A stretch of 46,876 nt of DNA, counting the filler, from Catajapyx aquilonaris (Eukaryota): NCBI GenBank assembly GCA_000934665.2. It is 2 parts of 2 records of this genome, joined end to end, with 100 filler letters (N's around TTAATTAATTAA, not from the genome) between each part and the next. Parts side by side here need not be neighbours in the genome. Positions count along the whole stretch, not along the records: positions 23,502 to 46,876 come from JYFJ02005692.1; 1 more part is not named here. One strand, written 5' to 3'. A program made the translations under genes and the position numbers. This document shows, in pieces, positions 1-46,876 of the stretch. Below the pieces are notes generated by a model. The model was not told the DNA's origin and searched no databases. It saw only the letters and a program-made list of their open reading frames with translations. Within the stretch, counting starts at the first letter, position 1; each line of letters starts with the position of its first letter.

Positions 1-687
1 GCCGTCCCCAGCCCATCAAATTGTACAAGAACCACTATCAGCAAGTTTAATCATTTTACAGTGTGAATTACTCCCTGATGCGGCTCGTATGATTTTCATA
101 CATACGCAGTGTACTGATAAGTGCACGTCCTCTGATGATATAATTACGATGCATGCTAGTACACTACTACGCATTAAATGTATACAGAGAGGGGGGGTGG
201 GGGGTCAGACCCATCGCAATGCAATATTGCTATTAATAATTGGATTAATGCCACATTAGCCAAATTGGCAGTCTTTGGGGGGGGGGCTGTTTGGCTAAAT
301 GTCTCCCATCACCAAAATAGCCCGGACAGCGTGCGAAAATTACAATAATCCGCCACCATTTACGCCCCAGTTTGTACAAAAAAAAATTGAAGCTATTTTT
401 ACACTACACCAATTCGCATCTAGCCCCATGTTCACTATATGTACACCTGGTCTGCATTGACGATCTCAGGTGTGAGTGCTACATGCGTCACAATATAATT
501 ATGCAGATTGTATCCCTGCCATGCGTGCAAAATAGCGAGGCCGAGTCCATTTTAGTGCTCATCCCAGTTAATTTATTTAAATATAAAATACTGTCATATC
601 CTGGCAATGTGTATAAAACCGTAATTAAGTAAAATGTATGTTTTTTTTACATACTAGTTCATCCTTCCACCCACCAGAGGCGCTGCG

Positions 688-800
688 TGCGCAGGCGCAG
701 AACGTGAGCCAATCGGAAGCATCGCGGAAACAATATACAGCGAGCCAATAAGCGTCAGTCATACAACGAAGGATTTTAATATGATCGATAAAATAAATCG
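688..800 (+). promoter_or_regulatory. Promoter-like motif cluster inside the foxo intron
   Basis: NRF1/Ewg-like TGCGCAGGCGCA (688-699), two CCAAT boxes (709-713, 745-749) and a DRE-like ATCGATA (~784-790). Confidence 0.35.
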
Positions 801-1253
801 TGACGTTCACTGCTCTCGAATCGTAATATCAGTGACTCAGTGCCGAAGTCCAGTAGCTTCCCTGTTAAATTATCGGTCATTGTTCAGGAGTGACATCGTG
901 CACAGGAGAACAACGGAGCTTGTTGTCAGCGTGGGTTACGAAACTGAGGTAGACAACTCCCAGAAGTTACATTCACACCCGACGATTCATTCCCTGTATA
1001 GGGCAAGAATATTTATAAAAAAAACCGAAAAAAACCCCCGGTGATGGGCAAAACACCTATGATCTTAATCAGAAAAAAAAGGATACACACACACAAAAAA
1101 AACATAAGGACATCCAAGGTCGTGTGTTGGGAAGGTCGTGGAAATGCCCACGCTACAACCTACGTAATTCCATCCCATTCACAAGAATTTTTTTTCTTCT
1201 TCTCTTTCTCTTTCAAAAGCAGACGACACCTATATGACCTCTACACTTGCCTC

Positions 1254-1505
1254 GGGGTCACTTTCTCGAGAGTGCCCCCTGTCTGTCTCAAGAGAGTTTG
1301 ACAGGGCCTCCACCGAATGGAGGTCACTGGTTTCTCCGGCCTCGAAATAGGCGAGGGGGGTCCTCTTTGGAGTGAAAGGATTCCAAATTTAGGAAGAATC
1401 TGTTATGGGGTGGGCTTTACAGGTAGATGTACACCTGACAGGTCCCAAGGGAATACCGTTAGTTGGACGATAGGGTGGGGACTTAAAACCTCTCACCGAA
1501 AAATT
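1254..1505 (+). other. Chain of short hairpins, probably a repeat-derived structured element (LINE 5' UTR-like)
   Basis: Consecutive inverted repeats, e.g. GGGGTCACTTTC/GAGAGTGCCCC, CCTGTC/GACAGG, CCTCCA/TGGAGG, CCTCG/CGAGG, CAGGT/ACCTG, GGTGGGGA/TCTCACC. Confidence 0.45.
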
Positions 1506-4500
1506 TCAAACCGAAAAAAAAAGTTATCGCCCACGTGGTCAACTGACCTTTCATAACGTGTGTATGTCGTCACCAAAAACTTTCTCACTTCCAAATTATT
1601 TCCACACCTTTAAATGAATATCAAGCTTTCACTTTTTTTTTTACTGTACGTTGTTTTAAATGCCACCGACAACAAAAGCGGCTCTTGAACTTGACAATAC
1701 AAATGCGAGCTGACATGCCTGACGTATGTGAGGGCCACATGTGCCGCGGCAAAACCACACGCATTGACCTTCGAACGTGTATTTGACTTTCAGAAACACC
1801 GTGTGTGTATGTGCCTGGGTTGAGGTGGAGTAATTTCCGTGGCCTTCCAGACATATTTTCTTTCCTCAGTCAGGAAGCCCCCATCATACAAGTGGACAGC
1901 TTCAAAAGAGGCCCACTTCCGAGTCAAGACGACACAGCCTGACACTCTGCCAAAAAATGTGGACTTTCTTGTACATGAAACTGTATGATTTGTGACATCT
2001 AGATTAAGTTCACACGTGGGTGTGTCACCAGCAAAATCTGCGTATATTTTCTAATCAAACGTTGAACCACGATTTGCAGAGAGAAAAAAACTTTGCCATC
2101 ACTTCTGGAAGCATCTTGATAATCTGCCTTCCCCCCACCAACTCTGATAATATCGGCCAGTGCACTTGAGCCAATTCATCCGCCGAGTTCCATAAATTAC
2201 GTCCAAACTCCATTTCGTGAACTTTTGCCGAGACAAGTCGGGCAAAGCAGCAGCATCCACGCTTCCCTTAGCCGGCACATGCACCTTCAGGATTTGGAGG
2301 GGCGGGGGTGGTAGGAAAACTAAATGAGAAAATTTCCATCGGGCCCAAAACCTTTCATTTCCCATCAACTCCCTTTCCAATATTAATCAGAAGTTGCAGT
2401 TCTACTTGGCAGGGCTGAAGTTTCAAATCAAAGCGATCTGGGGGGACCGGCCTAATTAAACCGACAAATCTTACGGCCCGGCGCCGACTGACAGCCCTCC
2501 CTATAAGAACCTAAGACTTTTAATGTTAAAGCGTCAGCATGGCGGATGGCTCTGAAAACTCCAGCTTCATGGACGCCCCCGCTTGGAGGCGCTGAACACT
2601 CCCATTTTTTTTTTCCAAGCATAAATTCGTAAGCCTTGACGGCCACATCAAAAGTGCCTCTTTCTGATGGCCAAACGTTGGCTTCAACGCCACAAACGCC
2701 CGGGCTTTTCAGCTGAGCAAAACCCCCCTCCCTTGTGTGGAAGCTGGAAATTGTTAATCCGTCAGCTACAGACGCGCCTTTACCCAGGCTTAGCAACGCC
2801 TTGAGACGATGCTCGCCTAGCAGGAAATTGAAGCCCCCCCCCCCATCTACCCCCACCTTTTCATATTCTATTCTGCTAATGACTGCCCCCCCGGACTTAC
2901 GCACGCTCCATTATTATGGAAAATCGGTATAACTACGCGGTAATTACAGGAGACCCCAACAATGAGTCGCCACCAAGTGTCAGATGTTTGTTGTTTATCG
3001 CCCTGGATCGTAATTATATTTCACTTATTGTTTCCATCTGAAAACAAATACGTATCTGGCCTGGATAAAGCCGATAAGTGTGGTTATCATCATGCATTTT
3101 TTTTCGGGGAAAAAAAAACTTGGAGCAAATCCAAATATACACACTCGCACAGCACACACACAAAAAAATAGTAATTATAATCTATCTACTGCCACCATGC
3201 AGATGCCAAGGCGAATTTAGGAAGCGTGCAAAACGTGGCATGGGTGAAGGTCAGCTCGATCCCCCCCAACACGAGTTGCTATCATTACAGGGGGAAAAAA
3301 GGCTTCTTCTCTTCCGCACAAAAATTGCATATGGCGTCTTATAACAGAAACAAAGCCACATTTCGAAGTAAGATTAGTCACCTTTCCTAAGCAAAAGGTT
3401 TTGAGTCATCTAGTATATCAAAAAGAGTGCGACCTCAATGGTTCATGCAGCTTCCCAAAAGCCTGCAGCGGATGCGGAAGATACGAAGCGGAAGGCCTGA
3501 TACGGAGCAACTGCGTCAAAGAAGTTTGCAAGAATCTTTTACGACGAACAGAGTTTCGCAAAATATCAAGTTCTCATCGTATTCGCGCATTTTTTCTCTC
3601 TCGGGGATTCTCACTTGTTTATAATAACTATCAATAATTTTTAAACGACGACACTTTGTTCCCCTTCAAGCAGTCAAAGTTTATGTTGTGGTCGGTACAA
3701 AAATCAGCGAGACACAGTTTTTATAGTTGGTTTCTTATCGTGGATTGACTCCATAGCACTGACTCTTCTAGAAGCATATCGGTAAGGTCGAAAGTTTATC
3801 ATCCACACATATAAAAAAAAGCTGGATGATAACAAAATTCCCGCAAGTATCTCTCGAGTGGACTACGGTACAAAAGTTACGAAGTCGATTCTTGTCCCTT
3901 TGGTAATACTCAAAAATAATTTCAAACATCAAATTTCGACATCTGTTATCGCACCCATCAAAAAAAAAACGTCATAAATGTCAGATAAGGACCTCAGATT
4001 AGACATCGATGGGGACCCCAATTTTTCTTGTAACAATTATTGTATAAGTTAGCACTCAACAAAAATGACGAATCAAAAAAAATGTAGAGGGGGGCTTGGT
4101 GAGGGGTAGAACCATAAAGCGATTAGATTGCGATGAGAATAGAACCGAAGGTCCTTGGTTAGCTTTTCGACCTCGAAGGAAAATAAAAAAGAGATGATCC
4201 GTTCACTGCCTTTCTAGATCATTTCCCATACACACACACACACACACACCAACAGGCAATAATTTTTTGACTAACACACGATTTTTGTTATTTTAATAAT
4301 ACGCGCAGTATGGGCCGAAACACACACACAAATCTGTATGACATTTAACATCGAGCCTGTTTCAGCATTCAGGCTTAGGGCCATTCATGCTAACTTATCC
4401 ATATTGTAATTGCCTCCCCTTCAATATCAAACGAAACTAATGTGGTTATTGCTTTTTCTGAGCCGATTTACTCCCGGGTTGATCCCCCAATAAATCCTGA

Positions 4501-5119
4501 ACCTCCACAAGATAAAAAGGTAATTATCAGCTTTTTTTCGTGTGTAACCAACATGGGTTTTACTAGAATCCTGCACAAAAAAGGGGCAATCCCTGGTAAG
4601 GATTGCAGCCCAGGCAAGCCGACTCTCAAATTACCCCACCGTTTTCCCCGAGAGTTGCCATCATCTGCAATGCGACGGCCACAGGAGCCGTTTAAGACCC
4701 TCCAACTAAGGTAAAAGCAAAGAGGAGGATGGTTAGAGGTAAGTAGGAAAGAGGAAATATCGAGATCTTCTCCTTAAACGCGTCCCAACCATTATCTTCT
4801 AGCCCAATGCTGCTGTTTGCCCGAATAGAAAGGACCACGAGAGTTTGCTCAAGACACTACGAATTTTCCTGATTTGGACTCCCCCAAAAAACCTGCCCCA
4901 TTTGGTTCTCCCTTGGCAGTAAAGCACGGGCTGGTGACAACGACTCTGTTGCCTGGGAGCGACCAATTAAAATCCGCTCTCAGGTATATGAGGGGAAAAT
5001 TCACTTTTGGAGAGAAGAGAAATTGCATTAAGTCGTAATAAAACGCCTTAAACTGATCGCGACATGACTTGATAATAGGACCAGTTTGTGCAAAAAAAAT
5101 TCACGCCACCATGGTAGGC

Positions 5120-5975
5120 CTATAGAACCTATAAAAATATTGAAGCAATATCCACTGAAATATTACTGTATAACTTATTGAAACAATCCACCGAAATTAT
5201 ATTAAACAATCTATTGAACTTTTGCTAATTTTCCTCAAAAAAATATAACCGTCATTCATAATAAACATACAGGATCAAGTTTCGATTCAAATTTTAATTT
5301 AATACTAATGGTATAGACCTATAAAAATATTGAAGCAATCCACTGAAATTATATTGAAGCAATACACTGAAATTTTGCAAAATTCTCCAAAAAAATGTAA
5401 CTGAGTTATTCATAATAAGCATAGCCCTATAAGTTTCGATTCGAATTTAATTTAATTTGAATGGTATAGATGTGGTATGAACCCTATAAAAAATATTGAA
5501 GCAATCAACTGAAATTATATTGAAGCAATACACTGAAATTTTGCAAAATTCTCCAAAAAAATGTAACTGAGTTATTCATAATAAGCATAGCCCTATAAGT
5601 TTCGATTCGAATTTAATTTAATTTGAATGGTATAGATGTGGTATGAACCCTAAAAAAAATATTGAAGCAATCAACTGAAATTATATTGAAACAATACACT
5701 GGAATTTTGCGAATTCTCCCCCCAAAAATGTAACCCCAAAATAATAAACATATCAGTTTCGATTCTAATTTAATTTAATATTGAAATAAAGATATTGAAG
5801 CAACCCCATTGAAACTACAAGTATATTGAAATAATCCACTGACATTTTGATAATTGCTCTTTAAAAAATGTAACCGACATTCATAATAAGAATATCAGAT
5901 TTTTTTAAACTAAGATTTCGCACGAGACCCACAAATTTTTTGGCGCAACCATATTATAGACCTATAAAATATTGG
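5120..5975. repeat. AT-rich tandem repeat, ~166-bp unit, about 5 copies (central two near-identical)
   Basis: CCCTATAAGTTTCGATTCGAATTTAATTTAATTTGAATGG recurs at 5425 and 5591, with degenerate copies on both sides. Confidence 0.9.
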
Positions 5976-7417
5976 GAGTGATATAATTATTTCATAAATA
6001 AATTATTCCCCGACATTTTGTTTAATTCCTGATTTTTTAACAATTTTTGCTATTTTTTCCCAAAGAAATTCGTCGCCATTCGTAATAAACATATCCGTTT
6101 CGTTTTTTTCTTTTTGCTAATATTTCCCGCAAATTTTTTTGGCGCGCAACAATTGAAAGAGCAGCCATTTACGGTAGTGACTCCTGGAATTTGGTGGGTG
6201 GTTGATGAATGATTAAAAAGGAAGGAAAACCGGTTTGGACGTGAGTTCAAAACCTGCCCGGTTTTTTTTATATACACACTGTAGGATTTACTGCTCGGTA
6301 GTCGCTTAAAAAAATTGCGCTTATTTCGGCTATGAATTATCGGGTTATAAGGACCGGCAAAAATTTTTTTTGCACAATATATATTTTAATTCTTAAACTC
6401 GAAACCTCCCTTGGTGTAGAATCTTGAATTTCATGCTACTAAACCTGGTCCCATTTGTCACTTCTAATTTGTTTTTTTAAAAGGATTTATCCCCGAACAA
6501 GTTTTCTGAGCAATTGTTTATTAGGTCATATTGCCAAAGATACTCTCTCTCTCTCTCCCTGACCAAAAGAGAAGTCAGCTTCAACTGACCCTTGTTAAGA
6601 CGCAAAAATCGCTCAGGTTCGGAGGTCACCTCATGGCGCGAAGGGCGGCCGTGACGTCAAAAGGCCGCTGCCGGTGGTTTTATACGTCGTGACGCACATC
6701 CACCACTACATACATAATCGTACATTCACATGACCCAAGTTCAGGGGAAGAACAAAAAAACAATTCCCACAACGCACATGGTTTTTCGAAACTTCACGCG
6801 GCAAAAAAAAACTACATCGCACTTCGAAGGTGACATTAAAAATTAATCTCGTTCAAAATTGGACATATTTATTATACGTACAATAAATCTTGCCACTCGT
6901 CACCTAAAATAGGCAATTTAAAAAAAAAATGGCAAAAAGTGTGGCGCCATTTACTAACCACGTGTTACGTTTAAAAAAAAAACTGGGCTGAATTCCTAGA
7001 GGTTGTCTACCTTACGCGTCGTTCTAAGTACGTGTCGTTCTAAGTGACGCGCCACTATAGAGCGAATCGAGTGTTTCTAGAACCGCAGGCATAGAAAAAA
7101 AAATGAGAGCGAAGCGAGTGTTTTTTCAAGTTTGAATCGGTTTTCAATAATAAAAAGGCCACTCTTTTAAACTTGGTGCATCTTCAGCGTCTCTTTGAAT
7201 TTATTGTGCTGCTTAACACTATAAGTTTTTTCAATCATCCGAGGCCGATTCTGTCGCCACATCACGCGCCATTATCTCTCCATGGCCTTATCGTTTATGA
7301 GGAAATTCTACAAGGCCAGCCAGGCAGCCCAGCTGCGGATATACACATACACTCAACACACGTGGTACTATAGTGTGTGTGTGTGTGTTCACCCAAAAAA
7401 AAAAAACTCTTTCTTAC

Positions 7418-7765
7418 CTTCCATCCGGCCGAACTGTTGCTGTCCCCTTTATCCTTGAAGTACGGCACGTTTTGGACCATCCAGTCGTAGATTTGGGATA
7501 GTGTGAGTCTCTTCTCAGGTGAGCTTGTGATGGCCTGGGTGATCAGGTCGGCATAGGACATGTTGCCCCAAGCGTTCCTGCGACTCGAGTTCTTCTTAGG
7601 TAGCTGGGCAGCCTCGGGTTGGGATTTGACCCCTGGGTCACCTGGTTGACCCGATTGTTCTGGGCTGTCCTCGTAGTTGTCCGGTCGGGGCAAAGGCCAC
7701 GTGTTGGACCTAGCACGAGTCTGTGGCTCGAAATTTGGGTCGATGTCCACTGGTGGATCCATCAT
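7418..7765 (-). CDS. foxo: Forkhead box O transcription factor, first coding exon (116 aa); the gene continues left beyond the window through a >7.4-kb intron
   Basis: Translation has the FoxO Akt motif [12 protein letters not shown] and the forkhead N-half [19 protein letters not shown]...[30 protein letters not shown]. It ends at the conserved FoxO intron site AAG|gtaaga (donor 7417). Confidence 0.97.
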
Positions 7766-7839
7766 TGTTGCACTGTTTATAACTAGGGGGTAAAACTAGA
7801 TCGAGAGAGGTTAAGGTTCACAGGGGGGTCACTACACAG

Positions 7840-7985
7840 AGAAGTCACGTGGCGGCAGTCCAGAGAGGACCACGTGAGTAGAGGTCTGCCATCGGCACCG
7901 ATCCAAACAGCTCTGAAGGGGCCTCGCTAGCAGCTCAGAAGCCGCGCTTCGGCACGCACCTCTCCTGACGTCACATGGCCAATGA
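7840..7985 (-). promoter_or_regulatory. foxo upstream/5' regulatory motif cluster
   Basis: E-boxes GTCACGTG (~7844) and CACGTG (7871), a palindromic CRE TGACGTCA (7966-7973) and CCAAT (7979-7983), all within ~220 bp of the foxo ATG. Function is inferred from motif match only. Confidence 0.4.
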
Positions 7986-8339
7986 CTTGCCAGCTGCGCA
8001 CTATCTACCACCACACTTCTTTCCAATAGTCGACGCTCAGTGGCGCTTGCTATCGGTAGAGTACGTGCCCTCCCCAACCTGCTGCACCTATACCGTTGGC
8101 TGCTATAACAGGAGACAAATTGGTTAATCGCGATTTCGACACTTTTTGCGCGGCGCACGTGTGTGTTTACGCGTTAGGTCAGTGGAAGTCAGAAGCACGT
8201 GCGTTGTAAGAGGGACAATTTGCGACGGATTTGGTCGTTGCGTAGGCTGGTGGTACTGGTCCGCGGGGATCGTAGTTGACCGACTTCATAGGGAGATTAC
8301 ACCCTGTATAGTAGGAGGATAGCATGTATGGGTTACATA

Positions 8340-8945
8340 CAATAGGGCAAATCAAGTGAATCTTGGATGAATCAGACATGTAAATCATAAGGATTATTGG
8401 ATGAATCCTGCGTGTAAATCACAGGGAATCCTGGTTGAATCCGATATTTTAAAAAATAATAGAGAATCCTGGATGAATCTGACTTGCAGGCTAAATCATA
8501 AGGAATCTAGGATGAATCCTATATAGGAAAATCTAGGATGAATCCTATATATAGGAAAATCATAGACACTGTGTCATATATTCATCCAGGATTCCCTATA
8601 GGCTATAGGGAATCCTGGATGAATATGACATGTAAATCTGGGATGAATCCGCAATCCGATATGAAAATTATCGCAAATATTGGATAAATCCCACATGAAA
8701 ATCATTGAGAATCTAAATTCGATATGAAAATCATATAGGGAATCACGCTTGGAATCCAACTTGTAAATCAAGGAATATTATATGAATCCGATATCTAAAT
8801 CTTGGATGAATCCTACATGAGAATCATAGGGAATCCTGGATTAATCGTGGTTGAATCCGGCATCAAAATCACATGGAATCTAAGATGAATCCGACATGTA
8901 AATCTTGACGAATCCGATATGTAAATCAATGTGAATCCATATTGG
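8340..8945. repeat. Degenerate minisatellite, ~34-bp unit (GAATCCTGGATGAATCCGACATGTAAATCATAGG-like)
   Basis: Many recurrences of GGATGAATCC / TGTAAATCA across 600 bp. Confidence 0.85.
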
Positions 8946-10469
8946 TAAAATCCACACTATTTTTAGGCTACTATTAAATGGTACAGTAGTAGTATTTTAA
9001 AATGCGCACTAAAAATAATTAATTGGGTCTGCTCGAAACTGTAAAACCAAGGGCGTTAAATTACAGATGCAGTGTGGGTACCCAGTTCCCAAATCGCAGT
9101 GATAAATAAAACATCTTTTTACCGTATGTATACTAACATGTCTAAGGTGTGCATAAGTCATTGCACACTAGAGTGTGTGCGGTGTAGTGAAAATGCTTGC
9201 CATACCACGCTCTATCTATACATACAATAAATTACTAACAATCCAAGAAATTGTCAGCATAATTATATCCCAATGTGAGCTAACTTGAGGTTAGCAGGTA
9301 AGATGATGAAGTTGTTTGGAAATAAGAGAGTAAAGTTCCGCTCCGTGCCATCTGTACACAGTGCAGAGAAGTTGTCTCAGGGACTAACCAGTCATCTTTC
9401 CTGCCGCCCCATCTACGCCTCTTGACTCTTACTACCTTCACTTGTATAACAACTCAACAATTACAGTAAACTCAAATACATATACAACTCAAAAAAAATT
9501 TGTGACAATAATTATTATTCAAGTTCGTACCGATACAACCCACTGCTCAGAAAAAGCGACACACATTGCAAATATTTCTGGATAAAATATTTGTCATACA
9601 CTCTGCAGATGCGATCATACGTGTCTAAATGCACATTTCTTTCCCTCCCATGTTATGTGCAAGTAAACAACGTGTCATTGTATTTCAGGTATTTCCTCCT
9701 AATGACATTATTTTGACACTTATTTCGGGCTATTTGGCAACTATTTGCAGACAACAATCCTCTCCAGAAACCCGTAGACACATTTAGGACTATTTATCCA
9801 GCAGCAGTGAGGACCTCTTCTAATTCCTTTGCTCTCAACCAAATCAGTTCTTGATAAATCTTTGCCCCCCCTGAAGATGTAACACCTTTTACTTGAATAA
9901 AGGTGAGAGCAGCAGCCCCCTCCTCCTTTGCAACATTGATCGGCGTCTGACAGATGGGCCTTTGAATTGCCTGGCCGTAAATCGGAGGCGACAAATGAAC
10001 GTACTTTTCCGCCCCATAAATACGTCGGGTGAAGGCGTTTAAAAGAAACGTAATCTAAAATTTGCTGCACCCGGAGTTTGGGAAGGAGAAATGTGAGGAA
10101 GGCTAATGAAGGCTGCTGGAGGAGGAGGAGGAAGGGTGGGGTTTCCCTGTGTGTGATGAGTTTGGGGCCACCTTGAGACCCAATTACAAGGCGAGGGGGA
10201 CTAAGTGGGCACTGCTAAGGTGTATTGATTACGACAGCTAGAGTAAATAAGTGGAAAGCTCGCAGGTTTTCCAGAGAGACACTGGAATTGCAAAGAGGAC
10301 ACCGCAGATTCAAAGGTGTTGTGTTCCTCCCCCAAAGGTTCATACCAAAAATACAGAGTGCGTGACTAAAGCCATATTTTTATTTTATTTTTTTGATCCG
10401 AATTGTTGCGAACATATATTTTTTTGTGGGGATGGCTGCACCTCTCAACTGTTTGTTTTTTGGGGTCCT

Positions 10470-11123
10470 CTATCCGTAGATGTATCCAGCACCGTATCTC
10501 TGGGTGCGGAAGGAGTTGCTGGCTGCGAATGGTGCATGCAGCTGGTGCAGTCCACCAGACTGGTACACACCAGCGTATGGTGCACCCAGGAACACCTGAG
10601 CAGAAGCAACGGCCAGGACGACCAGGACCATCAGGATCTGCAAAGAAAATCACTTGATCAGACCAAAAAAAAAAATCATACATATTATATAAAATGGAAA
10701 GTTTATCTGTGTGTCCAGGCTATCTAGTTCACTTCCGGACTACTGATAGGGCAGATATAGGAAAAGTGAAAGTTTGTCTGCATGTCCAGGCTACTACCAC
10801 TTCTGGACTACTAACAGTCCTGATAATTATAAATAAGGAAAGTTTGTCTGCATGTCCAGGCTGCCACTTCTGGACTACTGACAGTCCTGATATATAAAAA
10901 GTAAAGTTTGTCTGTATGTCCAGGCCACCACTTCTGGACTACTGTCCTGATATAAAAGGGAAAATTCAATCTCACTTCCGGACTACTGAGAGTGCTGATT
11001 CTTACATGTATAAACAGTAAAGTTTGTGCGTGTTTGTCTGGGCTGCCTGTGGCCCACTTCCGGACTACTGAGAGTCGTGCTTGGCTTGTAATAAATAAAA
11101 ATAGTACTCACCACGAACTTCAT
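10470..11123 (-). CDS. Small secreted Gly/Tyr-rich peptide A, 59 aa: MKFV|ILMVLVVLAVASAQVFLGAPYAGVYQSGGLHQLHAPFAASNSFRTQRYGAGYIYG
   Basis: Exons 11112-11123 (ATG AAG TTC GTG|gtgagta) and 10470-10637 (tttgcag|ATC ... TAG). TATATAAA at 11210-11217 upstream, AATAAA near 10380 downstream, and a hydrophobic signal peptide ending in ASA. Confidence 0.85.
10690..11075. repeat. Intronic minisatellite, ~60-65-bp unit, about 6 copies
   Basis: AAAGTTTGTCTGCATGTCCAGGCT...CACTTCTGGACTACTGA repeated within the intron of peptide gene A. Confidence 0.88.
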
Positions 11124-13292
11124 GATGATTGTTGAGTTGTGTAGTGTTGTGTAGGCTCGGTGCTAAGGTTCGTAGCAAACTGTGTTGTTTTTTGATCGGG
11201 GCTTGACCCTTTATATACCGTGTGTGGTCAGGCATGAGGAAGTTGGGTGTCCAGGGTGACGTCTCAGGGATAGACAAATCACGCCCACTAGAGATGCCTG
11301 CACTTGAACCTCACAACACGATCATGCTTCACGAAGGACATGGTATTCGTCACCGATTGATTCTTAGTGTACACAACATGCGATTTTTTTTTATAACCGA
11401 AAATTATGGGCCCGCCAAAATGGCATGTGGGGGGGAAAAAATGGTCATCCTCGATTCATGACTTGGAGATTTTAAACCAAGGTCCTTTCCTCATAGTGAA
11501 CCAAGTAGTGAGGGGAATGGGGCGGGGTTGGGAAAAGTGAGACCCAGTGATTTATTTGGATGATAAAAGCGCCGAGCTTGATTTTCTATCGTCTAATCAA
11601 CCCTTACCGGAAATTCAGCAACTCAAATTGCGGGTAGTTTGTTGCCAATCAAGTGTACACAAGAGGAACAAAAAAAAGAGGACAAAAATCAAAGTTGAAT
11701 TTGCACAAAAAAAGTGCAGTTATTTTTAGACTTAATTCGACGAAAATATATAGCTTTTGGAGGCATTTGCATAAATAATATTTTAAACTTGGAAAACGTC
11801 TGAAAAATTAAATTTTGCATTTTTGATGCAAATTCGTGATTTCATTGCCAGGTTAGGGTGAATAGTAAAAATAAAAATAAAAACTGAAATTTCATTTCTA
11901 AAAGAATGAAATGAAAATGTCCTTAAAAACGATTTTTTTAAATAAAAATTAATTCGTAATTAATTATCAATTATATGACTGTCGCTTTCTTATATTTCGT
12001 AAACTTATTTGACATTTGATTATGTTTTTTTTTTTAAATTCAATTGGCTTGTAGCGATTTGTGACCTTTGAGTTGAAGATGATTGCATTGCTATTAAAAT
12101 ATACCTGTGTGTGGGTCATAAACAGGTCATACATAATTACCGGTTTTACACCTGCGTAATAAAAACAAAACCGGTAATCCGATTTTTACAACAGTCCTTG
12201 ACAATGCGTGAAAAATGAAAACTGACCATGATGCAACCCTCGCAGTAGCAAACCCTTTCATGATGGCAAATTGCAAAACGCCCCACAATTTTTCATATAT
12301 AATTAATAACAATTTTTCAACAACACCTTGACCTTTTTTTAAAAATATATGCTTTTAAAAAAATTATGAGTGACAGGAAGTGAATTAAAAAAAAAATCCT
12401 TGATAAGTTAATCGATTTGACACTTGATATTTTGTGTACATCTTTTTGTTCATCATAATATATATGTCAGCTGTTCACTAACTAGGAAACATGTCAAACC
12501 ACTTTCACAGGTTTTTTATTTCATTCAAATTCCTAGTCACGAAGGACCTTGACCCTGTACACTTCATAAGAGGTGTTTGGCCTGCTTTTTTAAATTTATT
12601 GAATCCAGACCGCGCCCAAAAATGTGTGACGCACTAGGAAGAACCAATAGTACTCATCTGGACCATTTCCGCAAGAAAACTAACTGATCTGATGGCCTTT
12701 GGAAAAATTACAAGAGGAAAAAAAAAAAAAAAAGTGTAAGCCGCACCCTCTCAGAAGGGCAACCTTCAAATGGCTGCAGGTGTAGCTTCCGCCCTGTAAT
12801 TTAAAAAAAAAATCATTAAGGATTAATAAGGGTAACATGCTCAGAAATAAGCGATAAGTATGCATCAAGAAATTGGGTGAAAATATGTGCAGAAAAAAAT
12901 AGGTAATTTTTGCCTGAAATTCAATAGTTGGATCATGCAAAAAAAAAAATTTGATTAAAAATTGTTAATATCATTTGGTTTATAAAGTTGTGTGTTCAAA
13001 GACTGTCACCATGCCTATTAAGGCAATGCTAATTTGTCAAGGCCAAAAATAATGAAAATGATCCGCAGCATAACTGTTGCTCTGCATCAATTCATCTTCC
13101 GTTGGCATGTTGTAGCCACCGCCAAACTTGGCGTTCACTTTCACTTGCCCTTGCCCGACCGATATCCGCACCTGTTCAAGATCAAAAGCCTCCACCGATA
13201 TAAATACAGGGAACGAGCCCACAACCAGCATCAAATCTCAACACAGCACAACTTTAGTCTTTCAACGCAACACAACAACTCCAAAACCAACC

Positions 13293-13529
13293 ATGATGAA
13301 GCTGGTAAGTTCTTTTTTGCAATTTTTTGGTGATCCGTGTCTTTATCCGTTGTCTTTATAGGTGATCGTCCTTGTTGCCATCATTGCTGTGGCTTCAGCC
13401 CAGCTGATTTACGGAGGTGCTGGCCTGCACACTCCTTTCTCCGCCAGCGCCCAGTCTGGCATCGTCCGCTATGGACCCACCGGTGGATACGGATTCGGCT
13501 ATCCTGCCTACGGACGCTTCTTCGGGTAA
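13293..13529 (+). CDS. Small secreted Gly/Tyr-rich peptide B, 59 aa: MMKL|VIVLVAIIAVASAQLIYGGAGLHTPFSASAQSGIVRYGPTGGYGFGYPAYGRFFG
   Basis: Exons 13293-13304 (ATG ATG AAG CTG|gtaagt) and 13362-13529 (tttatag|GTG ... TAA). TATAAATA at ~13199 and AATAAA at ~13575. Paralogous to peptide A. Confidence 0.87.
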
Positions 13530-13945
13530 ACATCTTCAAGCCAGAAAACCAGCATGATTCAGTCATCCCGAACAAATAAATATGTTCATTTCATGCTATC
13601 CGCTGCTTTTTTACTCAACGGACTTCCCAGTAAATAACCGCAACCCACCGATCTCCACCGTAGTGAAGGCGATTTACATGGAATACACTACAGTGTACGA
13701 CAGGGACAGAAAAAAAAAGGCAAACATGAAAAATGCACATATTCAGAATTTGCAGGTCTCATTATTCAAATACGCTAAAAGTACAGATCTGAAAAAAAAT
13801 GAAAAACTAACAGTTTCACGGCAGAACCTTCGCCATCGGAAAGGAAGGTTTCACCTCGCTGGCTGATCCCAACTATTGTGCAGAAGCCAATATGTTCAGT
13901 GGCTGACTAGCCGAACATTATATGCCCAGTTCAGAAGGCTAGGTT

Positions 13946-16798
13946 TCAGTTCATCACTTCCTGCAGTATGTCCTTTTTGTCTTCGAAATATTTTCTGAAC
14001 CACTCGATGAACTCCTTCTTCCTTTGTACAGTCAGATACGGGTTTTTGGACAGTGCCACGCAGACCAACTCCATGAAGTGTCTGATCGGCCCACTCTTTG
14101 GGCACCAGGGTTCAAGGTGAACTTCCATGAATACATGTTCGTGAAATCCAATCTTCTTCTCCTCATCCATACCTTGAAATACATAAGAAAATAATTTATG
14201 CATTTATTTTGTAACCAGTAAACTAATTCTAGCCAGGCAGCACATTTTTAGTAACTAGTAGTAGGTACTTTTCGGATACTTCTTCAGTACTCCGTAAAAA
14301 ATTTAAAACCATTAAAAATTGCGATTTAATTTTATTTCTCATCATTACCGCATTTTGTATTTGGTGCCATCACCTAGCAATGGCAATTACCGTTTGTAGA
14401 TCGTAATTGTTTCCATTTCTAGTATACGAAATGGAATATTAAGGCGTTTTGAATGTGTCTGTTTTCGGAGCGCACCATTTCGTTGTGAGCTTCCGGAATT
14501 GTGATACCACATCAACATGCCTAGCAAAGCTTGGCGTAAACGACACGTAGGAAAAGTCAAATACGCTGCTAAAAATAAAAACAGACCAAATGAACCTGCA
14601 AGCAGCATCGCAAGGCACACCAGGTGTCCAGGTATAACGCCCAGCACCGCGCGATGTACCATGAAAATTCCATAATGCCTTTACTTGATCCACAATTGAG
14701 ATGAGAAATCCTCGTATCCAGTTCTCCTGAGCCAATGTTGTACCTAACCAAGCTCTGAACCGCTCCGACCTTGGCTCCACTCTTCCCCTGAACTGGCTTG
14801 AACCAGAACCAAACTCCGACGCTTGCTCCGAACCCGGCTCTACTGCTCCGGAGCAGCTCTGATGTTATCAGGTTCACGGAACAAGGGTTCGGTTCACAAC
14901 CCTGGCATTTCCATGGAAAAAGAAAGAGTCGAAAGTTCCAGGGGTGCTTTTGGCAGAATGCCATTGCCTATAATTTGTCTAACAAAACTGTTACGTCACA
15001 GTCAGCATGTTAGGCTTGGTCCCCTATACGGTATTTGGGTTAACTTCTAGACGTTTCACTGAAATTCATCATGTAATTTGCTATTGTGTGGCGCAAAATG
15101 TGAAGTTCTTTAGGTTCCGTTTTATAAAATGAGGTTGCAAGTTAAGGGTTAACCATGATATGAACTATGAGTAAACAAGTCCTGCGTCTTCACCTTGTTC
15201 ATTATCAATGGGAAACTGCCAGAGCTTTCCTTGCTCCGTCAGCAGGATCATTTCCTCAAACCCGTGGGCAGGCGGCTGCGTTACAGACAGCTGAATCTCT
15301 CTCTCCTTTAGTCGGTCCCAAGTCTTCAGTGTGACTGGCTCCGACTCGCTCTTGGCCACCCAGTCAGCTGGGAATATCCCCAGTGGCTTGCTTCCGAAAA
15401 GGCTGACCTCTCTGGGTCCCTGACCAGGTTGTCGTCTGAAGTCACGCTGCTTGAACTCACGTGGACCCATCTCCTTACCTCCGTACTTCCTTGTGATCCT
15501 CTCACTGGCTTTGGGCTGCTCAACTTGCATACCTTCGAAAAGATTGCTGCCCCAAAAAACATTCAATCAATGTCCAGTTATTTAGCAAACGATTAGTAAC
15601 TCTTCGATTTTAAAATATGGTTTGAATCGTTGAAACTTGCTCTTTCAGCCAGTGCATAATTATTCGTTCTACATCAGACTGGAAAATTTTGCGTTATAAA
15701 AATTGTTATATGCAAGTGTGCGTAAATGCTTCAGTATTCGGCACCAAAAATGATGACCGTTTCAGTATTCGGCACCTTCAATTCGGCAGGGCCTTCAATG
15801 GTCGGGTCGCCGTAAGGTATTTCCCCAAAATGACATCAACTTTGAACATTTTAGAACATTTAGTTCCTTTTCCCCTCAAAAACCGGAGCCGATAGCATAC
15901 CTTAGAGTTATTGGTTTGGCAGCTTCCTTTTTGGCTTCCTCCGTCTCAACTGCATGGAACTTGAGACGTTGCAGAAGTTCAGATTCGGTCAGTTTGGGTT
16001 CTCCAGGCACAGCCTCCGACACATCTTTTGCAGCCGTTACAAGCTTAGGATCTGCGATGCATAAGTCAATAAATATTTTACGCCAAGAAAGCAACTTCGA
16101 TAATAAAATTACCAATAGTATCCATATACATCTTCGTCTCCTTACGTACAGCTTCACCCTTGGGTTTGCGTCTTGGCTTCGGTTTGGCCAAGTCCAGGCT
16201 AAAGTCTACATCAGCCGCAGCTTTTGGCTTGTCTGAATCCTACATCAAAATAAACACATAAAATGTCATGTTACGGGCTTAAACACGTTGTTGGTTGGTT
16301 GGTAGGAAGGGTTACCCAGCTTGTATGGCTCTGTCTGAGTCGGGCCTTGGCAGCCGGGGGGTAGGAGAGGAAGGTGTGGGATTGCAAGGTAGGGTGGGGG
16401 AGAGGAGGGCTGGCCCCGGCTGCACTGCAATGCCGGGTCCAACCCAGGGACGGGGGTGGCTTAAACACGTATAAATAGTTGTGCAATACTTTGATAATTG
16501 AAGCCAGCAGTTGTGAGAGCTTCTGCGACGCTTCCTTAGTCCTCTCCAGCTTCTTCCTTTCATCTTCTTCCTTCTCCTTCCTGGCCTTTCTCCTCACCTC
16601 ATCGTCGCTATCACTCCCTGAACCAGCAAACCTGATCTGCAAACCGCTGCTCCTGCACACCAAACCACAAAAAAATGTCACTCATTCTACAATACATTTC
16701 TATTAGAAATTTCACCATTTTTCGAGCCTCCCTGGTCCCCTTTTGGGCTTCAAAATTGCGAGGAAGCAACGGCCAACAGACATCATGGCCGCCGCCAT
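13946..16798 (-). CDS. mRpS31: Mitochondrial ribosomal protein S31 (mS31), 6 exons
   Basis: Exons 16716-16798, 16490-16652, 16146-16239, 15901-16051, 15194-15546 and 13946-14172 have GT-AG ends and consistent phases. Family motifs: [23 protein letters not shown] and FHEHVF...[21 protein letters not shown]. The N-terminus is basic and presequence-like. Confidence 0.95.
16289..16457 (-). mobile_element. 5'-truncated retroposon insertion in mRpS31 intron 2
   Basis: Flanked by a 13-bp direct repeat GGCTTAAACACGT (16276-16288 and 16458-16470), with an (ACCA)n tail on the minus strand. Confidence 0.8.
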
Positions 16799-17525
16799 TT
16801 TTTTTATTATAATTTTTTTGTTCGGCCAACAATTCAACGTAGCTGCTGACTGTAGCCGTTATTTGCTTAATATACGATATTGATTTGTACAGTACTGCAA
16901 TAATATCAAGTTGCCAAGCACAATAATGTTCTTGCTGGTTTGAAAAGCATGTCTAATTGCAGTACACGTACAGTACAGTACAGTACTAGTGTCTAACAGT
17001 AATTGCCTGAAAAGAACGGTTATTTTTTGCCGATAACAGCGTTTAAATGTGATTTTCAACTTCACGTGGTTCACATGCGTATCTAGGACTCATGTGTTTA
17101 AACAGATTTAACATATAAAGTGCCACAATTGCTGTATAATTACGTACAGAGACAAATCGGAATATTAACATGTGACATAATGTGACATAACAGTCGCATC
17201 AAGAGGCGCATGCGCCACTTTAGACCCGCCGTGTGACGTTTCAAACCACGCAATAAGGTCCGCCATATTTGATAAAGTCATTCACATTTTGACTGAATTA
17301 GGTGGGGTGTTACTCGCTTTAAAATTTAATCTTTCTTTTTTAAAAATCCAGCGTGCATTTACGCATAGAATATTCCAGTGCAGCTTCGGATGTAAGCGGG
17401 TCCAATCCGGCCCGAATTTAACGTTAACCTACCCGCGCGCCATCTGCTCCAAGCGGTGGGGGAACGGACATTGGAACGAAAAAAAAAGAAAAAAAAAAAG
17501 GAATTCGAAAATCGAATAATAAAAG
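16799..17525. promoter_or_regulatory. Bidirectional promoter region between mRpS31 and the 635-aa gene
   Basis: The start codons are head-to-head ~730 bp apart. GCGCATGCGC (NRF1/Ewg) at 17206-17215 and YY1-like CCGCCATATT at ~17260. Confidence 0.6.
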
Positions 17526-20500
17526 ATGGAGAGTCTGGACGGGGAGGATCGGAAGACTCTCCGTTCCTTCTACTCCATTTCGGACCCTCTGGAGGCCCAG
17601 TTCGAGGACCTGGATCCCCTGGTGAGGCTGGACGTCTACAGGAAGGTCCTCTACGTGTACGACTCCTCCTGGTTCGTCCCCCCTGAAGAGCCTTGTGCAG
17701 GCCCAGTCTGGAAGCAGATCCACAAGTGAGAGAGAAGCGCCATTCCTATATATGGGATCGATACCAAGGGGGGAAAACTCTTCCAACAAAAGGGGAGAAA
17801 CGTAGTGTGCGTGACAGAAGAAGAAAACCCCTTTCGATTAGTCCCCCTCACTCTTTATATAGGCCAACAACGGGTGTGCTCCATAATAACTCATATTGTC
17901 GTGGCGTTGCGCATTTGGAGGTAACGCAATACGCATTGAAAGAAATATGAACGCAATGAGCATGGAAAGAAAATGCGTGTACGCAACGCATTTAAAGAAA
18001 TAGGCAGAAAACACACACGATTTGTAGCATTAAAAGGCTAAGTTTGTTTGCTTGTTTGGCCATTTCGTACCCATTTGATGCCTGACAGTTACGCAGAGAA
18101 TGTTTGTAAAAAGCAATAGTTTGTTGGCCATTTTCATACCCATTTCGTGGCTGTGAGAAGAACGAAGGATATGTAAAAGAATAAAAAATAAAAGTATTCA
18201 AATTATTGTAATAACAAACAAAATTGTTAAAACTATAATAATAACATATAGTTCATATTTTGGGTTAGCTTGTGGCTCCAGTCATCGCTGGCTACCCCTT
18301 ATAGGGAAATGTGATGATGATGATAATAATAACAACAAATAAAATTGTTAAAATTATAATAATAACAAACAAAATTATTAAAATTATAATAACACAAAAT
18401 TGTTACAATTCTAATAATAACAAACAAATATTATCGAAATCAATGTAATAACAAATTAGATTATTGAAATTATAATAATAACATAAAATTATTAAAATAT
18501 TGAATAAAATTATTAAAAATAAAGGAATTTGTAACCTTTTGCTTGTTGACCATTTCGTACCCATTTTATGTACCTGTTTCATGTCCGTGAGAAGAATGAA
18601 GAGTAAGGATATGCTTGTTTGGCCGTTTTGTACCGATTTCATGCCGATTTTATGGCCATATGTACCCATTTTATACTAATACAAAGAACAGTTCCCTGCT
18701 AGTTTAAAAATTAAAGGCCGAATCTTCGACGTATTGTGCAAACCTGTGGGAGGGGTGCGCAAACGGGCTGCCCGTTTGCGCGCCCCTCGCGCAGGTTTGC
18801 GCGATACGTTGAAGATTCGGCCCTAAATCGCAAGTTGCGTTAAATGGCAATCAGTGCATTTACATGTTTCATGTCATTGCAGATGGATCAACCTGATGGG
18901 TGTGGGCCACTTGGCGCCCAAACGGGAGCACTTGCAGGGAAAGCGGGCACCCAGACTCCTGTCCGAGATGCTGAAGGTGATCGACCGCAAGCTGAAGCCG
19001 AACCAGATCTGCTCCAAGATACGGGTGGTAAGTGGCTGTGTGTTAACCACTTTTATTGCGTTACATTGCGCCCTTTTTTTGGTAGCTGGAAAAGAAGCTG
19101 GGGAAGCAGCAAGCGGGGCGGACTGAAAGCCACGAGTCAAAGGAGGTTGAGGTTGACAAGGAGAATGATCCGCCGGAAGCGAAAGGGAGCGGAGCGGAGG
19201 AGGAGGACACTGGCGGAGGCAGGCAGTATCGCAGGGTGTCACTGAACAAGACCTTCATCGTTGACCCCAAGACCAGCTACTTGGTGCTGAAGAAGCAGGA
19301 ACAGAAGATCAGACGTGAGACCAGGTCTGAGGATGCGGCCAGTCCAAACTTAATCCCCACTGGACGGCAACTTCCGAGGACACCGCCGCGCAAAGGGGAC
19401 GGAAGCTCATCCGAGAGAACCTCGCCTGAAGGAGCATCCCCGGAGTTGTCGCACAACGAATCATGCGATCCAACCGAGCAGAAATGTTCAACACCAGTGA
19501 GCAATCAGCCTGAAGAGGTAATTGCTACTCTTTGCGAAATTAAGGACAGGATTTAATTGTGCTTTTTTTTTTAAAGGATGCGGACAGAGAGGTTGACGAC
19601 AATGCGGAGGTGCAATCATCGCAGGAAGAGGAGGACACATTTTCGTACAGCGCAAGGTCATTCGATACTCATCCGGCACCCGTCCAAAGCTCACCTCCAT
19701 TGGCCTGGCCTCGTGGCCGCTCCTCCAACTTCCCAGCCAACCTGACATCATTCGAGCTGCTCCCTGCAATTGAACCATCCGTAACCGCCTTGCAAAACTT
19801 GATCCCAAAGGGAAAGGAAATTCCACGCACACCTGCACCTGGGATGCACCCTCGCTTCTCCATCGAATCAGACGAATCGGTTTCTCCAATATCGGAGGAG
19901 ATCGAAGGAGGCATTTCCGAGGCGTCTTCCAGTTTGCCCTCCGCATTTTCCGTCACAGAAACATGCATGACAGTCGATAGCCAGACGACGGCCACTGACA
20001 CTGAATCGGAAATCCCGGAGGAGAGCCTATTGGAGCGACTAAAGGCGGATCCGAAGCCGGAGCCGAAAGAAGAACCAGCAGAAAGTATCGACCGGAAGCC
20101 GGAACCGAAACTGAAGCCATTAAAGCTGAAAATGGAGGAAGGTCTTGGCGACACGCAGACAAGGCGGAAGCGCAACAATGCAGCGCAACGTAACAATGTG
20201 GCTAAGCGTGGAAAGGGACGGTGCAAGAAGGAAGAGTCGAGCGATGAAGTTAAGGAAGTGGCTGCACCTCCTGTAGGTAAGGAAGTGGCTGCATCTCCCG
20301 AAGTGAAGGAAGTGCCTGCACCTCCTGAAGTGAAACATGCGGCTGCACCTCCCGAACTGAAGATTGCAGCGGCTCCGAAGGTACGAACTCGCAGAAAGAA
20401 ACCGGCTAAGGTTGAAGCGGATTTATCGGAGACGTTGCCTGAACCGGAGGTAGCGAGTAGCACAAAGCGGCGGACTAGGAGACGAAAGGATGCTGCGGAA

Positions 20501-20768
20501 GAGGTGCCTGAGGCGGAGTCTCCCGCTGCGACTCTGGACGAACCGAAAGCTGAGCCGGAACAGCCTTTGGTTGTAGAAGCACGATCGTACAGGTTTCGGT
20601 CACGGAAAAAGGTCGACTACGCGGAGGAAAGCCCTGAGCAGAACAGGCGGGCTACAAAGAACAAAGGACGGAAGGTACGTCATCATTTCAATCGCACATG
20701 TTGACAGTATGATACAACAATATTTCTCGTTTCAGGCAAAACACAAGCCGAACACAGATTCCAACTGA
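17526..20768 (+). CDS. Uncharacterised ~635-aa protein: small folded N-terminal domain plus long acidic/basic disordered region, 5 exons
   Basis: Exons 17526-17725, 18883-19027, 19086-19517, 19577-20674 and 20736-20768 splice in frame with GT-AG ends (1908 nt). Several basic NLS-like clusters and SP/TP sites. Confidence 0.8.
18190..18520. repeat. AT-rich minisatellite, ~30-bp unit (AATAACAAACAAAATTGTTAAAATTATAAT)
   Basis: Several degenerate copies in intron 1 of the 635-aa gene. Confidence 0.8.
18715..18823. mobile_element. 109-bp fold-back MITE, PIF/Harbinger (Tourist)-like
   Basis: The whole element is a near-perfect palindrome with ends RGGCCGAATCTTC...GAAGATTCGGCCC, and TAA lies on both sides (18712-18714, 18824-18826). 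Confidence 0.8.
20246..20380 (+). repeat. Coding tandem repeat, 27 bp x 5 (EVKEVAAPP-like)
   Basis: EVKEVAAPP VGKEVAASP EVKEVPAPP EVKHAAAPP ELKIAAAPK. Confidence 0.85.
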
Positions 20769-21413
20769 TATTATAAGAAACGCAGCATTGTACAAAAGAT
20801 TCTTACCAGGGAGAAACTGTGATTTCGACACATTCCCTAAGTTACGGTGTAAAATGAATCTCTCACAGTTTTAAAAAGTTATTTATATGCAATTTTAGTG
20901 AGCAATAATAGGAACACTTTAGGACTTAATCTATTATATGGAAAATACACAAGTTTTTTTTTGTATAATCATTGCATTTAACACTATTTACAGGAGAGCA
21001 GGTGTGCAATAAAAAAAGACGTAAATTTATTTAAAATATTAAACCCAATTTTTGCAAAATATAAAAATCACTGTTTGGGAAGTTATTTTTATATTACTGT
21101 GTGTAAAGTGTGATTTTAACCTGTCTGCATTATTTATAGAAAAAAAATAAAATTGCGAAAGGTATTTTCTCAGACGTTACTTTCCCAATATTATTCCTGC
21201 TCCAAATTTTCTCTGATAATTTACTTTCCCAATATAATTTTTCTTCCCGCGCCTTTGTTCCCGCCTAAAGTCCGATCATTGCTTCGCCTGCACGGAGAGT
21301 CACTTCGTCAAACTACCGCTTGTTCTCATCGGAACTCATGATGCTTGTAGCACCGAAAACATTTTAAACATTTTAAAAACCTGGCCGAGATAAACTAAAC
21401 ATAACGATAAAAA

Positions 21414-21709
21414 CCGAAGCAGTTTGGAGTAGGGGATATGGTGTCCGACTGCTAATCGGGAGGTCCTAGGATCAAATCCTGGGGCCGGCAACTCTGACCG
21501 TGGTTTTCTGTGGTTTCCCACGGTCCTTCCAGGAAAATTCCGGAGTTGCTTCCGTAATTAATAGGCCACAGCCGCTTCCTTCCTTCCCTATCCTATCCCA
21601 AAAAGCGCAGTAAAATGAAAGCAAAGAGTTCCAGGCAAAAAAAAAAACTTCCCCCCTAAAGAGCCGATAGGCTGATAACGGGGTATGAATTATTATAATA
21701 ATTATTATT
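21414..21709 (+). mobile_element. Full-length tRNA-derived SINE (family 1)
   Basis: A/B-box-like head (TGGAGTAGGGG ... GGATCAAATCC), a central block GGTTTTCTGTGGTTTCCC...TAGGCCACAGCCGCTTCCTTCC resembling a conserved arthropod SINE core, an (ATT)n tail and a 16-bp TSD AACATAACGATAAAAA (21398-21413, 21710-21725). Confidence 0.9.
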
Positions 21710-22014
21710 AACATAACGATAAAAAACTACAAAAAAACAATATTTTCTGGAAAGCTCCTGGGTATTTCAAACCCTTGTTTCAAATCGCCGGAAGTAAATG
21801 ATATGTCCTTTTAAATCCACATCAAAATTTTAGAAAATGGAATCGTGTTTTAAAGAAATACCAAGCCTTCAAAAATGCACTTTAGTCGAAATTAATATAT
21901 TACTGGCACTGATATTTCACATATGCTTTCTTGAAATGAGAAGGAACAGCTATAGTTATAATGCCTTATAATCCTGCAGTGGCACTACAACTTCCAAGAG
22001 GTGGGTATCTGCTG

Positions 22015-22099
22015 GTGGCTGGTAGGCGAATGGTTTACGTCGCCGCGTGGAAATTCTAAGGTCCCAGGTTCGATCCCGGAGAGTCGCGACATTTTTTTT
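22015..22099 (+). pseudogene. Degenerate tRNA-like sequence with Pol III terminator
   Basis: A box TAGGCGAATGG, B box GGTTCGATCCC, D-stem pairs, then a T8 run. The anticodon and acceptor stems do not pair. Confidence 0.55.
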
Positions 22100-22387
22100 C
22101 TTCTCTCTCCATTAAATAAGTGAGATAGAAGTTGCAAATGTAATAAAAATACCGCCTGTCCTGGGAAGGGGGTAGAGGTGGGGGGGGGGGGGATAAGGAG
22201 ACACTTGAAAGAGACAAGGTGTAGAGGCCAATCCAATCTAAAATCGCGTCGACGATCTGCGCATCACCACCCACAGCGGAAGCGGGTGGGGATTTATTTT
22301 ATTTTATTTATCCAGAGCATAAGCCACGATGCAGTGATGCTATCAGCAGTCGCATTTTAATATCTATATCATAAGAAAAAGAGGAAG

Positions 22388-22470
22388 AAAAAAAAGTGCG
22401 CCGAAGAGGTATCGAACGACCGTCCTCCCGATCCCGAGGAGGTGACCATAACCACTCGGCTACGCCATGT
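22388..22470 (-). pseudogene. Degenerate tRNA-like sequence with Pol III terminator
   Basis: Minus strand: TAGCCGAGTGG A box, GTTCGATACC B box, then a T-run. The T-stem and acceptor stem are broken. Confidence 0.55.
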
Positions 22471-23124
22471 CCACACCGATTTCCGGCCAACAGGGACTGC
22501 TACATTTGGCTAGGGGCATCATAGAGAGATTATACTGTATATCCATGTACTGTGCTGTGTACAGTCTCATTACGAAAGCTCCGACAGATGGAGACTGAGG
22601 TAGTAGGGCCTGCCTCTGACCAAAAACCTAATATTAGGGACTTTCAGGTCAAAGGTCAGCCTGCAACAAACCATTGAAAATGACCTAAAAATTGTGCCGA
22701 ATCATTTGCATATGCTGGTGATTTTATTGGACCTATAGTTAAATTTCTGGGAGCTAATTATTGGGGGGTGATAGGTTTGAGAATGGAACTCCCTGGTATA
22801 AGACAAATGTAGGGACTATGGGGTGTGTAGGGTGGGGGCTGCCGGGATGGACAACACAAGCGAAGCCGCCAGAATCATTTAATTGACTTTTTATTATTTT
22901 GACTTTTTTCTTCGAAAAAAGTGACCGCCCCCTCACATTAAGCAGGTGTCTTTAAAATTTCCAAAAAAAATTCTCTCCCCCCCCCTCTTCCTCTCCACCC
23001 CTCCCCCCCTCCACATCCTCCACATCCTCCAAGTCTCAACTCGGAAGATGTTTCGGTTACAGAATTGCACAAGTCGCCATCTTGGCCAGAGATGTCGGCT
23101 GCAAATTTTTTTTTCTGGCTCTCT

Positions 23125-23200
23125 ACCGTGGAGACCTGGGATTTGAACCCGCATCTCCCGATTGGGAGTCTGATGCGCTACCTCTGAGCCACGCTCAGCT
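23125..23200 (-). pseudogene. Degenerate tRNA-like sequence (CCC anticodon, Gly-like) or SINE head
   Basis: Minus strand TGGCTCAGAGG ... CTCCCAA loop ... GGTTCAAATCCC, with mismatched stems. Confidence 0.55.
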
Positions 23201-23401
23201 GCAACGAGGGTGTGAGTGTTGGAAGGGTCTAGCCTATTTACCAGATGCAGTATGCCCTAAACCGCTCTTAATTTTGGTTTAAACCGGGCGCCAATGACAG
23301 GGGATCAAAAGACCGCAGGAGGTAGGAAGCCAGCTGCGGGATCGAAAATGTCTGCCTTGCATACCCTCCATTTTGGGTCAATAGCCTGCTACCTCTTGCG
23401 C

Positions 23402-23501
23402 NNNNNNNNNNNNNNNNNNNNNNNNNNNNNNNNNNNNNNNNNNNNTTAATTAATTAANNNNNNNNNNNNNNNNNNNNNNNNNNNNNNNNNNNNNNNNNNN
23501 N
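23402..23501. other. Assembly gap with artificial six-frame-stop spacer
   Basis: 44 N + TTAATTAATTAA (23446-23457) + 44 N = exactly 100 bases. Confidence 0.93.
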
Positions 23502-23681
23502 GATGGGGCAAAGACCAAGAAGGCGGCCTCCAAGCCGAAGAAGACTCCCGCTGCCAAGCCCAAGAAGTCCCCGGCCAAGGCCACCAAACCCAAGACCCCC
23601 AAGGAGCCGAAGACTCTGAAGCCCAAGAAGGCTGCAGCCAAGAAGACCACCAAGAAGGCCCCAGCACCCAAGAAGAAGTAA
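23502..23681 (+). CDS. His1: Histone H1, C-terminal tail (5' part lost in the gap)
   Basis: DGAKTKKAASKPKKTPAAKPKKSPAKATKPKTPKEPKTLKPKKAAAKKTTKKAPAPKKK*: K/A/P-rich with S/TPxK motifs, followed by the histone stem-loop. Confidence 0.9.
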   Translation, partial: DGAKTKKAASKPKKTPAAKPKKSPAKATKPKTPKEPKTLKPKKAAAKKTTKKAPAPKKK

Positions 23682-23782
23682 ATTGCTCCCGATGATGCGA
23701 GGGGAGTAGGACGACGATGGCAGGCCGACCCACCACCTTTCGGCCTGGAGCAAAGGAGATTATAGAAGGACTATCAAAAAAC

Positions 23783-23819
23783 GGCCCTTTTCAGGGCCAC
23801 CCAAATTAATCAGAAAGAG
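23783..23819 (+). promoter_or_regulatory. Replication-dependent histone 3' stem-loop and downstream element
   Basis: AAAAAC-GGCCCT-TTTC-AGGGCC-ACCCA (stem-loop 23783-23798) and purine-rich CAGAAAGAG at 23811-23819. Confidence 0.95.
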
Positions 23820-24232
23820 CACAATTATTATGCAAAACCAATTGTATTTTTCCACGGGTACCTAACTTCCCCACCAATAAAGAACCAATATTTCCTCTCC
23901 TGGTTCATATGCTGCGGGGAAAAGTGTCGTCGTCCACTGATAGAAAAACCTGATCATCGTGATTGAGTTAAAGGTCCATAAATCCAAGTTATTTGGTGGT
24001 AGGACCAGTTTCGTACTTTCCAAAACCAGGGTTTCGTACACCCCGCCCAATGAACAGCGACATGAGCTCACCCTACCGACTGTTCCTCTTCAGCCACAGC
24101 AATGCGCCCTCTGGTGTATCGATGGGTAAAGACGTGATTTTCGAATAGCAGTGATAACGTGATAGGTCGCTATTGCTCACCACGATCGAGTTTTCTCTGA
24201 AAGTAAATCCTTCACAATTGATGTGCTTGTTC

Positions 24233-24576
24233 GGGGAGGTGTAGATGGCCGAGATGGTCACGTCTCGGCTTGCTGAGTGAAAGGCCCCAGGTTCGATCGC
24301 CGCCTGGGGAACTTTCCTTTCACCTAGCTGCGTCAGGAGGGTCTCTGACCTGCACCAAGGAGGTGTCTGGCAACCTAACCTCCTGGGGAACAGCACACGA
24401 CCCCTTTACCGACATTGCACTTGCCCCAATGTTCCCTCCCCAAAAATCCCTACCCCTACCCTACATCCTTGACTCCTTGCACCGGAGATTGCAGATAATA
24501 GGAAAAATGGAGTGAAATGGGGGTATTCCACCCCCCCTAAAAAGGCTCAGCCTTATCACGGGGTAACGTAAAAAAA
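24233..24576 (+). mobile_element. Full-length tRNA-derived SINE (family 2)
   Basis: A box TGGCCGAGATGG, B box GGTTCGATCGCC, short A tail and a 14-bp TSD TGATGTGCTTGTTC (24219-24232, 24577-24590). Confidence 0.9.
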
Positions 24577-24785
24577 TGATGTGCTTGTTCCCATACGATA
24601 CGTATGAGCATTTCAGAGGTAGTAAATTAGTTCGTGAAGAACTGGGGTCAGTTTTGCGCTTCCCCCCCCCCTCCCCGCCCCGCCCCGCCCACCCCCCAAA
24701 CCAAATAAGCCAGCCGCAGGCGAAAAAATTTTAAAGCTCTGTAAGCACATCGGATAAAAGCAAGTAAAATTCAATTATTTTCACC

Positions 24786-27700
24786 TCAACAGGGTCAATG
24801 ACTGTAGACGTGTTCTGATCCCTGATCGTCTAGATACTCTAGAAAAATAGATCCGTAGATAACATGCCGCCTACAGAAAATACTTCACACTATGCCCGAA
24901 TGTGACGCGAGCTACTAAGCAAGCTTTATAATGTGGAAGCAATGTGTAGATCGAGACTTAGATATGCTCCCTTTTCAACATCAACATGGTAACATACAAT
25001 TAATGGTTCTTCCTTGGGTTCTTCCTTGCTCTCTTCATCAGACACGCAAGTGCACTCCACGTCCAACAAAACATCAATACACTACGGAGGGAGGATTAAT
25101 AAAACTGTTTATTGTCCGATTACATGCACGGATAATGCCTGGGTCATACATGACAATAACCTCGACATATGTGGTATCACTAATAACATTTTAACAAATT
25201 GGGACATTATTGATGATGACAGTATTTTAGAAATATATTTAGGACATAAAATAATGCTGATTTTGACTTCTGGATTTATTAAGATGCAACCGAAATGAGA
25301 CACATTTACATAATGTATTAGGGCAGCAATACAAAATCTCGTGCCCCGCTCAAGTGCAAAGGAATAGACGGAAAGTGCCCCAAAAATTAATTGTACAGTA
25401 TAATATACCGAGGTGCGTTGAAAAAACTAGCTGACTGCTGTAATCCTATGGAATGAAGCTGCCGTATGTTTAAAATTTTCACACCTCGTTGCGCAAAGAT
25501 GCTAAAAAGATGATACAGAAATGTGCATGCGAAATTCTATCTTCTTAACCACGACTTCTTAATTTTTCCAACAGAGGGTCAGTAATATCGGAAGTGCTTT
25601 TTTGATGGTAAATACTTCTCAGTAACAGCCTGTGTTTCGGCCGTGAAAATCGTAGTCTTATTCAAGTAGACTTATTATATTATTCGTTAGTTGCTTACAT
25701 GTACTGTACAATAGGCTACTTTAAATGTGAAGAACACAACAATAATTAAGTGCATTTCTCGAAAGGATATGCGGGAATGCTTGCAGAGACTCGACAAATT
25801 GCTGCCTTTTGCGCACTAACTGCTGATTACTGTTACTTACTACTCCCGTTACCTAACAATTTTATATATATCGTACGATATAATATTTAGCGCCCCGGAA
25901 TTCCCCAACGAAGCATACAGTAGCAACAGCCAGAAACCCACACAACATAACCAGCGGGCCTTTTATCTGCATCAAATTCAGCTTCATAGAAAGGGTATAC
26001 GAGAGGCCTTCTTTCCTGGCTGATTTAAGCGCCATTAACGACAAAGCGTATGTGAAAGCTGTTATGTACCTATATTTCAAGCCAGCATTTTCATACCGGA
26101 GCTCAAAATCTCTAACGGCCTGGTACAACTTACTGTACTTGCTAACCACCATACCTCCAATCGCTCTGAACGAATTGTCATCCGCAATGTTGACTGGCAG
26201 CCTTCCTTCCAGATCCATATGCAAAAAGGCCACCGCATTCAGCATGTCGTAGAAGGAAAAGCAGCTGAAATCTTCCTTCATCGACCTTTGAAGACAGCTG
26301 GTCATGTCTCCTCCGTCTTGCATTCCTCTTTGCAAAGCTGGAGCATAATCTATTTCCCCGCCTAACAACAGTTTCATGTAAGGCTGGATAAAGTCCATTG
26401 CGCCCCATTCCCAATTGGGCCAGTACACCATTTCCTTGATGGTCCTGGGCAGTTTCTCCATCTGTGGGGAGACCAGGAATCCAAAAAACTTGGCGTCATA
26501 ACCGCACACAATCACGTCTGCATACAACCACCAGAAGCATATCATCACCCTCAAGGACACAGTGGCCGGAATCAGATTCGGACTCTCCTCGATCAAAGCC
26601 GAGAAAATGAATCGGATCGAGTAGCGCAGAGAATTCCCGGGTGGTTTCTCGCCTTCAGGAAACGGGTTCTGAATGAAATGGTGAAGATTCAGTGCTGTGA
26701 AGAAACACAAGCTGTACGTGACTGCTGAGAGGAATATCAGTCCCCACATCCCTCGAGTGAAAGGCTTCAGTATGGATATCCAAGAGTACAGAGGCCGCGG
26801 TGTGCGGATAGAGAAGGTAATTTGAGTCGAGAAGAAGCAAGTGGTCGGATGTACGACCAGGACCGTTTCTTCGGTGCAAGCACACGCCCCCACGTGCATA
26901 ATCCGCTTCTGAAGAGGTCCAACCATGCCTGTCCAGTTGCCATCAGGAAGTAACACGTCTTGATCGACTCCAGGAATGTCCTCGGGAGCATCAATATGCC
27001 AGTTGTAGTTTTGGGCCAATCCGCAGTCCAGGAATATCATTAGGTATGGTATCACTGGAAGGTAGTTTTCCACCATGTAATTAATATCGCTTGGTGAGGT
27101 CTCGAACATGAAGGACACGTTCATATGGCGACCATGCAGGTCTCTGGAGTAGTCAGGGAAATACTCCAAGCCAGAGTTGGGTACAATCTTCGGATATCCG
27201 GAGTCGCAAAAATGGCAGAGGTTCTTAACCACCAGAGAGTTGGCCGATTGTTCGTAGACGACGCCTAACAAGTACAGGAAGTCGTAGTCCGGCAGCATCA
27301 TCGAAGTCTGGATATCCGAATCCGGGCTGTAGTAGAAGAACTTGTTCCACCTTGGATCCAGTCTGACAAGACAGGCCACATGCTTCAGCACTGATTCGAA
27401 GTGGTCTTCGTGGTAGATGATGGCCACCAGGGTGCACTTGGACACGAATCTGGCAGTGGGCCTTTCCAGCCATGAGAACCAGTACTCGAAGTTGCCTGGT
27501 CCGGAGTTGACCTCTGGAGGTGGGGTCGATTTGGTCCACTGTATGGGCAACAGGCCTCCTTGGTCATCAGACGACATGTTTCTAAACAGGGCCGACATCG
27601 AAAGTGGAATCACTTCGTAGTCGTGGCCAACCACCAGCAGGCAGTGGTCCATTTCGGATCGGACAATCTCCAAAAAGGACATCACTTTATCTAAACCGAC

Positions 27701-28615
27701 TTCTTCGCCCGTTGAGTCGTGTAGGAAACAGGTCGACAACGGCATACTGACCACTAGGTGCAGTAATATGAAGTACAGCATCGCCATGTAGTATCTGGTA
27801 CAATACAAGTCAGTGTGTGTGAAAGAAGCAGCAGTAAAATAATGCTGGCCGAACTGATCCTACTCTTGGCTTTATAGGACAGAGAGAACATGAATGATTT
27901 GGTGCAAAATTCGCGAAGTATGACGGCATTCGGGGCCTCTGGTTTATGATCAATCAGGCATCAAAAGAAAGGTACTACGCCCATTTCCCCTTGCTTTCCA
28001 CACAGGTCTTATGCAACATTTCTATTTATATTATTTAGTATGTCCACGAGTCGTATAGGAACTGCCGCGCATATGATGCTGGCTATGCTTGTATTTTTTT
28101 AGGAAACGTGTCAGCTGAACACATTAAGATCCGGCTTCAAGCGCTACAAAATAGTTTCATGACCTGAAATGTTTAGCACAAAAACAGTAGTATATAAGTT
28201 ATTTATTTACTTTTTGGAGAAAGCTAATTTTAAAAATAATTTTCACAATTATTATTTAACTGCAAGTTCATTTATAAATTCCCGGAAGGTTGTATTGACC
28301 GGATCTGATTTTCCAATGAAATGAACACTTTCCAATAGAAACATTGACAATGTCCGTATATGAATAGCACACTTTAAGCGGAATTACTTGGCCTCCAATA
28401 ATTTATGATCGACCACTGGGTAAGATTTCAAAACAGAGCTATTGTACTTCATGGCCTCAACCCTCAAGGACCGGTGACTCCAACCCAGTTCCCTAGGAAC
28501 TAGGACAAAGCAACCATAAACATGCAACGCAACAAAATGACATCCTAATGCATGCCCACAGCCTGCGTTTTCAATATTTAAGTAAGTCTGTAGAGTTCAA
28601 GTCATGCATACCATG
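24786..28615. repeat. Segmental duplicon copy 1 (~3.8 kb) carrying an IR gene
   Basis: Collinear with 32940-36625 from TCAACAG.GTCAATGACTGTAGACGTG to CATACCATG, including non-coding flanks. Confidence 0.92.
25862..27787 (-). CDS. Divergent ionotropic receptor (IR, iGluR-related), intronless, 641 aa
   Basis: Signal peptide, S1 motif PDGNWTGMVGPLQKR, pre-M1 ILKPFTRGMW, M3 SLRVMICFWWLY...GYDAKFFGFLVSP, and M4 after LNLMQIKGP. Start taken at the ATG equivalent to the paralogue's. TATAAA at 27871-27876. Confidence 0.93.
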   Translation of the reverse strand: MAMLYFILLHLVVSMPLSTCFLHDSTGEEVGLDKVMSFLEIVRSEMDHCLLVVGHDYEVIPLSMSALFRNMSSDDQGGLLPIQWTKSTPPPEVNSGPGNFEYWFSWLERPTARFVSKCTLVAIIYHEDHFESVLKHVACLVRLDPRWNKFFYYSPDSDIQTSMMLPDYDFLYLLGVVYEQSANSLVVKNLCHFCDSGYPKIVPNSGLEYFPDYSRDLHGRHMNVSFMFETSPSDINYMVENYLPVIPYLMIFLDCGLAQNYNWHIDAPEDIPGVDQDVLLPDGNWTGMVGPLQKRIMHVGACACTEETVLVVHPTTCFFSTQITFSIRTPRPLYSWISILKPFTRGMWGLIFLSAVTYSLCFFTALNLHHFIQNPFPEGEKPPGNSLRYSIRFIFSALIEESPNLIPATVSLRVMICFWWLYADVIVCGYDAKFFGFLVSPQMEKLPRTIKEMVYWPNWEWGAMDFIQPYMKLLLGGEIDYAPALQRGMQDGGDMTSCLQRSMKEDFSCFSFYDMLNAVAFLHMDLEGRLPVNIADDNSFRAIGGMVVSKYSKLYQAVRDFELRYENAGLKYRYITAFTYALSLMALKSARKEGLSYTLSMKLNLMQIKGPLVMLCGFLAVATVCFVGEFRGAKYYIVRYI

Positions 28616-29140
28616 TCCAGGGGAATGCTTCTCATGGCGTGTCTTATCTGATCAGCCAATGACTGAGGACATGTGGCGAACACCAAACTCTTCAGGTACC
28701 CCCATAAGGAGAAGTCGGGGGTGGTCGAATCCGGCGACCGCGGCTGCCATGAAATGCCCCCAAATCTCGAAATGACCCGCCCAGGAAACACTTGACTTTT
28801 AATTTGTTTCGTGTTCGCCACATGTCCTCAGTCATTTGCTGATCAGATAAGATCAGAAAGAGGATCAGATAAGACACGCCATGAGAAACATTCCCCTGGA
28901 CAGCATGCTGGAGCGCGTTATGAAGGGTTTTGTCCAGCGCTTGGAGGAATAATATGTTGCCCGCAAAGGTGGACATCTATCCGGTGTTGATGTTGTTTTC
29001 AAAAAGTGACTTTTTTGGACCTCGATCCATAAATGGAATATCTTTCTCTGTGTAGTGTAATTTAAATATATATATAATTGTTCGCTTCTTACGCCTTGCT
29101 GCGTCTTTTTAATCCGCCCATGACGTTTGCTCCACCCTGT
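28605..29140. mobile_element. Rearranged Tc1/mariner-superfamily transposon remnant
   Basis: Minus strand WQPRSPDSTTPDFSLWGYLKSLVF (WPPRSPDL.P.DF.LWG.LK motif). The plus strand gives the transposase C-terminus (...RVMKGFVQRL...KGGH) and a TIR-like end CACCCTGT at ~29133-29140. Confidence 0.82.
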
Positions 29141-29516
29141 GCGTACACACCCATTCAAATCTCCTACATTCACCTAACCTCGTGTGACCTTGAACCCCCC
29201 AAAAGATTTCGCCTGCGGCGGGCTCGTTCCCTGCCCTTTACTGCTTGTTCACCTTGCGCTTACGAAATGGGGCCCCCTCCGAAATTCTTCTGCCTACGCG
29301 CCTGTACTACAGGACATCATAAAAGGGCGAAAATGTATTAATATGTCCTGTCTTGATAGGCCCTTCTACCCTTGCTGTACATGTTTCTATTTTCGAATAT
29401 TATGAACCCTGTGGTACCATAGAAAATCTATATATATTTTTACCCGGGGGGGGGGGGTCCGGACCTTCAATGGCCCAGGAAATGTAAATACTGGACCTTG
29501 TCATAAACTACTGTAG

Positions 29517-30805
29517 TTGAATACCCCTGCCCTATACTTTGAACGTAATATTCAACGCATGGCAGATTTGTTCAGGGCAAAGCAATTGCAGATCACCAAG
29601 GATAAGACAAAAGTTATGATCTTCTCCAGGTCGGGCAGGAAATACAAACGCGACTTCCAGATGGATGACTCTGGGCTGGAACAAGTTACGAATTACACGT
29701 ATTTAGGGGTCCCTTTTTTCAACAATGGGAATTTTCGCAGAACAGCCTTACATTTCGCGAATAAGCAAAAGCAGCAGTGCACGCCCTCTGGCCAACTCTC
29801 CTTAAACTTAAATTACGAGATCCAGATATTGCATTTAAAATCTTCCATACAAAAATATTTCCTGTCGTATCTTACGCCTCGCCAGTTTGGGCGCCTGCGG
29901 ATACTACGACGAAATCGAAGTAGTGTACAATCTTTTCATTAAGAAACTTTTTGCCTTGCCAAGGACAAGGGCAGAGTACTTTTTCCGCCTGGAACTGGGT
30001 ACAGAGCCTCTCCAAGGCAGATTGGCTAAATTACTATTAGGATATGTTAAGAAGCTGAAGTTTGCTCAAAGATAATCGCTGCTATCGTTATCGTTTCACC
30101 GGAATCTAGCGATGTCCTTCACGTCTTCAAAAAGAATGTCCTAGATAAATCATGCCCATAAACAACTCATGCTAATTAACGTCTCGGCATTTGGACCCAT
30201 ATTCGTGCCTTAGTAATCTGGCTGAAAGACTTCTTATGGCCGATCGCGAAAAACTAAGAAACACTACCAGATATACGGATTTCAAGCTAACATACTTCAG
30301 AGGTGAAAACAATACGTCATATTTGCTGTCACCTTTGCCCCTACAGACCAAACATCTAATTATCAACATAAAAAACACGTCGACGTACCTAAAAATCGGC
30401 TCATCTTTCTTAACCCTCACGCCTGATGATAATTGCACATATTGTAACTTTTGCACCCCTTTTGATTTGTACCATATTCTTTACGATTGTCCCTTTTTCT
30501 CCACTCCTCGCTCGACCTACCTTCATTCATTCCCAACATCCCCGGACTATAATGTAATAGTCATGGTAAACAACATATCAACCTGTAACCTTTTCAATCT
30601 GCAAAATATTATCTGAACAATGTCAACAAGCGCTTAAACTTTTTGAAATATTAATCCACATGGAGGATTTACTGTATAACCTTGCTGTTTCCTTTTCGTG
30701 GGTATTTGAACATTGCAATATTATGTAGCAGCAGCCGGTCGTCTCCCCCTTAAGGCATACGTATAGCCCACTGGGGTAAGAAATAAATAAAATAAATAAA
30801 TAAAT
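29517..30805 (+). mobile_element. 5'-truncated, frameshifted non-LTR retrotransposon (CR1/L2-group-like)
   Basis: RT C-terminal motifs LQITKDKTKVMIFSR and LEQVTNYTYLGV, a CCHC finger CTYC...HILYDCP, a 3' UTR stem-loop and an (AAAT)n tail at 30781-30805. Confidence 0.88.
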
Positions 30806-31846
30806 ATTAATTCGCTTGCCAAATTGAAACTTCACTTTATTCATTTAAGTGCATTACTATATGCATTTGTGTGAATTCTTTGGCAGTTCAATATACACCT
30901 GTATAACAAAGTATGCATTTGGCAATAATAATTTATTTGCAAGACTAATTGACATACATTGAGTAAATACATGCACAATATTAAAATATGCTGCAGCTGA
31001 TTCCTTTCATAACAACATCCTTATATAGTATTTCCTTTGATCGTCACAAAATTCTTAATTTCTGAGTGGTCATTATAAGGATTATCCTAATAACCCTCTG
31101 CATAATAAGACATGAAATTATGAGCCACAAATGAAATGAAGCACTGCCGCGGCATACACTTATGCACAGTTAATACTGTGCATACAGTTATATACCGGTA
31201 CAGTGATGGATGAGAAGTGTGCAATTCTACATGCACAATTGCACATCCTTCCTTTGTTAAATATTCACAATCAGCGGTACGGATGCGGCTATGTCTGGAA
31301 GAAAAGGGTTGGAGTAAATGCATGAAATTAATTGCTGAGTAATTAATGACAGTATTACTTTGAAATATTAAAGATTATGATTACACAAATTACTGTACAT
31401 ATGTACTTATATATTTCATTTCCTTTTTCATCCGCTCTCTGTGGTTAATTATATTATTTTTGATGCCTCATCTTCTCCTTGTGGAGTCGCGTATTGGAGG
31501 AAACAAACCATTTTTGCTGGGAGCGGAACAGTAATGAGTGCTAACGCCAAAAACGCACTCAAATAGAGAAATCAAATAGAAACGGAGTGTCTCATAGAGG
31601 AACAGATCAAACACAGTGCGACAGCAGTGTAAATGTCAACTAATACAGGTACAGTACATTATTACTTGGTCATCTAGGCTACTTACGTTGCTGATGTGTC
31701 CATCGCACTCGCGGCCCCTCCTTTCGTCATCCCTTCCGTTGCTAAACGAAGGCTGCTTCAGTCTTGGCAGTATAAGTTGGCTCACTAACGGTCCAATCAC
31801 TGCAAGCCCGATACACTCGAGGGGAAGACCTGACCTTCATGACGTC

Positions 31847-32820
31847 CAGTGCCGGATTTAACTTGGCAGATCTGGGGAGGGAGAAAGAAGCTAAAAATTT
31901 TCGCCCCTTTCCGAAATTTCGCTCTCCCCCCCCCCCCCNCCCCCCCAATGAGAATTAGGCCTACCTCCTTTTTGTCTGTGTTCATACAAAATGACAGCCT
32001 TGTTTTACTTTTATTACAATATTTTATGTAGAGTACATACAAAAATCAAACAATCAAAAACAGCAAAATCCAATAATATACCATTTACATTTTTTAAATA
32101 GGCAGACCACTTTTCAAATGTCCTAGGAGATGGGCTCACGCAATAATAAACAGTGTCAACAAAAAGAGCACTTTCTTCCCATTGTTGCATGAGGGCATCT
32201 CCATGGACACTTGAAAATGGGAGGTTCCAGAGGTTAGTTTATTGTGAATAATGATTTTACAAGAAGTTTTCAAATCAAAATATTTTTAAAATTCTGCAAC
32301 ACTGTTGGTATCAATGCAGTCTTCTAGCTTTATAATGATTGCAAACCTGTCGACCACTTCGTCAAACGAGAGTGATCTTGCTATTTCCTGTTCAATTGAG
32401 AGGAGAGAGAGGCCGTTCAAACGAGTCTGAATATGATGTGACTGCATTTGGGAAAACCTCTTGCATATCATTTTTCACAATGAAGTCAACAACATCAATA
32501 GGCCGCGGTGCCTTTGGGAAGCTCTTTTTCATTAAAATACGGCTCAATGAAAACATCTCCGGCACCAAATCGGCATCCAAGTCAGTGTAATACTTGGAGA
32601 CTAATTTGTCACATGACTCAGCTAACTGGTCGTTATCCAACTCCATGAGCTTCCTGGGGTACAAATATGAAAAGAGATCTGCAACTTCGCATAAACCTTC
32701 AAAGCGCTCCTTCATGCTGAGCAGCATAGAGTCCATCATGGTGTTGATGACTTGAACCTCAAAAGCTTTTCTTGGGTCAGGTATGGGTTCGTCATGAGCA
32801 ATTTCACCTGGCATAGACTT
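31847..32820 (-). mobile_element. hAT transposon 3' remnant (ZMYM1/Tip100-like transposase fragment)
   Basis: TIR-like CAGTGCCGGATTTA at 31847, dimerisation-domain sequence QTRLNGLSLLSIEQEIARSLSFDEVVDRFA and upstream MKERFE...VFPNAV. Internally deleted and frameshifted. Confidence 0.85.
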
Positions 32821-32939
32821 ACATAAGTTGAATCATAAGAGTTGTTGACCGTCAAGTATCCAGATGATGACGAGCCTGTTATGCTTTCAGTATGTTAATA
32901 TTTTGTTGTTGTTCTATGTAAACGATATACCGTCACACA

Positions 32940-35900
32940 TCAACAGTGTCAATGACTGTAGACGTGTTCTGATCGTCTAGAAAAATAGATCTGTAGATAG
33001 GCCTAATAACATTCCACCCACTGAAAATACTTGCACTGCCAGAATGTGAAGCGAGCTACTAAGCAAGCTTTATAATGTGGAAACAATGTCTAGATCGAGA
33101 CTTAGACATGCTCCCTTTTCAACATGGTAACACACAATAATGCCTGGGTCATATTACTCATAGATGACATGAACGACGACATAATTATGTGGTATCATTA
33201 ATAACATTTTTAACAGATTGGGACAGATGACAATGTTTTAGAAATATATTTAGGACAGAAAATAATGTTGATTTTGACTTCTCAATTTATTAAGATGCAA
33301 CCGAAATGAGACACATTTACATAATGTATTAGTGCAGCAATAAAAACATCTCGTGCCCTGCTCAAGTGCAAAGGAATAGACAAAAAGTGCCCCAAAAATT
33401 AATAAATTGTATAATGTACCGAGGTGTGTTGAAAAACCTAGCTATGGAATGAAGCTGCTGTAGGTTTAAAATTTTCACGCCTCGTTAGGCGAAGGTGCTA
33501 AAAAGATGATACAGAAATGTGCATGCGAAATTCTAGGTTCTTAACCACGACTTCTTAATTTTTCCAACATCGGGTCAGTAACATCGGAAGTGCCTCTTTG
33601 ATGGTAAATACTTCTCAGTAACAGCCAGTGTTTTGTCCGTGAAAATCATAGTCTTATGCAAGTAGAGTATTATTATTCGTTGGTCGTTTACATATACCGT
33701 ACAGTATAGGCTACATGCGTAGAGCATAGCAGTATTTAAGTGCATTTCTACAAAGGATATGCGGGAATACGTGCAGAGACCCGACAAATTGCTGCCTTTT
33801 GCGCACTACCTACTAATTACTGTTACTTACTACTCCCCCTTCCCTAGCATTTTTATATTTCCGATCTGAATATTTAGCTCCCCGGAATTGAAGTAATTCC
33901 CCAACGAAGCATACCGTACCGAGAGCCAGAAACCCACACAACATAACCAGCGGGCCTTTTATCTGCATCAAATTCAGCTTCATAGAAAGGGTATACGAGA
34001 GGCCTTCTTTCCTGGCTGTTTTAAGCGCTATTAACGACAAAGCGTATGTGAAAGCTGGCATGTACCTACAATTCATGCAAGCATGTTCAAATCTGAGCTC
34101 AAATTCTCTAACAGCTTGATACAACTTACTGTACTTGCTAACCACCATAGCTCCAATCACTTTGAACGAATTGTCATCCACAATGTTGACTGGCAGCCTT
34201 CCTTCCAGATCCATATGCAAAAAGGCCATCGCATTCAGCATGTCGTAGAAGGAAAAGCAGCTGAAATCTTCCTTCATCGACCTCTGGACACAACTGGTCA
34301 TGTCTCCTCCGTCTTGCATCCCTCTTTGCAGAGCTGGAGCGTAATCTATTTCACCGGCGAAAAATAGTTTCAAGTAAGGCTGGATAAAGTCCATTGCGCC
34401 CCATTCCCATTTGGGCCAGTGCACCATTTCCTTGATGCTCCTGGGCAGCTTCTCCATCTGTGGGGAGACCAGGGATCCAAAAAACTTGGCGTCATAACCG
34501 CACACAATCACGTCGGCATACAACCACCAGAAGCATATCATCACTCTCAAGGATACAGTGGCTGGAATCAGATTCGGATTCTCCTCGATCAAAGCCGAAA
34601 ACATGAATCGGATCGAGTAGAGCAGAGAATTCCCGGGTGGTTTCTCGCCTTCAGGAAACGGGTTCTGAATGAAATTGTGAAGCTTCAGTGCTGTGAAGAA
34701 ACACAAGCTGTACGTGACTGCTGAGAGGAATATCAAGCCCCACATCCCTCCAGTGAAAGGCTTCAGTATGGATATCCAAGAGTACAGAGGCCGCGGTGTG
34801 CGGATAGAGAAGGTAATTTGAGTCGAGAAGAAGCAAGTGGTCGGATGTACGACCAGGACCGTTTCTTCGGTGCAAGCACACGCCCCCACGTGCATAATCC
34901 GCTTCTGAAGAGGTCCGACCATGCCTGTCCAGTTGCCATCAGGAAGTGACACGTCTTGATCTACTCCGGGAATGTCCTCGGGAGCAACAATGTGCCAGTT
35001 GAAATTCATGGCCAACCCCGAGTCCAGGAATATCATTAGGTATGGTATCACTGGGAGGTAGTTTTCCATCATGTAGCGTACGTCGCTTGGTGTGGTCTCG
35101 AACATGAAGGACACGTTCATGTGCCGCCCATGCAGGTCTCTGGAGTAATCAGGGAAATACTCCAAGCCATAGTTGGGCACAATCCTCGGATATCCAGCGT
35201 CGCAAAAATGGCAGAGGTTCTTAACCACCAGAGAGTTGGTCGATTGGTCGTACACGACGCCTAACAAGTACAGGAAGTCGTAGTCCGGCAGCATCATCGA
35301 CGTCTGGATATCCGAATCCGGGCTGTAGTAGAAGAACTTGTTCCACCTTGGATCCAGTCTGACAAGACTGGCCACATGCTTCAGCACTGATTCGAAGTGG
35401 TCTTCGTGGTAGATGATGGCCACCAGGGTGCACTTGGACACGAATCTGGCAGTGGGCCTTTCCAGCCATGAGAACCAGTACTCGAAGTTGCCTGGTCCGG
35501 AGTTGACCTCTGGAGGTGGGGTCGATTTGGTCCACTGTATGGGCAACAGGCCGCCTTGGTCATCAGACGACATGCTTCTAAACAGGGCCGACATCGATAG
35601 TGGAATCACTTCGTAGTCGTGGCCAACCACCAGCAGGCAGTGGTCCATTTCGGATCGGACAATCTCTAAAAAGGACATCACCTTATCTAAACCGGCTTCT
35701 TCGCCATTTGAGTCGTGTAGGAAAGAGGTCGACAACTGCATACTGACCACTAATAGGTGCAGTAATATGAAGTACAGCATCGCCATGTAGTATCTGGTAC
35801 AATATAAGTCAGTGTGTGTGAAAGAAGCAGCAGTAAAATAATGCTGACCGAACTGATCCTACTCTTGGCTTTATAGGACAGAGAGAACATGAATGATTTG

Positions 35901-36625
35901 GTGCAAAATTCGCGAATTATGACGGCATAGGTCGGGGCCTCTGGTGTATGATCAGGCATCAAAAGAAAGGAACTACGCCCATTTCCCCATGCTTTCCACA
36001 TAGGTTTTACGCAACATTTATATTAAATTTAGTATGTCCACGTATAGGAAATAGTCGTATAGGAAAATAGTCGTATAGGAAATGTGGCGCATATATGATG
36101 TTGGCTATGCTTGTTTTTTTTAAGGAAATGTGACTGATGCTGAATAAATTGAGGTCCAGATATAAGGTCCAAACTACTAAATAGTTGAAAGACTTGAGAG
36201 CAAAATGATTAGCACCAAAAACACTACATTAATTTATTATACTTCAATGAACATGATGAATTCACTCATTTAAACATCTCATGATCACTAGTTCGTTTAG
36301 AAGTTCCTGGAAGGTTGTATTGACCTGATCTATTTTCCCAACTAATACCATGCAAATAGACACTTTCCAATAGAAATATTTACAATGTTCGAATACTTGA
36401 CGATCAATAACAATTTATGGTCGACCACCTGGTAAGGTTTCAAAACAGAGCTATTGTACATCATGGCCTCAAGGCCCGTGGCTCCATCCCAGTTGCGTAC
36501 TAGGACAATGCAACTATAAACATGTAACCGCAAGTAACGCAACAAAATGACGATCTGAAGCAAGCCCAAAGCCTGCGTGTTCAATATTTCATGTAGTTCA
36601 TGGAGTTTGAGCAATACATACCATG
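32940..36625. repeat. Segmental duplicon copy 2 (~3.7 kb) carrying an IR gene
   Basis: Collinear with 24786-28615. Confidence 0.92.
33813..35786 (-). CDS. Divergent ionotropic receptor (IR), intronless, 657 aa, paralogue of 25862-27787
   Basis: Same domain motifs; roughly 90% identical by eye to the first copy. Confidence 0.93.
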   Translation of the reverse strand: MAMLYFILLHLLVVSMQLSTSFLHDSNGEEAGLDKVMSFLEIVRSEMDHCLLVVGHDYEVIPLSMSALFRSMSSDDQGGLLPIQWTKSTPPPEVNSGPGNFEYWFSWLERPTARFVSKCTLVAIIYHEDHFESVLKHVASLVRLDPRWNKFFYYSPDSDIQTSMMLPDYDFLYLLGVVYDQSTNSLVVKNLCHFCDAGYPRIVPNYGLEYFPDYSRDLHGRHMNVSFMFETTPSDVRYMMENYLPVIPYLMIFLDSGLAMNFNWHIVAPEDIPGVDQDVSLPDGNWTGMVGPLQKRIMHVGACACTEETVLVVHPTTCFFSTQITFSIRTPRPLYSWISILKPFTGGMWGLIFLSAVTYSLCFFTALKLHNFIQNPFPEGEKPPGNSLLYSIRFMFSALIEENPNLIPATVSLRVMICFWWLYADVIVCGYDAKFFGSLVSPQMEKLPRSIKEMVHWPKWEWGAMDFIQPYLKLFFAGEIDYAPALQRGMQDGGDMTSCVQRSMKEDFSCFSFYDMLNAMAFLHMDLEGRLPVNIVDDNSFKVIGAMVVSKYSKLYQAVREFELRFEHACMNCRYMPAFTYALSLIALKTARKEGLSYTLSMKLNLMQIKGPLVMLCGFLALGTVCFVGELLQFRGAKYSDRKYKNAREGGVVSNSN

Positions 36626-37220
36626 CAGGCCAGCTCTTACCTTCTCATTACTTGCAATGACCAAAATCCGAAGTTCATAGCTTGACAGTCAAAGGTCAAG
36701 GCTTTGTTTAAAGCCCGAAATTCAAGCGTGTATAAAGATTCGTCATACTCTGTAATTATGACCATCCCTATAATTTATCACCAGTAGCGCTTTAGGAGCT
36801 GCACGTATAGTGGTTTTTCTTTTGGACTGACGATTGCTAAATAATAAAACCATATGAATCGCAATCTTACTATCTTAGTAAGGTTTTCTCGAAATCTTAG
36901 CCTGCACACTCTCTGCCCAGCCCTTTTGGGGTCTGCTTCATTTACCTTGTGACATACAGTTACACTACCGGAGTTCAATACGCCTGAAGGGTGTTATTTT
37001 AATTATGGCCAGCTGCATGAATGGAAATTAAGAGTCTGTCGGGTTATATGCATTGTGAATATTGAGGGTAAAAATGGGAGATTTTCTCTCATTTGTTTTA
37101 ATACCAGCAGCTGCAGTCCCCTCAGCTCCAGTTATCAGGAATATTTAATATAGGCTGTACATTAATAAAATAAGATAATCCCATACATCTGATTTATTAT
37201 AAGTTTAATACAAACCCATT

Positions 37221-37840
37221 ACAATAATGGCCGAGTATTATTTGTGTGAGGGGAAAAAAGAAACTTTGTACTAGTACATCGTATTTATGCATCAAAAAAT
37301 AAAACAAAACTTTATAGAGCTCGTGTCTGCAGTCAAGATCTTTACGAGGGTTATCTGCAGCACACAGTAAAGAAAATCAAGCAAAGCTGCACCAAAATAA
37401 TGAACATAACTCAAAATCACAAAAAATATCAGCCCCTCACCATACAAGTATTTCAAAATAAAAGATACATGATGTATATAGTACAGTCAGTGAACAGTAC
37501 ATCTGTTAATGCAGCACAAGGTAACGTAAATTATTATTCATATGACAATAATGGCTGAGTACTATTTGTGTGAGGGGAAAAAAGGAATTTGGTACAAGTA
37601 ATACATTGCATTTATGCAGCAAAAAATTAAACAAAACTTTATAGAGCTCGTGTCTGCAGTCAATATCTTGACTAGAGTTATCTGCAGCACACAGTAAAGA
37701 AAATCAAATAATGCTGCACCAAAATAATGAACATAACTCAAAATCACAAATATCAGCCCCTCACCGTACAAGTATTTCAAAATAACAGGTACATTATGTA
37801 CAGTACATCTGTTAATGAAGCACAAGGTAATGTAAATTAT
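37221..37840. repeat. Tandem duplication, ~324-bp unit x 2
   Basis: ACAATAATGGC.GAGTA.TATTTGTGTGAGGGGAAAAAAG at 37221 and 37545, with collinear sequence following. Confidence 0.9.
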
Positions 37841-38438
37841 TCATATTATGATAAACCCAATACAAATATTTAATCCACTACTCTCATTTTTTAGAAAATT
37901 GCACATCAGTCAATTTTCAAAGTTGAAAAGTCTTTGAAATCATGTGCATTACGTAATGATTTCATTATGCAACAAAAAATGCCTTCCCAAATTTATCTGC
38001 AGTACTTTTTTGAAATCATATAATTCTGCAGTAAAAAAATGAAAATACGTAAATTAAAAATACACAAATATGGGACGAGTACAAATGCAATAAGCCACAT
38101 AAAAACACCTGGCCTAAAGTTTCAGCACCAAACTAAGGTTATTTCTGATAGATATTAATTTTGTATAATGTACATGGCAATTGCATTTAAGGTCTTCCCA
38201 ATACCAAATGTAAAGTTGAAAGGGTGAGAGGAATGAACTTGCACACACAATTTTCAAAATTGTATGTTACATTTATATTAATTACTACTGTATTACTCAA
38301 TTTTTGCACTTCTCATGTCACGTGTCCAAATTTATTACTCTGTCAACCTTTCATTATTTTATTTATTGGAAAATTAAGAAACGAAAGGGAAATGCAGCAA
38401 AATGAGGCAAAATATTAAATCAGGAATGGTTGCTGCTC

Positions 38439-41400
38439 TTAATCATCTTCTTCCTCCACATGAACATCTTGTTCCATGTCAGAATCAGCGCTGTAATCCT
38501 CGCCTGGCATTGAGTAAGTAAAGTCTCCACTACCTGACGTGTCTAATTCCATTCTGGTACTAGATCCAGGACGATTCATTTTGGTAAAAGAAACCTCAGG
38601 AGTCTCCCCTTCTGTCTCTGCAGGCTCGGGAAAGTTGTCAGCCACAAATTGGGCAGCCTCTTCTTTTGTAATGTTTCGGATTGACTGTTTTGTTCCATGT
38701 GCCTCGACGAGATAGATCGAATCAGCCATGTCCAGAAACTCCTGATGAAAGGAAGTGATGAAGAATTGGGTGTTCTGGGACATGTCCTTGATCAGTTCAG
38801 CCAATTTCCTTCGATTTGTAGCATCCAGTGACTGTTGAAAAAAAAAAACAATCCAGAAGAATTCAATATAGGCTACGCCAGTAACAGATGTAATGGACAA
38901 TTTGTATCTGTCATTCAGCACATGTTGAATAATTGCTCTCAAAAATCTGAAAACATATTTCTTAAGTTTTTTTGACAGTGGTTCAATTCCAGAGATGGAA
39001 AATGTGTAGGCACTTTGTTGACACATTATTATTATTCCCCAATAAAACTCTAATAATGCCACACACTGCACTGTGAGAGCCACTAGTTTAGAGGACTATA
39101 TAAGGAGTTTTAAATAACTTACGCTATCTATCTCGTCCATCAGGAAGAAAGGAGATGGGTTGCACATGTGCAAGGCCATCAAAAACGCCAGTGACACCAG
39201 TGACTGCTCACCAGCGGACAGCCACTGGACGGGGACAAAGGACTCTTCTGCATTATCTGGATCCAGGTACACCTGAATGGTAATACCAACTGGTTTTCCA
39301 AAGTCAGTGTGGGTGGCCATCCTCATCTTGGTTCGGGCCTTTGGCAGGAAGTGATTGAAGATCTTCACAAAAGCATCTCGCACACGCTCGAATGATGCTT
39401 GAAGAACTTCATCCTTCTTTCCTTCGACATCCTCTATCAGATCCCTGAGATCCTGATTTCTAAAGGGAAGAGTGGAAAGTGCATATTTGATGCATTAAAA
39501 AGTTGGGGAAATGACATGAGAAGGCTGTTACTGCTGCAATTTAACTGTTGAAAAATTTTGACATTTAATGTGCCAATATGATTTTTAAGGAAATTTCTGA
39601 TAGACATCTTAATAATTATGAATAGAGAGGGGCATTTCTCTGCCCAGGTTGACAATCTAGAGAGAGGGGAGAAAAAAGGTTGAGGAATTACTCTCTCCTG
39701 ATCCTCATTTAAGGCCAGGCTAATTGGCATAATCTACCTTCACCATTTTGCATACACATTTGGTTAATATTCCATCAACTCTTCCTTCTCCCCTCTCCTC
39801 AGATCGTCAACTTGGGCTGTGAAACACCATACTAATAGCATTTCCCTCGAGGTTGACCAGCTGGTGTACAATAGGCTACACTTTTGTCATGTAAATCACA
39901 AAATAATGAGTAGGAAAGTTTAATGCTTCCTTACATGGTAAATGACTACATGAGAGGTGCTTTCAACTATTTCAAAATTAATATTGTTGGGCATTTCAAC
40001 AGCCATGAGTAATATTCAACTTATGCTATAACACAGCATTTTAACTTATGCAAAAAAAAAAGTATGATTCAGAATGACTTACCCAGTTTTTAATATCTCC
40101 AACGAATTGATCACTCTCTTCAATCCGTCATCCACATTTTCCAATTCTTCTGTCACAGTAGGAACAGCTATTGGTGAGGGGGTTACCTCTTTGTCACCAG
40201 CAATTTTCACAAGCTCATCTGTGGGTTTTTCCTGCAACTCATTGTATGTTTTTCCATCTGGAACTATTCCCATTTCATCCAGCTTTTGCTTCAGTTTGGT
40301 GATCTTCTGGGAAATTTGCCCTCGTCGCTTGTCCTTATTTTCGAGCTCTTTTTTTGTGTCATCGATTGCCTCCTCCAGCTTGTTCTTTGCACTTTCACAC
40401 TGCTCCAGTTTGGACTTATCTGTCTGATGGTCTTTTTTTATCTTCTTGTATTCTTGCTTTTTCTCTCTCTGGTCATCTTGCAATTTCTGATACCTGCTGG
40501 AAATGACGTTACGCTGCTCTTGTAGTTTTTTCTCTTCTTCGACCTTGTTGGTGAAATCAGTTTTGGTGATACGTTCATCGATACCCTGCATCTCATTCAA
40601 AATGCGTTCCCGTTCCCTTTGCAGACGACCAAGACGTCCTCCAACAGTTTTGCATTCTTTCTTAGCAGACTCCAACTCTCTCCGCAGTTCTTCCTCTTCT
40701 CTGCCAAGTCTCTCAAATGATGCTGCCAATGGTTCACCCACTCCACTTTCAATCTTGCTTTTGAAAGCCTCTAGTTGCCCTGTAATATTCTTGCCCTTCT
40801 GGAGTTCAGTGTCCAACCGTAATATGGTTTGTTTAAGGTTCTGAATCTCCCTCTCCGAGCTCAGGAAATTGCCCTGAAACGTTTTAAGCTGCGATTCGCT
40901 TGCAAGTGATTTATCAGCGCAGTCCCTCATCTTTTTTTTCAGAGTTGTGGCTTCATTTTCAATATTTCTGAGAGTCTCTTCACACTCTTTCATTTCTTTA
41001 GACTTCCTCTCTAATTCTTCTCTGAGTTGTTGTTTAGTGTGAAAGTGGTGCAATGTCGACATTTGGTGAGAAAAGTACCCACCTTCCACAAATCCATCTG
41101 GCATACACTTATGACCTTGGAGTGTAACACACACCTTGCCAAGCTCCTCTGATAGGACATCTCCCTCAGTCAAGGATCTGCACAGAAGCTTGTTCCCAAG
41201 CAGGTGATCAATCAGAGGTAGCATTTTCGGATCATGTGGGGCAACCATTGTAGAGAGTGCAACTGCGCCCTAGACAACAAGACATTCTGTTAGTTACGAC
41301 CATATGCTTATATTGGCAAAAGTAGTAGTAGCATTATTATTTTTTTATTATTAAATTATTATACTGTGCCATACTATTATATCCCCTCAAAAACACACTC

Positions 41401-44400
41401 GTAAAAAACGCGCCAAGTCTTCCGCCGAAAAAACCTGTGAGATAGTGTCTGGGAGCCAAGCCTTGTCCACTCCGCCGTACAAAGTCATGAGATTAATCTA
41501 CCCAAACTATTTGTTTTGAATGGCGTTTGAAATTGTACCGGAAATGTTTACTCGAGATTTCCGCAAAATCGGGAGCACATAAATACGATATATGCCAACC
41601 ATAAAACATTTTGTGCATGTTAGGCCCTACTGAGAAAGGAGTCGGTTTCACGATTTTTCGATAATTTTTATTGTTGATTTTAAAAACTTTTCACGGGGTT
41701 AAATGATTAATTTGACATTTTCTGATCCAGAAATAATTTTAAAACAGCCAATTCAGTAATTGTTTAATTGTTATTATGCCACAATGTCTCAGCTGAGCAT
41801 TCCAAAACGATTGTGCATAATATATCTCATTGTGGCATAATAACAATTAAACAATATTACTGCATTGGCTGTGTTAAAATTATTTCTGGATCAGAAAATG
41901 TCAAATTAATCATTTAACCCCGTGAAAAGTTTTTAAAATCAACAATAAAAATTATCGAAAAATTGTGAAACCGACTCCTTTCTCAGTAGGGCCTAACATG
42001 CACAAAATGTTTTATGGTTGGCATATATCGTATTTATGTGCTCCAGATTTTGCGGAAATCTCGAGTAAACATTTCCGGTACAATTTCAAACGCCATTCAA
42101 AACAAATAGTTTGGGTAGATTAATGATGAATGCAAAAAACATAATTTAGGCCGCCATTTTGGATCCAAATTTTGTGATTTTATTAGGATGATAATAACCA
42201 TCTCACAGAGAGTGAAAACACATTTACAATGCACATATCAATTTTAAGATTTAACCCGATCTTCTGGGTGTTATGGTCCTCCAACTGACAGCGTACAGGT
42301 CGAAAACGCGCGCCGGCTGCATTTTCGCCCTCTGGCGGGTGAGATTCCAAAAATCTCCTCCTAAACTCTTCGGAAATATGAAGCACACATTTCAAGGTTC
42401 ATTTTGAGTGCCATTCAAAAAATCTCAAAAATGGCCAACGTTGAGTAATATGAAAATCAAAATTTCGCCGTCATCTTGAAATCCAAAGTTTTTACTTCCG
42501 GCAATTTTCAATGCGATATCATGAAAGGCCGTTAAAAGAGGTTCCGAAATCACCCATCACATTTGGATTCACTTGAGGGGTTCAGAAGTTACGGGACTCC
42601 ATTCAAAGCCCTAGCCGCGTAAAATGAGTGAAACATCACAACTTACACACCCTGTAGTTTCGCAACCACGTGAGACAGAGATACAAAATCTGGGATTCTT
42701 ACATATAAGCACTAGTACAACACATCTATGGAATTTGGTCGAAATCGTACGAGATTTGTCGGGGGGTGGTCCGCTTGACATGGAATGCCTCATATATGAA
42801 TGAAAAGAAAAAACGCCAATTTGGGCCCGCTCCTGTTGTGGACCTAGTGGTCCAAATTTCACGACAATTTATTTGTATGGTCCCCGGGTGTGCCCCATTG
42901 TCGTATTAAAATATAAGACTTGCAGCATTTTCCTGTGCCGAACTAGAAAATGCCGAAGTGTAGAGAGCGAGTTGGCTCCAGTAAAGGATGCACGGCAGCG
43001 CGAGACGAGAGGGGGAGAGAGAGAGAGTGGTGGAGAGAAGGGGCTATAGTGCGGGTCAGTGGCGGTGGAAGTGGCTTAGACTTGGCGGATGCACTGCCGT
43101 GCATCTTGATCATAATTATCCATCCCATGTAATGCAATCTCAAATGCAACTACCATCAATAAATTGGAGGCTTCCCCACTATCTGGTTACGTAATTCGCA
43201 ATTTTCAGCCTACAAAACCACATAATTATGCTCTTTCCATGTGCTCTGACCCAGGTAGAGATAACCCACGAACAACCAGAAATTGGATTTGAATTTGAAT
43301 TAAACTATGTTGCGCCTATATGCGCAACAAGCGTGCTGCACCAATCCTGTGGTAAATTTACTTTCATTGAGGTTGGAAATACTGCTGTACTTTACATACT
43401 TCTTGCCCTTGTAATAATGAATTTATAATGTAAAGCTTTGGCGATTTCCACTTTGACCAATGTGCATTACTCTTTCGTGTTTTTAGCTACGGTATTTACT
43501 CCTCTCGGAATGGCCAGCTAGCCTTTTAATCTGTTCTCAGGTGTTTTTGATAACAACCATAATTAACTGCTCAATAAATGCTTGCAAATAAGCAGCTTAT
43601 TTGCAAAAAAAAAATTGCTAACCACTGCGGATATTTCAATTGGAATATCTTGTATACTACACCTTACACCCAGTACAGTACTTACACATTGTGGAAAATT
43701 TCAATTACTCTGATTAATGTGCAGCTCTCTGAATAAAAGCTGCTTTCTTATAGGCCTACTTACTTTTAGATCAGGCGGTAGTCTACCACGGGTCTTCAGC
43801 TTGTCCAGAGCGAAAATATTCATGGATCCATTCACAAGCCTTCTTTTGACTTCTTCCAAAAAGGTTGTTGCTGCTTCTGCTGTATCAAATACATAGTTGA
43901 ATAAACTGAAAATGAATAATAATAATCATCATTATCATAATAATAATAACCATAATAATAATAATAATCATCATCATCATCATCATCATCATCATAATAA
44001 ATGTCTTTGAACCCTGGTTGGTTGATTCTGTTGATAAGGAGGGCCGACTAATGTGGTAATGCCCTATATGTACCTTTTATTCAAGCAGCTCTGAATGGCA
44101 GCATATAGTTTCTTGTCACATTCGAAGTTCTCCATGACCATGCCATGGTATGATTCGGCAACTTCCTCATACTCTCCACCACGTCTGCGGAAAATTTCAA
44201 GCACTTCCTCGACAACGCAATTTGTTTTCCAGAGTTCCTAAGGGTAAAAAAAATAATTACTACAGCCCTGATATGATTATACATTGAGATCGCTGAGCAA
44301 AAATAAAATACTAACAGGCCCCATAATGGCACGCAACTCACGATTAGCTTCTTCCAACTGCTTCTCTATATAATTGATTTCATTTTCGATTCTGACCTTG

Positions 44401-45886
44401 TAACGCAGTTGATCATTATACTCTGACTGCTTGGCAGAAAGCTTTAGAGCATCTTTCTTTCTCTGGTCCTCATAATCATTAATCTCTGATTTTACCTGCT
44501 CTGGGTAGTCTCGCATATCTGACATCTCAGTCTCGAGCTTTGTCAATGCTTCCTTTTTTTCATGTAAATCTGCATCTATGCGAGTAACCTCCTCATTCCA
44601 GTGTCCTTTTATTTTGTCAAGGTGTTGGATTTCTGATTCCTGCCATGTACTAGGTACATCTTGGCTGTCAGCTTCGAAAGCATGGCTCATTTCATTTAGG
44701 ACAGCTCGCATGTTGCAAATCTCCGTCATCCTGTGAAAGTGAGATAATGGTTATGAGTAATCACATACATTGAAGCGTTTTAGTTACTAGGGCTGTCTTT
44801 TTCTCCACATAATGTGCACTGTACTTACTTAAGCTCCTTTCTATCCTGTGCTATTTTCTTCTGATGGTAGTCGTCTAGTAGTTTGTATTCTTCTCCTTTT
44901 ACCTGCCTATATTCATTTTCAAGATCAGTCTTCCTTTCTCTAAGAACATCTGCGTTGCTCTCTTGCATGCCTTGCAGTTTCCTTTCAATTCCATCCATCA
45001 TACGCTTGATCATATCATCATCAGAGCCAAGTGTTTGCAGCTCGCCATACAAGTTTCTCTCTTTATCTGCACTCATCTTTTCTGCCATATGAGCTTCATT
45101 TTGGACTATTTGTGCCTGTTCGAGCTCGTTCAATAGATATATCAACTTGTCCTTCATTGAGCTGATGTTCTGCTCACAGTCTGCGATCCTGCCTCTCATC
45201 TTTGCCAAAGGACGCTCATTCAATATTATCTTAGCACATCGTCGCAGCCTATCTTCCTTCTCCATCTTCTCCAACTTTTCCATCCGCTTTTGGAGGGCAG
45301 ATTTTTCTCTACCTAATTCCTCCGCTGCTGCTTGCATGCCTCTAATTTGTTCCTCGCTTATTTTCATAGTCGTCTGCATTTCAGCACGGTTGCTTTCATA
45401 TACGTTTACCCCAGCCATATTGTGGAGAATTTCCAACAGACGTTCTTCTCTTGCAGTTGCCAGTCTCGTGACCATTCCCTGCTTCATATAGTTGTAGGAT
45501 GTTCCATTGACGAGTCCTGAGGCTTCTAGCAGTGACTCTATTTCTTTTGCTGAGGTATGGCGATCATTCAAATAAAACTGATCATGCGTGCTTGCCACTG
45601 CGTGAGCCAGATGCACTTCTTCATTCACCTCTTGTAGCCTGTGGTCTGTGTTGTCAAAAGTAACAGTGACCCGTGCTACTTTGGCCTGTTTTACCCCGTG
45701 GCTGTTGATCAGGCTCATTCTTTGCTGATCAGTTGTGCGGCCTGGTGAGCGACCCAGAACGAAGTTTATTCCACTCAACAGGCTGCTTTTACCTGTTCCA
45801 TTGCAGCCGATAATCAAGTTTATCCCAGTACTTGCATTGTTCAGAGAAATTCTATCTCCGAATCCCTTGAAACCCTCCAGGGTCAC
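38439..45886 (-). CDS. SMC3: Divergent SMC3-like cohesin ATPase subunit, ~1231 aa in 7 exons (a short first exon was not located)
   Basis: Exons 44829-45886, 44316-44730, 44074-44237, 43764-43905, 40083-41269, 39123-39459 and 38439-38831 splice in frame (3696 nt). Walker A GCNGTGKS, Q-loop YMKQG, SMC3-type hinge YHGMVMENFECD and GX6GX3GG, signature LSAGEQ, Walker B PSPFFLMDEID, D-loop SLD, QFFITSFH. Confidence 0.9.
41380..42960. mobile_element. Probable non-autonomous repeat element hosting the palindrome (Helitron/Helentron-like, tentative)
   Basis: Repeat-typical blocks (GGCCGCCATTTTGG, TTTTTACTTCCGG) and a terminal hairpin GCATTTTC...GAAAATGC at ~42926-42953. Boundaries are approximate. 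Confidence 0.4.
41492..42124. repeat. Long near-perfect inverted repeat (~295-bp arms, 41-bp spacer) in an SMC3-like intron
   Basis: 41492-41786 is the reverse complement of 41828-42124 with only a few mismatches/indels. Confidence 0.95.
43912..44000. repeat. (AAT)n/(CAT)n compound microsatellite
   Basis: Read directly from the sequence; intronic. Confidence 0.95.
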
Positions 45887-46321
45887 CTGCAATGAAATAG
45901 AACAAAATAATATCTCCCCCTAGCTGCGGGTTCAGTGAGAAAACATTTGCCTCATAAAGGTCAGGGGTTTGGCTAAAACTTTTGGTGCACAATTAGCGAA
46001 GGCAAAGGTTGATTGAATGCACTTTATCTCACATCTTAACACAGAGCAGATTCGGGTGGAATTTTTTTATGAGCTCAACCGAGTGCGCAACACAGTTCGC
46101 GCAACTTGCAAGGTTGGAATTATTATCAGTGATAGCTGGTAAGCTCTATGCATAGTGGGTTCTGGTAAACAAGCGCCGCCGGACTTATTTCCAAGGCTAC
46201 TCTTAAGGGGGGTAACAATATGGCCGACCTTTGCGACGTTGCTAAGGCTCTGGAAGGATGTAAATTTGGTCCCTGACGAGTCGTGCAAATACCACGTGAC
46301 CGATTTTAGGAAACTTTTTTT

Positions 46322-46421
46322 ACCCCCCTCCCCCCAATGACCTACCGTGGTATCCATTGGAACCCCCCTCCCCCCAATGACCTACCGTGGTATCCATTGG
46401 AACCCCCCTCCCCCCCCCCCC
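46322..46421. repeat. ~40-bp direct repeat x 2
   Basis: CCCCCTCCCCCCAATGACCTACCGTGGTATCCATTGGAA occurs twice. Confidence 0.85.
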
Positions 46422-46445
46422 TTTCACGTGTGTGGGTGTGATCAG

Positions 46446-46770
46446 GTCTTGACTAAGGNGTAGCTGTGGGGACCAGTTCCAATTGTGGGGACATTTGTCG
46501 GTCCCCACAGTCTCACACACGCGAAGTGTACCATTACAGTGGGGACATGTGTAAATTAGTGGGGACATGTCCCCACTATTTTCATTTGTAGGTTTTCACA
46601 AAAGTTCATTTTTCTCAGCCTAGGTTACTTAGGGTAGGGTAGGTTAGGTAGGGTAGGGTAGGTTAGGTTAGGTTAGGGTAGGTTAGGTTAGGTTAGGTTA
46701 GGTTAGGTTAGATCAGTTTACACTCTCAGTGAAAAGTGATCAATGTCCGTCCCCACGCCTTAGTCAAGAC
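46446..46770. mobile_element. Non-autonomous TIR element with internal (TTAGG)n array
   Basis: Inverted repeat GTCTTGACTAAGG (46446-46458) / CCTTAGTCAAGAC (46758-46770), subterminal GTGGGGAC/GTCCCCAC motifs, a TTAGG/TAGGG run at 46621-46711 and TG-rich flanks. Confidence 0.75.
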
Positions 46771-46876
46771 AAGAGTGGGTGTGTGTGTGGTCAGACATTG
46801 CTATCCTTGTGAGGATATTTTTCGCAAGTTTCCTATCCTTGTGAGGACCGAAAACCTTACGAGGACTTTTTTCAGG

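Follow-up and report, generated by a model that had tools for sequence, protein, structure and literature searches.

In the window analyzed here, a stretch of 46,876 nucleotides of Catajapyx aquilonaris (GCA_000934665.2) made of two parts joined end to end with filler, positions 38439 to 45886 carry on the minus strand a real, single-locus, spliced gene. Judging from its sequence, the encoded protein is a full-length and extremely diverged SMC ATPase of the SMC3 branch, most likely a duplicate that arose long ago from the animal cohesin SMC3, with an ordinary SMC3 located elsewhere in the genome. Few chromosomal proteins are as conserved as SMC3, in which the acetylation of two adjacent lysines acts as the switch by which cohesin comes to hold sister chromatids together. 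The relative described here presents an open frame, retains the ATPase residues, has one junction seen spliced and lacks the acetylation switch. As an extra copy, should it be one, it would represent a natural experiment in a cohesin-type ring working without acetylation control.

The gene was rebuilt from the window sequence as seven exons, named A to G in the direction of transcription and all on the minus strand, which join into an open reading frame of 3696 nt, i.e., 1231 codons followed by a TAA, with no internal stops. All six introns are of the GT..AG type, and each of the 12 splice sites is canonical. In DNA of 39 to 43% GC, the two largest exons stay open over 364 and 396 codons, far more than chance would allow. 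Exon A (45886-44829) encodes the N-terminal half of the head and a first stretch of the N-terminal coiled-coil arm, and it contains the Walker A motif GCNGTGKS (residues 27 to 34), the Q-loop MKQGMV, and T100-H101 in the place of K105-K106. The N-terminal arm continues in exon B (44730-44316) as far as the beginning of the hinge; this exon aligns colinearly with SMC3 in MAFFT, and its donor site, CCT/GTTAGT, was picked on the grounds that it joins the hinge without a gap. The first part of the hinge, with the YHGMVMENFEC segment, lies in exon C (44237-44074), and its middle part lies in exon D (43905-43764), the 47 residues of which are likewise colinear with SMC3. The last part of the hinge, with the GGY motif, and the greater part of the C-terminal coiled-coil arm are encoded by exon E (41269-40083), while exon F (39459-39123) provides the end of this arm and the C-terminal half of the head, with LSAGE and the Walker B motif FFLMDE. 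Finally, exon G (38831-38439) completes the head, with the D-loop SLD and the QFFITSFH segment, and adds an acidic tail of 66 residues, 20 of which are D or E, before closing with the TAA at 38439-38441. The 3' untranslated region (38300-38438) shows an AATAAA at 38367-38362 and another at 38336-38331. The initial annotation had described seven exons of about 1231 codons without stop or frameshift, with head, coiled coils and hinge all present; the rebuilt frame with its GT..AG introns bears this out, and the head, the two arms and the hinge are colinear with those of SMC3.

Exon A opens at an acceptor site, without an ATG, and about five N-terminal residues are absent from the model, which therefore lacks a first exon. 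In the 990 nt upstream of it within the window we could find no convincing first coding exon, since none of the 14 ATG...GT candidates resembles M-x-I-K-x. One weak candidate on the minus strand (46577-46585; ATG AAA ATA/GTGGGG) would join MKI to VTLEGFKGF, with a poor donor site and an N terminus two residues shorter than the canonical one; it has no support and is given as a lead only. The DNA directly upstream of exon A consists of high-copy repeats, with a summed word depth of 1709 in 45869-46100 in the DNA sequencing run X1. The 2.5-kb D/E intron is as a whole high-copy DNA by the same measure (summed X1 word depth of 660 to 2950 across 41171-42997, compared to about 27 to 30 on the exons) and includes a foldback repeat (41492-42124) made of two 269-nt arms, 99% complementary and 95 nt apart.

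Splicing was observed directly at one junction. A contig of the public run X5, whose kind is not on record, links 39459 directly to 40083. The 623 nt left out between them end in CT..AC, or GT..AG when read along the gene, and the junction of the contig corresponds exactly to the predicted E/F splice sites; the evidence of splicing from X5 is limited to this bridged intron. No contig of the DNA run X1 shows the E/F joint, and the X1 contigs match 38300-41425, 43090-43900 and 44006-46092 with no differing letters. Within the gene, X5 contigs cover 44870-45124 in exon A, 39144-39279 and 39309-39459 in exon F, and 38338-38690 in exon G; the last of these, together with a contig over 38300-38360, also covers the 3' untranslated region. 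The depths of the X5 contigs are low (2 to 5), and their missing cover over the introns and exons B to D was treated as neutral evidence. One low-depth X5 contig follows exon F only to 39144 and then diverges from the window, which is unexplained. The initial view of an intact gene is likewise supported, with a frame kept open over 1231 codons and one intron spliced out in a public run.

The assignment to the SMC3 class comes from the comparison with solved structures and with sequence profiles. In the PDB, five of the exons (A, C, E, F and G) find their best match in SMC3. In particular, exon A matches human SMC3 at 3e-27 (99 bits), compared to 3e-18 (69 bits) for SMC2, 1e-18 (71 bits) for the bacterial Smc and 3e-4 (24 bits) for SMC1A. 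SMC3 hinges are the sole SMC class matched by exon C (best, 4.7e-6) and by exon E (1.9e-5), the top match of exon F is SMC3 (3.4e-9), and exon G matches SMC3 only (best, 3.5e-6); exon D, searched alone with its 47 residues, has no significant match in the PDB. The Pfam family SMC_N is found in exon A (1e-20), exon F (1.2e-10) and exon G (2.9e-7, below the gathering score when taken alone), and exon B matches no Pfam family. With the full-length protein, the BLASTP alignment to the SMC3 of the horseshoe crab Tachypleus tridentatus extends over 1232 columns and scores 318 bits, compared to 72 bits for an SMC2 and 74 bits for a bacterial Smc, both confined to the heads. Furthermore, the protein scores 446 bits against a profile of 26 canonical SMC3 sequences and 307 bits against bacterial Smc, whereas an SMC2 used as a control on the same profiles scores 418 and 425 bits, respectively. 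By PDB matches and profiles, the globular modules are closer to SMC3 than to the other SMC classes, SMC1, SMC4, SMC5 and SMC6 being compared through PDB matches only, with no rows in the trees. The SMC3 type advanced in the initial annotation is thus supported by the five exons and the profiles.

Searches of larger protein collections with the head returned distant matches. A word-index search with exon A among longer proteins gave 83 matches with identities of 22 to 31%, 82 of them unnamed or bearing bacterial Smc names and the remaining one a eukaryotic SMC2 (P0060), an uninformative outcome. With HMMER, exon A gave 8687 matches at E<=1e-3 and none at E<=1e-30 in a library of 1.84 billion proteins, where no close relative or orthologue was found, the best identity being about 35 to 36%. 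The look-up of residues 1 to 180 of the head in the ESM Atlas retrieved generic SMC_N clusters only, bacterial or archaeal plus one SMC2, none of which is named SMC3.

Phylogenetic trees were built from the head and hinge columns, and in three of them the SMC3 clade that contains the protein and excludes one SMC2 and bacterial Smc is supported at 100, 99, and 100/99. In the mixture-model tree of 21 rows, made after dropping three long rows (Seison, P0084 and P0178), the protein is nested within animal SMC3 (100/99), beside two Anopheles proteins named SMC3-like (96/92), and its terminal branch is 3.05 substitutions per site long, versus 0.13. The end branches are about 0.45 in the Anopheles SMC3-like proteins, 1.84 in Seison and 0.4 to 0.5 in nematodes. 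When Seison, P0084 and P0178 are kept, the protein pairs with Seison among the long branches. By the AU test, neither a tree that puts the protein outside the other 19 SMC3 rows (P = 0.141) nor one with the arthropod rows held as one clade (P = 0.479) is rejected. The trees separate the SMC3 clade, with the protein in it, from SMC2 and bacterial Smc; the position of the protein relative to the other SMC3 rows depends on the sampling and is left free by the AU test. Shared derived residues were considered as a link to Anopheles and discarded as not specific: co-derived columns are shared with the Anopheles proteins at 9 of 32 and 9 of 29, no more commonly than with Seison (17 of 53) or P0178 (11 of 39).

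The divergence from canonical SMC3 is extreme, as the initial annotation had maintained. The protein is 23.5% identical to the horseshoe crab SMC3 along its length and 31% identical in the columns of the head and hinge. Of the 115 near-invariant SMC3 columns it keeps 62, the other 53 being changed or gapped (two gaps); the corresponding numbers are 54 to 59 for bacterial Smc, 68 for an SMC2 and 92 to 93 for the Anopheles SMC3-like proteins. The altered core motifs that had been pointed out are all three present, namely GCNGTGKS, LSAGEQSLVSL (residues 1069 to 1079) and PSPFFLMDEIDSSLD (residues 1090 to 1104, across the F/G junction), and the canonical forms quoted for them occur in human and horseshoe crab SMC3. 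The residues on which ATP binding and hydrolysis depend are all kept: the lysine of Walker A, the glutamine of the Q-loop, the serine of the signature motif, the Asp-Glu pair of Walker B and the aspartate of the D-loop. However, the signature motif reads LSAGE in place of LSGGQ, the VNKKA motif at the joint between C-terminal arm and head is lost, several hinge and neck invariants are changed, and T100-H101 align to K105/K106, a KK pair that is the acetyl acceptor for ESCO/Eco1 and that all the canonical rows shown possess, plants and nematodes included. K105 and K106 of human SMC3 are acetylated sites, according to the available text of PMC7054000. On sequence grounds, the protein has lost control features of SMC3 (the KK pair, LSGGQ and VNKKA) and gained an acidic tail. 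The altered signature and joint motifs could also reflect impaired head engagement rather than new regulation.

Other elements of the SMC3 architecture are preserved. The arms measure 321 and 343 residues, compared to 328 and 353 in the horseshoe crab protein, all five hinge glycines of the invariant set are kept (G523, G572, G645, G656 and G657), and patterns typical of SMC3 (QQRMSLI, DQFYL and ITSFH) occur near the changed sites. Identity amounts to 32.3, 27.7 and 33.8% in the domains, compared to 14.8 and 15.3% in the arms; domains about twice as conserved as arms are the pattern expected under purifying selection.

We hold with moderate confidence that these observations describe, jointly, a single-locus spliced arthropod gene, an old and diverged duplicate of SMC3, and a subunit of a variant cohesin-like ring. 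The protein would still act as an ATP-driven SMC arm, its hinge would pair with that of an SMC1-type partner, and a kleisin would close the resulting ring. Loading, release or cohesion by such a ring might be independent of SMC3 acetylation, and this independence would suggest a specialized role.

A protein that derives from SMC3 and no longer belongs to cohesin, having been recruited elsewhere (e.g., as a homodimer or with a lineage-specific kleisin-like protein) for a job unrelated to cohesion, is an unlikely reading but the best placed of the alternatives. The retention of SMC3-invariant columns at about the level of bacterial Smc (62 of 115), the changes in the KK pair, in VNKKA and in several hinge and neck invariants, the new acidic tail and the 3.05 substitutions per site on the end branch would all suit it; on the other hand, the arm lengths and the hinge glycines still match SMC3, QQRMSLI, DQFYL and ITSFH remain beside the changed sites, and no candidate partner was seen in the window.

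We consider it quite improbable that the locus is a transcribed duplicate without function, or in decay, whose frame has stayed open by luck and whose proper 5' end is absent. At a divergence near 3 substitutions per site across the conserved columns, 1231 codons cannot stay open by chance, the catalytic residues are selectively kept in domains twice as conserved as the arms, and all 12 splice sites are canonical, with one junction spliced. The missing ATG and first exon, the repeat DNA upstream of exon A and in the D/E intron, the altered signature and joint motifs, and the X5 depths of only 2 to 5 would suit this reading.

The preferred reading takes the gene to be an extra copy, with a canonical SMC3 elsewhere in the genome. 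The neighboring FOXO exon is 73 to 80% identical to tick, spider and beetle FOXO, and therefore the genome as a whole is not fast evolving; for the other neighbor, an IR-like gene, a protein search at E<=1e-10 gave no match. In sawflies, the canonical SMC3 shows a dN/dS of 0.0122, the lowest among the cohesin and condensin genes in the available part of that survey. Paralogy is suggested by the ordinary evolution of FOXO, together with the strong conservation of canonical SMC3 and the grouping with an Anopheles SMC3-like duplicate. That this is instead the sole SMC3 orthologue of the species, evolving exceptionally fast, is very unlikely: long-branch SMC3 proteins do occur in other animals (Seison, nematodes), whether as sole copies or not, but the KK pair of all canonical rows shown is lost here, the adjoining FOXO is 73 to 80% identical to its counterparts in distant arthropods, no cohesin gene is more constrained than canonical SMC3 in what is accessible of the sawfly survey, and the nearest tree group is a protein described, in the part of the source available, as a duplicate.

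It is possible to hypothesize, as a speculative extension that we rate as doubtful, an old arthropod-wide second SMC3 lineage, including Daphnia SMC3B and the Anopheles SMC3-like proteins and forming a distinct, acetylation-free cohesin-like ring; the suggestion arises because K105 is already lost in Anopheles and both lysines are lost here. If true, arthropods would have a second, differently regulated cohesin, perhaps in the germline, which would have gone unstudied because flies have no copy of it or because it evolves too fast to be recognized.

Compared to canonical SMC3 (human, PDB 6wg3_B and 8roj_A; T. tridentatus, XP_076317146.1, here P0103), the protein has the same domain order and is colinear over its full length, with similar Walker A, Q-loop, Walker B, D-loop and hinge glycines and arms within 7 to 10 residues. 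Different from it are the T-H pair, LSAGE, the lack of VNKKA, a shorter loop in the C-terminal half of the head and the extra 66-residue acidic tail, as well as a gene with seven known exons, two of them longer than 1 kb.

Divergent second copies of SMC3 were reported in 2009 for Daphnia (SMC3B) and Anopheles in the accessible portion of the Daphnia paper, which agrees with the extra SMC copies that the initial annotation had mentioned for Daphnia and adds Anopheles to them. Among the literature matches listed for extra SMC3 genes, the only relevant one besides that paper is a table entry in a study of Oncopeltus, and a search for literature on AGAP008672 found none. Daphnia pulex SMC3B and the Anopheles SMC3-like proteins (AGAP008672, XP_557814.3; P0199 and P0228) are likewise described, in the available text, as long-branch proteins with intact head, hinge and arms. 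The Anopheles proteins share with the present one the replacement of K105 with threonine, of L65 with isoleucine and of H66 with asparagine. However, they keep 92 to 93 of the 115 columns, LSGGQ, one lysine and VN..A, and their end branch is about 0.45, compared to 3.05; the grouping with them is not robust once other long rows are added, and the sequence of Daphnia SMC3B lies outside the comparison. The gene is probably an extreme case of the divergent arthropod SMC3 duplicates already known from these two genera and, if it is an extra copy, would be the third and by far the most diverged of them. Vertebrate SMC1-beta, a meiosis-specific paralogue of SMC1 and not of SMC3, stands far closer to its mitotic sister than this protein does to SMC3. 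It provides a precedent for a second, specialized cohesin SMC, an analogy named in the accessible part of the Daphnia paper.

The SMC3-like gene on the minus strand of the window (38439 to 45886) consists of seven open segments, i.e., exons A (45886 to 44829), B (44730 to 44316), C (44237 to 44074), D (43905 to 43764), E (41269 to 40083), F (39459 to 39123), and G (38831 to 38439), joined via six GT..AG introns. The initial annotation had described seven exons giving about 1,231 codons without a stop, and rebuilding the coding sequence from the window returned exactly this arrangement (3,696 nt, corresponding to 1,231 codons plus TAA, with zero internal stops); the three altered core motifs that it quoted are all present in the rebuilt protein. 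In the multiple alignment, all exon joins are colinear with canonical SMC3, and the junctions of the hinge and head are gap-free. Exon A opens at an acceptor (ttcattgcag followed by GTG) and its alignment begins at SMC3 residue 6, so that the model is without a start. No convincing first coding exon was found in the 990 nt of the window upstream of exon A, the sole lead, a weak one, being ATGAAAATA followed by GTGGGG at 46585 to 46577. Upstream of the gene, at about 46300 to 46440, there are two tandem copies of a short motif that looks coding (..GVPMDTTVGHWGEGG..). Single N letters are found at 31939 and 46459, with further N runs (44 and 44 bases) in 23402 to 23501.

Three contigs of the DNA sequencing run X1 match the exons and their near flanks with zero differences (38300 to 41425, 43090 to 43900, and 44006 to 46092), at a depth of 24 to 30. 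Both the 2.5-kb D/E intron and the DNA immediately 5' of exon A are repeats, as the summed X1 word depth there reaches hundreds to thousands. The same intron contains a foldback, MITE-like element (41492 to 42124) made of two 269-nt arms, 99% complementary and 95 nt apart, with the same 65-codon open frame in both. As for splicing, one contig of X5, a public run whose kind is not on record, fuses 39459 to 40083, exactly the predicted E/F junction; the 623 nt omitted end in CT..AC, i.e., GT..AG on the strand of the gene, and the joint is absent from X1. It follows that a spliced molecule of the gene exists, which is most simply an mRNA. Further X5 contigs map to exons A, F, and G as well as to the 3' UTR. 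A low-depth X5 contig of 210 letters matches 39144 to 39279, in exon F, without difference, its remaining 74 letters not being on the window; position 39144 is no splice site of the model, since it is 21 nt short of the exon F donor and has no GT, and this contig could represent a chimera, an alternative end, or another copy.

Elsewhere in the window, two intron-free open frames on the minus strand, in tandem and very alike (25862 to 27859, 665 codons; 33813 to 35858, 681 codons), look, from their sequence, like arthropod ionotropic-receptor (IR) genes, as both match the ligand-gated ion channel family of Pfam (Lig_chan, 2e-8 and 9e-8, respectively); for the latter frame, a word-index search returned no protein at an E value of ≤1e-10. 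Furthermore, we could notice an exon matching mitochondrial ribosomal protein S31 (15165 to 15566, minus strand; MRP-S31, 2.7e-26) and, on the plus strand (19086 to 20704), two long open frames (156 and 386 codons) with a high content of K, E, P, and S, the longer of which matched no Pfam family.

Pfam SMC_N was matched in exons A, F, and G of the SMC3-like gene. Among solved structures, human SMC3 is the best match of exon A (E value of 3e-27, 99 bits), followed by the Smc3 proteins of S. pombe and yeast (1e-24 to 6e-19), bacterial Smc (1e-18), SMC2 (3e-18), and SMC1A (3e-4). SMC3 is the only SMC class matched by exons C (4.7e-6), E (1.9e-5), and G (3.5e-6) and is at the top (3.4e-9) among many SMC heads for exon F; exon D (47 aa) alone gave zero matches in this set. 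In BLASTP, the spliced protein aligns end to end with SMC3 of Tachypleus tridentatus (P0103; 318 bits, 23.5% identity over 1,232 columns), and with SMC2 (P0060, 72 bits) and bacterial Smc (74 bits) in the heads only. Its score is 446 bits with a profile built from 26 canonical SMC3 proteins versus 307 bits with one of bacterial Smc, the corresponding values of an SMC2 control being 418 versus 425 bits. Moreover, SMC3-typical patterns persist beside the altered sites, namely, QQRMSLI (cf. EQRQALL), DQFYL (cf. DQYFL), and ITSFH (cf. TTTFR). Counting against this class, a search of the ESM Atlas with head residues 1 to 180 returned one SMC2 cluster, all others being generic SMC_N clusters.

The best matches of exons A, C, E, F, and G among solved structures and the profile scores thus bear out the SMC3 type proposed by the initial annotation, and the extreme divergence that it claimed, core motifs included, is equally borne out, with LSAGE in place of the LSGGQ signature and 62 of 115 near-invariant SMC3 columns (identical in at least 25 of the 26 canonical proteins) kept. 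By the same count, the Anopheles SMC3-like proteins keep 92 to 93 columns, Seison 76, an SMC2 68, and bacterial Smc 54 to 59. In a full-length set of 96 rows (95 library proteins of at least 1,000 aa and the model), the median score of the model to the other rows is 127 bits, joint lowest with row P0192, and that of Tachypleus SMC3 is the highest (640). Identity to the latter is 32.3% and 33.8% in the N- and C-terminal head halves, 27.7% in the hinge, and 14.8% and 15.3% in the N- and C-terminal arms. When exon A was compared by HMMER with 1.84 billion representatives, 8,687 matches were obtained at an E value of ≤1e-3, zero at ≤1e-30, and none above 36% identity among the best 150; the library held no orthologue, no near relative, and not the window protein itself. 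Since this arthropod taxon is without close annotated relatives, the missing orthologues are weak evidence for lineage restriction.

The catalytic residues are kept, i.e., Walker A K33, Q-loop Q136, signature S1070, Walker B D1097-E1098, and D-loop D1104, together with the QR-motif arginine and all five hinge glycines of the near-invariant set, and the arms measure 321 and 343 residues versus 328 and 353 in Tachypleus SMC3. Other elements are changed. The VNKKA(L)DQ region where the C-terminal arm and head meet, termed the "joint," reads AVPTVTEE; the C-terminal head half has a loop that is shorter by about 27 residues; and the C-terminus is a tail of 66 residues, 20 of them D/E and 14 S/T. 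T100-H101 aligns to K105/K106 of human and Tachypleus SMC3. The protein departs from canonical SMC3 in two defining features, the lysine pair and the near-invariant residues. The lysines K105/K106 are acetylated in human SMC3 (PMC7054000, accessible text), and this modification is described as required for cohesion in the abstract of PMC13722876. It is possible to hypothesize that the window protein is an ATP-binding SMC arm, probably ATP-hydrolysing, in which acetylation control would be abolished and, given the changed signature and joint motifs, head engagement may be altered or weakened.

With regard to the rest of the genome, the first coding exon of FOXO, on record JYFJ02005691.1 (7295 to 7795, minus strand; Forkhead domain, 1.7e-12), is 80%, 74%, and 73% identical to its counterparts in a tick, a spider, and the beetle Tribolium, respectively, so that the lineage is not generally fast-evolving. 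The sawfly survey, in its accessible text, gives canonical SMC3 as the least variable cohesin/condensin gene (omega of 0.0122) and reports a sporadic SMC3 duplication in one sawfly. The lysine pair occurs in every canonical row shown, from plants to nematodes. On these grounds, and by analogy with the Daphnia and Anopheles duplicates, a canonical SMC3 copy is very probably present elsewhere in the genome.

All trees were built on head and hinge columns only (517 to 519 columns). The 44-row LG tree places the model in the SMC3 clade (support of 100), where it lies with Seison among other long branches, outside the 27-row canonical group. The 24-row mixture-model tree recovers the SMC3 clade (99) and the pairing with Seison (83), with an end branch of 2.26 for the model versus 0.14 for Tachypleus. 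On this set, the AU test rejected neither a single clade of the arthropod rows and the model (cost of 0.84 log-likelihood units, P = 0.479) nor a tree in which the other 19 SMC3 rows group to the exclusion of the model (5.5 units, P = 0.141). In the careful 21-row mixture-model tree, which omits three other rows that are long-branched or unnamed (Seison P0194, P0084, and P0178), the model falls within the animal SMC3 clade (100/99) as sister to the two Anopheles SMC3-like proteins (96/92), with an end branch of 3.05 versus 0.13. K105 to T, L65 to I, and H66 to N are common to the model and these proteins. Derived residues shared with the model are no commoner in Anopheles (9/32 and 9/29 co-derived columns) than in Seison (17/53) or P0178 (11/39), and common ancestry with the Anopheles duplicate is therefore a lead from sequence and not a result. 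Two unnamed full-length proteins of SMC3 type from public assemblies, P0084 (ENA) and P0178 (Logan), are likewise long-branched; over their full length, both match animal SMC3 best, and they may represent additional diverged copies of SMC3 in animals.

As a possible cohesin-type subunit working independently of acetylation, the window gene is a well-defined and testable candidate; its significance hinges on an ordinary SMC3 existing in the same genome, and at present it is descriptive. The literature retrieved on divergent SMC3 duplicates comprised a 2009 Daphnia paper and an Oncopeltus gene-table entry, with nothing for AGAP008672. The accessible text of the former documents divergent second SMC3 copies in Daphnia and Anopheles, in agreement with the divergent extra SMC copies in Daphnia mentioned in the initial annotation, and groups SMC3B with the duplicated Anopheles SMC3, both being long-branched and external to the SMC3 clade of metazoans and fungi. 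The position of the Anopheles duplicate beside the model in our 21-row tree echoes that grouping. Among known systems, the window gene comes closest to canonical SMC3 and to the divergent second SMC3 copies of Daphnia and Anopheles, which are uncharacterised; it is of the same kind as these duplicates but far more extreme.

Follow-up and report, generated by a model that had tools for sequence, protein, structure and literature searches.

A stretch of DNA from Catajapyx aquilonaris (assembly GCA_000934665.2), 46,876 nucleotides long with filler included and called the window below, contains a gene of SMC3 type from which the tandem acetyl-acceptor lysines of the KKD hairpin (human K105/K106) are absent, with T-H-D in their place, and in which the arginine under the loop (human R100, yeast R107) is not kept. 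The gene is real and intact, and it is probably transcribed. We read it as a very fast-evolving derivative of SMC3 that is probably an extra copy, present beside a canonical SMC3.

Gene structure and SMC3 ancestry

Seven or eight exons with GT-AG borders join in frame to give about 1,230-1,258 codons with a single terminal stop. The features of the gene, in coding order, are the following.

44829..45886, minus strand: first coding exon found, 1,058 nt, with the N-terminal half of the ATPase head and the start of the coiled coil (Pfam SMC_N, E 4.9e-21; best PDB matches SMC3)
45785..45808, minus strand: Walker A, GCNGTGKS, with the P-loop lysine retained (columns G28, N30, G31, G33 and K34 invariant in alignment A1)
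45479..45481, minus strand: Q-loop glutamine, retained (Q137 invariant in alignment A1)
44316..44730, minus strand: coding exon, coiled coil, 415 nt (GT-AG borders and frame continuity)
44074..44237, minus strand: coding exon, start of the hinge, containing ...SYHGMVMENFECD... (gene model)
43764..43905, minus strand: coding exon, middle of the hinge (gene model)
40083..41269, minus strand: coding exon, 1,187 nt, end of the hinge and C-terminal coiled coil (PDB matches to SMC3 hinge chains)
39780..39860, minus strand: 81-nt exon, prediction only
39123..39459, minus strand: coding exon, C-terminal head (acceptor at 39459 confirmed by an X5 contig)
39207-39221, minus strand: signature motif LSAGE (translation)
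39132-39149, minus strand: Walker B, FFLMDE (translation)
38439..38831, minus strand: last coding exon, end of the head and acidic tail (10 of 10 PDB matches SMC3)
38439-38441, minus strand: stop codon (translation)

The first exon found begins at the residue equivalent to V6, after the acceptor ...cattgcag. In a scan of 45887-46876 for the start-codon exon, only ATG-AAA-ATA ahead of GTG at 46585 came up; this weak candidate sits in a repeat and was not adopted. The 81-nt exon at 39860-39780 keeps the frame whether it is included or skipped, and the SMC3 alignment fits neither form exactly. It was left unsupported, the sole RNA-like contig across it joining 40083 to 39459 directly. The last exon ends in an acidic tail that, by alignment, exceeds that of other SMC3s by about 55 residues. 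The neighbouring genes, namely FoxO, MRP-S31 and two ionotropic-receptor-like genes, offered no functional hint.

Transcription was traced through a few low-depth contigs from one run of unrecorded kind (X5), here called RNA-like. These contigs cover 44870-45124, inside the first exon found, and 38300-38690, over the last exon, and one of them, record 12 of a different sample and study, connects 40083 with 39459 on the gene's strand with GT..AG borders. Both of these splice sites had been predicted before the reads were mapped, and the joint is missing from the DNA run X1, whose depth of 31-38 over the gene fits a single copy. A processed or decaying pseudogene was rejected, as there is no internal stop in 1,258 codons, every border is GT-AG, the motifs are kept and an RNA-like contig is spliced. 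Random drift in a non-expressed gene, which the first-pass annotation had named as a case against its own proposal, is likewise unlikely because the frame is open over about 1,230 codons and the RNA-like contig is spliced.

The 354-residue product of the first exon found, searched with phmmer against all PDB chains, matched human SMC3 best (E 7.1e-28, 101 bits), followed by Smc (1e-18), SMC2 (2e-17) and SMC1A (2e-4). All four parts of the gene find SMC3 as their best PDB match. The 1,187-nt exon matched SMC3 hinge chains only, apart from two weak matches to designed repeats, and in the hinge search all three PDB matches with a matched stretch were SMC3. The best Foldseek matches of a model of residues 1-180 were human SMC3 heads (TMq 0.81-0.83 over 179 columns). 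The SMC architecture is complete, with a Walker A head half, two coiled-coil arms, a hinge, and a head half bearing the signature and Walker B; Walker A, the Q-loop, an LSAGE-type signature (LSAGE, not LSGGQ), Walker B with D-E and the hinge glycine motif are all kept. From end to end, the predicted protein derives from SMC3. Word-index searches of proteins with the whole exon product and with residues 1-178 returned prokaryotic Smc and some SMC2 only and were uninformative on relatives, and a search of the ESM Atlas returned generic SMC head clusters only.

Compared with canonical SMC3 (human PDB 8roj, 6wg3 and 7w1m; yeast Smc3 4ux3 and 6zz6), the window copy has the same domain order and length class, the same head fold (TMq 0.81-0.84), and the Walker A/B, Q-loop and hinge motifs. 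It differs in the erased patch of the KKD hairpin, a shorter insertion loop in the head, the extra residues of the acidic tail and a gene made up of few, very large exons.

The acetylation hairpin and its basic patch

The first-pass annotation had proposed that the Eco1/ESCO acetylation lysines were replaced (KKD to THD) and that the neighbouring arginines and glycine were gone as well. Translation of the minus strand and comparison of columns bore out both parts, with the changes R99 to A, R100 to H, G103 to A, K105 to T and K106 to H.

45572..45610, minus strand: hairpin strand and loop, translating to LAHAVASTHDQFY (translation and column counts)
45605-45607, minus strand: R99 column, A (translation)
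45602-45604, minus strand: R100 column, H (translation)
45593-45595, minus strand: G103 column, A (translation)
45581..45589, minus strand: T-H-D codons in the place of the SMC3 K105-K106-D107 acetylation loop (translation; HMMER alignment with human SMC3 chains, free of gaps; turn of the modelled hairpin)

These changes are rare among related proteins. Among the 150 best SMC3-like cluster representatives, the acetylation pair is KK in 100, includes one lysine in 38 and has none in 12, at least 4 of these 12 being not clearly SMC3. The R100 column, where the window copy has H, is R in 148 of 150; the R99 column is R in 116 and K in 17, and G103 is G in 114. Only one of these 150 other representatives lacks all four basic patch residues, as the window copy does.

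Could the register be wrong, and another lysine pair be the acetylation site? The candidate would be the two lysines of V-K-Q-A-K (query 66-70), which sit in an adjacent loop, ahead of the hairpin's partner strand. Residues 1-102 of the query align with residues 5-106 of the human SMC3 chain with zero gaps, placing T-H opposite K105-K106, and phmmer pairs the DQFYLN that follows with human DQYFLD. The D107 column is D in 145 of the 150 representatives, all of which share this register, and D107 together with the DQ-aromatic-aromatic-L motif anchors it. An AlphaFold2 model of residues 1-180 (mean pLDDT 85.4, and 94-95 in the hairpin stretch) shows the same hairpin, with strands at 91-98 and 103-107 and A-S-T-H as the turn between them. 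A search for an alternative KK pair found none in or beside the loop, no lysine lies within the hairpin, and the next one is 13 residues downstream. We regard an error of register as scarcely credible.

In a post hoc count over alignment A1, 33 columns reach 90% conservation or more among the other 43 rows; the window copy keeps 26 of them, and none of the five patch columns, themselves 74-100% conserved. By this count the loss of the patch appears selective, most of the near-invariant columns being retained and all of the patch columns gone; with 68% of the residues of the N-terminal head changed, some patch loss is expected from divergence alone. The translated sequence has no lysine at the canonical Eco1/ESCO site, so acetylation there is impossible.

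Divergence, relatives and the status of the copy

The N-terminal head of the window copy is 29-32% identical to the SMC3 of the horseshoe crab Tachypleus, whose own head is 64-66% identical to that of pear and 86% identical to P0138; the usual conservation of a one-to-one orthologue was thus not found (29% versus 64-86% among canonical N-terminal heads). Identity to Tachypleus SMC3 is 32/19/28/16/35% for the N-terminal head, coil, hinge, coil and C-terminal head, and the higher values in the heads and hinge suggest that constraint on the copy follows domains. Overall identity to any SMC3 is 22-24%. A FoxO exon in the same window, by comparison, shares 74-80% identity with tick and spider proteins, and a copy so divergent in such a genome looks like an extra, fast-evolving one.

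Among 1.84 billion representatives searched, no relative exceeded 41% identity and no orthologue was found. We rejected a special link to the best match, P0121 from a Paramarteilia MAG (41% identical by phmmer and 36% by MAFFT alignment), since that protein is closer to canonical SMC3 (44%). The window gene groups with SMC3 against an outgroup of SMC2 and bacterial Smc (SH-aLRT 99) and takes a position at the base of SMC3, and its grouping with bilaterian SMC3s was not rejected (p-AU 0.268, in a test under LG+G4 of 19 of the 31 rows, the 12 omitted rows being mostly long-branch and unnamed). A FastTree of 86 rows also placed it at the base of SMC3; an ancient origin was rejected as the meaning of this placement, which we read as long-branch attraction. 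Its end branch of 3.87 is the longest in the tree, compared with 0.34 for Tachypleus and 3.24 for the microsporidian.

Two arthropods, Daphnia pulex (SMC3B) and Anopheles, are described as having divergent duplicates of SMC3 that sit on long branches and have fewer exons (Schurko et al. 2009, PMC2680839). The Daphnia duplicate has 14 exons versus 21 in the canonical gene, and both Daphnia and Anopheles also retain a canonical SMC3 (PMC2680839). The window copy resembles these duplicates in its arthropod host, in a long branch that lies basal to, or outside, the animal SMC3 clade, and in its intact hinge and ATPase halves; like Daphnia SMC3B it has fewer exons (eight or nine). It thus shows the features given in the description of that family (PMC2680839), which are a long branch outside the animal/fungal SMC3 clade, fewer exons and intact domains. 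The Anopheles SMC3-like protein P0245 also has an altered acetylation pair, T-K-D. P0245 retains K106 and both arginines, and its heads and hinge are 45-52% identical to those of Tachypleus; the window copy has none of these features. The two are 32/13/28/12/28% identical by domain, which is not above the identity of the window copy to canonical SMC3 (28-32% in heads and hinge), and the trees do not join them. On these comparisons the window copy may have arisen independently of the Anopheles one.

Proteins that lack both lysines and keep D107 also occur elsewhere, as in Wickerhamiella sorbophila sudA (RND), Hesseltinella vesiculosa SMC3 (SLD), Dictyocoela muelleri sudA (DND) and a Perkinsus chesapeaki protein (ATD). 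All four are from fungi or protists and none is animal; the arginine of the R100 column is present in all four and both arginines in three of them, whereas the window copy has neither.

On another reading, the window copy is the organism's only SMC3, and acetylation of the KKD loop plays no part in the animal's whole cohesin system. In favour, DNA depth fits a single copy, the gene is intact and spliced, and SMC3s that lack both lysines, namely the four just named, do stand annotated as the SMC3 of whole organisms. Yet few animal proteins are as conserved as canonical SMC3, as the Tachypleus comparisons illustrate, and FoxO of the same window evolves at an ordinary rate. A branch longer than that of a microsporidian, in a genome that is otherwise ordinary, is hard to square with an essential single gene, and the Daphnia and Anopheles species with a divergent copy are described as keeping the canonical one too (PMC2680839). 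We therefore hold this reading to be quite improbable.

Loss of the patch could also be without regulatory meaning, through relaxed constraint or through departure of the copy from cohesin, with new partners or slow decay. The low overall identity fits this, as do the loss of 27 of the 63 columns that are at least 75% conserved, changes at other near-invariant head residues (N36S, A40G, E75T, S127V and V135M in query numbering), a T in the R57 column, the LSAGE signature and the new acidic tail. Against decay stand the long open frame, the canonical splice sites and the catalytic residues. The near-invariant columns are mostly kept where all five patch columns are lost, and every domain still matches SMC3 specifically. 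Loss without regulatory meaning is, in our view, somewhat unlikely. The reading that we prefer remains an extra, fast-evolving copy beside a canonical SMC3.

Possible function and significance

Duplication of a core SMC subunit has precedents. In C. elegans, DPY-27 is a paralogue of SMC4 that serves dosage compensation. Vertebrate SMC1-beta is a meiotic SMC paralogue (PMC2680839). Like these, the window copy would be a duplicate of a core subunit, faster-evolving than the parent gene and potentially the basis of a second complex. The literature searched contained no characterised SMC3 paralogue, and no functional study of arthropod SMC3 duplicates beyond use as an RT-PCR marker in mosquito testes. 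A gene named SMC3-beta, which may be the gene of P0245, is given as a meiotic or postmeiotic testis marker in a preprint (10.1101/507889). By analogy with SMC1-beta and the Anopheles SMC3-beta, a specialised role for the window copy, perhaps in the germline, is a guess.

Several yeast substitutions in this patch abolish releasing activity, namely K113T/N, R107I/S and G110R/V/W (PMC10656103, PMC4769318). The smc3 alleles described as bypassing Eco1 comprise K113T, K113N, K112Q K113Q, D114Q/Y, R107I/S/A, G110R/V/W and S75R (Rowland et al. 2009, cited in PMC10656103 and PMC4769318). With yeast columns mapped to human ones by a presumed offset of 7, as K112/K113 correspond to K105/K106, the window copy resembles these alleles in being non-basic at the K112, K113, R107 and G110 columns. 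It differs from the D114Q/Y alleles in keeping D114/D107. Moreover, the yeast alleles are single laboratory changes in a native, essential Smc3, whereas the window copy differs at about three quarters of positions. How unmodified lysines promote release is still debated (PMC10656103), and the yeast lysines also help loading (K112Q K113Q, PMC4769318).

If the window copy joined SMC1 and a kleisin in a putative ring, then by yeast genetics that ring would be expected not to respond to the Wapl/Pds5/Scc3 releasing activity, which needs unmodified lysines, and so would stay on DNA without Eco1 or sororin. Loading through the NIPBL/Scc2 clamp, which uses the same surface, might be weaker, and given the part that the lysines play in yeast loading, a complex that loads poorly or in another way is just as possible as a locked one. 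The first-pass annotation had proposed a natural acetylation-independent, possibly Wapl-insensitive, cohesin. The chemical part of that proposal stands, in that the acceptor lysines and their neighbours are changed and canonical acetylation is impossible; that the protein is the organism's cohesin SMC3 did not find support, given its extreme divergence next to a FoxO exon at 74-80%. A second cohesin-like ring with an erased KKD patch, a "locked exit gate" blind to Wapl and in no need of Eco1/ESCO or sororin, is a doubtful proposition, as is its bolder form, in which the copy would be the only SMC3 and the whole cohesion cycle would run without the acetylation switch. If true, a locked ring might serve long-lived germline cohesion or the chromosome axis, as the SMC3 counterpart of SMC1-beta and REC8.

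Acetylation of the two SMC3 lysines is, to our knowledge, taken to be the universal switch from dynamic cohesin to stable cohesive or loop-anchoring cohesin. The gene would be of modest interest if it were merely a drifting duplicate. As a natural animal protein of SMC3 type, apparently maintained by selection, that lacks both lysines, the buried arginine and the glycine, it is an evolutionary experiment that can show which partners (the N-terminus of SA/Scc3, Pds5, NIPBL and DNA) truly need the patch, and whether a ring works without the acetylation switch. It also points to a neglected class, the divergent arthropod SMC3 duplicates, of which examples in Daphnia and Anopheles were reported in 2009.

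The acetylation-site hairpin and its gene

On the minus strand, 45572-45610 translates to LAHAVASTHDQFY, and codons 45581-45589 read T-H-D. The site lies in an open frame of 364 codons (44825-45919), the coding part of which is opened by a splice acceptor (...cattgcag followed by GTG, at 45887/45886). From 45886 on, its product is the N-terminal half of an SMC ATPase head, continued by coiled coil, and matches Pfam SMC_N (E 4.9e-21). When the first-exon product was compared with all PDB chains by phmmer, human SMC3 was the top match (E 7.1e-28), and query residues 1-102 aligned without gaps to residues 5-106 of the human chain, so that ...lahavasth pairs with ...lrrvigakk and the next block, DQFYLN, with DQYFLD. 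The translation and this gap-free alignment bear out the first-pass annotation, which had read THD in place of KKD.

An exhaustive phmmer search of 1.84 billion cluster representatives with query residues 1-180 yielded 10,807 proteins at E <= 0.001, of which none reached E <= 1e-30. The best 150 of the 10,807 were re-aligned for column counts. Aspartate occupies the D107 column in 145 of these 150, and an aromatic-rich block downstream is common to them; the register is therefore not in doubt, which answers the alignment check proposed for the site. Residues 1-180 were modelled with AlphaFold2 from a 44-row alignment (A1). The model has a mean pLDDT of 85.4, rising to 94-95 around the acetylation-site equivalent, and places the turn A-S-T-H between strands 91-98 and 103-107. 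Human SMC3 heads are the best Foldseek matches of the model (TMq 0.81-0.83, 179 columns, 32% identity).

Further SMC3-like open frames follow down the minus strand, and all join in frame through GT-AG borders.

Exons of the SMC3-like gene
45886-44829, minus: coding exon (GT-AG, frame)
44730-44316, minus: coding exon (GT-AG, frame)
44237-44074, minus: coding exon (GT-AG, frame)
43905-43764, minus: coding exon (GT-AG, frame)
41269-40083, minus: coding exon (GT-AG, frame)
39860-39780, minus: predicted 81-nt exon (prediction)
39459-39123, minus: coding exon (GT-AG, frame)
38831-38439, minus: last coding exon with terminal stop (GT-AG, frame)

The predicted product is 1,258 residues long (1,231 if the predicted 81-nt exon is left out) and is short only of the few residues preceding the V6 equivalent; no start exon was found in the remaining 990 upstream bases, which are mostly repeats. 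SMC3 hinges were the only PDB matches with a matched stretch for the hinge-end part, SMC3 was the first PDB match of the exon with LSAGE and FFLMDE, and all ten PDB matches of the last exon were SMC3. Walker A (GCNGTGKS), the Q-loop glutamine, the signature serine, the D-E of Walker B and the hinge glycine motif are retained. Compared with canonical SMC3, the C-terminal head loop is shorter and the acidic tail about 55 residues longer.

Loss of the basic patch

The lysine pair is complete (KK) in 100 of the best 150 representatives, reduced to one lysine in 38 and absent from 12. Replacement of both arginines and the glycine, also claimed in the first-pass annotation, proved correct: the R99, R100 and G103 columns hold A, H and A in the window protein, where the best 150 have R in 116 and K in 17 (R99), R in 148 (R100) and G in 114 (G103). 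Across the R99, R100, K105 and K106 columns, 96 of the 150 carry four basic residues, 42 three, seven two, four one and one none; the window protein has zero. Of the 33 columns with at least 90% conservation across the other 43 rows of A1, it retains 26; of the five patch columns, themselves 74-100% conserved in that alignment, it retains none. Picked post hoc, this contrast is an indication, rather than a test, of selective loss of the patch.

Among the 12 lysine-free representatives, P0124 comes from Ascaris and is an SMC2; P0207, P0222 and P0257 are without the aspartate as well and may not be SMC3. The named lysine-free proteins are SMC3/sudA of Wickerhamiella, Hesseltinella and Dictyocoela and one Perkinsus protein. 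All four retain the arginine of the R100 column, where the window protein has H, and no animal is among their sources. By these alignments, the window protein has the most complete loss of the KKD patch among the 150 closest representatives (best 150 of 10,807).

Divergence, expression and the standing of the gene

In its first 200 residues the window protein shares 26-36% identity with the SMC3s compared, and 29% with that of the horseshoe crab Tachypleus (P0135), which itself shares 86% with P0138, a protein whose hairpin reads as in the human SMC3 chain, and 64% with pear. BLAST identities over the full length are 22-24%. By domain (head-N, coil, hinge, coil, head-C), the window protein and Tachypleus share 32/19/28/16/35%, as against 66/35/47/33/53% for Tachypleus and pear, so that the distribution of constraint over the domains is that of a working SMC, with change proceeding far faster. 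In a 31-row tree (IQ-TREE, LG+C20 PMSF) the window protein has the longest end branch, 3.87, where a microsporidian has 3.24 and Tachypleus 0.34. It branches, without resolved placement, from the base of the SMC3 group; that group is split from SMC2 and bacterial Smc at SH-aLRT 99. Such a basal placement is what long-branch attraction would give. Forcing the protein into the bilaterian SMC3 clade (19 of the 31 rows, LG+G4) costs 10.15 log-likelihood units and is not rejected (p-AU 0.268).

Two exons of other genes lie in the same window.

Exons of neighbouring genes
7418-7765, minus: FoxO first coding exon, with the start of the Forkhead domain and an AKT-type site (FoxO identity)
15165-15566, minus: mitochondrial ribosomal protein S31 exon (Pfam MRP-S31, E 2.7e-26)

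The FoxO exon is 74-80% identical to FoxO of tick, spider and beetle, which sets the genome among the arthropods that evolve at ordinary rates, a placement that the TTAGG-like repeats at 46.6 kb fit. Near-100% matches were absent for the SMC3-like query against the 1.84 billion representatives, and likewise for the FoxO exon query.

For transcription, the DNA run X1 was compared with the Logan contigs of a second, small run, X5, which is from the same organism but another sample and study and whose kind is not on record. X5 record 12 (256 letters, zero mismatches) connects 40083 straight to 39459, borders that had been predicted before the contigs were compared; the 623 bases it omits end in CT..AC on the plus strand, which reads GT..AG in the direction of the gene. 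This joint is absent from X1, and the molecule behind record 12, at least, skips the predicted 81-nt exon. More X5 contigs fall on exon sequence (44870-45124, 39144-39279, 38300-38690), and none on unique intron sequence. The pattern fits a spliced, low-level transcript. X5 record 11 (210 letters) matches only from 39144 on, its remaining 74 letters being unplaced; the break falls inside the Walker B codons, 21 bases short of the exon end, and might come from an alternative donor, from chimerism of the contig or from the aligner.

X1 depth across the gene is 31-38, that of single-copy DNA, with flanking and intronic repeats in the thousands. A long AT-rich trinucleotide repeat (43897-44060) lies in the intron that separates the two hinge exons; it translates to I, N, H or D runs in the six frames, and reads are cut there. 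In the large intron, open frames at 41493-41690 (minus) and 41926-42123 (plus) give identical 65-residue translations and thus form a ~200-base inverted repeat; its DNA depth of 450-3,700, against about 35 in exons, marks a high-copy foldback or MITE-like element. The repeat-rich flank upstream of the gene (46300-46876, DNA depth above 10,000) contains a direct duplication of about 40 bases that finishes in C-runs (46320-46420), several copies of a palindromic word of the tggggacatgtccccac type, a (TTAGG)-like tract (46620-46710) and a single N at 46459. Elsewhere in the window, two tandem single-exon open frames on the minus strand (25862-27859 and 33813-35858; 665 and 681 codons) are 91% identical across 668 aligned residues, and their Pfam Lig_chan matches (E 2e-08 and 9e-08) identify them as ionotropic-receptor-like genes of a young tandem duplication. 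On the plus strand, 19086-20704 holds long open frames (156 and 386 codons) in which K, E, P and A abound and ...EVK/PPE... units recur; Pfam gives no match, and the stretch is a possible exon of a disordered nuclear protein.

Every test run makes the window protein SMC3-derived, yet it lacks the lysine pair and the buried arginine of canonical SMC3 and does not show orthologue-like conservation. It is unlikely to be the essential, single SMC3 of its genome, since it would then outpace the SMC3 of a microsporidian in an otherwise ordinary arthropod genome. The gene is probably an extra, fast-evolving SMC3 copy; the first-pass annotation's reading is partly supported, in that the loss of the canonical acetylation site (T-H) stands, and its being the organism's cohesin SMC3 probably does not. 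The best classification in our analysis is as an 'SMC3B-like' SMC3 paralogue of arthropods. Schurko et al. 2009 (PMC2680839) describe two SMC3 genes in Daphnia pulex, of which SMC3B (14 exons versus 21) lies on a long branch, with the duplicated Anopheles SMC3, outside the clade of animal and fungal SMC3s, and the authors suggest paralogues with new functions. An Anopheles 'SMC3-like' protein, P0245, is among the phmmer matches and has T-K-D at the site. In a mosquito preprint (10.1101/507889), a gene named SMC3-beta, which may or may not be P0245, serves as a meiotic or postmeiotic marker, amplified by RT-PCR from testes but not accessory glands. The window gene follows the same pattern, with an arthropod host, a long branch, few large exons, intact domains and an altered lysine pair. 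By domain identities it is not detectably nearer to P0245 than to canonical SMC3, so its origin may or may not be shared with the Anopheles copy.

Predicted consequences for cohesin release

With no lysine at the canonical site, acetylation by Eco1/ESCO is impossible there. Solved Eco1/ESCO complexes bind Smc3 residues 99-111 (PMC5349539), with contacts at I102, A104, K105/K106, D107 and Y109; several of the contact residues are altered in the window protein. Releasing activity in yeast (Wapl, Pds5, Scc3) requires unmodified K112 and K113, according to PMC10656103 and PMC4769318; K113T, K113N, K112Q K113Q, D114Q/Y, S75R, R107I/S and G110R/V/W abolish release, and yeast deleted for eco1 grows with R107 substitutions. 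At the yeast K112, K113, R107 and G110 columns (offset 7) the window protein has T, H, H and A, and D114 is kept. If it is assumed to form a ring with SMC1 and kleisin, such a ring should resist Wapl-type release without needing acetylation, and from the yeast genetics Wapl insensitivity of this copy would be a reasonable inference. The same papers report that K112Q K113Q strongly lowers loading, and the abstract of 10.1101/2022.11.23.517716 has acetylation acting at the Scc2 interface, so weak or different loading is equally possible.

Full-text searches, with most subscription journals outside their range, returned no paper on an animal SMC3-type protein without acetylation lysines and no functional study of divergent SMC3 paralogues. 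The window copy would matter far more were it the only SMC3 of the genome, or a germline cohesin subunit.
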